Source: a virus | Virus record (IMG/VR): IMGVR_UViG_3300045421_000110 | Location: 1-35,575 of that record | DNA: 35,575 nt | Direction: 5' to 3' (one strand) | Shown here: piece by piece, positions 1 through 35,575 of the stretch | Position numbering within the stretch: position 1 is the stretch's first letter | Layout: each line of letters begins with the position of its first letter | Program-made: the position numbers and the translations under genes | The notes under the pieces: model-generated | What the model was told of the DNA's origin: nothing | Seen by the model: only the letters and a program-made list of their open reading frames with translations | Databases searched by the model: none

Positions 1-127
1 ATCTCGTTCGGCTTCAGCGCCCCCATGTTCCAAAGGGCCTGGTACAGGGCGGCGCGGCTCGCGTCGTCTCCACGCAGGAGGCCGCGCATGTCGAACTTCG
101 CGTAGACGTCCTCCCCGTAGACGTCCT
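1..127. repeat. Terminal direct repeat, copy 1 (identical to 35449-35575)
   Basis: Base-by-base comparison of the first 127 nt with the last 127 nt shows identity. The repeat lies inside the portal coding sequence. Confidence 0.95.
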
Positions 128-1130
128 GCAGAGCCATGTTCAGCGGCTCGGCCATCCGGTGCGACCACGGCAGCAGGCACCACACCTGAGCGGACAAATG
201 CTCCTGCTCGGCGTTCGAGTACTTCGCCATCTTGTGGTCGCCGAGAAGCGTGCTCGGGACGCCCCAGTGGCGACACACCTCGGGCAGCATCGACTCGCGG
301 AGTTCTTGGTACTGGCTGGCCTCCATCGAGTTAGATTCGATGGTCTTGATCCGCGTCTTCCGCGGGAGCAGGGCGGCCCGGCCGCGGTTCTCGGCACCGC
401 CGTACGCGGCCGCGAGATCCGCGAGCAGCTGCTGGGCGGCGGCGTCCGGGATCTTCTCGTCTGTCTCCAGTACCATGTCGGGCCGCGCAGAGTTCCGCCA
501 GAACTCCACGGCCGCGACGTCGAGTTGACGCGCCAGCCGGATCGACGACGCCATGATCCGGCCCGGCTTGATGCCGATCACCCCGTCGTTCGAGACCCAA
601 TTCCAGTGCAGGACCTCGCTCTGCTCGAGCGTCTCGGTCTTCCCTGTGAACGGGTCTTGGTAGACATAGGACCGCGTGAATCCGGGCAGGACCTTCACGA
701 CCACGCGGGCCGGGTGCATGGGCTCCAGCGTGGTCATCCACCCGCGGCTGCCCGACCTGATCCGCGAGAAGCCGACGCCGTGTAGGGCGGTCCAGTAGGC
801 CATTAGGCCGTAGAAGGCAAAGCCCGTCATCGACGGGTTCGGTCGCTTCCGCAGCGTGTAGGAGCAGGGGAGCGAGACGTGGGACTTCCTGCCGTCGGCC
901 CCCTCCTGCATCGTGTGAACCGGGCAGACGCCGATGGCCTGCGAGAGGAACCGGCAGACCGCGAAGATGTTTGTGACGGTCGCGGCCGTCTCGGGGTTCA
1001 CCGCCTGCGAGAGCGACGCCCACACGTGGTTCGGGTCGGTCAGGGCGGCGCGGACCGCCGTCAGCCGATACGACTCGCCGCGGGACTTCTTCGGCGCGGG
1101 GGTTCGCTTCTTTGCGGGATGGCCGGCCAC
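1..1130 (-). CDS. Portal protein, HK97 family, N-terminal part (ORF open through the left edge; continues at 35448-35316 after circular closure, about 420 aa in total)
   Basis: This frame is absent from the supplied track because it has no stop inside the window. Hand translation from GTG 1130 (GAGGG 8 nt upstream) gives VAGHPAKKRTPAPKKSRGESYRLTAVRAALTDPNHVWASLSQAVNPETAATVTNIFAVCRFLSQAIGVCPVHTMQEGADGRKSHVSLPCSYTLRKRPNPSMTGFAFYGLMAYWTALHGVG. The RPNP.MT...F motif is typical of HK97-type portals. The frame is in phase with the C-terminal fragment at 35316-35537. The start codon is uncertain. Confidence 0.85.
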   Translation of the reverse strand, partial: MAGHPAKKRTPAPKKSRGESYRLTAVRAALTDPNHVWASLSQAVNPETAATVTNIFAVCRFLSQAIGVCPVHTMQEGADGRKSHVSLPCSYTLRKRPNPSMTGFAFYGLMAYWTALHGVGFSRIRSGSRGWMTTLEPMHPARVVVKVLPGFTRSYVYQDPFTGKTETLEQSEVLHWNWVSNDGVIGIKPGRIMASSIRLARQLDVAAVEFWRNSARPDMVLETDEKIPDAAAQQLLADLAAAYGGAENRGRAALLPRKTRIKTIESNSMEASQYQELRESMLPEVCRHWGVPSTLLGDHKMAKYSNAEQEHLSAQVWCLLPWSHRMAEPLNMALQDVYGEDVYAKFDMRGLLRGDDASRAALYQALWNMGALKPNE

Positions 1131-1182
1131 GGATGGACCCTCGGGGTCCGGCCATTTTCACGGCGTGGACGTTCCACGGTTT

Positions 1183-2832
1183 TCACGCCATGCGGATCCG
1201 CCACTCGCTCACGTCCATCGGCTCGCCGCCTTCGGGGTCTTCGATCGACACCGCCAGCGCGTTGACCAGCGCAACAATGCCGTCGATCTTCTCCTTCGAC
1301 TTGTCCTTATCCGGCTTCACCATGCCCGTGGCGTCTTCGTAGACGCAGGCGTTGTTGGCGTTCCACGCCGCCACCGGATTCGCTCCGGTGCGAAGCCGGC
1401 CCTCGACGACCAGACCGTCGAGCATCTTGCAAGCCGCGTTCAGGTGCCGCGTCGTCTGCGGGATCTCGACGACCTTCACGCCCTCCCGCTGGAGGAGCGT
1501 CTCCATCAGCCCAGCCTGCCACGGGTCCGTCCCGACGGCGACGATCGGGCAGTCGCCCGACCTGTCGAGAATCACCTTCGCGAGCTGCTCATGGTCGAGC
1601 CGAAACCCGTCGGTGACAGTCACCCAGCCGTCGCGGATCCATGAGTCATACGGCACGAGATCCCGCTTCACCCGCTCAGCCACGGTCTCGCGCGGCACGA
1701 GGTACCGCCACTCGGCCGTGTAGGAACCGTCGGTCTCCTTCCAAAGGAAGCAGACGGCCGTCATGTCGCGATTGCTCGCAAGGTCAGCGCCCACCCAGCA
1801 GGGGCGGCCGGACGTCGGCACGAGCGGGCCGGCCTGACACCGCGACCACTCGTCCCCCTGCCACCACCTCGCGTCCGAGGCTTGCCAGACGTTGAGGCTG
1901 TATCGCAGGAACTTCGTCAGCTTCCGAGGGTCGGTGGTCGCGTCCTGGTAGTCGGCCGCGAGCTCGTCCTCGGGGAACGTGATCCCCATCGACGGGTTGG
2001 CCTCACGCCATACCTCGGGGTCGCCGTACCCGCGCGGGTCGTTCTCCTTCGCGGCATAGATCACGCCGTAAAACGACGGGTTCGCAGCCGGAGACTTCAT
2101 CACCAGCTCGGCATCCGACCACCACTGATAGCCGACGCCGTTTCGATCCTCCCCGGCAGTCGAGATCGTCAGCACGAGACCGTTACGCGTAGCCCGTGTC
2201 GCGTATGTCAGGGCAGACACGAGCTTGTCGTCTCGGTGAGCGTGGATCTCGTCCACGATTACCGACCCGTTTAGGCCCTCGGCCCGGTACCCGTCGGCGC
2301 TCAGGCACCGGATCACGTTCCCGTGTTCTCGGTTGCGGATGACTGACTTCGAGTCGATCACCTCGAGCAGCTTCGCGAGCTGCGGGGACGCATGTACGAA
2401 CTTCGCCACGACCCGGAAGATCTCGCGGGCCTGCTGGCGGTCGACGGCCGCGAGGTAGACGTCGGCGATCGGGAAGTGTGCCGTCGCCATGTAGGTCGAC
2501 AGGCTCGCCATCAGGAACGACTTCCCCTGCTTCTTCGGGCAGAAGACAGCGCCGCGACGGTACCTCAGTCGGCCGTCCGGCCGCTTCCAACCGAACAGCG
2601 GATGGATCACGCGCTCCCGCTGCCACGGGATCAGCTTCATGGGCTGCGGGTCGCCGAAGCCGTCCTCCGCGGGGCGGCGGCAGAACGTCTCGATGAACTC
2701 GCATGGCCGCTCGGCCGCGGCCCGGTCAAACGTGTAGCCCTCGACCCACTCGGGCCGCGAGCGGCCGCCGTCGTCAGCCGGTGCCCGTGAACGCCCGGAG
2801 CTTCGCTTCGTCGTCGCCTTCCGCTTCGCCAT
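1183..2832 (-). CDS. terL: Terminase large subunit (Terminase_1-like)
   Basis: 549 aa. Walker A-like CPKKQGKS, Walker B-like VIVDEIH, and a C-terminal nuclease-type region. GGGAGA RBS before the ATG. Located between terS and portal. Confidence 0.9.
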   Translation of the reverse strand: MAKRKATTKRSSGRSRAPADDGGRSRPEWVEGYTFDRAAAERPCEFIETFCRRPAEDGFGDPQPMKLIPWQRERVIHPLFGWKRPDGRLRYRRGAVFCPKKQGKSFLMASLSTYMATAHFPIADVYLAAVDRQQAREIFRVVAKFVHASPQLAKLLEVIDSKSVIRNREHGNVIRCLSADGYRAEGLNGSVIVDEIHAHRDDKLVSALTYATRATRNGLVLTISTAGEDRNGVGYQWWSDAELVMKSPAANPSFYGVIYAAKENDPRGYGDPEVWREANPSMGITFPEDELAADYQDATTDPRKLTKFLRYSLNVWQASDARWWQGDEWSRCQAGPLVPTSGRPCWVGADLASNRDMTAVCFLWKETDGSYTAEWRYLVPRETVAERVKRDLVPYDSWIRDGWVTVTDGFRLDHEQLAKVILDRSGDCPIVAVGTDPWQAGLMETLLQREGVKVVEIPQTTRHLNAACKMLDGLVVEGRLRTGANPVAAWNANNACVYEDATGMVKPDKDKSKEKIDGIVALVNALAVSIEDPEGGEPMDVSEWRIRMA

Positions 2833-3253
2833 CGTCGTCTCCCATGTTCGGCAGTCTCGCCGCGGCCGCCGGCGTCAGGCCGAAGTCGCGGGCGAGCTTC
2901 ACCCAGTCGGTGCGGGCCGCTCTGGCCAGGGCGGCCGCTGGGTTCGCGGCCGGTCCTCGCTCGGTCATGATCACGAACCCACCGACGGCGAGCTCCTGCT
3001 CAAGGACCTCGATGTCGGCGGCCAGGCGGCACAGCATCGCGAACGCGTCCACGCGATCGGCGGTCAGCCGGCCCGACTCGATCAGGTGCGGTGCCTGTCG
3101 CCTCCAGAACGACGCGGCGACCGGGATCTTCGAGAGGGCGGCGGGGATGCGGACGGGCGACGCGGTCGGCTTCCGCAGGCGGCGGTTCGCGGTGTTGCGC
3201 CCAGCCTTCGATCGTTCGCTCCGCGGGTCCGGGATCGGGCCTCGTGATCCCAT
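2774..3253 (-). CDS. terS: Terminase small subunit, P27-family-like
   Basis: 159 aa. N-terminal GSRGPIPDP...GR, central W..Q.P.L...G.L...D, C-terminal FGLTPAAAARL followed by an acidic tail. GAGGTG RBS. Overlaps the terL start by 59 nt. Confidence 0.8.
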   Translation of the reverse strand: MGSRGPIPDPRSERSKAGRNTANRRLRKPTASPVRIPAALSKIPVAASFWRRQAPHLIESGRLTADRVDAFAMLCRLAADIEVLEQELAVGGFVIMTERGPAANPAAALARAARTDWVKLARDFGLTPAAAARLPNMGDDDGEAEGDDEAKLRAFTGTG

Positions 3254-3352
3254 GGCAGCACCTCGTTTCCGGAGTCAAAACCCGACAGCCGCGCGCGCAG
3301 AGTGGCGTTGGGGTCTTGGCTGAATCGCTGGAATGTCGGCCGACCCACCCAC

Positions 3353-3445
3353 AACATGCGTTTTTCTTGGGAAATACGCATTGTTTTGCGTGTGTGCATG
3401 CGTACAGGTGCCGACTTGTGGATAACTCACGCGAAAACGCATGTT
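3353..3445. promoter_or_regulatory. Candidate cos/packaging-recognition region
   Basis: AT-rich 193-bp gap between HNH and terS. It has a 12-nt perfect inverted repeat AACATGCGTTTT (3353-3364) / AAAACGCATGTT (3434-3445), plus four alternating ATGCGT/ACGCAT hexamers at 3356, 3376, 3398 and 3437. Confidence 0.45.
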
Positions 3446-3446
3446 T

Positions 3447-3779
3447 TTACACCCGTCGCGAGAGTTGTTCACGTCGCGTCTTCCGCCCATGGCACCGCTC
3501 GCACCGGCAGCAGAGGTTCGCATCATCATCGGTGCCGCCGTCCTGGAGGGGAACGATGTGGTCGACGTGGGCCTCGCGTCCGATGGTCACGCGTTCGCAG
3601 TCTCGGCAGATGTACGCGTCACGCAGGAGTATCCTCTCGCGGCGTGCCAGCCAGTCACGCGTCCGATAGTGGGCGGTCTCCTTCGTGACGGGCAGTGGCC
3701 GGCGCGATGTCGGTCCTCGCAGTCGTGGCACGCGATCTGGCATGGTCGGGCTTCGCTCCATCGTTGCCACGGCTGACAA
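3447..3779 (-). CDS. HNH endonuclease (terminase-associated type)
   Basis: 110 aa with C..C...HVDHIVPL..GG.D...NL...C..CH. Sits immediately upstream of the cos-like region and terS, as in HK97-like phages. The start is uncertain: TTG 3779, ATG 3761 or ATG 3743. Confidence 0.85.
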   Translation of the reverse strand: MSAVATMERSPTMPDRVPRLRGPTSRRPLPVTKETAHYRTRDWLARRERILLRDAYICRDCERVTIGREAHVDHIVPLQDGGTDDDANLCCRCERCHGRKTRREQLSRRV

Positions 3780-3786
3780 CCTACGC

Positions 3787-4980
3787 TCACGAGACGTGGG
3801 CCGACCACGAGTTCACTTGCAGCCCCCACTCAAGGACTCCCACGAGACGGATAATGTCGCCGTTCGCTACCGAGAATGTCGTGGATTGGTTCGTCGCCGT
3901 CCCCGAAAGCGGAACGGTCCATGCCGTCGCGCCGTTCTTTGTGACCGTGAGCGAGTCGCAGCCAAACTCGCCGCATCCGCCCCTCGTGTTGATCGTCAGG
4001 CTAAGTGTGCCGCTCGAAGCAGCACAGGTACACATGACGAGCGTGGCGTTGTTGGCCACGTTGGAGGAGCCGCTCCACGTCAGCGGGCTCGCTGGCGTGC
4101 CGTTGCCGGTCGCCGAACTGAACGCGCCGGACGACGCCTTCGACAGCCCCGAACCTGCGCCGGGGAACGGCGCGGTCGGTGGCGTGAACGAGGTATTGGA
4201 ACCGTACCGCCCGACGCCTTTGGTGACGCGCAACTCGTCGATGTACCCGTTGAAGAAGTTGCCGGGGTTGTTGTAGGACGTGCAGCCAACAGTGACGTCG
4301 GCCGCGGCGTCGGTGAGCAGGGTGTTCGCGTACACGCTGCCCATCAGCACACCGTCGAGAAACATTCGCATGACGCCGTCGTTGCGGGACACTGCGATAT
4401 GGTGCCACTCGCCCGTCGTTATCGGTGAGTACCAGATGTAGGACGCGTTCGCGTTGTTCGTGGTGAAGATGCCGCCGTTGGCCGCGACCCCGATGTCCCA
4501 CGAGAAGTTCGACCCGAACTCGTCCTTCGAGATCAGAACGCCGGCGGCCGTGGCTACGTTCGCCGGGAGCGTGACCGCGTAGAACCACGCCTCAATCGTC
4601 ACGTCGCCGCCCGACAGATTGAAGTCGGTCGAGTTGGGAATCTGCAATCGCTTCGGGTTGCCGAACAATCCGCTGGCGCCACCGAAGCGGCTTTGTGCGG
4701 TGCTGATGGTCGCGCCGTCGGCCGCCGTCACGCTCTTGGGGTTGGGGCTTGAATCGGTGAACGTCGTCGAACCGTTGCCGCCGTCCATATGGAGCAGCAG
4801 CACGACGTTCGAGAAGTACGGGTCACCAGAAACGTCGGCCGCCGACGTCGGCCACGTCCCCGCGCGCCGCATGGCTTCGACCTCGCGCAACGTCCACACG
4901 CCGCCGGCTGCGGAGTTCACCGCCGACGCCGCGGGGACGCGATTGAAGCCAAGATACCCGGCCGTGGGGCGAGAACCCAT
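3787..4980 (-). CDS. Tail fibre / receptor-binding protein with a LamG-like (concanavalin A-like) jelly-roll domain
   Basis: The real start is taken at MGSRPTAGYLGF (ATG 4980, 1 nt after the upstream stop). The track ORF has a 79-aa R-rich extension overlapping the upstream gene. The LamG-like pattern is GDVTIEAWFY...ISKD...SWDIGV...WHHIAVSRNDGVMRMFLDG...GYIDELRV. The C-terminal roughly 100 aa are Cys-containing. Confidence 0.7.
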   Translation of the reverse strand: MGSRPTAGYLGFNRVPAASAVNSAAGGVWTLREVEAMRRAGTWPTSAADVSGDPYFSNVVLLLHMDGGNGSTTFTDSSPNPKSVTAADGATISTAQSRFGGASGLFGNPKRLQIPNSTDFNLSGGDVTIEAWFYAVTLPANVATAAGVLISKDEFGSNFSWDIGVAANGGIFTTNNANASYIWYSPITTGEWHHIAVSRNDGVMRMFLDGVLMGSVYANTLLTDAAADVTVGCTSYNNPGNFFNGYIDELRVTKGVGRYGSNTSFTPPTAPFPGAGSGLSKASSGAFSSATGNGTPASPLTWSGSSNVANNATLVMCTCAASSGTLSLTINTRGGCGEFGCDSLTVTKNGATAWTVPLSGTATNQSTTFSVANGDIIRLVGVLEWGLQVNSWSAHVS

Positions 4981-4981
4981 G

Positions 4982-5356
4982 TCACGAATACCTGCGGAAG
5001 TTGCAGTCCACTTCGAGCCTGTTCGCCGCCGACGCGGTGACGTAGATGGACTGATTCTCCTTGAGGTTCGCGCCGTTCTCGCTCCCGGTGATGATGATCG
5101 ACGAGTTGGCCGGCACGGTGATCGTGCGGCCGATGCGCGTCGGTGTGCCGGTGTTCGTTGCGTTGGGGAACCGCTGCAACGTGACGTCGCACGCGTTGAC
5201 CCCATCGACGTTCGCAACGACGATGGAGTCGATGACCAGCATTTCGTTGCTCGACGCTGCGTTGGACAACAGCAGCGTCGCGTTCGTCGTCGTCAACTGC
5301 ACCTGCGCGTTGTCGAAGTAGCAGTTGGCACAGGTGTTGATGTTCGGATTCGCCAT
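4982..5356 (-). CDS. Hypothetical tail-fibre-module protein (124 aa)
   Basis: Start at MANPNINTCANCYF (ATG 5356, 8 nt after the fibre stop). Non-biased composition. Tightly coupled to both neighbours. Confidence 0.6.
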   Translation of the reverse strand: MANPNINTCANCYFDNAQVQLTTTNATLLLSNAASSNEMLVIDSIVVANVDGVNACDVTLQRFPNATNTGTPTRIGRTITVPANSSIIITGSENGANLKENQSIYVTASAANRLEVDCNFRRYS

Positions 5357-5364
5357 GACGGCAC

Positions 5365-6171
5365 CTATCTGTGAGCGAGAATCATCCCAAGTGACTTGCC
5401 GCCGCCGCCCGACGGTGGCGTCGCCCACGTCCCGTCACCACGAAGGAACGTCGTGCCGTCGGCCGTGCCAGACCCGAGCCGCGCGGAAGCCACCGTGCCC
5501 GCGGTCAGGTCGGATGCCGACCCGCTAGTGGCGACGGCCGCCAGCCCGCTCACGGACGCCGCGGTGATGGAGATGGACGTCGAGCCGGCCGCCGTCAACC
5601 GGCCATCGGCCCCGACGGTGAACGTGCCGACGGCCGTGGCAGACCCATACGAACCCGCGGCGACCGCCGTGGCAGCGATGGTGGGATTCGGGTAGGTGCC
5701 CGCCAGCGAGCCACCTGCAGCCCCGGTTGGCGACCCCCCGCCGCCACCGCCGCCGGTGGCCGAGATCGTGCCATCGACGTCGATGGTGACGCCCGACCCC
5801 TGCTTCACGCCGCCGAGAACCGTGGACGTGGCGACCGGGGGCGGGAACGTGGACGGGACACCGGTGATCGTTGACCACGGCTGCGTGCCGGTGTGGTTGG
5901 CACGTTGGACGGCGTACTCCTGCACCGCCGCGATGGCCGCCGCCTGCGCAGTCGAGACTGGCTTCGCCGCGTCGGCGGTGTTGTCCACGTTGCCGAGCCC
6001 GACGTCGGCCTTCGTGAGCGTGACGGCGCCGGTTCGTCCGGCGACACTGACGACAGCGCCGCTGCCGACCGTCACCGTCACGGAGCCGCCGTTGGCGACG
6101 GCCACCGTCGACGGCGTGGCACCGTCGATGGTGACGTTTATCGGCGACGCTGCTCCGATCTCGACTGGCAT
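5365..6171 (-). CDS. Tail fibre protein
   Basis: Start at [10 protein letters not shown] (ATG 6171 overlaps the upstream TGA by 1 nt). Contains the widespread fibre motif [16 protein letters not shown], a poly-Gly linker, and the C-terminal [11 protein letters not shown] motif common in phage fibres. Confidence 0.8.
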
Positions 6172-6524
6172 CAGGACACTCCGATCACGACGTTCCCGGA
6201 CAGGGCCATCCGCGTGTAGCCGGTCGGGTCGACCCACCTCAGCCACCACCGCATGCGCTCACGCGGCGTGCCCTGCGACGGGTTGCCGGCGTCGAAGATC
6301 GACGTCGTCTGTGTCTCGGTCAGGGACACCTTCACCGTGGACGTCGACCCGGTGGTGATCGTCAGCGTGGGCGTCACGACGAGCGACGAGTCCGAGACCT
6401 TGTACACGCCGCTGGTCAGCGTGTACCCGGAGAGGTTCAGTTCGAAGGTCGCCGTGAAGGCGAACTCATCGCCCGAGATCATCTCGAGGTCGAGGACGCC
6501 GGGGCGCTGCTTGAAGACGGCCAC
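6171..6524 (-). CDS. Hypothetical beta-rich protein of the fibre module (117 aa)
   Basis: Ser/Thr/Val-rich sequence, coupled to both flanking genes. It loosely resembles Ig-like baseplate/fibre accessory domains, but that is only an impression. Confidence 0.55.
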
Positions 6525-6525
6525 G

Positions 6526-6711
6526 TCAGAACCCCCTGTACCCAGCCGTCACGCCAACGCCTGCCGTCGTGACGATGGCACGCGCCAGCTGCGGCGAGAC
6601 GCATGACAGGACGATCGAGAAGTCGACGAGCTGCGACACGGCGTGGCCGTACTGCTGCCGCACGAAGTTCAGCTGTCCCGGGCCGAGATCGACGGTCTTG
6701 CTCATGGCCAT
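6526..6711 (-). CDS. Hypothetical small protein (61 aa)
   Basis: Ordinary composition. The stop is 1 nt before the next start. No recognisable motif. Confidence 0.45.
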   Translation of the reverse strand: MAMSKTVDLGPGQLNFVRQQYGHAVSQLVDFSIVLSCVSPQLARAIVTTAGVGVTAGYRGF

Positions 6712-6740
6712 AGCCTATGGCGTCTCGTGCGCCACGGTTT

Positions 6741-7079
6741 TTAGCGGTTGAGCCACTCGCCCTCCGTCCACGCCGCGCGGATCTTCGCCGCCTCCTCGAG
6801 CACCTGCGCTTCGGTCAGGTCCGCGAGATCCGACTCGTCGTCCATCCACCGTCGAGGCTTCCTCCTCGGCCTGGACGGATCGTCTCGCTTCCATCGGCCG
6901 CTGCCGACTCGCGGCAGGGCACCGGCCGCCACGGCCTTCCGGATCTGCCACGAGGTCACGCCGACGAGCTCGGCCACCGCGGCGTGCGTCATGCCTCGAC
7001 CGAGCGCGGCCTTCGCCCGGCGGACCTGCATCGGCGAGAGCGTGCGTCGTCGCGTAATGTCGTCCTCCGTGATACGCAC
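6741..7079 (-). CDS. Helix-turn-helix DNA-binding protein, candidate late-gene regulator
   Basis: HTH-like segment MTHAAVAELVGVTSWQIRKAV. First gene after a repeat-rich gap and directly upstream of the fibre/packaging genes. The start is uncertain: GTG 7079 abuts a GC hairpin at 7080-7099, and ATG 7031 is an alternative. Confidence 0.6.
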   Translation of the reverse strand: MRITEDDITRRRTLSPMQVRRAKAALGRGMTHAAVAELVGVTSWQIRKAVAAGALPRVGSGRWKRDDPSRPRRKPRRWMDDESDLADLTEAQVLEEAAKIRAAWTEGEWLNR

Positions 7080-7102
7080 CCGCCGCGTCCGTGCGGCGGG
7101 AT

Positions 7103-7195
7103 GTTATCCGACAGCCCTCGTTGAAATCCTACGTGAAATCCGTTGGTCGCGGTGCGTTATCGGGCGATCTTGGGGTGTTATGCGGACCCGCATAA
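7103..7195. promoter_or_regulatory. Cluster of short repeats and a perfect palindrome upstream of the HTH gene
   Basis: GTTATCCG (7103-7110), GTTATCGG (7156-7163) and GTTATGCGG (7177-7185). Direct repeat TGAAATCC at 7122-7129 and 7134-7141. Palindrome TTATGCGG-AC-CCGCATAA at 7178-7195. Confidence 0.4.
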
Positions 7196-7205
7196 ATACT
7201 GGTTC

Positions 7206-7799
7206 TCATTTCCGATTCCACCGCGTGCGGTTACCAGCCTCACGCCAAAGCAACTCCACTTCGCGGATCGTCACGTTGCCGTTTCCGTAGTGGCCGCCGT
7301 CATAACCGCCAGTAATGCGATCTGCAAAACTGCCATCGGCATGGCAAAACCCGATTTTCCCCCCAGGCGGCGAACCCCATCGCCCTAACGCAGCATCGCC
7401 CCACCACCACCCAGCAACTGGCTCTTCCTCTCCGACGAACGACTCGACGCTAAGCCAACTGAGGTGCATCTCGCGTAGCCACCCCACGATCGGATGGTCT
7501 TGGTATTCACCAGCCCGCACTGGCCCTCTCGTGCCAACGATCAGCACCTCATTACGGCACCCACTGGCGTCGATCTTGTCCGCCACGTCCTGCGGGAACG
7601 CGTCTACGGGCTTCACCTCAACATAGATGGTCTCCCTGCCATGAATCGCGAAGTCGGGAATCCAGCCGTTGAAGTCCGTCGGCTCGTATGTCCACCCCCA
7701 GCCGAGAAGATCGAACATGGCAGCCCACTTCGCCTCAAGCCGCGAGCGAAAGTTGGCGCCGTTGTACCTCGTTTCGATTGCTGCGATGGTGTAGTTCAT
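7206..7799 (-). CDS. PD-(D/E)XK-like nuclease-fold protein, paralog A
   Basis: Start taken at MNYTIAAIETRY (ATG 7799, GGAGAG RBS); the track start at 7856 lies inside the structured repeat. Core is FRSRLEAKWAAMFDLLGWGWTYEP...GWIPDF...YVEVKP (E...D...ExK order). It shares about 27 of 40 core residues with the 8447-8986 protein. Confidence 0.6.
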   Translation of the reverse strand: MNYTIAAIETRYNGANFRSRLEAKWAAMFDLLGWGWTYEPTDFNGWIPDFAIHGRETIYVEVKPVDAFPQDVADKIDASGCRNEVLIVGTRGPVRAGEYQDHPIVGWLREMHLSWLSVESFVGEEEPVAGWWWGDAALGRWGSPPGGKIGFCHADGSFADRITGGYDGGHYGNGNVTIREVELLWREAGNRTRWNRK

Positions 7800-7823
7800 T
7801 CTCTCTCCAATGCGACGCGACGA

Positions 7824-7866
7824 GAACCACGCGATCGAGCGGACTTCGCCGCTCATCGCATCGTTC
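7824..7866 (-). repeat. Structured intergenic repeat, copy 1 (43 nt)
   Basis: gaaccacgcgatcgagcggacttcgccgctcatcgcatcgttc. About 36 of 43 nt are identical to 10054-10095. On the - strand it folds as a three-segment hairpin 7 nt after the GIY-YIG stop. Confidence 0.7.
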
Positions 7867-7873
7867 GCCTACG

Positions 7874-8404
7874 TCAGTCGTCGATCGCGTGAATGAAATC
7901 CAACAGTTCCGCGATGCACCGGCTCAGATGCCTGCTCGCCCCTTTCCCGGGCGGAAGCCTGCCCCTGATTTGTTCGTCCACCGCCAGAAGCATCCCGCGT
8001 ATCTCTCGTGCCGATGTCGCCAATGCTTGCCGCTTTGGCGATCCAAGAAGGTCGCCTTTCCTTATCCGGCCGACGGGCCGATTCAAGAGATCGCATCCTT
8101 CGTCAGCCCTGTCTCGACACCAAAAACTCTCCTGCTCATTGATCCTCTCAGGCGATATGCCGTCCTCGATCACGCGAAACTCAGGAGCCAGGCCGAGCGA
8201 AGCCAGTTCCGTCTTCCATGAATGAAGCCCGTTGTTGTGCTGAAAGACCGGCTTCGTGGCGGTGTGCGCCTTGCGCCTTTGATCCACATCGAATGTCTGG
8301 CCGACGTACCGACACTTCCCGTCTCGCGGGTCAAGCAGTTCGTACACCACGCCCGAGCATGGGCGAACCAAGCATTGCAGCCGACTTGCGACAACGTCGT
8401 TCAT
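7874..8404 (-). CDS. GIY-YIG nuclease (homing-endonuclease-like)
   Basis: VVYELLDPRDGKCRYVGQT (GIY...YIG), RRKAH, and a downstream NEQESFW Glu. Confidence 0.75.
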   Translation of the reverse strand: MNDVVASRLQCLVRPCSGVVYELLDPRDGKCRYVGQTFDVDQRRKAHTATKPVFQHNNGLHSWKTELASLGLAPEFRVIEDGISPERINEQESFWCRDRADEGCDLLNRPVGRIRKGDLLGSPKRQALATSAREIRGMLLAVDEQIRGRLPPGKGASRHLSRCIAELLDFIHAIDD

Positions 8405-8446
8405 GATGGATGTTCCTCTCGTCGCAAGCGGCTGAATGCAAGCGTT

Positions 8447-8986
8447 CTACCTTCGCCTTGTCGGTTTCCACTGAACCACGTTGCCCGCCTCGGCCCAAAG
8501 GCGATCGACGTTTCCGATAACCCATCTCTCTATAGACTCGTCCCCACCGCCTGCCCCGTGGCCCATGCACCAATACGTCACGCGAGGGCTTATCCCGAAC
8601 GCCGCTGATGCGTGAGCCGGAATGCGGATTTCGTTTCCTTCGCAGTCGTACCTACACCCCCACTCGTAGCGCATGCACTGGTGCCCGCGAAACTGGTCGA
8701 TAGTGAAATACGGCTTCACCTCGACAAGCAGATCGTGATAGCCGTCGCATTCGGAGTGGCCGCAATGAAACCTCACATAGAAGTCGGGCGTCCACCCCAT
8801 CAGGTCAATCGGCTCGTACTGCCATTCCCATCCGGCCAGATCGAAGAACGCCGCCCACCTGGCCTCAAGCCGCGACCGAAACATAGTTCCTTTGTAGAGC
8901 GTCGGGTGCGACTTGATCGCGTAGTCGAAGTGATGCCCGGTAGAACCAAGCGATGAAGCAGACATCTCAGCGGAGTCTTTCGTCAT
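8447..8986 (-). CDS. PD-(D/E)XK-like nuclease-fold protein, paralog B (with a Cys/His-rich insert)
   Basis: FRSRLEARWAAFFDLAGWEWQYEP...GWTPDF...LLVEVKP. The insert HCGHSECDGYH lies between the D and ExK elements. The C-terminal LWAEAGN..W is shared with paralog A. Confidence 0.6.
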   Translation of the reverse strand: MTKDSAEMSASSLGSTGHHFDYAIKSHPTLYKGTMFRSRLEARWAAFFDLAGWEWQYEPIDLMGWTPDFYVRFHCGHSECDGYHDLLVEVKPYFTIDQFRGHQCMRYEWGCRYDCEGNEIRIPAHASAAFGISPRVTYWCMGHGAGGGDESIERWVIGNVDRLWAEAGNVVQWKPTRRR

Positions 8987-9030
8987 GGGAAATCCTTTCT
9001 TCGATGCTGCTTATCGCAAGCGTTCGCTGG

Positions 9031-9261
9031 CTACTTGCGAGCCCTCTTTTTTTTCGCTCGTTTCCAACGCGCGGCTGCCGCAGCATGAGCCTGATCTGCC
9101 GCCCGTGGATTGCCCTGCGGCATGTCCGGTGTCTCTACCCTCAGCAGCCGAGCGAGGCCACGCCGTATCGCCTCGCTCGGTGTGCATCCGTGAGCCTCAC
9201 ACCATTGCGACAGCGGCTCAGCGAGCGGCCCAACGACGAATGTGATGCGAGGCGGGATCAT
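9031..9261 (-). CDS. Ribbon-helix-helix (CopG/Arc-like) DNA-binding protein
   Basis: Start at MIPPRITFVVGPL (ATG 9261 in an ATGA overlap with the upstream stop). The pattern is a beta-strand, then helix L..W....G.T.SEAIRRGLARLL, then a basic tail. Confidence 0.55.
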   Translation of the reverse strand: MIPPRITFVVGPLAEPLSQWCEAHGCTPSEAIRRGLARLLRVETPDMPQGNPRAADQAHAAAAARWKRAKKKRARK

Positions 9262-9818
9262 GCCGGCCCCCACAGTCTCCAGCCCCCGGCGACATGATAG
9301 CTGCCGAGCACAGGACTGCTGGGGTGGCTGTGGACCTCCTCCATGTCGCATACGATCGCGTACCCGGCGGCCTCCAGCGCCGCCGCAAAATCGTCCTCCG
9401 ACATAGATGAGCCGTCGATGTCCAGATCATTTTCGGCGTCGGTATCGGCGCCGTCTATCCACTCCCGCATATCAGCGGCCTCGGCAATCGCTATGGCTGC
9501 GGAGACAGACTCCGCCTCGATGCTGTGGCTGATAGGTCCGTTTGCGTCGCATACGGCGTAGTACTTGGTCATCACTGCCACCTTGCAGGTCGCCGCGTCC
9601 TCCACGTCGCTCGCGGTAGCCTTAGCAGCCAGACTTCGAGCGATCTCCGCCAGCCCAGCGATAGTGTGTCGCGCGTCGGCACACTGATACTGCGTGGGCA
9701 CCCAGCCGCTCCCCTCGCAGTAATCGACCTCGACCGGCGACGAGGCGAGCCGCAGGTCGCACCGCACCGCCATCCGCTCAGCACCGAGACAGCCACCGGT
9801 CAGCGTGATCGTGTCCAT
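9258..9818 (-). CDS. Hypothetical acidic protein (186 aa)
   Basis: First gene after the predicted promoter. In the C-terminal half, 17 of 51 residues are D/E with one basic residue (AEAADMREWIDGADTDAENDLDIDGSSMSEDDF...). No motif recognised. Confidence 0.6.
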   Translation of the reverse strand: MDTITLTGGCLGAERMAVRCDLRLASSPVEVDYCEGSGWVPTQYQCADARHTIAGLAEIARSLAAKATASDVEDAATCKVAVMTKYYAVCDANGPISHSIEAESVSAAIAIAEAADMREWIDGADTDAENDLDIDGSSMSEDDFAAALEAAGYAIVCDMEEVHSHPSSPVLGSYHVAGGWRLWGPA

Positions 9819-9868
9819 GTCATCGTCTCCGAGGATCGCTCGCGAGTCTCATTCGCTCGCATGGCCCC

Positions 9869-9896
9869 ATGATACCAATCATCGGAAGATTGGCAA
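9869..9896 (-). promoter_or_regulatory. Sigma70-like promoter candidate with an embedded inverted repeat
   Basis: Minus strand reads TTGCCA-N16-TATCAT. The inverted repeat CCAATC-N7-GATTGG overlaps the -35 and spacer. It lies 50 nt upstream of ATG 9818, in an AT-rich 235-bp gap. Confidence 0.45.
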
Positions 9897-10053
9897 GTGA
9901 GAATGAAAGATTTTCGGAAATGTGGCGTTTTGCACGGGAAAGATGCTGATTTTCTCCGTCCTGCGGCTACTTGCGCCGTAAAATCTCCTCCCCGGTCATA
10001 TGCCGGATACCTCACTTTGCGTCGCTTTTCTCATACAACTGGGGTGCGCCATC

Positions 10054-10095
10054 GAACCACGCGATGCTGCGGACGAGCCGCTCATCGCATCGTTC
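10054..10095 (-). repeat. Structured intergenic repeat, copy 2 (42 nt)
   Basis: gaaccacgcgatgctgcggacgagccgctcatcgcatcgttc. It lies 4 nt after the methyltransferase stop. The fold is the same as copy 1, and the differences are concentrated in the loop and inner stem. Confidence 0.7.
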
Positions 10096-10099
10096 TCCC

Positions 10100-10867
10100 T
10101 CAGAATAGGACGCCCTGCGACAGCCGCTTGGCCGCTATCTCGCAGTAGCGTTCGTTGACCTCGATTCCGATGCCCCGTTTTTTTTCGCCCCTGGCTGCAA
10201 TCAGTGTCGTTCCGCTGCCCATGAACGGATCGAGTACTATCCCGCCGTCTGGGCAAGATGCCGCGATGCACCTCGCAGCCAGAATCGCCGGAAACGGGCA
10301 CGGGTGCCCCTTCACTTCTCGCTCTGGCATGATCCGCCAGACGGTCATCTTTGTGTTCTGCGAACTGTCCCAATGATGCGGATTCCCGAATCCGTAAATG
10401 TATTCGTGCGAAGGCGAGAACTTTCTGGCGTTTAGCGTGATGCTGCCCCCGCGATCCCAAACGACCTCCGAATAGAAAGGCCAAGGGAAAATCGACAGCG
10501 GATGAATGCCTTGTTTGTCGCGGTATCGCGTCTTGTGATTGATCCAGACGAGCCCCTTCGATAGCCGTCGGCAATGACCGAATACCTCCCGCATCCATTC
10601 CTGGTATTTTGGCTCGTCAAGATCATCCGAGTATCCGTCGTAGCCTTCGTTTTGCTTGCGCTTGTACTCGGCCATCAGTCCCGACGGTTTCGTAGCCGCG
10701 ATGGTGTTGTATGGTGGCGAGGAGAATGTAATGTCGCATTCGGGCAGGTAAGGCAGAATCGCTAGGCAGTCCCCGTGATAGATGGTGATTCCATCCCGTT
10801 CGTAGTACGGAACCAGGCAGGGAGAACCAATCGTTGGAGCAGACCGCTCAGTAACGTCTTCAATCAT
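10100..10867 (-). CDS. DNA methyltransferase, beta-class N6_N4 type, motif IV SPPY
   Basis: Motif IV FSSPPY precedes motif I LDPFMGSGTT. GGAGGA RBS. No adjacent restriction enzyme. Confidence 0.85.
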   Translation of the reverse strand: MIEDVTERSAPTIGSPCLVPYYERDGITIYHGDCLAILPYLPECDITFSSPPYNTIAATKPSGLMAEYKRKQNEGYDGYSDDLDEPKYQEWMREVFGHCRRLSKGLVWINHKTRYRDKQGIHPLSIFPWPFYSEVVWDRGGSITLNARKFSPSHEYIYGFGNPHHWDSSQNTKMTVWRIMPEREVKGHPCPFPAILAARCIAASCPDGGIVLDPFMGSGTTLIAARGEKKRGIGIEVNERYCEIAAKRLSQGVLF

Positions 10868-10917
10868 GGTGAATCCTCCGTGAGCGGCTGCTCATCGGAA
10901 TCGTTCGGTTTCTGTGG

Positions 10918-11358
10918 TCACTTCGTCCGCGTCAAAAGCCCGCGAAGGGTGGCCACACACCGATCGCTGGCTGGCTCTCCGTCCTGCTCGTAGTCCTCAA
11001 TGAGCCGCTGAATCTCGGTTCGCTCCGCGTCAGTGAGCCGCAGCCTCCTCACTTCCCGCACGAGCCGCTCCACGATGTCCGCAGCATCCGGCACGCAGTA
11101 CTCGTCTCCGCACACGCACTTGTCCGGCAGCACTTCGCGAGCCGCAAGGCGAATCGCGTCGTCCATTTCGGCCTCGTCCGCGTTTGCCTGCGTCGCCGCA
11201 CGCCGCAGCCTAGCGATCTCCTCCCGCTGGTCCTTGAGGTCGCCCATCAGGCCAATCTCCTGGACGTGCGACTCGTCGAAAAAAATCTCAATCGTCGATC
11301 GGTCTGGTTTCGGCATTTCAGACCGCTCGCCTGCGTCTTCCATTTTGTCATCGTCCAT
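10918..11358 (-). CDS. Hypothetical acidic protein
   Basis: Start taken at MDDDKMED (ATG 11358, after the RusA stop at 11370); the longer track ORF overlaps rusA. Coiled-coil-like, with no motif recognised. Confidence 0.5.
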   Translation of the reverse strand: MDDDKMEDAGERSEMPKPDRSTIEIFFDESHVQEIGLMGDLKDQREEIARLRRAATQANADEAEMDDAIRLAAREVLPDKCVCGDEYCVPDAADIVERLVREVRRLRLTDAERTEIQRLIEDYEQDGEPASDRCVATLRGLLTRTK

Positions 11359-11369
11359 ATCGAGCCTGC

Positions 11370-11864
11370 TCACGCCACCCTCGCCATCGCCACCCTCCGC
11401 ACGACGACCACCGTCCGCGGCTGCTCTCCCGGCTCGATGTACCGCTTCGCGGTCGTCGACCGCACCACCTGGCGATCGTCCTCCCACACCGCACACGACG
11501 CCGTCACGCTGTCGAGCACCGCCTTCTCGACGTTGTCGACGTCGGCACGAGGGAACGCCGGCACGCTGGACCGCAGCTCGCCGCGGGACGTCATGTGCGA
11601 CTTCGGCCGGCCGAAGACCGCGTCGATCTCCACGACGTGCGGGCCGTCGCTGGTACGCCAGCCGGCCTCGCGGGCCTTCGCCGCCGCAAGGATGGCAATC
11701 GCCCGCCTGTAGGCCCCGATCCCGTTGCGGTCGGGCGTGTAGACGTGGCCCGTCCGCGTCATCCTCGCCCGAGGCTGCGGGACCGGATCGCCCGGCACTA
11801 CGATCGTGATCGAGTCCATGCGGTCACGGTGACCGTTCGGGGGGAGTTTGGCAAGGGACGTCAT
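11370..11864 (-). CDS. rusA: RusA-family Holliday junction resolvase
   Basis: VPGDPVPQPRARM...YTP...Y...PRADVDNVEKAVLDS......WEDDRQV matches the RusA pattern. ATGA overlap with the upstream gene. Confidence 0.8.
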   Translation of the reverse strand: MTSLAKLPPNGHRDRMDSITIVVPGDPVPQPRARMTRTGHVYTPDRNGIGAYRRAIAILAAAKAREAGWRTSDGPHVVEIDAVFGRPKSHMTSRGELRSSVPAFPRADVDNVEKAVLDSVTASCAVWEDDRQVVRSTTAKRYIEPGEQPRTVVVVRRVAMARVA

Positions 11865-12853
11865 GCCGCGCCTCCCTTCAGCTGCTCGAGGAGCCGCGCG
11901 CGGATCTCCTCCGCGGCCGGGTCAGGCTCGGCCGGCGGCCGCTCACGTCTGGCCTGCTCGTCGAGTTCCGCTCGCCTCGCGGCCTTCCGCGCCTTCGCCT
12001 CCTCGAACTCGCGGCGCTGGCGAATCCGCTCAGGGTCGGCTGCCGACCGCTTCCACTCCGCGGCGGCGGCCTCGGCCGACTGGCGGTCGGTGTCGGCGGG
12101 TCGCTGGGCACCGCGTCTGTCCGTCAGCTCGTCATACCTGCCAAAGTTCACATTCCGAACGAACTTCTCCCCGCAGAACTGCGGGAGCGACACCGGCGTC
12201 TTGAAGAACTGGCAGGCCCGCAGGCGGTCGATCGCCACCAGGGCAGCATCGAGCCAGCCGCCCTCCGCAAGCCGCTCCACGGCCTCGTCTGGTGGGTCTG
12301 GAGGCGTCCACGGCCGCCCCGGTCCATTGTTCCACCGATCCCGCAGGATTGCCCACCTTGCCGGATCCGGCTCCGTTCGCGCGCACGCGTGCGGTGGTGG
12401 TGGAATTTCTTCTCTTCTCTCCTCTCCTCTACGGCGCGTCGGCGCCGCCTCTTCCGGCGCTTGAGCGCCGGAACGTCCGGCGCGTCGGCGCCGGTCAGGG
12501 TTGCGGTCTTCGTACGCCGCCGCCCGGTCGGCTTTCTGGAGTCGAGCCTTGGCCGCCTGGCTGAACCGCCGATCCCATCCCGGGATCGCGACGGTAGCGG
12601 CCGTCTCGTCGACATCCAGCCAGCCGACGGCCGAAACGGCACGCCAGAAGGCCACATCCCCACCGCACGTCCTCGAGAGACGCCCGAGCGTCATCCGGGC
12701 CGTGCCGTCCTCCGTGTTCATCGCCGCCCACCCCCAGAGCTGCAGCAGCCGGTAGACGACGACCTCCACCGGCTCGCCGGTCAGGTCGATCAGCTCCTGC
12801 GTCTCCGGCTTCCCCGGCAACGCCAAGTCGTAGGCGATCCACTCACCGGCCAC
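11861..12853 (-). CDS. Hypothetical early protein, possibly a replication initiation/organizer type
   Basis: 330 aa. GTG start with a GGAAGGAGG RBS. Globular N-terminal domain, basic/acidic low-complexity middle, and a second domain (WNNGPGRPW...ACQFFKTPVSLPQFCGEKF). The function is inferred only from its position in the early operon. Confidence 0.5.
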   Translation of the reverse strand: MAGEWIAYDLALPGKPETQELIDLTGEPVEVVVYRLLQLWGWAAMNTEDGTARMTLGRLSRTCGGDVAFWRAVSAVGWLDVDETAATVAIPGWDRRFSQAAKARLQKADRAAAYEDRNPDRRRRAGRSGAQAPEEAAPTRRRGEERREEIPPPPHACARTEPDPARWAILRDRWNNGPGRPWTPPDPPDEAVERLAEGGWLDAALVAIDRLRACQFFKTPVSLPQFCGEKFVRNVNFGRYDELTDRRGAQRPADTDRQSAEAAAAEWKRSAADPERIRQRREFEEAKARKAARRAELDEQARRERPPAEPDPAAEEIRARLLEQLKGGAA

Positions 12854-13103
12854 CCGTGGCCTCCTTCCGTAGTCTGGCCTGCACCTTGTAGAGCAGGTCC
12901 GACGCCTCCTTCAGCGTCAGCCGGCCGTCGTCCATCGCGTCGAGGATCATCCCCTGCACACCGATCGGTGGCCGGCTGGCAGACGGCACCATCACGTCCG
13001 GCGAGAACTTCATGCCCCCCACCGGGTGACGGAGCCGCAGGTCGTCGAGCGGGGCGCACTCGACCAGGGCGGCGAAGTCGGAGTAGGGGGTGGGGGTGGT
13101 CAT
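12843..13103 (-). CDS. Hypothetical protein (86 aa)
   Basis: Ordinary composition, coupled to its neighbours. Confidence 0.45.
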   Translation of the reverse strand: MTTPTPYSDFAALVECAPLDDLRLRHPVGGMKFSPDVMVPSASRPPIGVQGMILDAMDDGRLTLKEASDLLYKVQARLRKEATGGR

Positions 13104-13105
13104 TG

Positions 13106-13672
13106 TCAGCTTCGCGTAACGATCGGCTTTTCAACCGAGAAGCCGAGCGGACAGTTCTCGTTGGCGATCGTGGTATTCGTTTTGTGATGCCGGCGAAATG
13201 GTTGCTCAGTGAGCGTGTCGGGGTGAATGTCAAACCTCACGAGCCGAACAAGCTGCTCAAGAGAGACCTCTTTCTCCACCAAGAATCCATCGCGGCTCAT
13301 GTCAAAGCGACACCACTTTATCCATTCGGAATCCAGCGGTGTCGTTCCGCTCATACGAACAACTGCGACCCCGAAGTTACGCAACGTCTGACCACGCCAC
13401 TTGATCGCCTTCAGTGTCGTTGCCTGCTTTTTGCGGTATGTGTCTCTCTGGCTGTCTGTGAGCGATCCACCGCGAGTCTTTACCTCGAGTTCAATCATCG
13501 ACTGAACTTCTCGCGTTCCGCTTCCGTCAACGACGCTAATGTAGCGATGCACAAACGTGTCGACGTCTGTCTGAACCCACCCGCAATCGCTGGAGAACGA
13601 AGGCAAATCGAGACACGACCGGCACCACGCCATAAAAGGAACATCGGAACCAAAAACCCTATCTCGCGTCAT
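13106..13672 (-). CDS. PD-(D/E)XK superfamily nuclease candidate (VRR-NUC-like pattern)
   Basis: QTDVDTF...MIELEVKTRGGSLTDSQRDTY...G....FGVAVVR gives a D...ExK...Q...G order. AT-richer than the flanks. The ATG overlaps the methyltransferase stop (ATGA). Confidence 0.4.
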   Translation of the reverse strand: MTRDRVFGSDVPFMAWCRSCLDLPSFSSDCGWVQTDVDTFVHRYISVVDGSGTREVQSMIELEVKTRGGSLTDSQRDTYRKKQATTLKAIKWRGQTLRNFGVAVVRMSGTTPLDSEWIKWCRFDMSRDGFLVEKEVSLEQLVRLVRFDIHPDTLTEQPFRRHHKTNTTIANENCPLGFSVEKPIVTRS

Positions 13673-14817
13673 CGGACTGCCTTCGTGATTCGCTCGCTTG
13701 CGCGAGCTAGGTTCGCTTCGTCGATCTCAAACGCAGCCCACTTCCTTCCGAGAGCTATGCACGCCGCTGGAGTTGTTCCACCGCCGCAAAACGGGTCAAC
13801 AACAAACCCATCCGGCTCCGTGAGCAGCTCAATGAAGTAGCGGGCCTCGGCCTCGGACTGCTGCCACTCGTGGTGCGACTTCTCTCTGGTGCCGGTGGCG
13901 ACGTCGTTGACGAACGTCGTCTTGTCTCCGCGTGTCTCCTTCACGAACCAGAGCATCGGCTTCCATCCGTTCACGATTCCGTACTCGTTCATACGGAGCA
14001 GGGTCGGGCCGCTGTGGTAACACGAGCACGTCCACCAGTACCGTAGATGCTTCGACAGGTCTGCGACTGCGTCCGGGAGTTGGATCTGTCCGATGTAAGC
14101 GATCAGGCTTCCGCCTGGACGAAGCACGCGAGAGGCGAACGCACCGAGTCCGTCGAACAACTCGATCGCCTTCCGGTCGTACGGAGGATCTGTGAAGATC
14201 AGGTCAACCGAAGCATCCGGTATCTTGTGGCCGATCTCACGGAAGTCGCCGTGATACAGGCCGTCGACCTTGCGGCGACGTTTCTTCGCCTCCTCCTTCT
14301 CGGCGTCGCGCTTCTTCGCTTGCGACTCCTCGCGAATCTCAGCAACGCACCGCTTGCAAGAGAAGTCCTTCCCGGCCTCTGTCGCGGCCGCGGCCTTGGC
14401 GTCGATCTCCTCCGGCGTCAGCGCCAGCAGCTTCACGCCGGCAGCGGCGATGTCCTTAGATATTCCAAGGTCAGCCAAGGTCGTCTTGGTCGATCTTGAA
14501 TCGCCAAGATCGTCTGATTCGATCTTGCTTCTACTCCCGCCATGTTTCGCCAATACCCCCTCCTCGCGGAGACGTTGGGTCACTTCGCCAACCTTGCGGA
14601 CGGCCTTTGAGTGAGATGCCCCGCACCGGTTTTGCACAGAACGGCTGGCGTCCACTTGCTTGGCAAGCAGGCGACACGCCGCGGCCATGTCGTACGCACG
14701 CAACACCTCGTCCGGCTCAAACGCAGTGGCGATGGCATGCTCAACTTGAGCCTGAGTTCTCTCGATCGACTCTGCCGTCACCTTGGACACTCGATTCCTT
14801 GCCAGAGCCTTACCCAT
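13669..14817 (-). CDS. DNA methyltransferase, beta-class N6_N4 type, motif IV DPPY, with an N-terminal extension of about 200 aa
   Basis: Start at MGKALARNRV (ATG 14817). Motif IV LIFTDPPYD, then motif I VVDPFCGGGTT. The N-terminal domain is unassigned. Confidence 0.85.
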   Translation of the reverse strand: MGKALARNRVSKVTAESIERTQAQVEHAIATAFEPDEVLRAYDMAAACRLLAKQVDASRSVQNRCGASHSKAVRKVGEVTQRLREEGVLAKHGGSRSKIESDDLGDSRSTKTTLADLGISKDIAAAGVKLLALTPEEIDAKAAAATEAGKDFSCKRCVAEIREESQAKKRDAEKEEAKKRRRKVDGLYHGDFREIGHKIPDASVDLIFTDPPYDRKAIELFDGLGAFASRVLRPGGSLIAYIGQIQLPDAVADLSKHLRYWWTCSCYHSGPTLLRMNEYGIVNGWKPMLWFVKETRGDKTTFVNDVATGTREKSHHEWQQSEAEARYFIELLTEPDGFVVDPFCGGGTTPAACIALGRKWAAFEIDEANLARASERITKAVR

Positions 14818-15037
14818 TCCCAGCCTCCTTTTTGGTGTTCTCCCGCCTCTGAATCTCCCGCCGGATGTACCACTCCGCTTTCCGCAGATCCTCGATCGCG
14901 TCACCCTTCAAGCCGGCCCGCCACAGATACTTCACGGCGTTCCCGACGTTGAACGTGAAGTGTTCCGCAATAGTCACACACTCCACGCCGCTCGGGTGAG
15001 CGTTGTAATGTGCCGGGTTGTTGACATTGTCGACCAT
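14810..15037 (-). CDS. DUF3310-family phage protein
   Basis: NPAHYN...ECV.I......F..GNAVKYLWRAGLKG...EDLRKAEWYI. ATG 15037 follows a GGGAGGAAG RBS. Confidence 0.7.
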   Translation of the reverse strand: MVDNVNNPAHYNAHPSGVECVTIAEHFTFNVGNAVKYLWRAGLKGDAIEDLRKAEWYIRREIQRRENTKKEAGNG

Positions 15038-15054
15038 AGTCACTTCCTCCCGTT

Positions 15055-15285
15055 TCACCCGTCCGAATCTGCCGGCGACCGCGGTAAGTACTGGACCTCG
15101 TAGCGAGCGGGGGCCAGCTTCGCCTCGAGGTCTGCGGCTCGCTGCCGCAAGTACTGGATCTCGCGGATGTACGCCTCGCGGTGCTTGTCCCAGTGCAGGA
15201 CGTACTGGGCGTAGAGCTCATGCCCTGCCGCTGCGAGAGCCGCGGAGACTTCTTGCGGCGTTGGCTCAGAACGGGATGTCGTCAT
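15055..15285 (-). CDS. Hypothetical protein (76 aa)
   Basis: Start at MTTSRSEPTPQE (ATG 15285, GGAGGG RBS). The longer track ORF is an R-rich shadow. Helical, coiled-coil-like. Confidence 0.5.
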   Translation of the reverse strand: MTTSRSEPTPQEVSAALAAAGHELYAQYVLHWDKHREAYIREIQYLRQRAADLEAKLAPARYEVQYLPRSPADSDG

Positions 15286-15781
15286 CCGTCCCTCCGCTGG
15301 CCGCCGCGTCGGCCTTCTGCTTCGGCGTCCGCTTCGCGACCGGCTTGTTGCCGGCGGCCGGCGGGGCCACGGCACGCTCCACGGGCGGGTTCGCCGCGGC
15401 ACCGTTCGCCGGCTGGAATCCATTGATCCAGATGCGGCGATTGCCCAGCTCGTCCACAACCGGCATGCCTTCCTTGTCGATGGCTTGGCGGGTGACGACC
15501 ACGACCTCGCGGCCGATCAGGTCGTCCGGCTCGAGACCGTCGCCGGCCCGCAGCCCGAGAGCCGCCGCCATCTTCATGGCCGCGGCGTGGTCCCGCTGGA
15601 CCTCCGGGTCCAGAAACTTCCCGAACTCCGCGTAGTCGCCAACCTTGAACGTCACGATCAGGGCCGACCGACTGCCGTCCTTGCTCGTCCAGTTCTTCGC
15701 CTTCGTGATCGTCGCGACGTGCGCCCCGTCCGGGACCGCCGTGCCTTCCGTGCCGTCATCCTCGAACTTGTCGAACCTCAT
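15266..15781 (-). CDS. DUF669-like single-strand DNA-binding-type protein with an SSB-style acidic tip
   Basis: Start at MRFDKFEDDG (ATG 15781 in an ATGA overlap). The C-terminus is GGTDDDIPF, the canonical SSB protein-interaction tail. It is a neighbour of a Sak4-like ATPase. Confidence 0.65.
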   Translation of the reverse strand: MRFDKFEDDGTEGTAVPDGAHVATITKAKNWTSKDGSRSALIVTFKVGDYAEFGKFLDPEVQRDHAAAMKMAAALGLRAGDGLEPDDLIGREVVVVTRQAIDKEGMPVVDELGNRRIWINGFQPANGAAANPPVERAVAPPAAGNKPVAKRTPKQKADAAASGGTDDDIPF

Positions 15782-16044
15782 ACCGCATCTCCTTCGCTTA
15801 GGGTTTCTGCCATCCGTGTCGCGGCCTCGATGACCGCTGCCATGTGCTGCCGACCGTATCGACGGCGGCCGTACTTCTTTTTTGGAACCGGCAGGTCCGC
15901 GACCGCTCGCAGAACCTGCCACCGCGTGAACCGGACGCCGGCCCTCTGGCTGGCGTCGATGAGGTCTGAACACCGGTACCAGTCGCGCGGTGCCGACGTC
16001 TCGCCCCGCATCGTGGAGAAAGACGCGTGCCAAGGGCCGGTCAT
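15778..16044 (-). CDS. Hypothetical protein (88 aa)
   Basis: ATGA overlaps at both ends support translation. No motif recognised. Confidence 0.5.
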   Translation of the reverse strand: MTGPWHASFSTMRGETSAPRDWYRCSDLIDASQRAGVRFTRWQVLRAVADLPVPKKKYGRRRYGRQHMAAVIEAATRMAETLSEGDAV

Positions 16045-17021
16045 GTCGTGGCCTCCGTCTTCGGCTCGATCTCGTCATGTCGGGTGTCGACGAGATCCGT
16101 CAGCCGCGACCACTCGTCGTCAGATAGCCGGCCCTCGGACAGCAGCTCGTCCACGCGGCTGGTGATCTTGCCCAGCGTGCGGACGGTCTTCGCGCCGGCG
16201 ATGTGCCGCTCGATCTGGACGGACAGCGGAACCTCCGGGGCCGTGGAGGGCGGCCCCGGAGGCGAGCTAACGCTCGCCGGCGGCGGTAGCGAGTCACCGC
16301 CGGCCCGCTTGGCGAGAACGTGCCCGAACGAGTCGATGGAGAACGGCATCCGCTCGGGCAGGCCGTATCGATTCTTGGCGTCGTGCGACGGCGACCGCTC
16401 CGCCCAGAGCACCCGCTCTTTTCCGCCCTTCGCCTTCGCCTTTCCGTCGTTACCCTCGACGATGACCGTCTTCCAGTTCGCGAACAGAAGCAGGTCGGCC
16501 CACTCCTTCACTACCGCGGCCGACTGCTTCTCGAGCTTCAGCTCGAACCGGTCATAGCCGTCGAGCTGGTCCGGCGGGCTCACCCGCTGAACCTTGGCGT
16601 GGGCCACGAGCAGCACGTTCAGGCCGCGGGCAATCACCTGATCGCACAGGTCGAGCAGCTTGGCCACTTGCTCGCCCACCTGAACAAGGCCCTTGCCGAA
16701 GCCGAACTCCTCGATCGAAGACTTCTGGCCGCGGTCGCATACGAACTTCTTCGCCATGCGCTCTGCCCAGTCGATCGTGTCGATCACCAGCGTCCCCCAC
16801 TCGCCGGGGTCGCGGACGAGTTCGTGGATCTTCCCCTCCAGATCGAGCCACGACTCGATCTCGACGCGGGCGACGTCGAGCTGGTGAGTACCTTCCTCCG
16901 TGTCGAAGAACACCGGGTTGGGGAACGCAGCCGCCAGCGTCGTCTTGCCGATTCCCTCGACGCCGTAGACGACAGCACGCACCGGCGCCGCGATCTTTCC
17001 CTTCGTGACCTTGAGAGCCAT
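16041..17021 (-). CDS. AAA_24 / Sak4-like RecA-fold ATPase
   Basis: Walker A VVYGVEGIGKTT, then FFDTEEG, LVIDTID, and Walker B-like LLVAHA. GGGAGG RBS. Confidence 0.8.
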   Translation of the reverse strand: MALKVTKGKIAAPVRAVVYGVEGIGKTTLAAAFPNPVFFDTEEGTHQLDVARVEIESWLDLEGKIHELVRDPGEWGTLVIDTIDWAERMAKKFVCDRGQKSSIEEFGFGKGLVQVGEQVAKLLDLCDQVIARGLNVLLVAHAKVQRVSPPDQLDGYDRFELKLEKQSAAVVKEWADLLLFANWKTVIVEGNDGKAKAKGGKERVLWAERSPSHDAKNRYGLPERMPFSIDSFGHVLAKRAGGDSLPPPASVSSPPGPPSTAPEVPLSVQIERHIAGAKTVRTLGKITSRVDELLSEGRLSDDEWSRLTDLVDTRHDEIEPKTEATT

Positions 17022-17024
17022 TTG

Positions 17025-17249
17025 CTACCTCCCGGAAAACCACCCGCAATCCGGCTCCGCCGGATGCGGGGGCGTGTCGCTTCCATGCGGGCAGACATCC
17101 TGCCTGCATCCGTCGCCGCGGCCTCCAGTGCCGCGACGGCGCTCCATCGCACCGACAAGAGCGGAGCCGACCATCGCAAGGCCGGACACGCTCACGATCA
17201 GGCTGGCCGCTATACACACCATCGCGGCCGTGTTCTGTACATCAGTCAT
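17025..17249 (-). CDS. Small membrane protein candidate (74 aa)
   Basis: MTDVQNTAAMVCIAASLIVSVSGLAMVGSALVGA forms one transmembrane-type stretch. ATGA overlap with the upstream gene. The C-terminal half is G/R/P-rich, so the call is tentative. Confidence 0.4.
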   Translation of the reverse strand: MTDVQNTAAMVCIAASLIVSVSGLAMVGSALVGAMERRRGTGGRGDGCRQDVCPHGSDTPPHPAEPDCGWFSGR

Positions 17250-17467
17250 CGCAGCCACTCTCCGTCCTGGTCATTGAGGATTCCGCGGACGTCGTCGAGA
17301 CACGACGACGCGTGGAGAAACAGGGCCGGCGGGATGATCCGATCTGGCGATTCCACGAGCACCCGCTCGAGCGACTTGCACGCCCGCAGTAGCAGGGCGA
17401 CGTAACGCACCCGCTTCTGGCGGCGTCGGTCGTCGGCAGTGACAGGTCGGTATCCGGCACGTGGCAT
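17246..17467 (-). CDS. Hypothetical protein (73 aa)
   Basis: Coupled to both neighbours, with no motif. Confidence 0.4.
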   Translation of the reverse strand: MPRAGYRPVTADDRRRQKRVRYVALLLRACKSLERVLVESPDRIIPPALFLHASSCLDDVRGILNDQDGEWLR

Positions 17468-17471
17468 ATCC

Positions 17472-17753
17472 TCACAGCCGCGACACGGTCGCGTCGCTGC
17501 CTCCCTCGCGGAGTTCGATCACGTCGCGACGCACGCCGGGCTCGCCTTCGGGCTGCATCGCCACGCGCGCTGTCTCGCCGTCGAGAACCGCCGTCACCCG
17601 GCCTACCTTCCATGGCAGGCCGGTGGCGGGGCGGTACCGCAAGCGGTCTCCGACCGCATGCTCGACGGCCGGGCGGCCGTAAAGGTCACGCATGGCGGCG
17701 GCCGCTCCATCGGCCTCCGCGTCACCTGGCATCCGTCCTTGGGTGGCGTCCAT
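17472..17753 (-). CDS. Hypothetical protein (93 aa), first gene of the early operon
   Basis: The ATG is preceded by GGAG. It follows the AT-rich control region. Confidence 0.45.
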   Translation of the reverse strand: MDATQGRMPGDAEADGAAAAMRDLYGRPAVEHAVGDRLRYRPATGLPWKVGRVTAVLDGETARVAMQPEGEPGVRRDVIELREGGSDATVSRL

Positions 17754-17784
17754 GCCGTCCGTCTCCGTGAGTGAGTCCGTTCGT

Positions 17785-17862
17785 TCGTGACGCGTTCGTC
17801 ACGACGGGCGGCACTCTAAACAACTGACGTTCAAATGGTCAAGGGCCATTTGAATATTTTTT
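17785..17862. promoter_or_regulatory. Two perfect inverted repeats in an AT-rich gap (operator and/or terminator)
   Basis: TCGTGACG-CGTT-CGTCACGA at 17785-17804. TTCAAATGG-N7-CCATTTGAA at 17830-17854, followed by TATTTTTT on the + strand. A TTGACC hexamer on the - strand lies inside the second repeat. Confidence 0.5.
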
Positions 17863-17897
17863 CAAACGAGCAGAACTCCGCAGAAAACGCGGGAGAT

Positions 17898-18200
17898 TCA
17901 GCGTCCAGTAACTCGCGAGATCATGTCAGAGACCTCGCCCTTCGTGGCACCGAATGGGATCTCGATGCCGAGAGACTCGGCGTAGGCGATCTGCCGGACG
18001 GTAGGCGGATCACCACGCCACGCGTTCGGCCGCCTCGGCCACGAGAGCCACGCGCCGACGATGCACGTGACGCCGAACGCGGCCACCATCCAGCGTGACG
18101 ACTCGCGAACGGTGGCGGCGAGGATCAGCAGCACCAAGCCGAACAGGCCCATGAGTGCGCAGGCCACGACGCGAACGACGTAACGCAGCCAATCGTTCAC
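17898..18200 (-). CDS. Two-pass membrane protein with a soluble C-terminal tail
   Basis: Hydrophobic stretches VVRVVACALMGLFGLVLLILAA and WMVAAFGVTCIVGAWL, then PTVRQIAYAESLGIEIPFGATKGEVSDMI. GTG start with a GGGAG RBS. Confidence 0.6.
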   Translation of the reverse strand: MNDWLRYVVRVVACALMGLFGLVLLILAATVRESSRWMVAAFGVTCIVGAWLSWPRRPNAWRGDPPTVRQIAYAESLGIEIPFGATKGEVSDMISRVTGR

Positions 18201-18213
18201 GGTCGCACTCCCG

Positions 18214-18465
18214 TCAGGCCGCCGCCCCGGATCGTGGCCGGCCGCCCCTCTTCTTCCGCGTGGCGGCCTTCTGCTTCGCGAGACGTTTCACTTCGTCGAG
18301 CACAAAGTAGACCTTCCGCGGAGACTCGACGTAGGGCTTCAGCTCGCCAGCCTTGACGAGCATGGTGATGTTGGACCGGCCGCAGCCGTAGATCTTACAG
18401 GCCTCGGCGGTGCAGACGAGCTTCTGGCCGGTTGTCGGATGGATGACCACTTGCATAGAGCCCAA
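18214..18465 (-). CDS. Small HTH DNA-binding protein (excisionase/Cro-like)
   Basis: LVCTAEACKIYGCGRSNITMLVKAGELKP...YFVLDEVKRL plus a basic tail. The TTG start at 18465 has GGAGGGGG 7 nt upstream; ATG 18456 is an alternative. Confidence 0.6.
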   Translation of the reverse strand: MGSMQVVIHPTTGQKLVCTAEACKIYGCGRSNITMLVKAGELKPYVESPRKVYFVLDEVKRLAKQKAATRKKRGGRPRSGAAA

Positions 18466-18552
18466 AAATAGGCCCCCTCCGTCGCTCGTGCAAGGAACAT
18501 TTGCCCCCCCGCCCCCATGCGTCTATAGGGTGGATTGGTGGCGGAAGGCTGA

Positions 18553-18587
18553 GCCGGTGCGATCCCTTCTTGAGGATTCGCACCGGC
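18553..18587. other. Strong hairpin in the int upstream region
   Basis: GCCGGTGCGA (18553-18562) pairs perfectly with TCGCACCGGC (18578-18587). It extends with ATCC/GGAT and one bulge. A second hairpin CAAGGATG-CAT-CATCCTTG at 18698-18716 lies just before the int RBS. Confidence 0.5.
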
Positions 18588-18731
18588 CCAAGTGGCGGGG
18601 GCAGGAGTCAACCTGCCGCCGACGGCACGACCGCCACAGGCGGCACCGGCGGAGCGGCGCTGCCGGGGAAACCGGACGAACCGGAACCCCTCTCGAGCAA
18701 GGATGCATCATCCTTGGCGGAGGAGGTTCCC

Positions 18732-19607
18732 ATGTTGCTCGACGCGTTTTTGTCTGACGTCTACGTGCCCTTGAAACTCCGCGGCCGATCACCGGAGACG
18801 ACGCGTCTCCTGCGGCACGCGATCCGTTTCTTCTCGCGGTGGCTGGGCAGGCCGGCCGTGCTCGAGGACCTCGACGACCTCGTCGTCGCCCGGTACCTGT
18901 CTGCCAGGGCGGAGACGTTGAAGCCGAACTCCGTCGCCCGCGAGCGGTCTGCGCTCGTCGCGCTGTGGAACATGGCGCAGGCCCGCGGCCTCGTGCGGTG
19001 CCGGCCGTGTGTGGCCCCGGAACTGATCCCCGAGGCCATCCCGCGGGCGTTCACGGTCGACGAGCTGGCCCGACTGTGGGCGGCCTGCGGCGAGGCCCGC
19101 GGGTGGATCGGCCCGATCCCGGCCGGCGTATGGTGCCAGGCATTGTGCGGCACGCTCTTCTACACGGGCGAGCGGATCACGGCCCTCTTGTCGGTGCCGC
19201 CCGACGGCTGGCGGTCCCCGTGGCTGGCGGTGCCGGCGACTTCACGCAAGGGCAGCCGGCGGCCGATGGTGTACGAACTGCCGCCGCACGTGGCGGCACT
19301 CGTCGAAAAGGCCTCGCGTCACGAGGGGCCGGTCCTGCTCTGGTACCCGGCGACGGAGGCCGCGCTCCGCAAACGATGGCACGTGATCACCCGAGCGGCC
19401 GGGCTCGGCGACGGGCCGGACGTCCAGTTTCACGCCCTGCGCCGGTCGTTCGCGTCGCACCTGGACGCCGGTGGCGGCGACGCCCGGCGGTCCCTTGGAC
19501 ACTCGTCAGAGCGGGTGACGCGGCGGTACCTCGACCCACGGATCACCGGCGCCGGCCAGCCGGCAGATTGGACGCGGCTCCCGCGGATATGGCCCGAGGT
19601 CGGCTGA
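18732..19607 (+). CDS. int: Tyrosine recombinase / phage integrase
   Basis: Start at MLLDAFLSDVY (ATG 18732 after GGAGGAGG). C-terminal HALRRSFASHL...LGHSS..VT.RYL. The longer track ORF adds a G/P/R-rich extension. Confidence 0.9.
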   Translation: MLLDAFLSDVYVPLKLRGRSPETTRLLRHAIRFFSRWLGRPAVLEDLDDLVVARYLSARAETLKPNSVARERSALVALWNMAQARGLVRCRPCVAPELIPEAIPRAFTVDELARLWAACGEARGWIGPIPAGVWCQALCGTLFYTGERITALLSVPPDGWRSPWLAVPATSRKGSRRPMVYELPPHVAALVEKASRHEGPVLLWYPATEAALRKRWHVITRAAGLGDGPDVQFHALRRSFASHLDAGGGDARRSLGHSSERVTRRYLDPRITGAGQPADWTRLPRIWPEVG

Positions 19608-19608
19608 A

Positions 19609-19658
19609 CCCTTCGGGATTCCCGAAGGGCTCGAACTGGTAAAGAATCCTTACCAGTT
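19609..19658. terminator. Two tandem perfect hairpins between convergent genes (bidirectional terminator and/or attP-proximal structure)
   Basis: CCCTTCGGG-ATT-CCCGAAGGG (19609-19629) and AACTGGTAA-AGAATCC-TTACCAGTT (19634-19658), between the int stop (19607) and the stop of the convergent gene (19666). Confidence 0.55.
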
Positions 19659-19665
19659 GCCGCCG

Positions 19666-20142
19666 CTATTCACGCGCGGAGGGCTTTTCGACAACAGGGC
19701 CGGCCGGCTGCGGGTTGCCGACGGACACGACGGCCTCGCACTCCGCGAGACATGCGGCATACCCGGCCAGATCGACCGGCGTGTCGGCTGACCGGGCCGT
19801 CCCCTGGTGCCGGGCGAGCTTGTCGAGGATCATGATCTGCGCCCAGTCGGAGACGGTCAGTGGTGCCGCAAGTTTTGCGGCGAACACCGCGTTTATCGCC
19901 GCAACCGTGCGCGCGAAGTGTTCCCGCGGCGGCCCGTAGGTTCCGCGTCGCTGGCGGATCGTCTCGATGGCGGTCGTGAGCAGGGCCTCGGCCGGCGATG
20001 CGTGCATGTCCTCTCGCTCCTGGTGTGCGCGTATGAGTTGCATGGTAGCGGCCGCGAGAGATCCCGTCGTCCCCGTCCAGCAGTTTGCGCAGCCAACGCG
20101 GCGGGCGAGCTGCTCGGCCTTCGTCAGTTCTTCATGCGTCAT
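19666..20142 (-). CDS. Phage protein resembling the DUF6378 family
   Basis: Start at MTHEELTKAEQ (ATG 20142, ATGA overlap). RQRRGTYGPPREHF..TVAAINAVF...LTVSDWAQIMILDKLAR......D..VDLAGYAACLAE matches my recollection of that family. Confidence 0.45.
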   Translation of the reverse strand: MTHEELTKAEQLARRVGCANCWTGTTGSLAAATMQLIRAHQEREDMHASPAEALLTTAIETIRQRRGTYGPPREHFARTVAAINAVFAAKLAAPLTVSDWAQIMILDKLARHQGTARSADTPVDLAGYAACLAECEAVVSVGNPQPAGPVVEKPSARE

Positions 20143-20462
20143 TCGTCCTCCAGCATCGCGGCCAGTTCGTCCGGGAACTGCCGCAGGATAGCGATAGCCT
20201 CCTCCGCGAACTCCGTTACCTCGGTCTCGTCGAGACACCACCAGCGTGCATGGATCAGCTCGTGGAGCAACGTCTCCACGAACTCCAGGCCGACGGCCTG
20301 CCGGCTGATCCTGATCCGCGGGTGAGGATTCGTCGGCGGGTCGGCCTCTCCCCACACCTTCGCGATCGAAAGCGGCGCAGACGCCTCGAGACTGTAGCGG
20401 ACGCCGCCGATATTCAGGCGGCGCACGGCGGCACGTGGCTTGCGGCGGCGGGGGCGCTTCAC
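20139..20462 (-). CDS. Small HExxH zinc-metallopeptidase-like protein (ImmA/IrrE- or SprT-like)
   Basis: The GTG start overlaps the upstream TGA (GTGA). RIRISRQAVGLEFVETLLHELIHARWW carries the HExxH motif. Confidence 0.5.
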   Translation of the reverse strand: MKRPRRRKPRAAVRRLNIGGVRYSLEASAPLSIAKVWGEADPPTNPHPRIRISRQAVGLEFVETLLHELIHARWWCLDETEVTEFAEEAIAILRQFPDELAAMLEDE

Positions 20463-21496
20463 GACGACCTCACCTTCCCGTTCGTGATGCGGTAGTTCTG
20501 AACGTTGAACTGCCCATCGGCCGCGATCTCGACCGCCGCGAATCCGTGGTTCCACTTGTTCAGCCGCGCGTACTCGGGATGCAGCCCGCACAAGCACCCC
20601 GTTGACCAACAGAATACCTCACGCCCGAACATGTCCGGCTCACAGTGAGCGCTCGTGCGGTGGCCGTGGCCTTCGAGGACGGTATGGTTCAGCCGCAGAA
20701 AAGCCCCGCGGGCCTGATTCACCGGGGCCGTGAACCCGTTGCCCTTCTCGTGGCCGTGGAGCAGCGGCAGTTTGCCGGCCATGATCGGCCGCTTATCGTC
20801 CACGAACTCAATGCCGTGGTCGGGCATGTCGAGCCACTGGTCGAGGCCCATGCGTGGATCGTCCGAGATCTCCGGGGCGTGCTGCCACAGCCAGTGAGCC
20901 CACCGCTCCTCGTGGTTCCCGCTCTTGAAGACGATCGGGATGTCTTTGAACTGGCCGCGGACCCACGCGAGCAGCTCGCGGGAGGCCTCGACCTCGCCCC
21001 GGAAGTTCCTTAGTTTCGGGTTCTTCTGGTAGCGGCTGATCGCGTAGAAGTCGAGGGCGTCGCCGTTGAGGACGAGGGCGTCGATCCGGTCTCCGCGGAG
21101 GGCGTCGACTGCCGCCTGGAGGGCACGCTCGTCGTGGTAGGGGACGTGGATATCGGACAGCACGCCCACGGTCCCGACGACGTCGAGGACGGCCGGTTTC
21201 CAGTCGTCCACCTTCGAGGCCGGCATGGGCGGGCCGCGGTAGCCTGCGGGCCGTGGCGGGCGTGTGGCAACGGGGGCGACGACGTGCCGGCCGCCCCGCT
21301 GTCGTGAGCTCCGACCGAACTGGTTCAGAATCCGCATGCGTGCGGCATTGATCGAGATGGCGCCGCCGGACTCCTCGACGAGCCGCCGGGCCAGCGTCCG
21401 CGCGGGGGCGTCTGGGTGCAGCCTGCAGAGCCGCTCGGCCATGGCCGTGATCTCATCGCGTCCGTTCGTGCTTCGGCCGTCCTTGGCCTTTGCCAT
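20459..21496 (-). CDS. Calcineurin-like metallophosphoesterase with an N-terminal helical domain
   Basis: SDIHVPYHD, NGDALDF, SGNHE, LHGHE and EGHGHR in canonical order. ATG 21496 is 6 nt after GAGGTG. Confidence 0.8.
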   Translation of the reverse strand: MAKAKDGRSTNGRDEITAMAERLCRLHPDAPARTLARRLVEESGGAISINAARMRILNQFGRSSRQRGGRHVVAPVATRPPRPAGYRGPPMPASKVDDWKPAVLDVVGTVGVLSDIHVPYHDERALQAAVDALRGDRIDALVLNGDALDFYAISRYQKNPKLRNFRGEVEASRELLAWVRGQFKDIPIVFKSGNHEERWAHWLWQHAPEISDDPRMGLDQWLDMPDHGIEFVDDKRPIMAGKLPLLHGHEKGNGFTAPVNQARGAFLRLNHTVLEGHGHRTSAHCEPDMFGREVFCWSTGCLCGLHPEYARLNKWNHGFAAVEIAADGQFNVQNYRITNGKVRSS

Positions 21497-21511
21497 TCGC
21501 GTCACCTCGCT

Positions 21512-21628
21512 TCAAAGGGTTCCGAACCACGGCGACTTCGACACTTGAAACAGCAGGGCCAGCGACAACAGGACGGCGAGCAGAATCACGACGTAGATCA
21601 CCGTGTCCTCGAGGCCGCTGTCGTTCAC
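21512..21628 (-). CDS. Unlisted 38-aa hydrophobic ORF (single transmembrane segment)
   Basis: Hand translation gives (V)NDSGLEDTVIYVVILLAVLLSLALLFQVSKSPWFGTL. The GTG start overlaps the upstream TGA (GTGA). It is absent from the track because of its size. Confidence 0.35.
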   Translation of the reverse strand: MNDSGLEDTVIYVVILLAVLLSLALLFQVSKSPWFGTL

Positions 21629-21825
21629 TTCACGGCCTTTCGGATGCCGTCAACGATGGCCGCCAGCCGCTTGACCTCGGCGGCCAGAACCTTCTGCGAC
21701 TCCTCGGCCTTGCCGGCCGATCGTTTCCAGAACTCGGACACCAGATCGGACTCGCTCACCTGGAACTCAAGCTCGCGGATGCGAGCAGCAGCCCGGCGGT
21801 AGTCGGCGAACAGCCACGAAAGCAT
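21625..21825 (-). CDS. Hypothetical coiled-coil protein (66 aa)
   Basis: AAGGAG RBS, helical heptad-like sequence. Confidence 0.5.
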   Translation of the reverse strand: MLSWLFADYRRAAARIRELEFQVSESDLVSEFWKRSAGKAEESQKVLAAEVKRLAAIVDGIRKAVK

Positions 21826-21828
21826 AAC

Positions 21829-21930
21829 TCACTCCTTTGGGGTTCCGATCTCGAACAATCGGCCGGCAGCATACAACCACTCGCGCCTCTCGACAGCGTT
21901 TCGACGTTCCAGGGATCGCTGGCGTGCCAT
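21829..21930 (-). CDS. Unlisted 33-aa ORF
   Basis: Hand translation gives MARQRSLERRNAVERREWLYAAGRLFEIGTPKE. AGGAG lies 10 nt upstream. It fills the gap between the tail gene and the next ORF. Weak call. Confidence 0.25.
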   Translation of the reverse strand: MARQRSLERRNAVERREWLYAAGRLFEIGTPKE

Positions 21931-21942
21931 GAGCCCAGACTC

Positions 21943-24393
21943 CTATGACGAGATACCGAACTCCGTTTCCTGCTCGCCGCTGGCGCGGCGAATCGTCAAT
22001 CGCTTATTCGGCCCGCTTGGCCCCACCCACCAGTGAGCAGGCTGCGGCATCGGTTGCCCCGTCGCCTGCGATGCCGCCACGCGCTCGTCAACCCAATCCA
22101 CGACGCCTAGCGTTGGCTCGAACCAACTCACCGGCTCGCCGCTTACGGTGCTGACCGATCGGCATGAGTTGTCCTCCCACCCTGCCGGATAGGTCGTGAC
22201 GTCCACGGGCGGATCGAGCTTGGTCGGCAGCTCGTCCTCCGTGACCTCGTAGTCCTGCCGGTAGAACGCTCCGCCGTGGCCGAGCGAGATACTCGACGGC
22301 ACGGGCCGGTAAAACTCACCGGGATCGCCGATCGTGACTGTCCACCTGTTCGGCGTGCCCGTCGTTTCTTGATCGCCGAACTCATTGACGCGGTACGAAT
22401 AGAGCGTGACCTCTGCCTGCCGGACCACCACCACCCCGGCCTGCGTTTTCACCGTGAGACTGACCGACGTGCCAATGGGAATGTCAGGCCACCCGAATGG
22501 CTGGGTGTGTTTCCAAACGTGGATGATTGCCCCATAGCCGAGCGCCGGCCCGCCGAAGCCCTCTAAGGAAGTCAGGACACCTCCATCGTCGATCACGCCC
22601 CACACCGCGTTCGGGTCGGCGAACCGCTGGGAATCGGCTGGCAGGATCGAGTAGCGACGCACCCACGCCCCCCACGAAACAGTCAGCGTCGGCCCGCCGA
22701 CAAGCGTCACCGTGAACCCCGGCAGCGTGACCTCCGTCACACCGTCTGGCATGACGAGGACGGGGGCCGATGCCGGCGGCGCGTGATCGACGTTGATCCA
22801 CCCGTAGGCATTTCGCTCACAGAGCGTGTCGGCGCTTCTTGCGAACGTGATCGGCGTCCCTCGCTCGATCTCTTGCGTCGGCACCTCGACCGATGCCGTC
22901 CAGTATTGCTTCGCCCCGGCGCCGGCTGGGATCATCGTCACTTCCAAATCGACCACACCGTCGATCCCCTGTGCGGTCGCCGTCACTTCGGGTGCCGACC
23001 TCGTCCTTTCGACGCGGTACTGAGTCTGGCCGATGAATCGCTTCTGCGACTTCGCCCCCAGCGTGATCGAGCCGAATGACGCCACGCCTGGGTAGAGCGT
23101 TGGCGCGAGCGTCGTCGTGATCGAGGAGACTCGCCCCATCGCGTTGATCGTGGCGGTGCCTTGGTTCAACGCCACAGTCGAGCCGTTGCGGAATAGGTAG
23201 ATCGGTCGCGTCGTGTTTGGCGGGTAGCCTTCGCCACCATCCACCAACTCGATACTCGTCACCGGCCAGCCGCGAGCGCCTCCCGCACCAATCACCGCCG
23301 ACTCGCCGAATGTAACGCTCAGCGTGGCCGGGGTCGTGGGGTTGCCGAAGAAGGCGCTTGGGGGTCCGACGGTCGGGTCTGTGTAGACGCGGGCAACGAG
23401 CGGCGGCGGGGAGTGGCCGGTCGATTCCCAGCCAAGATCAAGATAGTCGTTCGGGCCGGCGATCAAGTTGTACGGCCCGTATCCATAGATGCCGCGATCC
23501 ATGTAGGTCGTGTGGACTCTCGTGCCGTTGATCGGCCGCACGCGAAAGACTGTGCCGTACTCGTACCCCGTGCCTGGCGAGTCCACCGTGATCGTGTCGA
23601 TCTCCCACCAGGGATTGCCGGCCAGGTCGGCGTGCTGCAGCCACGACAACGTGAACGACGCACCGCTGCCGCTGCCTTGGCCGAAAAGCTGGATCTCAAC
23701 CTCCGGCGGCACACGATGCCGGTACGGCAGGGCGCGGTAGCGCGTCTCGAGCAGTGACGCCGCTCCGGTCGCGGAGATCCAACTCCACTGCTCGACGGCC
23801 CAGTTCGCCTCCCCCTCGACCCACGCGACGTGGGACCAATACTGCCCGAAAGCGCCCGTCTGCAGTGAGTCGAACGGACGCGGCTGGGCCGGCGTCCACA
23901 GTGGATGGTTCGCATGCGCCGTGCCGAATCGCCCCCGCGGCCCCCACGTGCCACACAGTCCGACCTCCAGGCCGGCGCCGTTCTGCTCGTAGAGTCCGGG
24001 GTCGATTCCCGATATTCCGCTGCCGGTTCCGCCGAGCGACGTGTCGTTGACCCACGACGTTTCTTCGCCAACCCGCACCGTGTCAACAAGAAGGCTTGCC
24101 GTCCCCGGCGTGCCCCACGGTCCACCCCCGACAAACCCCTCACCGACCCACGTGACCGCCACGCACCCCGTCGTGCCGTCGATCCCAGCCGACGCCGTGA
24201 ACGTCCTGGGCGTGTTCGCCGTCATGGTGCGCGACGAGATCGGATTGGACTCACCATCCGGCGGCGAAGGAAGCCACTCCTCACGCCGCATCTCGCCAGT
24301 GCCCGACCCCGTTGTCATTGACACGTTGATCGTGGCCGCGCGCGGCCACGTGCAGGCGCACCCACAGCACAGACAACCAGGCAGCATGATCAT
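21943..24393 (-). CDS. Large tail tip / baseplate-type structural protein (about 816 aa)
   Basis: Its position is two genes after the tape measure. It is long and Gly/Thr/Val-rich with no enzymatic motif recognised. The preferred start, ATG 24393, overlaps the upstream stop; this gives the N-terminus MIMLPGCLCCGCACTW. Confidence 0.6.
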   Translation of the reverse strand: MIMLPGCLCCGCACTWPRAATINVSMTTGSGTGEMRREEWLPSPPDGESNPISSRTMTANTPRTFTASAGIDGTTGCVAVTWVGEGFVGGGPWGTPGTASLLVDTVRVGEETSWVNDTSLGGTGSGISGIDPGLYEQNGAGLEVGLCGTWGPRGRFGTAHANHPLWTPAQPRPFDSLQTGAFGQYWSHVAWVEGEANWAVEQWSWISATGAASLLETRYRALPYRHRVPPEVEIQLFGQGSGSGASFTLSWLQHADLAGNPWWEIDTITVDSPGTGYEYGTVFRVRPINGTRVHTTYMDRGIYGYGPYNLIAGPNDYLDLGWESTGHSPPPLVARVYTDPTVGPPSAFFGNPTTPATLSVTFGESAVIGAGGARGWPVTSIELVDGGEGYPPNTTRPIYLFRNGSTVALNQGTATINAMGRVSSITTTLAPTLYPGVASFGSITLGAKSQKRFIGQTQYRVERTRSAPEVTATAQGIDGVVDLEVTMIPAGAGAKQYWTASVEVPTQEIERGTPITFARSADTLCERNAYGWINVDHAPPASAPVLVMPDGVTEVTLPGFTVTLVGGPTLTVSWGAWVRRYSILPADSQRFADPNAVWGVIDDGGVLTSLEGFGGPALGYGAIIHVWKHTQPFGWPDIPIGTSVSLTVKTQAGVVVVRQAEVTLYSYRVNEFGDQETTGTPNRWTVTIGDPGEFYRPVPSSISLGHGGAFYRQDYEVTEDELPTKLDPPVDVTTYPAGWEDNSCRSVSTVSGEPVSWFEPTLGVVDWVDERVAASQATGQPMPQPAHWWVGPSGPNKRLTIRRASGEQETEFGISS

Positions 24394-24740
24394 CACGAGC
24401 ACTCCGCAGCCACGACGTACCATCGTCCGTTTCCGTGGAGCGCCACCGACACCCACTTCCCGGCATGGATCGTGGCGTATTTGTTGACGACGTCCTCGAC
24501 GGTCGCCCCGGTCGTCTGCGTTTCGCTCGGCGGCGTGCCGTCCTCCCAAACGTTCAGCGTCGCGACCGTGCCCTTCGTGAAGGTGCTCGTCGTCTTACAG
24601 AGCCGGTGGGGCGTGTCGTCGCCGCCTTGGCGGAACCGCACCGGCGGCATGTCACGGTTGCCGCCCTCGACTGCCTTCACGGCGCGGCCGATCCGCTTCG
24701 CGGCGTCCTCGGTGAATGCGACCTTGCGAGCCTTCGCCAT
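24393..24740 (-). CDS. Hypothetical tail protein (115 aa)
   Basis: Lies between the Dit-position gene and the large tail protein. Coupled starts and stops. Confidence 0.5.
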   Translation of the reverse strand: MAKARKVAFTEDAAKRIGRAVKAVEGGNRDMPPVRFRQGGDDTPHRLCKTTSTFTKGTVATLNVWEDGTPPSETQTTGATVEDVVNKYATIHAGKWVSVALHGNGRWYVVAAECS

Positions 24741-24743
24741 GCG

Positions 24744-25628
24744 TCACGTCACGATCAAGGGCGTACCGAAACCGGTCGAGAAGTTGGCCGTCCCGTACAA
24801 CTCGACGCCGGCACCGGAGTTGATGGTCGAGGGGGCCGTCCCCGGCGTCCGCTTCGTGCCGTCGGAGTTCAGCGCCACCGGCTGCTTCACCGGCTTCCCG
24901 TCGCTCCCAAGGATCACTTTCCGCTGTCCTGAGACAAGCTCCATGAAGCCGACGTCCCACGGCTTGCAGCTCCACGTGTCTGGTTCGTATCGAAACTCCC
25001 ACTGCGTCTCGACGAACTTCAGCGTGCCGCCGTCGGTGTCGCCCTCGAACTTGCTGATCTCGCGGATCTTCGCGCCCTTGAAATAGCACTTCCACGTCTT
25101 CGCGGCGCCACCGGCCCACGTCGCGGAGTTGACCTTCCCGGCGTATGCGTCGCGTGCGGCCGTCCAATCTGCGTCGTTCGCGTAGAACTTCGTCAGACCC
25201 CAGCCCCGCTCCTCGCGCTCACGCTCCAGGCCTTCGAGCGGATCCTTCGCGGAGTTCGTGATGACCACGCCGTCCTTATCCGTGAATGCGGGGACGTTCG
25301 TCGTCCCGCCGATCGCGTCCCACACGTCCGCCGGCATGCCGGACTCCTGCCGGGCCTTGCCCGGCGGCGGCACGTAGTAGCGGACGGTCAGCACCCAGAG
25401 CAGGCCCGACCGGTCGGCCGGGGCCACGTCGAACTCCATCGCCTTGCAGGACGAGATGTCAGGGTGGGCCGCGCCGAAGTAGGCCCCGGTCACGGCCCCG
25501 GCGATCTTGACCTTCGTCGTCGTCGGCGAGTCCGTGCGGATCTCCCACTTCTCGACGATCTGGAAACTCTCGCCGTAACGGCCCGAGAGCGTCGAATCGT
25601 TGAGCCGCTTGTATGAGACGACCGCCAT
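24744..25628 (-). CDS. Tail protein in the distal-tail-protein position (294 aa)
   Basis: Immediately downstream of the tape measure (3-nt gap). The call is by synteny only. Confidence 0.5.
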   Translation of the reverse strand: MAVVSYKRLNDSTLSGRYGESFQIVEKWEIRTDSPTTTKVKIAGAVTGAYFGAAHPDISSCKAMEFDVAPADRSGLLWVLTVRYYVPPPGKARQESGMPADVWDAIGGTTNVPAFTDKDGVVITNSAKDPLEGLEREREERGWGLTKFYANDADWTAARDAYAGKVNSATWAGGAAKTWKCYFKGAKIREISKFEGDTDGGTLKFVETQWEFRYEPDTWSCKPWDVGFMELVSGQRKVILGSDGKPVKQPVALNSDGTKRTPGTAPSTINSGAGVELYGTANFSTGFGTPLIVT

Positions 25629-25631
25629 GGA

Positions 25632-27167
25632 TCACTCCAGACCGTAGAGGTAGACGTCCTCGCCCGGGTCCGCGAGTTCGTCGCGGATCTCCTCGAGCAC
25701 CCCCAGCTGCTTCTCCTGGACGCCTCCGCCCTCGCCACGCAGGATGCGAAACATCTCGGCGATGCCTTCCGACGACCGGGAGTCGATCGCCTTCAGGGCG
25801 CGAGGCTCGACGGCGGCCACAGCCCCGCCTCCGGCACCTGCGGCCACTCCCTTTCCGGCCGCGTCCGTCGCGGCCGCCGACGCCTTCGCCCTCTCGATCG
25901 CGTCGAATAGGGCCGTGGAGAGCGGCCCCTTCACGGCCTGGCCGGCCTGCGTCGCGGAGTCGCCGAAGGCCTGGTCGAAGTCGGCGCTCGCGGCGTTGAC
26001 GTTCTCGGTGATCCCCTCGTCGATCTTGGCGCTAAATGCCTTCGCCCCCTCGACGATCGCGTCGATGCTCGCCGTGTCGAACCCGAGATACCCGCCGATC
26101 GACTGCGCGATCTCAGCAAGCCGTTGGAACGCAGACGAGAAACCTAGGATCATCATCCCCATGGCGGCCTCGGCGGAGTTCCACATCCCCGAGAAGAATG
26201 AGGCCGTCCGGCTCAGGAAGTCCGTCACCGCCCCCCACTGTTCGCCGACCTGCGAGAGGTAGGAGAACACCGACCCAAAGTTGGCAATAAGATAGTCGCC
26301 CACGCCGGCCAGCCACGTGGCACCCTGGAGGATCCCGTCTCCGATCGCGGTGCCGATGTTCGCGCCGCCGATGTCGCCGACCATCTTCGTGAACTGGTCG
26401 GAGATGGCGGTTACGGCCGGAACGAGCGTCGCGACGACTTGCGTCACGACTCCCTCAATCGCCTTTTGGGCCATCTTCAGGGAGTCGTTCATCTGCTCGA
26501 AAGACAGCCCCTGAGCATTATTGAGAGTCAGCCCGAGCTTTTTGGCCTGCTCCTGCATGGCCTCGACACCGGCAGCCCCTTCCTGGAACATGGGAAGAAG
26601 CGACGCCCCGGACTTTCCGAAAATGCGAATCGCCGCGGCCGCCCGCTCGGACGCCGTCGGTAGCTTGCTTATGGCTTCGGCTATGGCCTTGAATCGCCCT
26701 TCGGAGTCCATGCTTGCGAGAGACTCCACCGAAAGCCCAGCAGACGCGAACGCGGCCCCAGACACCTTCGCCCCAGCCGCTGCCTTGACGAATGCAACCT
26801 CCGAGTTGGTGATCGCTGCGGCGAGCGATTCGTGATTCAGACCGGCAAACTCAGCAGCCAGCGACAGCCCTTGGAAGCCGGCCGTGTTCATGCCGAGCAT
26901 CCGGGCCAGCTCACTTTGCCTGTCGACGACCTCGGCCTGCTGCTGGCCCATGTTCACGAGGGACGACGTCCATTGACTGGCGGCCGAGACGACCGAGCCG
27001 AAGAGTTGGCCCCCCTGGATCGTGACCAGCGTCCGCATGCTGCCGACGAGGGAGTCGACGCCGGCTCGCATCCGTGCCATCGCGGATACGGACTGGTTCA
27101 CCCCCGAGACGAGCCCCGACGAGCTTGCCGTGAAGACCGCCCGGACTTTGCCGATTCCCGTCGCCAT
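25632..27167 (-). CDS. Tail tape measure protein
   Basis: 511 aa, Ala/Gly/Ser-rich and helical, with IRIFGKSGASLLPMF-type and transmembrane-like central segments. Follows the frameshifted chaperone. AAGGTGAG RBS. Confidence 0.85.
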   Translation of the reverse strand: MATGIGKVRAVFTASSSGLVSGVNQSVSAMARMRAGVDSLVGSMRTLVTIQGGQLFGSVVSAASQWTSSLVNMGQQQAEVVDRQSELARMLGMNTAGFQGLSLAAEFAGLNHESLAAAITNSEVAFVKAAAGAKVSGAAFASAGLSVESLASMDSEGRFKAIAEAISKLPTASERAAAAIRIFGKSGASLLPMFQEGAAGVEAMQEQAKKLGLTLNNAQGLSFEQMNDSLKMAQKAIEGVVTQVVATLVPAVTAISDQFTKMVGDIGGANIGTAIGDGILQGATWLAGVGDYLIANFGSVFSYLSQVGEQWGAVTDFLSRTASFFSGMWNSAEAAMGMMILGFSSAFQRLAEIAQSIGGYLGFDTASIDAIVEGAKAFSAKIDEGITENVNAASADFDQAFGDSATQAGQAVKGPLSTALFDAIERAKASAAATDAAGKGVAAGAGGGAVAAVEPRALKAIDSRSSEGIAEMFRILRGEGGGVQEKQLGVLEEIRDELADPGEDVYLYGLE

Positions 27168-27870
27168 CGCCGTCTCACCTTCTTCATGCCCGGGAGGTTC
27201 GCCAGCCGGTCGGCCAGCTCACCCTTCGGAACGTGGACCTTGGCCCGGTACTCGTCGCCGACCTGGTACGTGATCAGGAACCGTTCTTCGTTGCGCCGGT
27301 CGAACTTCCCCGCGAAGGCCGACCTGATAATCTCCGTCTGCCTTCCGGCCAGAAGCCACGGCTGCCCCCACGGCTCGAGCCGGTAGAAGGCACACCACCT
27401 TTTCATCTGGCCCCACGACAGTCGCCGCTTCAGCGCCTCGACGTCGGGCTCGTGTACCTCGAGGGCCAGCCGGTGGGCGAACAGCTCCCACGGGTCGGCC
27501 CTCAGCCTTTTCCCTCCTCTTCCACCTCTTCTTCGGTCGGGTCGGTGATCAGCGGTAGGCAGAACTGGGCGATCTCGTCGATCGCCCTCGGGTGGCTGGA
27601 CGCCAGCTCGTCGAGGGCCTCGGCCTCGTCGGGCACGATCGGCGTGCCGTGGGCGTCGCAGAGCAGGATCTGCACTAGCTTCGCCATGAGAGGCTTTGAG
27701 CCGTCCCGGTGAGCGTTGCAATAGAACCGCCACCGATCGGCGTCGGCGCTCGACGGCGTCCTGACGTACACCTTCCGCCCGCCCCACGCCTTCACGGCGT
27801 ACTCGATCGGCGTGCCGGCCGGCTTCAGCGCGGCCAGTAGGTCGTCGAAACTGTTGATCGCTTCGCTCAC
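27098..27870 (-). CDS. Tail assembly chaperone, -1 frameshift fusion product (G-T-like)
   Basis: After a slip at GGGAAAA, the -1 frame reads GKRLRADPWELFAHRLALEVHEPDVEALKRRLSWGQMKRWCAFYRLEPWGQPW... It stays open to 27098 and overlaps the tape measure start. Confidence 0.65.
27502..27870 (-). CDS. Tail assembly chaperone (G-like, zero-frame product)
   Basis: 122 aa with an acidic C-terminus, DPTEEEVEEEGKG. Sits directly upstream of the tape measure. Confidence 0.75.
   Translation of the reverse strand: MSEAINSFDDLLAALKPAGTPIEYAVKAWGGRKVYVRTPSSADADRWRFYCNAHRDGSKPLMAKLVQILLCDAHGTPIVPDEAEALDELASSHPRAIDEIAQFCLPLITDPTEEEVEEEGKG
27508..27514 (-). promoter_or_regulatory. Slippery heptamer G GGA AAA for programmed -1 frameshifting
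   Basis: The minus strand reads GAG GGA AAA GGC TGA. The X XXY YYZ pattern ends 1 codon before the zero-frame stop. Confidence 0.65.
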
Positions 27871-27871
27871 G

Positions 27872-28255
27872 TCATGCTCCTGTCAGTTGGAACTCGGCCG
27901 TGCCCGTCGACCACTGCCGGGACCGGCCGCGGTGGGAGATGCTCTTCAGAATCGCCTCACCCGAGATCGTGGCCCCCGGTGCGTCGAACGTCAGTGTCGC
28001 CTTCGCGCCCACGTAGTACGGCGACACCTGCGGAGGCCCCCAGAACATGAACGACAGCGTCGGCGGGTCGATCGCCGTGCAGTCGTACTCGTTCACCACC
28101 CGAGCGTTCTCGCCCTCGCCGACGACGGTGCTCGTGACGTTCGTGCGTTCGACAAGCGTTGCCACGGCGGCCTGCCACTCGAAGTCCGTCAGCCAGCCGA
28201 TCAGCACGCCGTCGAACGTCACAAAAGCCCCGTGGGACGAGTACTGCCCTGGCAT
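27872..28255 (-). CDS. Hypothetical tail protein (127 aa), possible tube-protein paralog
   Basis: Lies between the tube gene and the chaperone. It has a similar length and N-terminal G..F.F.G pattern to the 28279-28668 protein. Confidence 0.5.
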   Translation of the reverse strand: MPGQYSSHGAFVTFDGVLIGWLTDFEWQAAVATLVERTNVTSTVVGEGENARVVNEYDCTAIDPPTLSFMFWGPPQVSPYYVGAKATLTFDAPGATISGEAILKSISHRGRSRQWSTGTAEFQLTGA

Positions 28256-28278
28256 GTCGTGGCGTCCTCATCTGCACG

Positions 28279-28668
28279 TCAGGCTGTGATGTCTTCCTCG
28301 GTGATGATCTCGATGAACGACGCCTGGCCTTCGACGAACGACTTCGTCTTCCGGCTGACGTTGCTCCCGACGCACCGGTATGTTCCGGTCGCGCCGGTGG
28401 TCGTCAGCGTGCCCTCGTCGCCCTCGACGATCGGATCCGTGCCGGTGACCGACTTGTACGTGATCGAGAACTTCGCCGGGTCGCGCTTCGGCTTGATCGG
28501 CCCGAGCACCATGACGGCCTCGGACCCGTCGGCCACGTCGAGCGTGGTCATGTCCATCCGCTCGCGCTCGGGCGCGGACTTGTCTAAGGCGATGTCGGTG
28601 CAGAGGTACGTCTCGCCCTTGAACGCGAACGTGGTGCCCTGGGCGGAGACAAAGCTCGGGATTGGCAT
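28279..28668 (-). CDS. Major tail (tube) protein candidate (129 aa)
   Basis: Position after the tail-terminator-like gene, beta-rich and small. The call is by synteny. Confidence 0.55.
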   Translation of the reverse strand: MPIPSFVSAQGTTFAFKGETYLCTDIALDKSAPERERMDMTTLDVADGSEAVMVLGPIKPKRDPAKFSITYKSVTGTDPIVEGDEGTLTTTGATGTYRCVGSNVSRKTKSFVEGQASFIEIITEEDITA

Positions 28669-28720
28669 GGTGACCTCCGGTGTGCCGTGGCATTTTCGCC
28701 ACGGTAGGTTTTCACGGTTT

Positions 28721-29128
28721 TCAGCCGGGGACGTAGGTGATCTGGACCTTCATCTGGACCGTGTACGTGGGCAGTGAGTGACCGTCCAGCCACGCCGGGG
28801 CACCGTCGGAAGCGTCCTCGACCCAGCACTGGAGGAGGCCGTCCTCCGTGGCCCGGCCGTCGATGGCGGACACGATGGCATCCGCGAGATCCCACACCTC
28901 GACGTACCCGTCGGCGTAGACCTCGAGCGAGAACTCCGCGACCGATGGCAGCGACCCGCCGGCAGCAGGCTCGCCCAGCGGGTCGGACAGCACCGGATCT
29001 CTGCCTGTCCCCGTCCGCTCGAAGATCACGTAGGGCGTCTCGACGCCCTCGGGCGTTCCGATCGGGTAGGTCTTCTCGGATCCGAGCGCCGCGTTCACGG
29101 CGCCACTCAGCCAGACGTGAGGCTTCAT
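28721..29128 (-). CDS. Tail completion / terminator-like protein (DUF3168-like)
   Basis: TYPIGTPEGVETPYVIFER pattern. ATG 29128 is about 5 nt after GGGAGGAA and overlaps the upstream stop; GTG 29131 is an alternative. Confidence 0.55.
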   Translation of the reverse strand: MKPHVWLSGAVNAALGSEKTYPIGTPEGVETPYVIFERTGTGRDPVLSDPLGEPAAGGSLPSVAEFSLEVYADGYVEVWDLADAIVSAIDGRATEDGLLQCWVEDASDGAPAWLDGHSLPTYTVQMKVQITYVPG

Positions 29129-29712
29129 CACTTCCTCCCGGGTCCGAATCCACTACGCCCCACGCCGGGGTTTTTGCCGGACGCCAACTCCGCCGCGGCC
29201 TTCTCCAGGGCGTTCGCCATCTCGGCCGCGAGCAGGCCGGCCACCTTCGGCTCCATCTCCTTCATGGCCTCCTCAACGAACGTCCGGGGATCGATCCCGG
29301 ACTTCGTGCCGAACGTCAGCCAGATTGCTTTGCGGCTGTTCCACGGCACCTTGTAGCCAAGGGCACCGACGACGTACCCGCCGGAGCTCTTCCCGACGTA
29401 CTTCGACTTGGCGATCACGCTTCGGCGCATGTCGCCAGCGGCGTTCCGCAGTTTGCCGGAGCCCTTCTGGAATCGTCCGCGGCCGTCCCGCTCCACCGCC
29501 GACTTCACGAGCACCTTCCCGGATCGCTTCGGCGTCTTCGCCCTCAGGATCGGGACGCCGTCCTTCAGCGCCCGTTTCATCGCCGCTTGAAGATGCTTCT
29601 TCGCGACGTAGCGCGGCAGGGCGTAGAACCGGTCCATCAGCGCATCGACGCCGACGTCGAGGTCGTCGACCCGCACACTGAACAGGTTCGACGACGCGCC
29701 GACGCGAACCAT
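29128..29712 (-). CDS. HK97 gp10-family head-tail joining protein
   Basis: RAKTPKRSGKV... and WLTFGTKSGI (EfGT-like motif). Synteny supports the call. Confidence 0.65.
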   Translation of the reverse strand: MVRVGASSNLFSVRVDDLDVGVDALMDRFYALPRYVAKKHLQAAMKRALKDGVPILRAKTPKRSGKVLVKSAVERDGRGRFQKGSGKLRNAAGDMRRSVIAKSKYVGKSSGGYVVGALGYKVPWNSRKAIWLTFGTKSGIDPRTFVEEAMKEMEPKVAGLLAAEMANALEKAAAELASGKNPGVGRSGFGPGRK

Positions 29713-29713
29713 G

Positions 29714-30037
29714 TCAGGTCACCTGCTCCTCGACCGTCAGCTCGAGGTCGTTATTCGGCAGCTTCGGCACCACCGACGAGATGTAGAGCAGGCGGTTACC
29801 GTTGCTCGACCAGCGGAGCCGCATGGCCCCCGTAACGCCGGCCAGCCACCGCGTCCGAACCGTGGCCGACACGCCGCCCCCCATCTGGCCGCGGCGGGCC
29901 TGTTCGGAGTAGGACGTGGCCTCGTAGTCGCCGAAGATCGTGGCGACCGTCTGCCACGTCTCGATCGCACCGCCCGCGGCGTCGCGGGTGATGACCGACC
30001 TCTCGACGACGAACGTCTCGCGGTACGCACGGGGCAT
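29714..30037 (-). CDS. Head closure / head-tail adaptor (SPP1 gp16-like)
   Basis: Start at MPRAYRETFVVER (ATG 30037, ATGA overlap). The pattern is R..i.v......D..GG....W......F......S..E......Q......V.V..R. Confidence 0.65.
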   Translation of the reverse strand: MPRAYRETFVVERSVITRDAAGGAIETWQTVATIFGDYEATSYSEQARRGQMGGGVSATVRTRWLAGVTGAMRLRWSSNGNRLLYISSVVPKLPNNDLELTVEEQVT

Positions 30038-30612
30038 CACCACCCCCCGTTCCAGCTCGACGCCGCGAGCAGGGCCTCGACGGCCTGTGGCAGTTCGGCG
30101 TTCCCGTCCTCGGCGATGACGCCGCGGTAGTCGAACCAGTGCCGGACGAACGCGAGGATCGCCGAGCGGATCATCGGGCAAATCCGCTGGCCCTCGGCGA
30201 CGCCGGCCCAGTAGGTGATGACCACCGGAGCCCCGTGGTCGGCCGTCAGCGTGAGCGTGGCCGGCGTGGCGTCGGCGTCGATCTCGTAGCCGGCCTCCGT
30301 CACCTCGAGGCCGCCGGCCGTCACCGTGATCGGGTGCAGCTCGTCCACGAGCAGCGGAGGGAACGGCAGCGTCAGCACGCGAGTCGGCGGAGACCGGAAG
30401 GCGACGCGTCGCTTCGTGGCCACGAGCGTGGTCGAGAGCCGCTGCTCGACGAATCGGCGAGCGGCGGCCAGCTTGTCCAGTAGGAACGCGTCGTAGTCGG
30501 TCTGGTCGTCCGACAGGCCGCAGTTGAGCTTGGCCTCAGAGAGCGACACCGGCTCGACCATGGGCCATTCGATGACCCTGACCGTGTCGGGCAGGCAGCG
30601 GCACTCGGCCAT
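30037..30612 (-). CDS. gp6-like head-tail connector
   Basis: VSLSEAKLNCGLSDDQTDYDAFLLDKLAAARRFVEQ is typical of the Phage_connect_1 N-terminus. It is the first gene after the capsid gene. Confidence 0.65.
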   Translation of the reverse strand: MAECRCLPDTVRVIEWPMVEPVSLSEAKLNCGLSDDQTDYDAFLLDKLAAARRFVEQRLSTTLVATKRRVAFRSPPTRVLTLPFPPLLVDELHPITVTAGGLEVTEAGYEIDADATPATLTLTADHGAPVVITYWAGVAEGQRICPMIRSAILAFVRHWFDYRGVIAEDGNAELPQAVEALLAASSWNGGW

Positions 30613-30640
30613 GGTTCACCCCAGAGGCCCACCCGCCGCC

Positions 30641-30673
30641 AAACCCGGGGACTGCATCCTTGCGGTCCCCGGG
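30641..30673 (-). terminator. Hairpin after the capsid gene (possible attenuating terminator)
   Basis: The minus strand reads CCCGGGGAC-N12-GTCCCCGGG followed by TTTGG. It lies 25 nt after the capsid stop. Confidence 0.35.
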
Positions 30674-30697
30674 CCGGCGGAGAGGAGAAGACGAGGA

Positions 30698-31924
30698 TCA
30701 CGGGGTCTTGGCGAGACGAGCAACGAACGAGGGACCGTTGTTGACGAGGCCCATCCGGGTCGACGCCACGAACAGCGTCTGCCGGTTCCGCACGAGGAGT
30801 TCCTTCGCTACGGTGATGTTCACGCCCTCCTGACCGAGCCCGATGGCGGTCGACTTCGAGAAGTCGCCGTACAGGGCGTAGGTCGTCGAGGGCATGCCCT
30901 TCGCGATGTAGACCGGGGCGCCGAAGATCGTCGGCACCACGCGGCCGCCACCGACCGTCATGGTCGTCTGCTGGGCCGACCACAGCTTCATCAGGTCGAC
31001 GTACCCACGCTTCGAGGCGACCCACGTCCCGGTCCCCATGATCGTCTCGTCAACCAGGCCGACGACGTCGGCGAGGTTGGCGAGGGTCGTGAGGGCCGCG
31101 CCGGTCGCGACCGTGATCGTCTGGCCGCCCGACACCGCGGCCGGCAGGCCGGTGATCGTCGGGTTCGAGCCGTTGCCGGACAGCCACACCGTGTCGTACC
31201 AGACGGCCATGCCGTACGAGATGCGGTCGGCCACGAGGCCGGCCACGTCGATCGGGCTGTCGTTCAGGAGGGCGTTCGACACCGCGACCGATCCGCCCGC
31301 CTCGTAGAGGGTCAGGTCGGACGACGCGGTCGCGAGGTCCTGATCCGTGAAGGCGGTGCCTTCCGCGGCGAACCCGACGGTGAAGTTGCCGGAGGTCGGC
31401 AGCTTGATCGTCATCGAGTTCGGCCGGTAGATCGACGCGACCTGCAGCGCGACGCTGCGGTACTGCAGGAGGTTCACGATCGCGGCGTTCAGTTCTGCTA
31501 CCACGTAGGAGTCGCCGAAACCGCTGGCCGTCTCGCCCATGGCCCGGGTGCTGACGCCGGCCATCCGGCAGAGGTAGGCACCGACGGCCGCGGCGGCCTT
31601 CTTCGACCGGAAGGCCTTGACGCCGGACGCGAGGTCCGGGACGTACTCGTCGGCCGTCTCGCTGGCGTCGGCCGGCAGTTCGCGCTGCTCGCCCTTCGTG
31701 CTCGACGTGTGCACGGCCCGGATGGCGGCCACCCGGGCGTCGAGATCGTGCTCGGCCTTCGCCGCGGCGGCGACCTCTTCGGATCGCTTCGCGGCGGCCT
31801 CGAGTCGGCTGGCGATGTTCGCCGCGTCGGCCTCGTCCTTCGGCTCGATCGCACGCAGATCGGCGATCGTCTTTTCGAGAGTCACGGCCTCATCCTGCAG
31901 GCGGGCGAGCTTGGGCGACGGCAT
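30698..31924 (-). CDS. Major capsid protein, HK97 fold, with an N-terminal coiled-coil (delta/scaffold-like) region
   Basis: Start at MPSPKLARLQ (ATG 31924, GGAAGGAA RBS). About 100 aa of helical, acidic N-terminus are followed by a capsid-type body. Synteny supports the call. Confidence 0.85.
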   Translation of the reverse strand: MPSPKLARLQDEAVTLEKTIADLRAIEPKDEADAANIASRLEAAAKRSEEVAAAAKAEHDLDARVAAIRAVHTSSTKGEQRELPADASETADEYVPDLASGVKAFRSKKAAAAVGAYLCRMAGVSTRAMGETASGFGDSYVVAELNAAIVNLLQYRSVALQVASIYRPNSMTIKLPTSGNFTVGFAAEGTAFTDQDLATASSDLTLYEAGGSVAVSNALLNDSPIDVAGLVADRISYGMAVWYDTVWLSGNGSNPTITGLPAAVSGGQTITVATGAALTTLANLADVVGLVDETIMGTGTWVASKRGYVDLMKLWSAQQTTMTVGGGRVVPTIFGAPVYIAKGMPSTTYALYGDFSKSTAIGLGQEGVNITVAKELLVRNRQTLFVASTRMGLVNNGPSFVARLAKTP

Positions 31925-31992
31925 GATCGATTCCTTCCGGGTTGTGTGGTGCTCATCCTTTGAGCACGTGTGATTATCGAGACGTAACAGAC

Positions 31993-32319
31993 TCACCGTT
32001 TTCCGGTGGGAGGATTTTTGGGGCACGCTCCGGTCGGGCAGTCAGCGGCCGCGCCCTTCTCTCGCTCGGCCACGCACCGCCGGCACCGGCACTCGCACTT
32101 CTGCGTGATGCGACCGTCGGGCTTCCAGAGGCCCTTGACGCACGTTTCACCACAGTCACACGACTTCGGCGTCGGGGTTGGAGCCGGCCGCGAGTCCTTG
32201 AGCATGGATGCGTGCGCCACGCTCACAGCGGCCGCGGCCCGCGCGTGCTCGAGATTCACGACAGCGGGGTCGGCAGAGAACCACACCAACCACGAAATGA
32301 TCCAGCGCCAGAGCAGCAT
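31993..32319 (-). CDS. Small protein with an N-terminal hydrophobic anchor and a Cys-rich C-terminal domain
   Basis: MLLWRWIISWLVWF, then CDCGETC...CECRCRRC...C....C, giving nine Cys in the last 55 aa. Confidence 0.55.
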   Translation of the reverse strand: MLLWRWIISWLVWFSADPAVVNLEHARAAAAVSVAHASMLKDSRPAPTPTPKSCDCGETCVKGLWKPDGRITQKCECRCRRCVAEREKGAAADCPTGACPKNPPTGKR

Positions 32320-32321
32320 GA

Positions 32322-32600
32322 TCAGAGCCCTCGCACGTGGTTCACGATCGGGAACCCGTCGTCGCCGAGCTCGGCCGGCGAGGACCGCACGACACGCTCG
32401 CGTTCCTCGATCGCTTCAGGCGATTGCTCGGGCGGTGCCGGCTCGAAGAACGCCGCGGCCCACAGGAGGTTCTTGGCGGCGCTGATGACCCACCGCAGCA
32501 CGGGCCGAGACGGGGCCGGCGTCGGGGAGACGTCGGCACCACCGGCCCAGTAGGCGAGGAGAACGACGGCGACGATGCACGCGAGCGAACGACGAGACAT
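32322..32600 (-). CDS. Small secreted/membrane-anchored protein (92 aa)
   Basis: ATG 32600 is 5 nt after GAGGTGA. MSRRSLACIVAVVLLAYWAGGA looks like a signal or anchor, followed by a Pro-rich linker. Confidence 0.55.
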   Translation of the reverse strand: MSRRSLACIVAVVLLAYWAGGADVSPTPAPSRPVLRWVISAAKNLLWAAAFFEPAPPEQSPEAIEERERVVRSSPAELGDDGFPIVNHVRGL

Positions 32601-32610
32601 GGCGATCACC

Positions 32611-33777
32611 TCAGAGGGCTAGGGACTGGATCTGAACCGGCGTCGTGCCCTGCGGCGAACCGCGCCGCGTCGGTGCCGGCTCGGGCGGCGCGGGTCCGAT
32701 GAAGGCACCGTTGTCGAGATCGCGCCAGCCGAAACCGGTGACGGAGCCCACCGCGAACGAGTCCTCGCCAGAGAGCATCCGCTCCACGGTCGCACGCTTC
32801 ACCCAGAACGAGCCGTCGGGCATGTCGGCCGGCCACTTCGGCCCACCGATCCACGATGGCCCCCAGCTGTTCAGGCAGAGGAGGCCGTCATCGGGACTGC
32901 CGTTCTTCTTGTAGCGCACGCCGACGAAGCACATGCAGTGAGCCCACGAGCCCTGGGCGGCCGCGAAGCCGGCGTCGTTCCGCTGGGACGCGAAGCCCTG
33001 CCCGGAACAGACGGGGATCGGGAATCCCGACTCGATCGCGGCGGCCGCCTCGGTGAACGTCTTCACGATGGCGACGTGGGTGGCCGGGTGCTTCTTCGCT
33101 TCGGCGTCGAGCTTGCCGCCGTCGCCCTTGCCACCGCATCCGTACGCGCCCCATTCCTTCGCCCGGTCGGCGGAGTAGGTCGTGAGGTCGAGCGACCCGT
33201 AGCGGTCGCGGTAGATCACGCCCCACTGACGAACCCACCGAGCAGCTGCGGCACCATACGACCCGTCGCTGTACCCGCCGACGGGACTGCGGCCGTCGCC
33301 CGACTTCCCGCGGGCCTCGACTCGCGAGCCGCCGTAGATCGCTTCGGTGCTCGGGAACGGTGGCGGGTTGGCGAGTCGGCCGGTCTCCCAATCGACACAC
33401 TGGGCGACGTAGATACCGTGCGCCCAGCCCCAACTGACGCAGTCGCCGATGCCCTGCCGGCCGACCACGAACGGCTTGCCGTACAACGCTTGGTGCGCCT
33501 TGTACGCGGCGCGGTACAGGAACGTGTCAGCCCCCTTCGCCTCGCGGAGAGCCGCGGGGCCGGCCTCGGCGAACGTCGGCTTGTCCAGTTCGCGGAGGAA
33601 CCGCCGGACGCCGTCCGGGTTCGGCGTCCATCCTTGAGGCTGGCCGTCGTCACCCATCACCGGGATCGGTCGCGGCGCGCGTGGCACGTACTGCTCGCCG
33701 ATGATGATGCCGAGCGAGACGGCGATCACCGCGACGATCGAGAACCAGTAAACCGCAGCCTGGATCCGGTCCTTCAC
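32611..33777 (-). CDS. Papain-like (clan CA, C1-like) cysteine peptidase with an N-terminal signal-anchor
   Basis: Transmembrane stretch AAVYWFSIVAVIAVSLGIIIG. RQGIGDCVSWGW resembles QG.CGSCW (Gln/Cys). WAHCMCFVGV resembles H....VGY. CLNSWGPSW resembles NSWG..W. All are in papain order. Confidence 0.7.
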   Translation of the reverse strand: MKDRIQAAVYWFSIVAVIAVSLGIIIGEQYVPRAPRPIPVMGDDGQPQGWTPNPDGVRRFLRELDKPTFAEAGPAALREAKGADTFLYRAAYKAHQALYGKPFVVGRQGIGDCVSWGWAHGIYVAQCVDWETGRLANPPPFPSTEAIYGGSRVEARGKSGDGRSPVGGYSDGSYGAAAARWVRQWGVIYRDRYGSLDLTTYSADRAKEWGAYGCGGKGDGGKLDAEAKKHPATHVAIVKTFTEAAAAIESGFPIPVCSGQGFASQRNDAGFAAAQGSWAHCMCFVGVRYKKNGSPDDGLLCLNSWGPSWIGGPKWPADMPDGSFWVKRATVERMLSGEDSFAVGSVTGFGWRDLDNGAFIGPAPPEPAPTRRGSPQGTTPVQIQSLAL

Positions 33778-34346
33778 TTGACGTACCTCCCGGCCTCACG
33801 GGCCACCGTGCGGAAGGCCGCGATCCACTTCGCCTTCTCCTCGGGCGTCAGCGGCCCGCCGGACGTGCCGGCCGCGGAGTCGAGGTATCGCTTGATCTCC
33901 GCCCGCACTCGCGGGTGGCGGTCGCCGATCGAGTCGCCCTTCAGCCGCATGTCGAAGGCCCGCGTCCGCAGCTCGTCGAACGCGATGCCGGTCGTGATGT
34001 CGGGCTCGGCCTGGTCGGCGTCCCACTCGACGTCCGAGGCGATCTCGTCGAACAGGGCCTCGACCCTCGCGGTATCGGCGGCCGCCTCGGGGTGCGCCGC
34101 CCACAGGCCGGCCAGGCTGATCGGGCTGTCGGGCGGAGTCGGGGCCGGCGTCGGCGTTCGCGACCCACGGCCGCCGAGCAGGAGCAGCAGGGCCAGGGCG
34201 ACCATCCCGGCGGCGATGACGTGCCGGAACTGAACGGCCGGGTACTTCTCGCGGAAGGCCGCGAGCCACGCTTTGGCCTTGGCCGCGTCCACGAACTGCG
34301 AGGCGGCGGCGAAGAGAAGAGCGATTCCCAACAGCGTCTCGATCAT
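33774..34346 (-). CDS. Two-transmembrane-segment membrane protein with a 130-aa soluble C-terminal domain
   Basis: LLGIALLFAAASQFV and VIAAGMVALALLLLLGG. ATGA overlap with the protease stop and GTGA overlap with the peptidase start. Confidence 0.6.
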   Translation of the reverse strand: MIETLLGIALLFAAASQFVDAAKAKAWLAAFREKYPAVQFRHVIAAGMVALALLLLLGGRGSRTPTPAPTPPDSPISLAGLWAAHPEAAADTARVEALFDEIASDVEWDADQAEPDITTGIAFDELRTRAFDMRLKGDSIGDRHPRVRAEIKRYLDSAAGTSGGPLTPEEKAKWIAAFRTVAREAGRYVK

Positions 34347-35326
34347 CGTCCGGTTCCTCCTGTGGCGATCCGCATCCGGGCCGCCGCGGCTGCTGCCGCG
34401 GCACGGGCACCCGCGAGCGTGGAGACGGCAACCGGCGTCTTCCGCTGCTCGGCGATGCCCTCTGGGTAGTCGTCGATCCAGATGTCGACCTCGAGGCCGG
34501 CGGCCGCCGCGGCCGACCGCTTCTTCTGGCCGGCACCGCAGAGCAGGATCTGGGGGACGTCCAGACCGTCGAACGCGAACCGCAGTTCATCGCGGTTCTG
34601 TTCGGTGTCTTCGCGGCGAGAGATGCACACCACGCGGTTCCCGCGGGCGGTGGCATCAGCCACGAACGAACGCCACAGGCCGGTGGCCGCGGCGAACGTC
34701 CGATCGTAGTCGATGGAGATGACGAGCCCGCGGTCGCCGGCCCGGTTCTCCACTACGCGGCGGTTCGCCTTCCACGCCTCGATCGACCTGAGGCCGATCG
34801 ACGACTGGGGGTATGCCGGATAGGTGACGGCCGAGATGTCGAACAGGCCGGACGCCCGGAACACCGTGCGGATCACGTTCCCCTTCGCGTCCTCGGTCCA
34901 CGTCTCGCCGTCGGGGGCCGCCGTGAACGCGAACGACGCGCCGGTGACTGTGCGGTCCTCGACGAGCTTGACGAGGTCCCGGCCGTGCGTCGTGTCGACC
35001 GGGGTGTGCCGGTAGCCGAGGCCCTTGAGGTCCTTCCTGATCTCCAGACGGCCGTTTGTCGTTCGCCCGGAGATCAGGTGCGACTGATGGTCGAACAGGA
35101 ACGGGACGTCGATCTTGCCGCGATGGTCGTTCGGCGCTCGGTCGACCAGGCCGTCGAACGCGGTCGGCGCGAACTTCTCGCGGAAGCCGCCGAGGTCCAC
35201 CGAGAGCGAGTCCCACGGTGGCGAGATGCCGACGAGCACGGGCGGTTCGCCGTCTCGCTTTTCGACCGTGATCGCGTCTGGGTAGTCGTTCAGCAGCAGA
35301 TACCGCCGCTCGTGGTCATTGGCCAT
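34343..35326 (-). CDS. HK97-type prohead protease (S78/U35) fused in frame to a HAD-like phosphatase-fold domain
   Basis: Protease part: FLFDHQ (His) and TGASFAF (Ser), ending at SAVTYPAYPQ. C-terminal part: ISIDYDRT (DxDxT), VVCIS, GQKK and WIDD in HAD motif I-IV order. No stop lies between the two parts. Confidence 0.75.
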   Translation of the reverse strand: MANDHERRYLLLNDYPDAITVEKRDGEPPVLVGISPPWDSLSVDLGGFREKFAPTAFDGLVDRAPNDHRGKIDVPFLFDHQSHLISGRTTNGRLEIRKDLKGLGYRHTPVDTTHGRDLVKLVEDRTVTGASFAFTAAPDGETWTEDAKGNVIRTVFRASGLFDISAVTYPAYPQSSIGLRSIEAWKANRRVVENRAGDRGLVISIDYDRTFAAATGLWRSFVADATARGNRVVCISRREDTEQNRDELRFAFDGLDVPQILLCGAGQKKRSAAAAAGLEVDIWIDDYPEGIAEQRKTPVAVSTLAGARAAAAAAAARMRIATGGTGR

Positions 35327-35575
35327 TGGTTGACCCTCCAGTCGTGATGGCCGGCGTCGCGTTCGTCCCGAGCGGGGCGAATCCCTGCTGCACGTACGTG
35401 AGATCCGCGGCCGGATCGTCGAGGAGGTCCATGTCCTCGAGGTCGCGGATCTCGTTCGGCTTCAGCGCCCCCATGTTCCAAAGGGCCTGGTACAGGGCGG
35501 CGCGGCTCGCGTCGTCTCCACGCAGGAGGCCGCGCATGTCGAACTTCGCGTAGACGTCCTCCCCGTAGACGTCCT
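35316..35575 (-). CDS. Portal protein, C-terminal part (continuation of 1-1130 across the circular junction)
   Basis: ...LLRGDDASRAALYQALWNMGALKPNEIRDLEDMDLLDDP... is the typical portal C-terminus. Same frame as the hand-translated 1-1130 ORF after subtracting 35,448. Confidence 0.85.
   Translation of the reverse strand, partial: DVYGEDVYAKFDMRGLLRGDDASRAALYQALWNMGALKPNEIRDLEDMDLLDDPAADLTYVQQGFAPLGTNATPAITTGGSTNGQ
35449..35575. repeat. Terminal direct repeat, copy 2 (identical to 1-127)
   Basis: Same comparison as copy 1. The sequence diverges immediately outside (35448 is unique sequence). Confidence 0.95.

What the first reader, a model, noticed from the sequence alone, without database searches (positions are those of the whole stretch)
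7824..10095. A 2.2-kb AT-richer cassette bracketed by two copies of a structured repeat and carrying its own promoter
The repeat occurs twice (7824-7866 and 10054-10095), each time 4-7 nt after the stop of a selfish-type gene (GIY-YIG, methyltransferase). On the - strand both copies fold into the same three-segment hairpin: GAAC/GUUC, then GCGAU/AUCGC, then (A)GCGG/CCGC(U).

The outer 12 nt and 18 nt are identical between copies. The differences fall in the loop (CUCGU versus CGAAGU) and the inner stem, and pairing is preserved.

Between the copies lie a sigma70-like promoter and four co-oriented genes: acidic protein, RHH, PD-(D/E)XK-like nuclease and GIY-YIG. This looks like a self-contained moron that could be expressed from a prophage, or a recombination-delimited insertion. 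An RHH regulator with two nucleases would fit a defence or exclusion function, but that is inference only.
Basis: partly seen in the sequence, partly recalled or inferred. Interest (0 to 1): 0.7.

Follow-up and report, generated by a model that had tools for sequence, protein, structure and literature searches.

The report
Conserved hairpin linkers between phage gene cassettes
The two repeats belong to a widespread family of conserved hairpins that sit between genes in a group of uncultured phages, and related genomes swap gene blocks at them, so the 2.2-kb segment is a real swapped-in (or lost) block rather than a self-contained defence unit.

Summary
The hairpin repeat sits at 7824-7866 and 10054-10095, 7 and 4 nt after two stop codons, and none is expected by chance.

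The repeat is not private to this cassette. About 100 IMG/VR viral contigs carry the same element. It lies on the sense strand between a stop codon and the next ribosome-binding site, and some contigs hold arrays of 11 or more copies. The stems covary around fixed (G/U)AAC, a bulged C and UGGUU(C/A).

The window holds three more, 83-nt members. Their loops contain the start codons of the methyltransferase, nucA and GIY-YIG genes.

Near-identical metagenome contigs settle the cassette question. One contig has methyltransferase, a single hairpin, then nucB, which is an empty site. The GIY-YIG, nucB, nucA and promoter/acidic/RHH blocks each occur in other contexts, with homology ending at hairpin 5' edges. 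So the 2.2 kb is a composite of at least three modules that reassort independently in a hyperplastic region.

Exchange at the hairpins is shown. The mechanism (short-homology recombination) and any RNA-level role (translation or stability punctuation) are inferred. No defence function is supported. The closest known analogue is the PeSL elements of T4-type phages, but these hairpins carry no promoter or terminator.

The parts
7824..7866 (-). Short family hairpin c1, between the GIY-YIG stop (7874) and the nucB ribosome-binding site and ATG (7799).
   Evidence: Covariance model R1 scores 54.3 bits. It is the left edge of the nucB block that recurs in 7 foreign contexts.
10054..10095 (-). Short family hairpin c2, 4 nt after the methyltransferase stop. 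Its inner stem has two mismatches (5' GAGCGG, 3' CCGCAG).
   Evidence: R1 scores 56.5 bits. In the empty-site contig L190 one hairpin replaces both c1 and c2.
8365..8447 (-). 83-nt 'type B' family hairpin. Its loop holds the Shine-Dalgarno sequence and ATG (8404) of the GIY-YIG gene. Both stems carry compensatory changes (GCAUU/AAUGC and CAGCCG/CGGCUG).
   Evidence: Arms found. Folds at -39.1 kcal/mol, z -4.4. It travels with GIY-YIG into 5 foreign contexts, with the block starting at 8446.
8943..9025 (-). 83-nt type B family hairpin between the RHH-like ORF stop (9031) and nucA. The nucA ATG (8986) lies in the loop, and the 3' arm encodes SASSLGS.
   Evidence: -30.7 kcal/mol, z -3.3. The nucA block in L189 starts exactly at 9025.
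10824..10906 (-). 83-nt type B family hairpin whose loop holds the Shine-Dalgarno sequence and ATG (10867) of the methyltransferase.
   Evidence: -32.6 kcal/mol, z -3.5.
7202..7205 (-). GAAC directly after the nucB stop codon. It is the only remnant of the hairpin that follows nucB in relatives, and it is the right edge of the nucB block.
   Evidence: L190, L192 and L204 have a full extended hairpin here. L204 has an extra 192-aa gene inserted at this point.
9945..9974 (-). Possible decayed gene end plus 5' arm (GCAAGTAGCCGCAGGACGGAGAAAATCAGC) inside the 235-nt gap.
   Evidence: Resembles the recurrent AAGTAGCCACAGAACGCCAGCGATCAGCGG context of the family. This rests on similarity only.
9869..9896 (-). 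Sigma70-like promoter candidate, TTGCCA-16 nt-TATCAT, with TG before the -10 hexamer.
   Evidence: 10 of 12 positions; count no higher than chance. The -10 is TATAAT in L204 and L206.
9258..9818 (-). Acidic 186-aa protein of unknown function.
   Evidence: No family hit. The exact protein occurs directly after RusA in L204-L208.
9031..9261 (-). 76-aa basic ORF with an RHH-like sequence pattern. Not verified.
   Evidence: Its start overlaps the acidic stop (ATGA), as in L204. No Pfam, NCBIfam or PDB support.
8447..8986 (-). nucA, a paralogue of nucB with a PD-(D/E)XK-like N-terminal domain.
   Evidence: phrog_21138. 42% identical to nucB in alignment A5. The D..E-x-K motif (PDF...VEVKP) is invariant across the family alignment.
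7874..8404 (-). GIY-YIG-type endonuclease gene, probably a free-standing homing endonuclease.
   Evidence: The exact protein occurs in at least 4 different upstream and 4 different downstream contexts.
   Evidence: The exact protein occurs in about 5 upstream and 4 downstream contexts.
10100..10867 (-). N6/N4 DNA methyltransferase, the upstream neighbour. It too is preceded by a family hairpin.
   Evidence: PF01555, E 3e-34.

Best explanation
The two repeats are members of a large family of conserved intercistronic hairpins. Short forms are about 43-47 nt and extended forms about 83-88 nt. They punctuate the accessory-gene region of a clade of uncultured, high-GC, temperate siphovirus-like phages.

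Anatomy. Each hairpin starts at or within a few nt of the upstream stop codon. Its order is (G/U)AAC, an internal loop, a 5-bp stem, a 6-bp stem, an apical loop, then the return arms with one bulged C, ending in UGGUU(C/A). Either it is followed by the next gene's ribosome-binding site, or the apical loop itself holds that site and the start codon.

Shown:
- The hairpins are the places where homology between related genomes begins and ends.
- The 2.2-kb segment is a presence/absence polymorphism bounded by them.
- Its components reassort independently as 'hairpin + gene' cassettes.

Inferred:
- Exchange happens by short-homology recombination between hairpin copies. The phage's own Sak4-type annealing protein and RusA could serve this. 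The palindromic structure may raise the frequency of breaks or template switching.
- The conserved geometry is kept because the transcribed hairpin has an RNA-level job at cistron junctions. Candidate jobs are coupling or insulating translation initiation, protecting mRNA ends, or a processing site.

The segment is therefore a composite of a promoter/acidic/RHH module, a nucA cassette and a mobile GIY-YIG endonuclease cassette. It is not a single moron.
For: Family and position:
- Exact-pattern scans found the element in 10 and then 95 IMG/VR stretches.
- Model R1 gives 223 hits in 100 loci, with arrays such as 11 or more copies in 5 kb of L088.
- Flanking genes are unrelated or only about 40% identical, while the hairpin is 85-100% identical.
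- In 125 of 157 distinct contexts an upstream ORF ends within -9 to +3 nt of GAAC. In 53 it abuts exactly.

Structure:
- 10 of 15 pairs show compensatory changes across 65 cells; 0 of 500 shuffles reach this.
- The window's three extended hairpins fold as predicted, with z from -3.3 to -4.4.

Exchange at hairpins:
- L190 joins window 10526-10054 to 7869-7202 through one 46-nt hairpin.
- The GIY block 8446->7851-7862 occurs in 5 foreign contexts.
- The nucB block 7866/7867->7202 occurs in 7.
- The nucA block starts at 9025.
- The promoter block runs 10062->9107 and sits after RusA in L204-L208.
- Between IMG/VR loci, 15% of internal ends of long alignments fall on hairpin arms, against 1.3% of random positions.
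- L155 and L107 differ by a 316-nt cassette, with a 44-nt overlap that is the hairpin.
- Mixed-allele hairpins exist: c2, and 6 of 52 sequences at pair 18-35.

Recombination genes in the window: Sak4-like and RusA.
Against: - No direct evidence shows the hairpin forms or acts in RNA. The strand asymmetry is weak: 6 G.U against 2 A.C cells.
- Primary sequence is far more conserved than structure alone would require. That hints at a sequence-specific partner I did not find.
- Block ends cluster at the 5' edge (GAAC) rather than being spread along the hairpin. A site-specific process would also give this pattern.
- In IMG/VR pairs, only 1 of the 31 listed indels (about a dozen distinct events) had all three junctions at a detected hairpin arm.
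- The covariation set was selected for pairing, so its percent-paired figure is circular.
- L190 is only 1.5 kb. The missing genes could lie elsewhere in that genome.
- The host is unknown.
Confidence: 0.6

Rival explanations
1. First reader's view. The 2.2 kb is one self-contained moron with its own promoter, expressed from the prophage, whose RHH regulator and two nucleases provide defence or superinfection exclusion.
For: - A plausible sigma70-like promoter lies in a 235-nt gap at the head of four co-oriented genes.
- The segment is absent from one related contig.
- The phage encodes a tyrosine integrase, so a prophage state is likely.
- Two nuclease folds are supported, though only by weak structural matches.
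Against: - The only PADLOC hit is a weak one (E 0.0065) of the GIY domain to PD-T4-3.
- The parts occur separately in other arrangements.
- The promoter+acidic+RHH module lies right after RusA in relatives and is followed by the rest of the operon.
- Nothing resembling a terminator closes the unit.
- nucB, a paralogue of nucA, lies outside the unit.
- The GC dip is not bounded by the repeats.
Confidence: 0.12
2. The hairpins are sites of a dedicated structure-specific recombination system, comparable to integron attC sites or IS200/IS605 ends. Cassettes would be cut and joined at the base of the folded single strand next to GAAC/GTTC.
For: - Cassette edges fall at or within about 5 nt of GAAC in every case examined (8446, 7866/7867, 7202-7205, 9025).
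- At 7202-7205 only GAAC is shared between the joined sequences.
- The architecture resembles attC: an AAC/GTT-containing lower stem, an unpaired spacer, an upper stem with an extrahelical base, and a variable apex of 5-45 nt.
- Stop codons are embedded in the AAC box, as in many integron cassettes (the integron comparison is from my own knowledge).
Against: - The only tyrosine recombinase is Xer-like. The integron-integrase model scores 12 bits against a cut-off of 265.
- No HUH/Y1 transposase or RAYT was seen among the genes screened: about 30 of the window's ORFs and the precomputed Pfam calls on the locus genes.
- The flanks of AAC/GTT do not fit RYYYAAC/GTTRRRY.
- Mixed-allele hairpins argue for crossovers inside the element.
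- Edge clustering can also arise because different hairpin subtypes share little beyond the first nucleotides.
Confidence: 0.12
3. The hairpins are ordinary factor-independent terminators or attenuators, and their repetition is incidental.
For: They are GC-rich hairpins immediately after stop codons, on the sense strand.
Against: - No U-tract follows; the flank is UCUGUG, UCUCAC or UCGUCG.
- The terminator scan did not pick them up.
- Arrays place one between every small gene, with only 15-30 nt to the next start and no room for promoters.
- In extended forms the loop holds the next gene's start codon.
- Sequence-level conservation across unrelated flanks is not expected of terminators.
Confidence: 0.08
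4. The polymorphism is driven mainly by the GIY-YIG gene acting as a free-standing homing endonuclease. It would cut near, or in, the conserved hairpin sequence, and repair would copy the endonuclease gene and its neighbours into new genomes.
For: - A GIY-YIG fold is the top structural match, though weak.
- The identical 176-aa protein occurs in at least 4 upstream and 4 downstream contexts at 99.7-100% DNA identity.
- Its start is buried in a -39 kcal/mol hairpin. This fits the tight translational control known for T4 homing endonucleases (my own knowledge).
Against: - nucB, nucA and the promoter module move just as freely without the endonuclease.
- Most hairpin-bearing contigs showed no relative of this protein: tblastn against L001-L010 and against L167-L184 found none.
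- Block edges are sharp rather than graded, unlike co-conversion tracts.
Confidence: 0.08

Closest known systems
PeSLs (promoter-early stem-loops) of T4-type phages (Arbiol et al. 2010, PMC2839356; Comeau et al. 2014, PMC4122927)
   Same: Both are short, repeated, structured intergenic motifs concentrated in hyperplastic regions of small accessory genes. Both run from the upstream stop codon to the downstream Shine-Dalgarno sequence and start codon. In both, insertions, deletions and replacements between close relatives are bounded by the motifs (searches compared).
   Different: - PeSLs are defined by a strong sigma70-like promoter plus a stem-loop that terminates transcription. Here no promoter fits into the element and no terminator features are present.
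- The hairpin here has a fixed geometry with covarying stems and invariant GAAC, bulged C and UGGUUC.
- Some copies enclose the next gene's start codon.
- The phages are small temperate siphovirus-like genomes of about 66% GC, not T4-like myoviruses.
Integron attC sites
   Same: Both are imperfect palindromes that separate promoterless gene cassettes in arrays. Both have a lower stem containing AAC/GTT, an unpaired spacer, an upper stem with an extrahelical base and a variable apex. Stop codons often lie in the AAC box, and cassette edges fall at the AAC/GTT box (the attC description is from my own knowledge).
   Different: - There is no IntI, attI or Pc.
- The consensus flanks are not met.
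- The element is shorter (43-88 nt) and far more conserved in sequence than attC sites.
- The hairpin travels with the gene downstream of it on the sense strand.
Conserved 'boundary' or linker sequences at gene junctions of lambdoid phages (Susskind and Botstein's modular theory; Clark et al. 2001 on HK620; cited from memory, not read here)
   Same: Both are short conserved sequences at gene boundaries that give otherwise unrelated modules a place to recombine.
   Different: Those are not structured hairpins with covariation, do not form arrays and do not enclose start codons.
REP elements of bacterial chromosomes (own knowledge)
   Same: Both are imperfect palindromes of about 35-45 nt, conserved in sequence, placed between cistrons after stop codons and co-transcribed.
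   Different: REPs occur in hundreds of copies in the host chromosome and are spread by RAYT transposases. A scan of 185,579 species genomes found only two true copies of this element, one per contig. No RAYT was seen.
RNase III processing hairpins between genes of phage T7 (own knowledge)
   Same: Both are repeated sense-strand hairpins at cistron junctions, with a lower stem, an asymmetric internal loop and an upper stem spanning about two helical turns.
   Different: Cleavage here is untested. The stems are shorter, and sequence conservation across distant phages is much higher than in the T7 group.

Membership tests
PeSL (T4-type promoter-early stem-loop) | A sigma70-like early promoter is part of each repeated motif. 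| tested here: not met
   Only one promoter-like site was found in 6500-11500, and it lies 160 nt from c2 rather than in the repeat. In arrays only 15-30 nt separate the hairpin from the next start codon.
PeSL (T4-type promoter-early stem-loop) | The stem-loop acts as a transcription terminator or attenuator. | not testable with these tools
   No U-tract follows, and the terminator scan did not report the hairpins. Function needs an experiment.
PeSL (T4-type promoter-early stem-loop) | Many near-identical copies lie in hyperplastic regions, upstream of small ORFs of unknown function. | tested here: met
PeSL (T4-type promoter-early stem-loop) | Insertions, deletions and replacements between close relatives are bounded by the motif. 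| tested here: met
Integron attC / gene cassette | An IntI-type integrase with attI and Pc next to the array. | tested here: not met
   The integrase at 18501-19607 is Xer-like. TIGR02249 scores 12.4 bits against a cut-off of 265. It lies 8 kb away on the other strand.
Integron attC / gene cassette | R''/R' boxes with the sequences RYYYAAC and GTTRRRY. | tested here: not met
   Only AAC and GTT match. The flanks are GAG/CAU before AAC and CUG/CUC after GUU.
Integron attC / gene cassette | A folded single strand with an unpaired central spacer, an extrahelical base and a variable terminal structure. | tested here: met
   There is an internal loop of 4-5 by 3 nt, a conserved bulged C, and an apex of 5 to about 45 nt.
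Intrinsic (factor-independent) terminator | A GC-rich hairpin followed by a U-rich tract. | tested here: not met
REP / RAYT system | High copy number in the host chromosome and an associated RAYT gene. | tested here: not met
   The genome scan gave 65 chance hits inside coding sequence and only 2 true single copies, L047 and L056. The pattern was strict, so diverged copies would be missed.
IS200/IS605-type element | A Y1 HUH transposase (TnpA) within or near the element. | tested here: not met
   No such domain among the roughly 30 window ORFs scanned, nor in the precomputed Pfam lists of neighbouring genes. Many small ORFs remain unclassified.
Moron (Hendrix-type extra transcription unit) | An extra gene or genes between two genes that are adjacent in related phages. 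| tested here: met
   L190 has methyltransferase, hairpin, nucB.
Moron (Hendrix-type extra transcription unit) | Its own promoter and terminator, making an autonomous unit. | tested here: inconclusive
   A promoter candidate is present. No terminator is present. The components are not inherited as one unit.
Free-standing GIY-YIG homing endonuclease | A GIY-YIG catalytic domain with the conserved Y..Y.G, R, H/Y, E and N residues. | tested here: met
   Y21, Y33-V-G35, R43, H47, E92 and N108 are invariant in 12 homologues. The best Foldseek match is a GIY-YIG endonuclease (probability 1.0, but E 7e-3 and TM 0.37). The sequence-only hits are weak.
Free-standing GIY-YIG homing endonuclease | Sporadic distribution: the same gene inserted between different genes in close relatives. 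| tested here: met
Free-standing GIY-YIG homing endonuclease | Cleaves the allele that lacks the gene, giving biased inheritance. | not testable with these tools
   Needs enzyme assays or mixed infections.

The most novel reading that the evidence does not exclude
The hairpins are the recombination sites of a phage-borne, integron-like cassette system. 'Hairpin + gene' units would be excised and inserted at the GAAC/GTTC base of the folded strand by a dedicated structure-specific enzyme, either phage or host, that has not yet been identified. The phages would then carry a shared, standardised pool of exchangeable accessory genes whose expression signals, including start codons held in the hairpin loop, travel with each cassette.
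Probability: 0.12. Interest if true: 0.9.

Novelty: new variant of a known kind. Interest (0 to 1): 0.66.

Why it matters
Phage genomes are mosaics, but the places and signals where modules are exchanged are rarely visible. Here a single 43-88-nt structured element marks the joints of accessory-gene cassettes in about 100 uncultured phage contigs. Near-identical contigs from different metagenome samples catch the same genes (a methyltransferase neighbour, two PD-(D/E)XK-like nucleases and a GIY-YIG endonuclease) in several arrangements, cut at these joints.

This extends the PeSL idea beyond T4-like phages to a promoter-less hairpin with covarying stems and fixed nucleotides. That combination points to a specific molecular partner.

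It also gives a practical handle. The covariance model can be used to find hyperplastic regions and cassette boundaries in metagenomic phages, and to ask whether exchange is plain short-homology recombination or a dedicated mechanism.

The variants that hold a start codon in the loop additionally offer a testable case of a portable translation-control module.

Tried and rejected
- Isolated phages. Megablast and blastn of 6500-11500 found no relative. The only hits were distant methyltransferase matches to Gordonia phages. TerL is at most 34% identical to any isolate, so no annotated relative could be used.
- Rfam. Nothing at gathering scores for the whole window. Only sub-threshold noise appeared at E up to 5 in 7100-11000.
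- Bacterial and archaeal genomes. 65 of the 67 hits to the pattern were chance matches inside coding sequences without the 5' arm. Only L047 (a Pirellulales MAG) and L056 (a Cyanobium sp. culture contig) are real. This rejects a host REP-like origin, but the host remains unknown.
- Defence. PADLOC gave only a weak GIY-domain hit.
- Integron idea. The integrase is not IntI-like.
- RHH. No support from Pfam, NCBIfam or PDB. The strong-looking TALE hits are an artefact of one 15-residue stretch summed over repeats, and no single stretch passes.
- Clean 'cassette present or absent between two hairpins' events among IMG/VR loci. Only one was found, L155 against L107. Most indels there did not lie at hairpins that my 3'-arm pattern detects.
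- Strand test. 6 G.U against 2 A.C cells is too few to decide between RNA and DNA.
- A trans-acting partner. Clustering ORFs around hairpins gave only one ubiquitous family: small proteins of unknown function in 88 of about 101 loci, with no Pfam or PHROG match. No obvious RNA-binding protein or recombinase emerged.
- c2 as a recombinant. I considered it a proven recombinant of two hairpin alleles. The mismatch pattern fits, but the promoter module's own hairpin in L204 has the same 5' start, so this stays an inference.

Full report
**What the window is**

The first and last 127 nt are identical. The window is therefore a complete 35.4-kb genome, assembled as Logan contig SRR35386001_9529.

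Nearly all genes lie on the - strand:
- terminase, portal, protease, capsid and tape measure;
- a Sak4-like annealing protein, a replication initiator, RusA and two N6/N4 methyltransferases.

One Xer-like tyrosine integrase lies on the + strand. So this is a temperate siphovirus-like phage of 65.8% GC. Its large terminase is at most 34% identical to that of any isolated phage.

The repeat occurs exactly twice, at 7824-7866 and 10054-10095, with none expected by chance. The first 12 and last 18 nt are identical. The copies begin 7 and 4 nt after the stops of ORF 7874-8404 and of the methyltransferase.

Both fold into the three-part hairpin, and more stably as - strand RNA. Copy 2 keeps only 4 of its 6 inner pairs.

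The gene calls are mostly sound.
- The GIY-YIG call is weak by sequence. All catalytic residues are conserved in 12 homologues. An AF2 model (pLDDT 89) has a GIY-YIG endonuclease as its best match, although that match is itself weak (E 7e-3, TM 0.37, none at E <= 0.001).
- nucA (8447-8986) and nucB (7206-7799) are paralogues. Their N-terminal domain best matches the Bax1 nuclease domain (E 3.6e-3), with weaker matches to VRR-NUC and Hjc. All are PD-(D/E)XK folds.
- The RHH call could not be verified.

The GC dip covers 7206-10867, not just the segment between the repeats. A single promoter-like site in 5 kb is no more than chance by count. It is, however, well placed, and it reads TATAAT in relatives.

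**The repeat is a family, not a pair**

Exact-pattern scans found the element in 10 and then 95 stretches of IMG/VR contigs. In bacterial and archaeal genomes, 65 of 67 hits were chance matches inside genes. Only two were real and single.

A covariance model built from 52 distinct copies finds 223 hits in 100 loci. L088 has at least 11 copies in 5 kb, one between every small ORF.

Flanking genes differ, or are about 40% identical, while the hairpin is 85-100% identical. The element always lies on the sense strand. In 125 of 157 distinct contexts an upstream ORF ends within -9 to +3 nt of GAAC, and in 53 it abuts exactly. Stop codons are often built into the first stem (UGA|GAAC, cAUAAC). The next start codon usually follows 15-30 nt later.

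**Structure**

Besides the 43-47-nt form there are forms of 79-88 nt.
- Type A has a non-coding extension of the apex.
- Type B has the Shine-Dalgarno sequence and start codon of the next gene in the loop. The 3' arm is then coding, and it is read in different frames in different genes. It is therefore the nucleotide sequence that is conserved, not a peptide.

Across 52 distinct arm pairs, 10 of 15 base pairs show compensatory changes. Examples are GCGAU/AUCGC to GCAUU/AAUGC, CCGUU/AACGG and CGCAU/AUGCG, and CAGCGG/CCGCUG to GAGCGG/CCGCUC, CAGCCG/CGGCUG and CACCUG/CAGGUG. Meanwhile (G/U)AAC, a bulged C and UGGUU(C/A) stay fixed.

That set was chosen for pairing, so only the diversity of pair types counts as evidence, not the percentage paired. 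The sequence-selected set shows less covariation: 3 pairs and 13 cells.

**The window has five members**

The arms search and folding show three type B hairpins in addition to c1 and c2:

| Coordinates | Gene start in loop | z-score |
|---|---|---|
| 10824-10906 | methyltransferase, 10867 | -3.5 |
| 8943-9025 | nucA, 8986 | -3.3 |
| 8365-8447 | GIY-YIG, 8404 | -4.4 |

The GIY-YIG hairpin has doubly compensated stems.

After the nucB stop only GAAC remains (7202-7205). Relatives have full hairpins there. A probable decayed gene end plus 5' arm lies at 9945-9974.

So every junction from the methyltransferase to nucB carries a hairpin or a trace of one.

**The cassette question**

I looked up the exact proteins in public assemblies. 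The look-ups returned the window's own arrangement from other samples (L186, L194, L207). They also returned the same genes in other arrangements, at 97-100% DNA identity.

- L190 is an empty site. Window 10526-10054 and 7869-7202 are joined through one 46-nt hairpin, and that hairpin has its own SNPs.
- The block 'c1 + nucB + UGAGAAC' (7866/7867 to 7202) occurs in 7 foreign contigs, with about 5 different upstream and 4 different downstream neighbours.
- The block 'type B hairpin + GIY-YIG' (8446 to 7851-7862) occurs in 5 foreign contexts.
- The nucA block in L189 starts at 9025.
- The promoter+acidic+RHH block (10062 to 9107) follows RusA directly in L204-L208, behind a collapsed hairpin.
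- L204 has an extra hairpin plus a 192-aa gene inserted exactly at the GAAC after nucB.
- In the more distant L168, the slot between nucA and nucB holds a different small gene between two hairpins.

Misassembly is unlikely. The identical stretches shared by hairpins (19 nt or less at the 5' side here) are far shorter than assembler k-mers. Several arrangements also recur in independent samples.

Among IMG/VR loci, 15% of internal ends of long alignments fall on hairpin arms, against 1.3% of random positions. One clean cassette indel overlaps by exactly one hairpin. Most other indels in that set are not at hairpins my pattern detects.

**Interpretation**

Shown: the hairpins are the joints at which 'hairpin + gene' cassettes are exchanged.

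Inferred mechanism: short-homology recombination between hairpin copies. Supporting points:
- The phage encodes a Sak4-type annealing protein and RusA.
- c1, c2 and the L190 hairpin share an identical 19-nt 5' arm.
- Mixed-allele hairpins exist (c2; 6 of 52 at pair 18-35).

The clustering of block edges at GAAC, with one junction sharing only GAAC, leaves room for a site-specific process. No integron-type integrase, HUH transposase or RAYT was found.

An RNA-level role is also inferred. It rests on the sense orientation, the tight contact with stop codons, the start codons held in loops of about 40 nt, and the conserved geometry. A ribosome terminating at the abutting stop would open the lower stems, so translational coupling or insulation is attractive. 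mRNA-end protection or RNase III-type processing are equally possible. The strand test is too weak to decide.

The hairpins lack U-tracts and cannot each be followed by a promoter. They are therefore neither classical terminators nor PeSL-type promoter-terminator cassettes.

No cassette protein matches a defence family convincingly. The GIY-YIG gene behaves like a free-standing homing endonuclease. It may add to the mobility, but the other modules move without it.

**Comparison and novelty**

The nearest described system is the PeSLs of T4-type phages (PMC2839356, PMC4122927). The shared features are repeated structured motifs from stop codon to start codon in hyperplastic regions, with indels bounded by them.

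The element here differs in five ways:
- it has no promoter;
- it is a single fixed-geometry hairpin with covarying stems and invariant nucleotides;
- it sometimes encloses the next start codon;
- it occurs in small, high-GC temperate phages;
- it is conserved across about 100 contigs whose genes have diverged.

It resembles integron attC sites in shape but fails their sequence and integrase criteria. Four full-text literature searches found no description of it.

I rate it a new variant of a known kind, with moderately high interest.

Noticed in passing
window 1-127 and 35449-35575: There is an exact 127-nt terminal duplication, so the window is a complete, circularly closed assembly of a 35,448-bp phage genome.
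   Followed up: partly
window 10824-10906, 8943-9025, 8365-8447: The start codons of the methyltransferase, nucA and GIY-YIG genes each sit in the loop of an 83-nt hairpin, and the 3' arm is coding (SAPTIGS, SASSLGS, SRLQCLV). In other loci the same arm is read in another frame, so the constraint is on the nucleotides.
   Followed up: yes
window 10918-11247; L088 and 88 of about 101 hairpin loci: A multi-copy family of small proteins (about 70-150 aa) has a '(P)TLTDEER.AI' motif, often ends in 'LRGLLERTK*', and is usually flanked by the hairpins. No Pfam or PHROG match was found, only a weak sub-threshold hit to PSD5/DUF1595. Function is unknown.
   Followed up: partly
window 7206-7799 and 8447-8986: Two paralogous PD-(D/E)XK-fold proteins (phrog_21138, 494 database homologues, none annotated) lie 650 nt apart. 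Their N-terminal domain best resembles the Bax1 nuclease domain, with weaker VRR-NUC and Hjc matches. The nucB protein is found with the identical sequence in at least 7 other contigs.
   Followed up: partly
window 18501-19607 (+): This is the only clearly + strand gene. It is a divergent Xer-like tyrosine recombinase that barely passes the Pfam cut-offs, which suggests a temperate lifestyle. No attP was looked for.
   Followed up: no
window 9869-9896 (-) and L204/L206: The promoter candidate has TATCAT in the window and a perfect TATAAT in relatives. Its spacer holds an inverted repeat, CCAATC...GATTGG, which could be an operator, perhaps for the RHH-like protein encoded downstream.
   Followed up: no
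L204 960-990: This is a collapsed hairpin. The 5' arm start is fused to the 3' arm end (CATAACGATGCGAT|GCGTGGTTC), with the 21-nt apex deleted, as expected from slippage across a palindrome.
   Followed up: no
L195 and L197 (contigs carrying the identical GIY-YIG gene): In other contexts the GIY-YIG cassette abuts opposite-strand genes with HicA-toxin, Imm70 and YxiG_2 domains. That is a toxin/immunity-rich region of another element.
   Followed up: no
L047 (Pirellulales MAG JBBAVS010000024.1) and L056 (Cyanobium sp. FGCU52 contig, coverage 200): These are the only true copies of the hairpin among 185,579 species genomes. They may hint at the host (planctomycete or picocyanobacterium), or they may be binning or co-culture carry-over. 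One nucB homologue is labelled Prochloraceae cyanobacterium.
   Followed up: no
window 13669-14904 and 10100-10867: One 35-kb phage carries two N6/N4 DNA methyltransferases. Relatives carry further variants (241 and 243 aa) in the same hyperplastic region, so methyltransferases are themselves shuffled cassettes.
   Followed up: partly
window 7150-7200 (-): A small perfect hairpin, UUAUGCGG-GUC-CGCAUAA, lies just after the GAAC remnant downstream of nucB. It is unrelated to the family and is conserved in L204.
   Followed up: no

Follow-up and report, generated by a model that had tools for sequence, protein, structure and literature searches.

A papain-fold cysteine peptidase with a signal anchor in the four-gene form of a conserved module of Planctomycetia phages: a candidate lysis cassette

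Clan-CA cysteine peptidases are established endolysin domains, and the pseudomurein endoisopeptidases PeiW and PeiP illustrate how dedicated cysteine peptidases evolve in phages whose hosts have non-standard walls. A viral C1 protease, baculovirus V-CATH, is held inactive with a partner protein until infection ends, when its release liquefies the host. SAR endolysin and pinholin systems, including R21/S21 of phage 21 and the thiol–disulfide "caging" of P1 Lyz, have been reviewed (PMC6116005, PMC9025707), and spanins depend on disulfide bonds (PMC6139136). The walls of Planctomycetia contain abundant cysteine-rich YTV proteins (PMC12673574, PMC8567305). In Planctopirus limnophila most peptidoglycan-synthesis genes are non-essential and a YTV protein is essential (PMC10632474); planctomycetes do have peptidoglycan according to Jeske 2015 and van Teeseling 2015, as cited in PMC12673574. 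Literature searches revealed no characterised planctomycete phage, no lysis genes for these hosts and no papain-like lysin module of the type described here.

The window, a stretch of 35,575 nucleotides, contains the complete, circular, 35.4-kb genome of a temperate phage with a 127-nt terminal repeat. Four co-directional minus-strand genes, termed A, B, C and D, are located between the genes for the S78 prohead protease and the HK97-type capsid protein, downstream of the genes for the portal and the small and large terminase subunits. The HK97-type prohead serine protease (34343–35326, minus strand; 327 aa) matched Pfam Peptidase_S78 (E 3.5e-28) and PHROG 80, head maturation protease. It carries an extra C-terminal domain (aa ~199–300) that matches phrog_4919/4256, families of unknown function; a HAD-like assignment of this domain, made by eye from a DxDxT...DD pattern, was not supported by PDB sequence search. 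The HK97-fold major capsid protein (30698–31924, minus strand; 408 aa) matched Pfam Phage_capsid (E 7.5e-26) and PHROG 10, and its N-terminus forms a coiled-coil delta-like region. All four open reading frames listed in a preliminary description of this DNA were present on the minus strand at the positions given there, and their third-position GC of 0.80–0.94, compared with 0.69 overall, corresponds to the coding signature of this genome. The tight coupling proposed for them was likewise borne out: the protease stop and the A start share an ATGA overlap, the A stop and the B start a GTGA overlap, and C and D are separated by 2 nt. B and C are spaced by 10 nt when C starts at ATG 32600, which is preceded by a GAGGTG Shine–Dalgarno sequence, while the alternative start GTG 32609 lacks one. 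D is followed after 68 nt by the actual capsid start, ATG 31924, which also has a Shine–Dalgarno sequence. Independent gene calling gave the same models, of 327, 190, 388, 92, 108 and 408 aa, for at least 13 further contigs of this phage. A scan of the coding strand of the cassette found neither promoter nor terminator. Junctions and scan together indicate that A–D are co-transcribed with the late head genes and translationally coupled, without a promoter or terminator of their own.

Gene B (32611–33777, minus strand; 388 aa) encodes a signal anchor (aa 8–26, N-in/C-out), a disordered Pro-rich linker (aa ~30–48) and a peptidase domain (aa ~49–357). The anchor helix is strongly hydrophobic (Kyte–Doolittle 2.5), and homologs carry a net positive charge N-terminal of it. 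As predicted from sequence, this topology places the catalytic domain in the periplasm. We also considered a SAR domain, but the composition across 120 homologs (median Kyte–Doolittle 2.43; Gly/Ala/Ser/Thr fraction 0.37) resembles that of a stable signal anchor. The AlphaFold model of B (pLDDT 82, pTM 0.79) yielded 82 Foldseek matches in the PDB at E ≤ 1e-3, and the best 50 of these 82 were all C1 peptidases, headed by xylellain (3ois, E 7e-9) and cathepsin B with a target-normalised TM score of ~0.6. In the BFVD, the best matches were Peptidase_C1 proteins of uncultured phages. The codons for the oxyanion-hole Gln108 and the catalytic Cys113 (motif QGIGDCVSWGW) lie at 33439–33456, and those from the catalytic His280 (WAHCM) to Asn303-Ser-Trp-Gly, which includes the catalytic Asn, at 32869–32940, both on the minus strand. 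Thus, the Gln-Cys-His-Asn tetrad follows the order of the C1 family, with an NSWG-type motif. Q108, C113, H280, N303, S304, W305 and G306 were invariant in 31 sequences, and C113 was retained in 120/120 homologs. Cys113 and Cys301 (98% conserved among the 120 homologs) are the only conserved cysteines; that they form a caging disulfide is speculation from the alignment. The papain-like peptidase behind a signal anchor that had been proposed from the letters alone is thus supported by fold, tetrad and N-terminal helix. Pfam gave no match for B at E < 0.1, PF00112 Peptidase_C1 included, and PDB sequence searches with B (phmmer) or its profile returned nothing significant, which makes B a new, very divergent family within the papain fold. 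Homologs fall into more than 1,327 clusters of 60–84% identity, every one annotated "hypothetical", and the family comprises at least 1,277 clusters at 50% identity. Fusion partners gave no clue to function, as the long homologs carry inteins instead of functional domains; the three insertion sites lie just before Cys113, after His280 and after Gly306.

Gene A (33774–34346, minus strand; 190 aa; third-position GC 0.94) encodes transmembrane helices at aa 2–19 and 40–58, a Pro-rich linker and a four-helix bundle (aa ~88–186). The soluble part of ~115–130 aa is predicted to lie outside the cytoplasm, because the loop is rich in Lys and Arg. Foldseek with the AlphaFold model (pLDDT 86) returned only generic helical bundles from the PDB (best E 3.0) and hence no known fold, and a PDB sequence search with the profile of A gave nothing significant. 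Distant B homologs have a −1 neighbour that is related to this soluble domain (hhalign 92%, E 5.5e-7). Viewed as a possible holin, A has two transmembrane domains and adjoins the putative lytic enzyme B, but it carries a putatively periplasmic bundle of ~115 aa and matches no Pfam or PHROG family. Gene C (32322–32600, minus strand; 92 aa; third-position GC 0.85) encodes an N-terminal anchor followed by a conserved amphipathic helix (RPVLRW..AKNLLW). Its hydrophobic segment, aa 1–19 of a 95-aa model starting at the GTG, corresponds to about aa 6–19 of the 92-aa product (Kyte–Doolittle 1.9). The extreme C-terminus is conserved as DG[YFH]x[ILV][ILV][DEN][HN][GA]xG[WL]-COOH, a motif derived from 79 distinct sequences, and reads DGFPIVNHVRGL in this phage. 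Viewed as a possible i-spanin, C has an N-terminal transmembrane domain, but only ~70 residues, predicted to be periplasmic, extend beyond the membrane.

Gene D (31993–32319, minus strand; 108 aa) encodes a short hydrophobic N-terminus, a conserved helix (ARAAAAVSVAHASM), a Pro-rich linker and a domain with nine cysteines (CxCx3C...KPDGR...CxCxCx2C...CPxGxCP), in keeping with its earlier description as Cys-rich. N-terminal hydrophobic segments had been ascribed to all four products; those of A, B and C are clear helices, whereas that of D (WIISWLVWFSA) is weakly hydrophobic, ends in FSA before DP and resembles a short signal peptide more than an anchor. An assignment of D as o-spanin was rejected, since it has no lipobox, its N-terminus (MLLWRWIISWLVWFSADP) contains no Cys, and homologs are Cys-free there or have AxA signal peptides. 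A PDB sequence search with the D profile gave nothing significant, with a weak likeness to the bL31 zinc ribbon (E ~0.3). Homologs of D form 776 clusters of ~100 aa. Prophages of Bremerella and Blastopirellula have, in place of D, a protein termed D′ that combines a signal peptide and the same helix with a Thioredoxin_7 domain; D′ of loci L014, L016 and L018 contains WCPAC or WCPYC, and the cultured prophages show classical AxA signal peptides. The D of this phage has no thioredoxin match in Pfam and carries the nine-Cys domain instead; its homology extends to a Cys-rich and thioredoxin protein encoded next to distant B homologs (hhalign 95%, E 2e-8). The Cys-rich D may have redox activity. 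This redox theme, with D swapped for a thioredoxin-domain protein in cultured Planctomycetia prophages, had been missed in the preliminary description.

Over 100 loci in metagenomes and prophages carry a module with the order H-A-B-C-D; nearly all of them come from Planctomycetia, which are the hosts of the module. A lies directly upstream of B in 96/96 loci and C downstream of B in 100/100, while D is present in 87/92 and H, the most holin-like member in relatives, in 87/90. Our phage has the rare H-less form: an HMM search of the genome found no H elsewhere, and an assembly artefact was dismissed because at least 13 independent contigs share the layout. The location had been regarded as a highly unusual insertion. 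This view did not hold, since, of the 42 surveyed relatives in which both flanks were long enough for a decision, 26 have a homologous module in the same protease–capsid slot; the cassette is therefore conserved and mobile, not a private insertion of this genome. In the other 16 the module resides elsewhere, for instance just upstream of the terminase large-subunit gene (Blastopirellula marina), after replication genes or adjoining tail-fibre, integrase or HNH genes. B is 62–64% identical between genomes whose terminase large subunits share only 36% identity; by these sequence comparisons, the module is horizontally mobile. A distant branch retains the A-B-D trio, in which B lacks the anchor and small one-helix proteins precede, like a classical holin-dependent layout. 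IMG/VR contigs with the B family number more than 580 in the close and more than 540 in the distant branch. A Pfam census of 110 neighbours of distant B homologs detected no lysozyme or amidase and only module-junction genes. The slot itself, the position immediately behind capsid-like genes in L004 and L039 and a conservation as strong as that of structural genes might be explained by a part in head morphogenesis, e.g., if a capsid or scaffold component were processed at the membrane. This explanation is highly improbable, as both the signal anchors and the Sec signal peptides, along with a thioredoxin partner in the periplasm, point outside the cytoplasm, the compartment in which tailed-phage heads assemble. 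In addition, the capsid protein has its own delta-like scaffold, a dedicated S78 protease is present, and the module sits in non-head positions in 16/42 loci, including those of the closest B homologs (80–84% identity), which follow replication genes.

Pfam scans of the ~56 ORFs of the complete genome detected no muramidase, amidase, peptidoglycan peptidase, holin or spanin family, and outside the cassette the genome encodes a single membrane protein, a 100-aa product with two transmembrane segments (17898–18200), whose gene lies beside that of the integrase. From context and by elimination, we judge it somewhat probable that A–D constitute a phage lysis module, in which a periplasmic cysteine protease takes the part of the "endolysin" and has a thiol/disulfide protein as its partner. 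Besides the absence of a recognisable muralytic, holin or spanin gene, this reading builds on an intact, exported papain-type enzyme in an obligate module with A, C and D, on a modular mobility typical of lysis cassettes, on the embedding in the late operon without own promoter or terminator, and on a host with a cysteine-rich protein wall and largely dispensable peptidoglycan synthesis. The parallel to lysis cassettes drawn previously thus stands as the best available reading, but in function only: A and C fall outside the holin and spanin families, D lacks a lipobox and the anchor of B is not SAR-like. These same features speak against lysis, as A–D match no holin, endolysin or spanin family. 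So does the absence of H from this genome, and papain-family (C1-fold) enzymes are not known to hydrolyse peptidoglycan. Lysins normally diverge fast, and the 60–84% identity of B over more than 1,300 clusters, together with its use as an intein target, is unusual for them. The recurrence of the module in or beside head genes (this lineage, L004, L039) could also hint at an assembly-linked role.

An envelope-remodelling, superinfection-exclusion or receptor-destroying module would also account for four envelope-targeted products. The protease would then trim receptors, pili or components of crateriform structures, so that secondary infection is blocked or progeny are freed from debris, and lysis would fall to unrecognised genes. 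Such a role gains some plausibility from the putative nature of any wall substrate of B, the many ORFs of this genome without assigned function, the second small two-transmembrane protein noted above, and the lipid desaturase or Transgly_assoc genes (the latter by a weak Pfam match) that join the cassette in some relatives. However, exclusion genes and morons are sporadic, usually come with a promoter and terminator of their own and show expression in lysogens, whereas this module is near-universal in its lineage, coupled to head genes inside the late operon and devoid of own signals. For this reason the exclusion or remodelling alternative raised earlier is disfavoured. PADLOC-DB component models showed no match at E ≤ 0.01 to A, B, C, D, H, D′ or the two-transmembrane ORF, which also disfavours a defence system, and the complete genome offered no alternative lysis enzyme. 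Taken together, we regard a remodelling or exclusion role as quite unlikely. The set had been put forward as a candidate for an undescribed system, and the databases agree: A–D had no family match in Pfam or PHROGs, and 50,697 GenBank phages gave no match to the region in blastn or to B and a distant B in tblastn. Among the related proteins (H, small transmembrane proteins, Transgly_assoc and D′), Pfam, PHROGs and PADLOC recovered only Thioredoxin_7 in D′ and the weak Transgly_assoc.

Even if A–D mediate lysis, B could be an ordinary clan-CA peptidoglycan endopeptidase (like CHAP, NlpC/P60 or PeiW/PeiP) that acts on stem-peptide cross-links, with the protein wall irrelevant and D merely stabilising or oxidatively folding exported proteins. 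Known endolysin domains of this clan and the peptidoglycan of planctomycetes, as reported in the works cited above, fit such an enzyme, as do weak Foldseek matches in the BFVD to phage proteins annotated Lysin A or N-acetylmuramidase (ranks 15, 26 and 29). A distant B-like gene and a lipoprotein gene also form a pair in Novosphingobium, which has a classical wall, beside an AmpD-like amidase gene; since this pair lies among housekeeping genes, the family of this enzyme is not tied strictly to lysis. Yet B shows the full two-lobed C1 fold and not a minimal NlpC/P60 or CHAP domain, and neither a cell-wall-binding domain nor a muralytic Pfam domain was detected in it. The absence of the family from 50,697 GenBank phages of conventional hosts would be odd for a general peptidoglycan peptidase, and peptidoglycan synthesis is largely dispensable in the Planctomycetia model (PMC10632474). 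An ordinary endopeptidase is thus unlikely. That B together with D (Cys-rich or thioredoxin) dismantles a disulfide-cross-linked YTV protein wall instead of peptidoglycan, with A and C as new timing or regulatory components, is a tentative proposal that we consider possible but doubtful.

Within the favoured lysis reading, B would accumulate late in infection tethered to the cytoplasmic membrane together with A. The periplasmic helical bundle of A may serve as regulator, chaperone or inhibitor of B, and its two helices could provide a membrane-lesion timing function. D would contribute thiol/disulfide chemistry, either keeping or setting Cys113 reduced and active in the oxidising periplasm or opening disulfide cross-links in cysteine-rich (YTV-type) wall proteins. 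B would then cut a load-bearing envelope polymer, be it wall proteins or peptidoglycan stem peptides; a protease in place of a muramidase would make sense where peptidoglycan is thin and largely dispensable, as in these hosts. C may complete envelope disruption or control B via its conserved C-terminal tail.

If A–D are a lysis module, what the phage must cut shows what holds the cell together, giving a genetic handle on the planctomycete wall debate. With a papain-fold protease and its thiol-oxidoreductase partner, phage lysis would gain a new enzyme class and a new accessory logic; if confirmed, this would be the first protease-plus-reductase lysis system, and the genetics would independently identify protein, and not murein, as the wall layer that bears the load in these bacteria. 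The B family is large and invisible to annotation by Pfam, PHROGs and PADLOC. It might supply lytic reagents for hard-to-lyse planctomycetes and serve as a marker gene by which uncultured phages could be linked to hosts in the Planctomycetia, and the three intein sites in its catalytic motifs are a further resource.

Compared with known systems, the cassette resembles lambda Rz/Rz1 in that two small genes follow the one for the presumed lytic enzyme, the first encoding a protein with an N-terminal transmembrane domain and the second a Pro- and Cys-containing exported protein. Unlike Rz1, D is not a lipoprotein but has a nine-Cys domain or, in relatives, a thioredoxin fold, and C ends in a short conserved peptide and lacks long coiled coils; neither matches a spanin family. 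With the C1A peptidases xylellain and cathepsin B, B shares fold and tetrad at ~12–17% identity, but it is phage-encoded and membrane-anchored and has neither the conserved C1 disulfides nor an I29 propeptide. As in the clan-CA endolysins (CHAP lysins, the N-terminal peptidase domains of mycobacteriophage LysA, PeiW/PeiP), an enzyme with a Cys-His nucleophile is the proposed wall cutter. Those endolysins have small NlpC/P60-, CHAP- or transglutaminase-like domains directed at (pseudo)murein bridges, usually with wall-binding domains, whereas B displays a two-lobed C1-like fold of ~310 aa with a Gln-Cys-His-Asn tetrad, no binding domain and the obligate partners A, C and D. Like SAR endolysins, B relies on its own N-terminal transmembrane segment for export and is predicted to be tethered in the periplasm, with small membrane proteins encoded alongside. 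It differs from them in being papain-fold and not a lysozyme, in an anchor that is strongly hydrophobic instead of Gly/Ala-rich and releasable, and in the lack of any sequence relationship. In P1 Lyz, cysteine/disulfide chemistry controls activation; in the cassette, such thiol chemistry, if any, would be provided in trans by D.

The first 127 nt of the window recurred exactly as its last 127 nt (direct repeat 1-127/35449-35575, inside the portal gene). The window therefore represents a complete phage genome, closed as a circle in the assembly and opened within the portal gene. With the repeat counted once, the true genome size is about 35,448 bp, and a separate assembly of this phage comprised 35,470 nt. 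In the late operon on the minus strand, genes for the terminase small subunit (2774-3253), the terminase large subunit (1183-2832), the portal (1157..1 joined to 35575..35316, split across the window ends) and the S78 prohead protease (34343-35326) were followed by four genes termed A (33774-34346), B (32611-33777), C (32322-32600) and D (31993-32319), the HK97-type capsid gene (30698-31924), and connector and tail genes at about 21.9-30.6 kb. The remaining genome encoded an integrase (plus strand), an HTH_17 protein, an AAA_24 ATPase, RusA, two DNA methylases and a metallophosphatase, and the phage is temperate; tRNA genes were absent from the window. The four-gene cassette between protease and capsid genes, as proposed in the preliminary description, was borne out: GC3 ranged from 0.80 to 0.94 for all four ORFs, the junctions (ATGA, GTGA, 10 nt and 2 nt) were each accompanied by a Shine-Dalgarno sequence, and on at least 13 contigs, drawn from several samples, other pipelines arrived at the same gene models. 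A scan of the coding strand of the cassette found neither promoter-like nor terminator-like sites.

Several further features of the genome were recorded. The S78 protease carries an extra C-terminal domain (34346-34744, residues ~195-327) that matched only PHROGs 4919/4256, both of unknown function, and was also kept in the relatives L010 and L019; a HAD-like assignment suggested by eye (DxDxT ... DD) found no support in a PDB sequence search. Two islands at ~7200-11000 and ~13000-16000 showed a GC content of 0.57-0.62 (vs 0.67) and contained paralogous nuclease-like ORFs (7206-7856 and 8447-8986, common motif FRSRLEA[KR]WAA.FDL.GW.W.YEP), an ORF that appeared GIY-YIG-like by eye and had no Pfam match (7874-8404), and two N6/N4 DNA methylases (10100-10867 and 13669-14904); both islands probably represent insertions, either mobile or of homing-endonuclease type. 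In the tail region, ORF 21943-24549 (minus strand, 868 aa) encodes a protein whose N-terminus is both cysteine-dense and lipobox-like (MIMLPGCLCCGCAC) and which had no Pfam match.

In B (388 aa), a strongly hydrophobic helix at the N-terminus (aa 8-26) is joined by a Pro-rich, disordered linker to a domain of ~310 residues that was modelled confidently (pLDDT 82, pTM 0.79). When the PDB was searched with this model by Foldseek, the best 50 of 82 matches at E<=1e-3 were all papain-family enzymes, led by xylellain (E 7e-9) and then many cathepsin B entries, with a target-normalised TM of about 0.6 to xylellain and cathepsin B; among viral models, the best matches were proteins named "Peptidase_C1" that came from uncultured tailed phages and giant viruses. 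Q108, C113, H280 and N303-S-W-G were invariant in 31 homologs (C113 also in 120), and their order and motif context corresponded to Gln19, Cys25, His159 and Asn175 of papain. By its modelled structure and its catalytic residues B is a clan-CA enzyme of the papain fold, but it is not recognised as such by any curated sequence model: Pfam gave no match, and neither phmmer nor profile searches of PDB sequences returned a hit. Since no sequence method detects the relationship, B is the founding member of a highly diverged family that shares the C1 fold. The charge around the helix of B and its homologs indicates an N-in/C-out topology, and hence a predicted periplasmic protease domain. Many longer homologs (480-1,207 aa; P0122-P0243) contained inteins (Hint plus LAGLIDADG), some of them two. 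All three insertion sites lay in catalytic motifs, namely GIGD/C before Cys113 (residue 113, window 33439-33441), WAH/C after His280 (32938-32940) and NSWG/ after Gly306 (32860-32862). Such a hot spot is unusual for a phage protease and indicates strong constraint on the catalytic motifs.

A (190 aa) comprises two transmembrane helices joined by a K/R-rich loop, a Pro-rich linker and a four-helix bundle, modelled with confidence (pLDDT 86), for which Foldseek found no significant structural neighbour in the PDB. C (92 aa) is anchored by its N-terminus and has a conserved amphipathic helix; its extreme C-terminus, DG[YFH]x[ILV][ILV][DEN][HN][GA]xG[WL]-COOH, was conserved in 79 distinct homologs. 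In D (108 aa), a short hydrophobic N-terminus leads into a conserved Ala-rich helix, which a Pro-rich linker connects to a 9-Cys domain; some homologs displayed a DnaJ-type CxxCxGxG motif. In three prophages of cultured strains (L014, L016 and L018), the position of D was occupied by a different protein, D', in which a classical signal peptide and an Ala-rich helix as in D precede a Thioredoxin_7 domain bearing either WCPAC or WCPYC.

Homologs of B formed more than 1,327 clusters at 60-84% identity, every one annotated "hypothetical", and an exhaustive search yielded at least 1,277 clusters of the family at 50% identity. Among GTDB genomes, carriers were overwhelmingly Planctomycetia, including Pirellulales and Planctomycetaceae MAGs and the isolates Bremerella cremea (two loci), Blastopirellula marina DSM 3645 and Schlesneria; the few MAGs of other phyla are most plausibly explained by mis-binned phage contigs. 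At least 581 IMG/VR viral contigs also encoded B. Per-member HMMs run over 122 loci, not all independent, placed A directly upstream of B (96/96, denominators being loci with room), C directly downstream (100/100) and Cys-rich D downstream (87/92). An additional gene, H, with a ~120-aa core and two amphipathic or hydrophobic C-terminal helices, preceded A in 87 of 90 loci and was missing from only three, the window among them. The lysogens Blastopirellula marina DSM 3645 and Bremerella cremea JCM 17758 carried the order H-TM-A-B-C-D', with a small-TM gene behind H. The preliminary description had presented the cassette as inserted at a highly unusual location. Its position was correct, but the protease-module-capsid order recurred in 26/42 loci having both flanks, and in the other 16 neither of the two head genes lay close by. 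Blastopirellula had the module immediately ahead of the terminase large-subunit gene; it lay downstream of capsid-like genes in L004 and L039, and elsewhere after RusA and replication genes, where the closest B homologs of all (80-84% identity) were found. B was 62-64% identical between genomes whose terminase large subunits shared only 36% identity; within the lineage it reached ~70% vs 58-65% for terminase large subunit, protease and capsid protein, and A, C and D showed 35-55%. Because positions and identities vary in this way, the protease-capsid site is a lineage-typical slot of an exchangeable module and no peculiarity of this phage.

Additional genes were observed at some loci. A lipid desaturase/fatty-acid hydroxylase gene (Pfam Lipid_desat) directly adjoined the cassette in L203 (7671-8309) and L204 (7811-8347), and a histidine-box protein, seen by eye only, in L036 (8958-9431); these three genomes hold the closest B homologs, and the finding suggests an optional lipid-modifying accessory. 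One sub-lineage encoded a Gly-rich membrane protein of 85-88 aa between C and D (L019 8949-9206, L009 3791-4057), of Transgly_assoc (GlsB/YeaQ/YmgE) type at a Pfam E of 1.3e-4, below the curated family cut-off; loci with a ~270-nt C-D gap (e.g., L048, L060, L063, L080-82) were grouped with it. A ~50-aa CxxC...CxxC zinc-ribbon ORF, possibly a small regulator, overlapped the protease/H junction upstream of H in L009 (1364-1516), L013, L007 and L019, and was absent from the window.

A distant branch of the B family (~300 aa, no anchor) was present on at least 544 IMG/VR contigs. Its members were preceded by a secreted-protein gene in 49 of 70 loci (position -1; -2 in 4 of the 49), whose C-terminal domain was homologous to the A bundle (hhalign 92%, E 5.5e-7), with small one-helix proteins upstream of the set. 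A downstream gene was homologous to D (hhalign 95%, E 2e-8); its product contains both the Cys-rich motif HGDGHRTPC and a CxxC domain resembling thioredoxin. Neighbouring genes were those of the module junctions (tail collar or collagen, integrase, HNH and terminase gpA), and a Pfam census detected no lysozyme among them. Since homologs of the A bundle and of D accompany distant B, the conserved core consists of a helical partner that is exported, the cysteine protease itself and a predicted thiol/disulfide protein; the protease is either self-exported (window) or leaderless (distant branch). To meet its partners, a leaderless protease would depend on a lesion in the membrane, as in classical holin-endolysin logic. 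The interpretation in the preliminary description of an undescribed membrane system survives in part, sharpened as follows: the window has the H-less version of a module of five genes that is specific to Planctomycetia and built on a protease and thiol-redox core. On the Novosphingobium lubricantis chromosome (L035, 8714-10891), a lipoprotein gene preceded a distant homolog of B that shared 33% identity and lacked a signal peptide. The pair was set among housekeeping genes (AmpD-like amidase, ChpT, RluD, RpoH) and not in a prophage, so that a cellular version may exist.

We lean towards a phage lysis module as the function. The genes are predicted to be expressed late, every component is predicted to be envelope-targeted, and an enzyme accompanied by small membrane proteins corresponds to the architecture of lysis cassettes; the module is also mobile, sits at junctions usual for lysis cassettes, is essentially universal in its lineage and has no competitor for lysis in the complete genome. 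A Pfam scan of ~56 window ORFs revealed no muramidase, amidase, PG peptidase, holin or spanin. The only membrane protein outside the cassette (17898-18200, minus strand; 100 aa, two strong transmembrane helices) adjoins an HTH_17/excisionase-like gene (18214-18465) and the integrase (18501-19607, plus strand); it matched nothing in Pfam or PADLOC and may act in exclusion, with expression during lysogeny, or as a holin that has escaped recognition. Planctomycetia walls were for a long time called proteinaceous and contain abundant, class-restricted, cysteine-rich YTV-domain proteins (PMC12673574, PMC8567305), and in Planctopirus limnophila most peptidoglycan-synthesis genes are dispensable and a YTV protein is essential (PMC10632474). 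Given this host biology, a protease makes sense as the lytic enzyme. Within the lysis reading, a "protein-wall protease" is a plausible role for B that we rate as less likely than not; that B instead lyses the cell as a peptidoglycan endopeptidase seems rather unlikely. A cysteine-rich protein wall would suit a periplasmic cysteine protease paired with a thiol-oxidoreductase in two ways: D could keep or make Cys113 of B reduced in an oxidising compartment or, alternatively, open disulfide cross-links and thereby allow B to cut.

Several observations count against lysis. At the level of protein families, nothing connects the module with lysis proteins. D is not a lipoprotein, the B anchor is not SAR-like, which leaves release and timing unexplained, and H is missing from the window. 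The very high conservation of B and its inteins are unusual for lysins, and the chromosomal lipoprotein and B-like pair in Novosphingobium points in the same direction. A module for exclusion or remodelling, likewise compatible with envelope-targeted products, is in our view improbable. The module also recurrently adjoins head genes; an assembly-linked role, at which this proximity could hint, appears very unlikely given the loci lacking head genes nearby.

The module was not found in Pfam, PHROGs v4, PADLOC or the GenBank phages searched, and no paper on it or on planctomycete phage lysis was found. The closest functional parallels are signal-anchored endolysin systems, among them that of P1 Lyz, in which disulfide caging occurs, the clan-CA cysteine-peptidase lysins (CHAP, LysA domains, PeiW/PeiP), and baculovirus V-CATH, a virus-encoded C1 protease freed at the end of infection; two-component spanins parallel the C-D gene pair. 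The module departs from each of these in at least one of the defining features tested and, read as a phage lysis cassette, has a realistic chance of representing a mechanistically new type of lysis.

Follow-up and report, generated by a model that had tools for sequence, protein, structure and literature searches.

The maturation protease of phage HK97, gp4, is self-digesting, with the resulting fragments exiting from the prohead, and the C-terminal part of gp4 is, in the 2013 work of Duda, Oh and Hendrix, reportedly the element that targets it to the capsid. In phages lambda (C/Nu3) and P2 (gpO), the protease carries an in-frame C-terminal scaffold with nested translation, and in encapsulins a short C-terminal peptide steers the cargo enzyme inside an HK97-fold shell. 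About 60 copies of the protease are present in HK97 Prohead 1 and about 90 in D3 (PMC12749128), and fusion with a segment of HK97 gp4 leads to encapsidation of GFP (PMC11626933). The internal proteins and Alt of phage T4 carry a targeting sequence, are cleaved by gp21 and are ejected with the DNA (PMC7411985, PMC9503650). Moreover, architectures in which an effector is fused to a head protein have been read as packaging followed by injection (PMC5512222, PMC9503650, PMC5576092), including Nudix domains fused to MuF, to portals or to a capsid-processing serine peptidase, which were interpreted as packaged in the head and then injected (PMC9503650). The surveys of head-fused effectors, covering MuF toxins, polyvalent proteins and Nudix enzymes, make no mention of a HAD phosphatase module. 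The locus described here takes up this known theme of effectors fused to head proteins, with a phosphatase, an enzyme type not previously described as such cargo, as the candidate passenger.

The window, that is the whole stretch of DNA that was analyzed (35,575 nucleotides, IMG/VR record IMGVR_UViG_3300045421_000110), has ends sharing a 127-nt terminal overlap, and its head genes are arranged as follows:

35316 to 35575, minus strand: 3' end of the portal gene, overlapping the start of the protease gene and continuing over the circular junction into positions 1 to about 1180
34343 to 35326, minus strand: complete ORF of 327 aa (from the ORF list), prohead protease followed by a mini-HAD domain and a C-terminal tail
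34772 to 35239, minus strand: HK97-type prohead serine protease domain, residues 30-185 (PF04586, TIGR01543, BLASTP against gp4)
35087 to 35089, minus strand: codon of protease His80
34934 to 34936, minus strand: codon of protease Ser131
30698 to 31924, minus strand: major capsid protein with an N-terminal helical (delta-like) scaffold domain (PHROG 10, E 2.3e-32)

Regarding the portal, an ORF of 429 aa spans the junction, ends in the portal C-terminal sequence and matches the portal of a relative (L001). The ORF at 331-1161 on the minus strand had been a candidate for the portal N-terminus and was rejected, the true portal ORF lying in another frame and crossing the circular junction. The protease gene is located between the portal and capsid genes, four small inserted genes preceding the latter, and the present phage and HK97 thus share a protease placed between a portal and a capsid protein having its own N-terminal scaffold domain. 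The capsid protein aligns with HK97 gp5 and its relatives and is presumed to be both the substrate and the docking partner of the protease. No tRNA gene was found in the window and no relative among the 185,579 GTDB representative genomes scanned. Identity to the closest cultured phages does not exceed 34% in TerL and 40% in the protease, and the fusion is absent from every cultured phage in the collection searched. As a side observation, a search for cleavage motifs comparing the capsid protein with the linkers on both sides of the HAD domain gave a suggestive resemblance only, and no usable site.

The N-terminal part of the 327-aa protein is a prohead protease of the HK97 type. Residues 30-185 match Peptidase_S78 (PF04586) in Pfam with an E-value of 3.5e-28 (99.3 bits against a cut-off of 21), and the protein also matches TIGR01543 (proheadase_HK97, 61.5 bits against a cut-off of 59) and PHROG 80, head maturation protease. 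In the BLASTP alignment with HK97 gp4, His80 (LFDHQ) pairs with His65 (FFNHK) and Ser131 (GASFAF) with Ser114 (GMSVGF), two residues that we take to be catalytic in gp4 after Duda et al. 2013; His80 and Ser131 stand in blocks (NH and SFAF) kept among the aligned relatives. A first-pass annotation made from the sequence alone had seen the HK97 protease pattern in residues 1-185, with the histidine in FLFDHQ and the serine in GASFAF, followed in frame and without a stop codon by a HAD domain, and each of these points is borne out. Indeed, GC3 stays between 0.88 and 0.92 from the protease through the linker into the HAD domain, which shows an uninterrupted coding signal in one frame. That an assembly error or a frameshift joined two genes, or that the motifs arose by chance, has a negligible likelihood: against it stand the same unbroken ORF in hundreds of independent contigs from many samples, the continuous codon-position GC signal, the confidently predicted fold and the family-wide motifs described below.

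Downstream of the protease, the features of the protein are the following:

34736 to 34771, minus strand: helix and variable linker from protease to HAD domain, residues 186-197 (model, identity among relatives)
34442 to 34735, minus strand: minimal capless HAD-type phosphatase domain, residues 198-295 (PHROG, AF2, Foldseek, hhalign, motifs)
34697 to 34711, minus strand: motif I, D206/D208/T210
34619 to 34621, minus strand: motif II, S236
34613 to 34615, minus strand: R238
34520 to 34522, minus strand: motif III, K269
34469 to 34474, minus strand: motif IV, D285/D286
34421 to 34441, minus strand: second linker, residues 296-302, rich in Pro, Ala and Glu and of variable length (model, relatives)
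34364 to 34420, minus strand: C-terminal helix, amphipathic, rich in Ala and conserved, residues 303-321, STLAGARAAAAAAAARMRI, put forward as a capsid-targeting tail (model, identity among relatives)
down to 34343, minus strand: last six codons and stop, beyond the tail helix

The interval 34442-34735 put forward in the first-pass annotation corresponds exactly to residues 198-295, and the four HAD motifs lie where it had placed them (D206-x-D208-x-T210, S236, K269 and D285-D286), the lysine that it had left as 268 or 269 being settled as K269, the conserved one. Among 41 relatives D206, D208 and K269 never vary, and conservation is at least 90% at T210, D285 and D286; in 113 members of the wider family, with 27-50% identity to the query, both motif I aspartates are invariant and the same positions, together with R238, are invariant or nearly so. 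The domain matches PHROG 4919 and 4256 with E-values of about 1e-17. No Pfam or NCBIfam HAD model is matched by the query, even at E-values up to 10, and only seven of the 113 family members show weak matches to Hydrolase_3, HAD or Hydrolase (2.6e-5 at best), which makes the family a divergent and unmodelled branch outside every existing Pfam HAD family.

Foldseek searches with the full-length model returned a mixture of weak HAD and generic Rossmann matches with E-values above 0.01, and since these were uninformative the HAD domain was modelled alone. The AlphaFold2 model of the isolated domain (pLDDT 95, pTM 0.86) has a four-fold beta-alpha topology with motifs I, II and IV located where strands end, and the structure prediction proposed earlier as a check on the C-terminal region thus does return a Rossmann-like HAD fold. 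In the full-length model, D206-Y-D208-R-T210 comes after strand 202-205, S236 closes strand 231-236, K269 belongs to helix 269-275 and D285/D286 follow strand 282-284. A short helix (207-211) after the first strand, interrupted before helix 215-227, is compatible with a squiggle; as for a flap, no beta-hairpin is predicted after strand 1 of this four-stranded model. The highest TM-scores against PDB structures were obtained with the T4 Pnkp phosphatase (0.65-0.68), the CopA P-domain (0.67) and Pnkp1 (0.64), with Foldseek E-values of 6e-3 at best, and non-HAD Rossmann folds scored about 0.4. Structural matches in BFVD include proteins labelled HAD-like, acid phosphatase and PNKP phosphatase. 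At the sequence level, a search of the PDB with the whole protein and with the domain profile matched only designed Rossmann proteins, and hhalign found no significant match between the family profile and T4 Pnkp taken as a single sequence (probability 1.4%); against a 29-sequence alignment of the T4-Pnkp phosphatase family, it gave an E-value of 5.4e-5 and a probability of 67%, with the four motifs in register.

The closest solved structure is therefore the 3'-phosphatase domain of T4 Pnkp, itself a HAD enzyme (PDB 1LTQ, 2IA5), with which the phage domain aligns at DxDxT, S-x-R, K and DD and shares a capless, open active site. In this alignment R238, two residues past the motif II serine, falls on the SGR motif of Pnkp and corresponds to Arg213 of T4 Pnkp, a residue of known function. 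In contrast with T4 Pnkp, the phage domain is smaller (about 95 aa, compared with about 145 aa) and has neither the Pnkp insertions nor the kinase domain, and it does not match PF25109, the Pnkp-like Pfam set. Judging from motifs and model, the domain adopts a HAD-type fold, keeps its catalytic set intact and is apparently an active phosphatase. Capless (C0) HAD enzymes are said, by Burroughs and colleagues in 2006, to act preferentially on macromolecules.

Between protease and HAD domain, the full-length model has a helix (179-190) and then a stretch of low confidence. The sole in-frame start candidate within linker residues 186-197 is a GTG at codon 192, and the first-pass annotation had kept open an internal restart at such a codon. 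If HAD domain and tail were also, or mainly, translated alone from a start near codon 192, the gene would be organized like lambda C/Nu3; one subclade (8 loci) has an ATG at this position with GGAG ahead of it, and gene callers began proteins there when upstream sequence was missing. The GTG itself thus exists, but such a start is not a conserved feature: ATG, GTG and TTG are all missing from the 25 codons upstream of the HAD domain in at least 15 of 46 distinct relatives, nothing resembling a Shine-Dalgarno motif precedes GTG192 at a distance of 3-18 nt, and the GGAG of the subclade derives from Arg-Ser codons. Several close homologues (P0001, P0005, P0006, P0010 and P0011) had at first been read as stand-alone, separate genes and were rejected as such. 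A run of N in its scaffold breaks P0006 in two and P0011 begins at a contig end, so these seemingly separate genes are gap and contig-end artefacts, and P0005 and P0010, which begin at the same internal VISLDYDRT as P0011, are likely artefacts of the same kind. We consequently consider a nested gene highly unlikely. Like lambda C/Nu3 and P2 gpO, the present gene holds an extra C-terminal functional part in the protease frame; unlike theirs, this part is an alpha/beta enzyme fold and not a helical scaffold, and, unlike in lambda C/Nu3, the scaffold role is already met by the N-terminal domain of the capsid protein.

The fusion is widespread, as the comparison with relatives suggested by the first-pass annotation makes clear, although part of the relatives have no HAD domain or have it as a separate gene. 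At least 120 protein clusters contain it, with relatives that measure 318-339 aa at full length; of 346 IMG/VR matches, 80 loci were fetched and about 75 of these have the fusion, which has been kept in hundreds of uncultured phage contigs. HAD-less proteases are shorter (231 aa in L080, 243-244 aa in L084 and L091), and in these relatives a helical linker of about 22 aa replaces the HAD domain. In L080-L082, L084 and L091 the tail is joined straight to the protease, which identifies the HAD domain as an insertion between protease and tail. The conservation of the parts differs: mean pairwise identity is 69% for the HAD part versus 66% for the protease, 45% for the first linker and 38% for the second, and the tail, with 79%, is the most conserved segment of the protein.

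That the HAD domain occupies the position of a linker agrees with a mainly structural or regulatory role, as a spacer, in oligomerization, as internal mass replacing scaffold or by inhibiting the protease until assembly, with catalysis secondary or absent. Two divergent relatives (P0099 and P0115) moreover keep the domain despite a degenerate motif IV, and protease-scaffold fusions such as lambda C/Nu3 and P2 gpO are well established. Nevertheless, the catalytic set (D, D, T, S/T, R, K, DD) is near-invariant in the 113 distant members, free-standing as well as fused, which is not expected of a spacer; the fold is compact and alpha/beta, unlike the elongated helical type typical of scaffolds; and the capsid protein brings its own scaffold domain. 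A structural role is on these grounds distinctly unlikely.

Regarding the tail, the Ala-rich segment noticed in the first-pass annotation does follow the HAD domain, at residues 303-321. The full-length model has pLDDT below 50 at residues 296-301 and a helix at 304-321. HK97 gp4 and the 327-aa protein have in common the catalytic domain and a C-terminal non-catalytic extension ending in a helix; unlike in gp4 (225 aa), an enzyme domain is inserted before the tail, and the tail sequence (...AAAAAAVARMR...) is unrelated to the gp4 C-terminus. By analogy with HK97, we propose the tail as a capsid-targeting element. T4 shares the concept: a short targeting peptide brings enzymes into the prohead, whose protease processes them before they reach the next host. 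The T4 signal is N-terminal, 10-20 residues long and carried by separate proteins that bind the scaffolding core, whereas the presumed signal of this phage is a C-terminal helix and its cargo is covalently part of the protease. The cargo peptides of encapsulins are analogous in being C-terminal, with no sequence relationship to the phage tail, and the shell is here, unlike in encapsulins, that of a virus, which DNA fills at a later stage.

The same HAD clade is found on other head proteins. It is present at the C-termini of PF04860 portals (P0145, P0151, P0153, P0154, P0156, P0171 and P0195) and is fused to a lambda-type portal in P0158, so that the portal fusions span two families, PF04860 and PF05136. 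The portal fusions often bear ADP-ribosyltransferase toxin domains as well; ADP-ribosyltransferase (ADPrib_exo_Tox) and Ntox46 toxin modules are fused to the HAD clade in P0144, P0145 and P0148, and Peptidase_S78 is combined with it in the reverse order in P0173. In L086, the HAD domain and an ADP-ribosyltransferase are carried by the portal, and the neighbouring protease is plain (211 aa). As in MuF toxins, polyvalent proteins and Nudix fusions, an enzyme domain is thus fused to a head-interior protein, and the clade follows the effector-fusion theme in alternating between carriers (portal and protease) and in co-occurring with ADP-ribosyltransferase and Ntox46 modules. Unlike in the surveyed effector fusions, it is the protease that is the carrier here, with a cargo placed internally, ahead of the tail, and not at a terminus; the phage is also a small temperate siphovirus-like one, with a genome of 35 kb, as opposed to a large myovirus. 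Its genome includes an integrase, so that lysogens would be expected among hosts from freshwater or soil metagenomes.

The reading that we favor, and hold to be somewhat more probable than the contrary, is that the inserted HAD phosphatase is a capsid-targeted cargo, freed in the head, ejected with the DNA and acting early in infection. The whole polypeptide would be made late, together with the portal and the capsid protein, and its Ala-rich C-terminal helix would dock it inside the assembling procapsid as does the C-terminal part of HK97 gp4. By such docking the phosphatase would be co-encapsidated, in a copy number like that of the protease, in the order of 60-90 per prohead if HK97 and D3 are taken as guides. 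After cleaving the scaffold domain of the capsid protein, the protease would probably cut itself in the poorly conserved linkers, freeing inside the head a compact enzyme of 10-11 kDa. This enzyme would be kept in the head, would exit with the DNA at the next infection and would early on take phosphate off a macromolecule, a 3'-phosphate end of a nucleic acid or a phosphoprotein being the most plausible substrates. We infer encapsidation, release, ejection and substrate: loading of the phosphatase into the capsid is probable, and its ejection with the DNA possible. The delivery into the capsid, and perhaps into the host, that the first-pass annotation had suggested is backed indirectly by the comparisons among relatives. 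By analogy with the self-digestion of the HK97 protease, the HAD domain could also be destroyed likewise.

The phosphatase might, on the contrary, be a cytoplasmic late enzyme for which the protease gene serves co-expression only. Nucleotides or nucleic-acid ends could, for instance, then be its substrates, before or outside assembly, and it would be cut off before assembly, or be packaged incidentally and degraded with the protease, in keeping with the established self-destruction of the HK97 protease after maturation. Indeed, the majority of the family is free-standing, of about 95 aa and tail-less. In phiEco32-like coliphages, the stand-alone homologue adjoins the DNA polymerase in a replication and nucleotide-metabolism region, outside the head modules, and the HAD family is therefore not intrinsically capsid cargo; similarly, P0147 is located near a dGTP diphosphohydrolase-like gene and P0018 beside a PD-(D/E)XK nuclease. 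Against co-expression alone, the HAD domain of the present protein lies upstream of the conserved tail, so whatever targets the tail takes the HAD domain along, and the head interior is also indicated by independent fusions involving portals of two families, a protease in reverse order and toxin modules. A further argument comes from L084 and L091, whose HAD domain is a separate gene of 122 aa, two genes downstream of the protease. A separate gene with no association to capsids had been named at the outset as the case that would speak against the capsid proposal; this one is in the head module, and its product has gained an Ala-rich extension (...AEQAAARMD...) resembling the protease tail, an extension present in only 1 of about 115 stand-alone representatives. 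Taken together, we judge co-expression alone to be unlikely.

A bolder version of the cargo reading, which we consider possible though on the doubtful side, is that the tail is a portable peptide that loads tens of mini-phosphatases per head, to be released and ejected as early counter-defence or take-over effectors. Such a peptide, similar in principle to the cargo peptides of encapsulins, may be carried either by the protease or by a separate HAD protein. The substrates may be 3'-phosphate or cyclic-phosphate ends left by defence nucleases, or a phosphorylated host protein, and the mini-phosphatase may act alongside the ADP-ribosyltransferases fused to it on portals. If the cargo reading is true, a natural short C-terminal peptide may steer proteins into HK97-type capsids and would be useful for the engineering of capsid nanocontainers and for protein delivery by phages. 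Phosphatases will then join the enzyme types carried in heads, so far ADP-ribosyltransferases, nucleases, Nudix enzymes and peptidases, and the maturation protease itself can be a delivery vehicle.

Finally, these searches define a large HAD family of about 1,700 sequence clusters at 50% identity, in which all four catalytic motifs are conserved. It has no model in Pfam or NCBIfam and is listed in PHROGs under 'unknown function', and in the fusion proteins the HAD domain has stayed unannotated because public sources label them only 'prohead protease'.

The feature under study is one minus-strand open reading frame, in which a HAD-type (haloacid dehalogenase-like superfamily) phosphatase domain lies between a prohead protease and its Ala-rich C-terminal tail:

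34343-35326, minus strand, protease-HAD ORF of 327 aa, from the ORF list
34442-34735, minus strand, HAD domain (residues 198-295), by exact coordinate conversion

The first-pass annotation had recognized an HK97-type protease pattern in residues 1-185, and database searches agree. Indeed, Peptidase_S78 (Pfam, E 3.5e-28) and PHROG 80 'head maturation protease' both cover residues 30-185, the score of NCBIfam TIGR01543 exceeds its cut-off and, in a BLASTP alignment, His80 and Ser131 correspond to His65 and Ser114 of the reference protease HK97 gp4. As had also been claimed, no stop codon parts the two regions: GC at the third codon position stays at 0.88-0.92 from the protease through the linker into the C-terminal domain, and a single coding frame thus runs throughout. 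The four HAD motifs are located where first proposed, except that the lysine, given as 268/269, can be narrowed to the conserved K269.

The fusion is widespread among relatives. A whole-protein search returned at least 120 clusters (318-339 aa, 56-78% identity), all of which contain the Pfam protease domain and bear, in public sources, no name beyond 'HK97 family phage prohead protease' or 'hypothetical'. Among at least 346 related loci in IMG/VR, ~75 of the 80 fetched combine the protease, the HAD motifs and the tail within a single ORF; that the fusion is an artefact can practically be dismissed. In pairwise comparisons the protease averages 66% identity, the HAD domain 69% and the tail 79%, with 38-45% in the two linkers, implying that the inserted domain is under constraint as strong as that on the protease. 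Short close homologues appearing as 'stand-alone' separate genes were rejected as artefacts where checked: in cluster representative P0006 a scaffold run of N splits the ORF with the frame kept, and P0011 starts at a contig end.

The annotation had also cautioned that translation might restart at an internal GTG. GTG192 is the sole in-frame start candidate in the window, but the region 3-18 nt upstream of it contains no Shine-Dalgarno-like motif, and of 46 distinct relatives at least 15 have no ATG, GTG or TTG in the 25 codons that precede the domain. One subclade does possess an ATG preceded by GGAG, the latter arising from Arg-Ser codons. Since the start is often absent and GTG192 lacks such a motif, a nested gene like Nu3 of lambda is not a conserved feature; nested translation may hold for individual phages and is otherwise very unlikely.

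Pfam and NCBIfam gave no match to the C-terminal domain; it is matched (E ~1e-17) by two PHROG families without an assigned function. Searching 1.84 billion representative proteins with the domain profile gave 1,691 clusters at E <=1e-3, the majority being free-standing proteins of 90-140 aa. Across 113 members with only 27-50% identity to the query, D206, D208, T210, R238, K269, D285 and D286 (numbering of the window ORF), together with one Trp and one Pro, are invariant or nearly so; motif IV is decayed in two relatives. That the domain is a structural or regulatory spacer appears, in our view, quite improbable. The expected Rossmann-like HAD fold is borne out by an AlphaFold2 model of the domain alone (pLDDT 95, pTM 0.86), which shows a beta-alpha sandwich of four strands; the motifs sit at the ends of strands, as they do in HAD enzymes. 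The highest TM-scores among solved structures, with modest E-values (6e-3 at best), all belong to HAD phosphotransferases (T4 polynucleotide kinase 3'-phosphatase domain, 0.65-0.68; CopA P-domain, 0.67; Pnkp1, 0.64; BT_0820, 0.63), unrelated Rossmann folds reaching ~0.4. In the viral structure library BFVD, the top matches are small phage proteins (TM 0.8-0.89, E down to 1e-7), a few of which go by the names HAD-like, acid phosphatase or PNKP phosphatase. A T4 Pnkp (polynucleotide kinase/phosphatase) phosphatase query, confirmed against PDB 1LTQ (E 9e-99), gathered 29 homologues for a profile, which hhalign aligned to the domain family over 95 columns (E 5.4e-5, probability 67%) with DxDxT, S/T-x-R, K and DD in register. 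A few family members also give weak matches to Hydrolase_3, HAD and Hydrolase of Pfam. By profile and model, the domain is a divergent, minimal, capless HAD branch nearest to Pnkp-type phosphatases, with its predicted catalytic set intact, and it belongs to no existing curated family. Weaker BFVD matches (TM 0.58-0.72, E 2e-3 to 2e-2) include several 'prohead protease' proteins 300-760 aa long, of the XkdF type and of other types (A0A6J7WLI9, A0A6J5NSI2, A0A6J5NAI8, A0A2D1GPC3 and others), among them the Lactobacillus phage LJ head maturation protease; other protease families may carry a similar Rossmann/HAD-like domain.

In the HAD-less loci L080 (231 aa) and L081/L082, the protease continues through a helical linker of ~22 aa into a near-identical tail (...SLAGAKAAAAAAVARMRAHAG), and the HAD domain was hence inserted between the catalytic domain and a tail that already existed. 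A separate HAD gene in relatives, which would have spoken against the fusion reading had it shown no association to capsids, does exist in L084 and L091, where a 243-244 aa protease with its own tail is followed by a 51-aa Cys-rich gene and a 122-aa HAD gene; it stays, however, within the head module, two genes downstream of the protease, and its product has an Ala-rich extension (...LLKAEQAAARMDQALKG). Only this one, among ~115 free-standing representatives, bears such an extension, the C-terminus of most lying at most ~9 residues past motif IV. In phiEco32-like phages, free-standing homologues adjoin the DNA polymerase gene, and the family therefore functions outside capsids too. That the domain is a cytoplasmic enzyme which simply shares its expression with the protease is rather unlikely.

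The same HAD clade (RREDTPEN subtype, ~50% identity) is found at the C-termini of PF04860 portals and of one lambda-type portal, often with ADP-ribosyltransferase (ART) domains after it, and is also joined to an Ntox46 toxin and, in reverse order, to a Peptidase_S78 protease. In L086, HAD and ART are both on the portal, and the second gene after it encodes a plain protease of 211 aa, an arrangement suggesting that the domain moves between neighbouring head genes. These protease, portal, toxin and reverse-order architectures show repeated, varied attachment to proteins whose relevant ends are inside the capsid. Effector domains fused to head proteins are an already known general theme; the surveys of such domains that were consulted contain no description of a HAD phosphatase in this role, and neither the insertion between protease and tail nor the domain family itself was found described in the literature examined. 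In portal-fused and free multi-domain proteins (P0140, P0142, P0144, P0145, P0148; all from relatives), the conserved sequence F-C-x-T-G-x-G-G-G-[IV]-D-N-S-C-S-S-K-[DE]-G-G-G, present twice in P0142, parts the HAD module from ART, metallopeptidase-like and other modules and has the look of a processing site or a boundary between modules.

Capless HAD enzymes mostly act on macromolecules, the HK97 protease self-destructs, and the C-terminal part of gp4 was reportedly mapped as capsid-targeting by Duda et al. in 2013. HK97 Prohead 1 holds ~60 protease molecules and D3 ~90 (PMC12749128), GFP joined to a gp4 segment becomes encapsidated (PMC11626933), and Alt and internal proteins of T4 are loaded via targeting peptides and then ejected (PMC7411985, PMC9503650). 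We lean towards protease-HAD being a capsid-loaded, catalytically active phosphatase cargo. The tail would dock the fusion inside the procapsid, loading tens of phosphatase copies; the linkers (residues ~186-199 and 293-302), being poorly conserved and of low model confidence, would be likely self-cleavage sites, and a compact 10-11 kDa domain would remain in the head and exit with the DNA. The full version, in which the phosphatase is an ejected early effector, is proposed only tentatively. As a counterpoint to cargo, the HAD domain could, by analogy, be destroyed along with the self-digesting protease. As substrate of the putative cargo we favour nucleic-acid 3'-phosphate ends, because the domain has Pnkp-like features, among them the Arg conserved after motif II, with phosphoprotein as the main alternative.

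By eye, a capsid-protein segment (31540-31640, residues ~100-130 from Met35) resembles the protease tail (34346-34420): KKAAAAVGAYLCRMAGVSTR/AMGE, just before the maturation cleavage site predicted by alignment to HK97 FNK/SLGS, versus GARAAAAAAAARMRIATGGTGR in the tail. HK97 (L085) offers a parallel, again by eye: the C-terminal IKSFPSNLGK of gp4 is similar to the cleavage region of gp5, AKTFNK/SLG. The tail may mimic the P-side of the substrate or bind the same site.

Bases 1-127 of the window recur exactly at 35449-35575, and this direct repeat at both ends shows the assembly to be circular and complete, at 35,448 bp. The head module begins with TerL, followed by a 429-aa portal ORF that crosses the circular junction and overlaps the protease gene by 11 nt, then by protease-HAD, four small minus-strand genes and a capsid protein whose N-terminal domain is helical and scaffold-like:

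1183-2832, minus strand, TerL, first in head-module order
33774-34346, minus strand, 190-aa ORF between protease and capsid gene
32611-33777, minus strand, 388-aa ORF, same interval
32322-32609, minus strand, 95-aa ORF, same interval
31993-32319, minus strand, 108-aa ORF, same interval, Cys-rich protein
20459-21505, minus strand, metallophosphoesterase-like gene (PHROG 221, E 1e-33), distal end of tail module
21943-24549, minus strand, adjoining gene for an 868-aa protein lacking a PHROG match

A tape-measure protein is encoded further downstream, beyond several other ORFs, and an integrase gene lies on the plus strand; this gene order and the integrase indicate a temperate phage of ~35.4 kb whose head module is of the HK97 style. 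No close cultured phage was found (best identity at most 34% for TerL and 40% for the protease), nor any relative in GTDB representative genomes. Some relatives' portals (L001, 1745-3325; P0195) carry a C-terminal Hva1_TUDOR-like extension that the window's portal lacks.

The four small genes have size-matched counterparts at the same position in L001, L087 and L002, and homologues of the 190-aa type occur in L080 and L084 regardless of HAD presence. Three of the four proteins begin with a hydrophobic, transmembrane-like segment, and the set could be a lysis cassette or ejection proteins inside the head module. The 388-aa protein has no match in Pfam, PHROG or PDB sequence searches; by eye, it shows papain-like Cys/His/Asn-Ser-Trp-Gly patterns (GDCVSWG, WAHCM, NSWGPSW). 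Finally, two islands (7000-11000 and 13000-15000) have a GC content of 0.57-0.62 versus a genome average of ~0.66 and are probably recently acquired accessory genes; the first contains a 117-nt direct repeat (7650-7766 and 8780-8896, 74% identity, spacing 1,130 nt) and the second a DNA methyltransferase gene (13669-14904).
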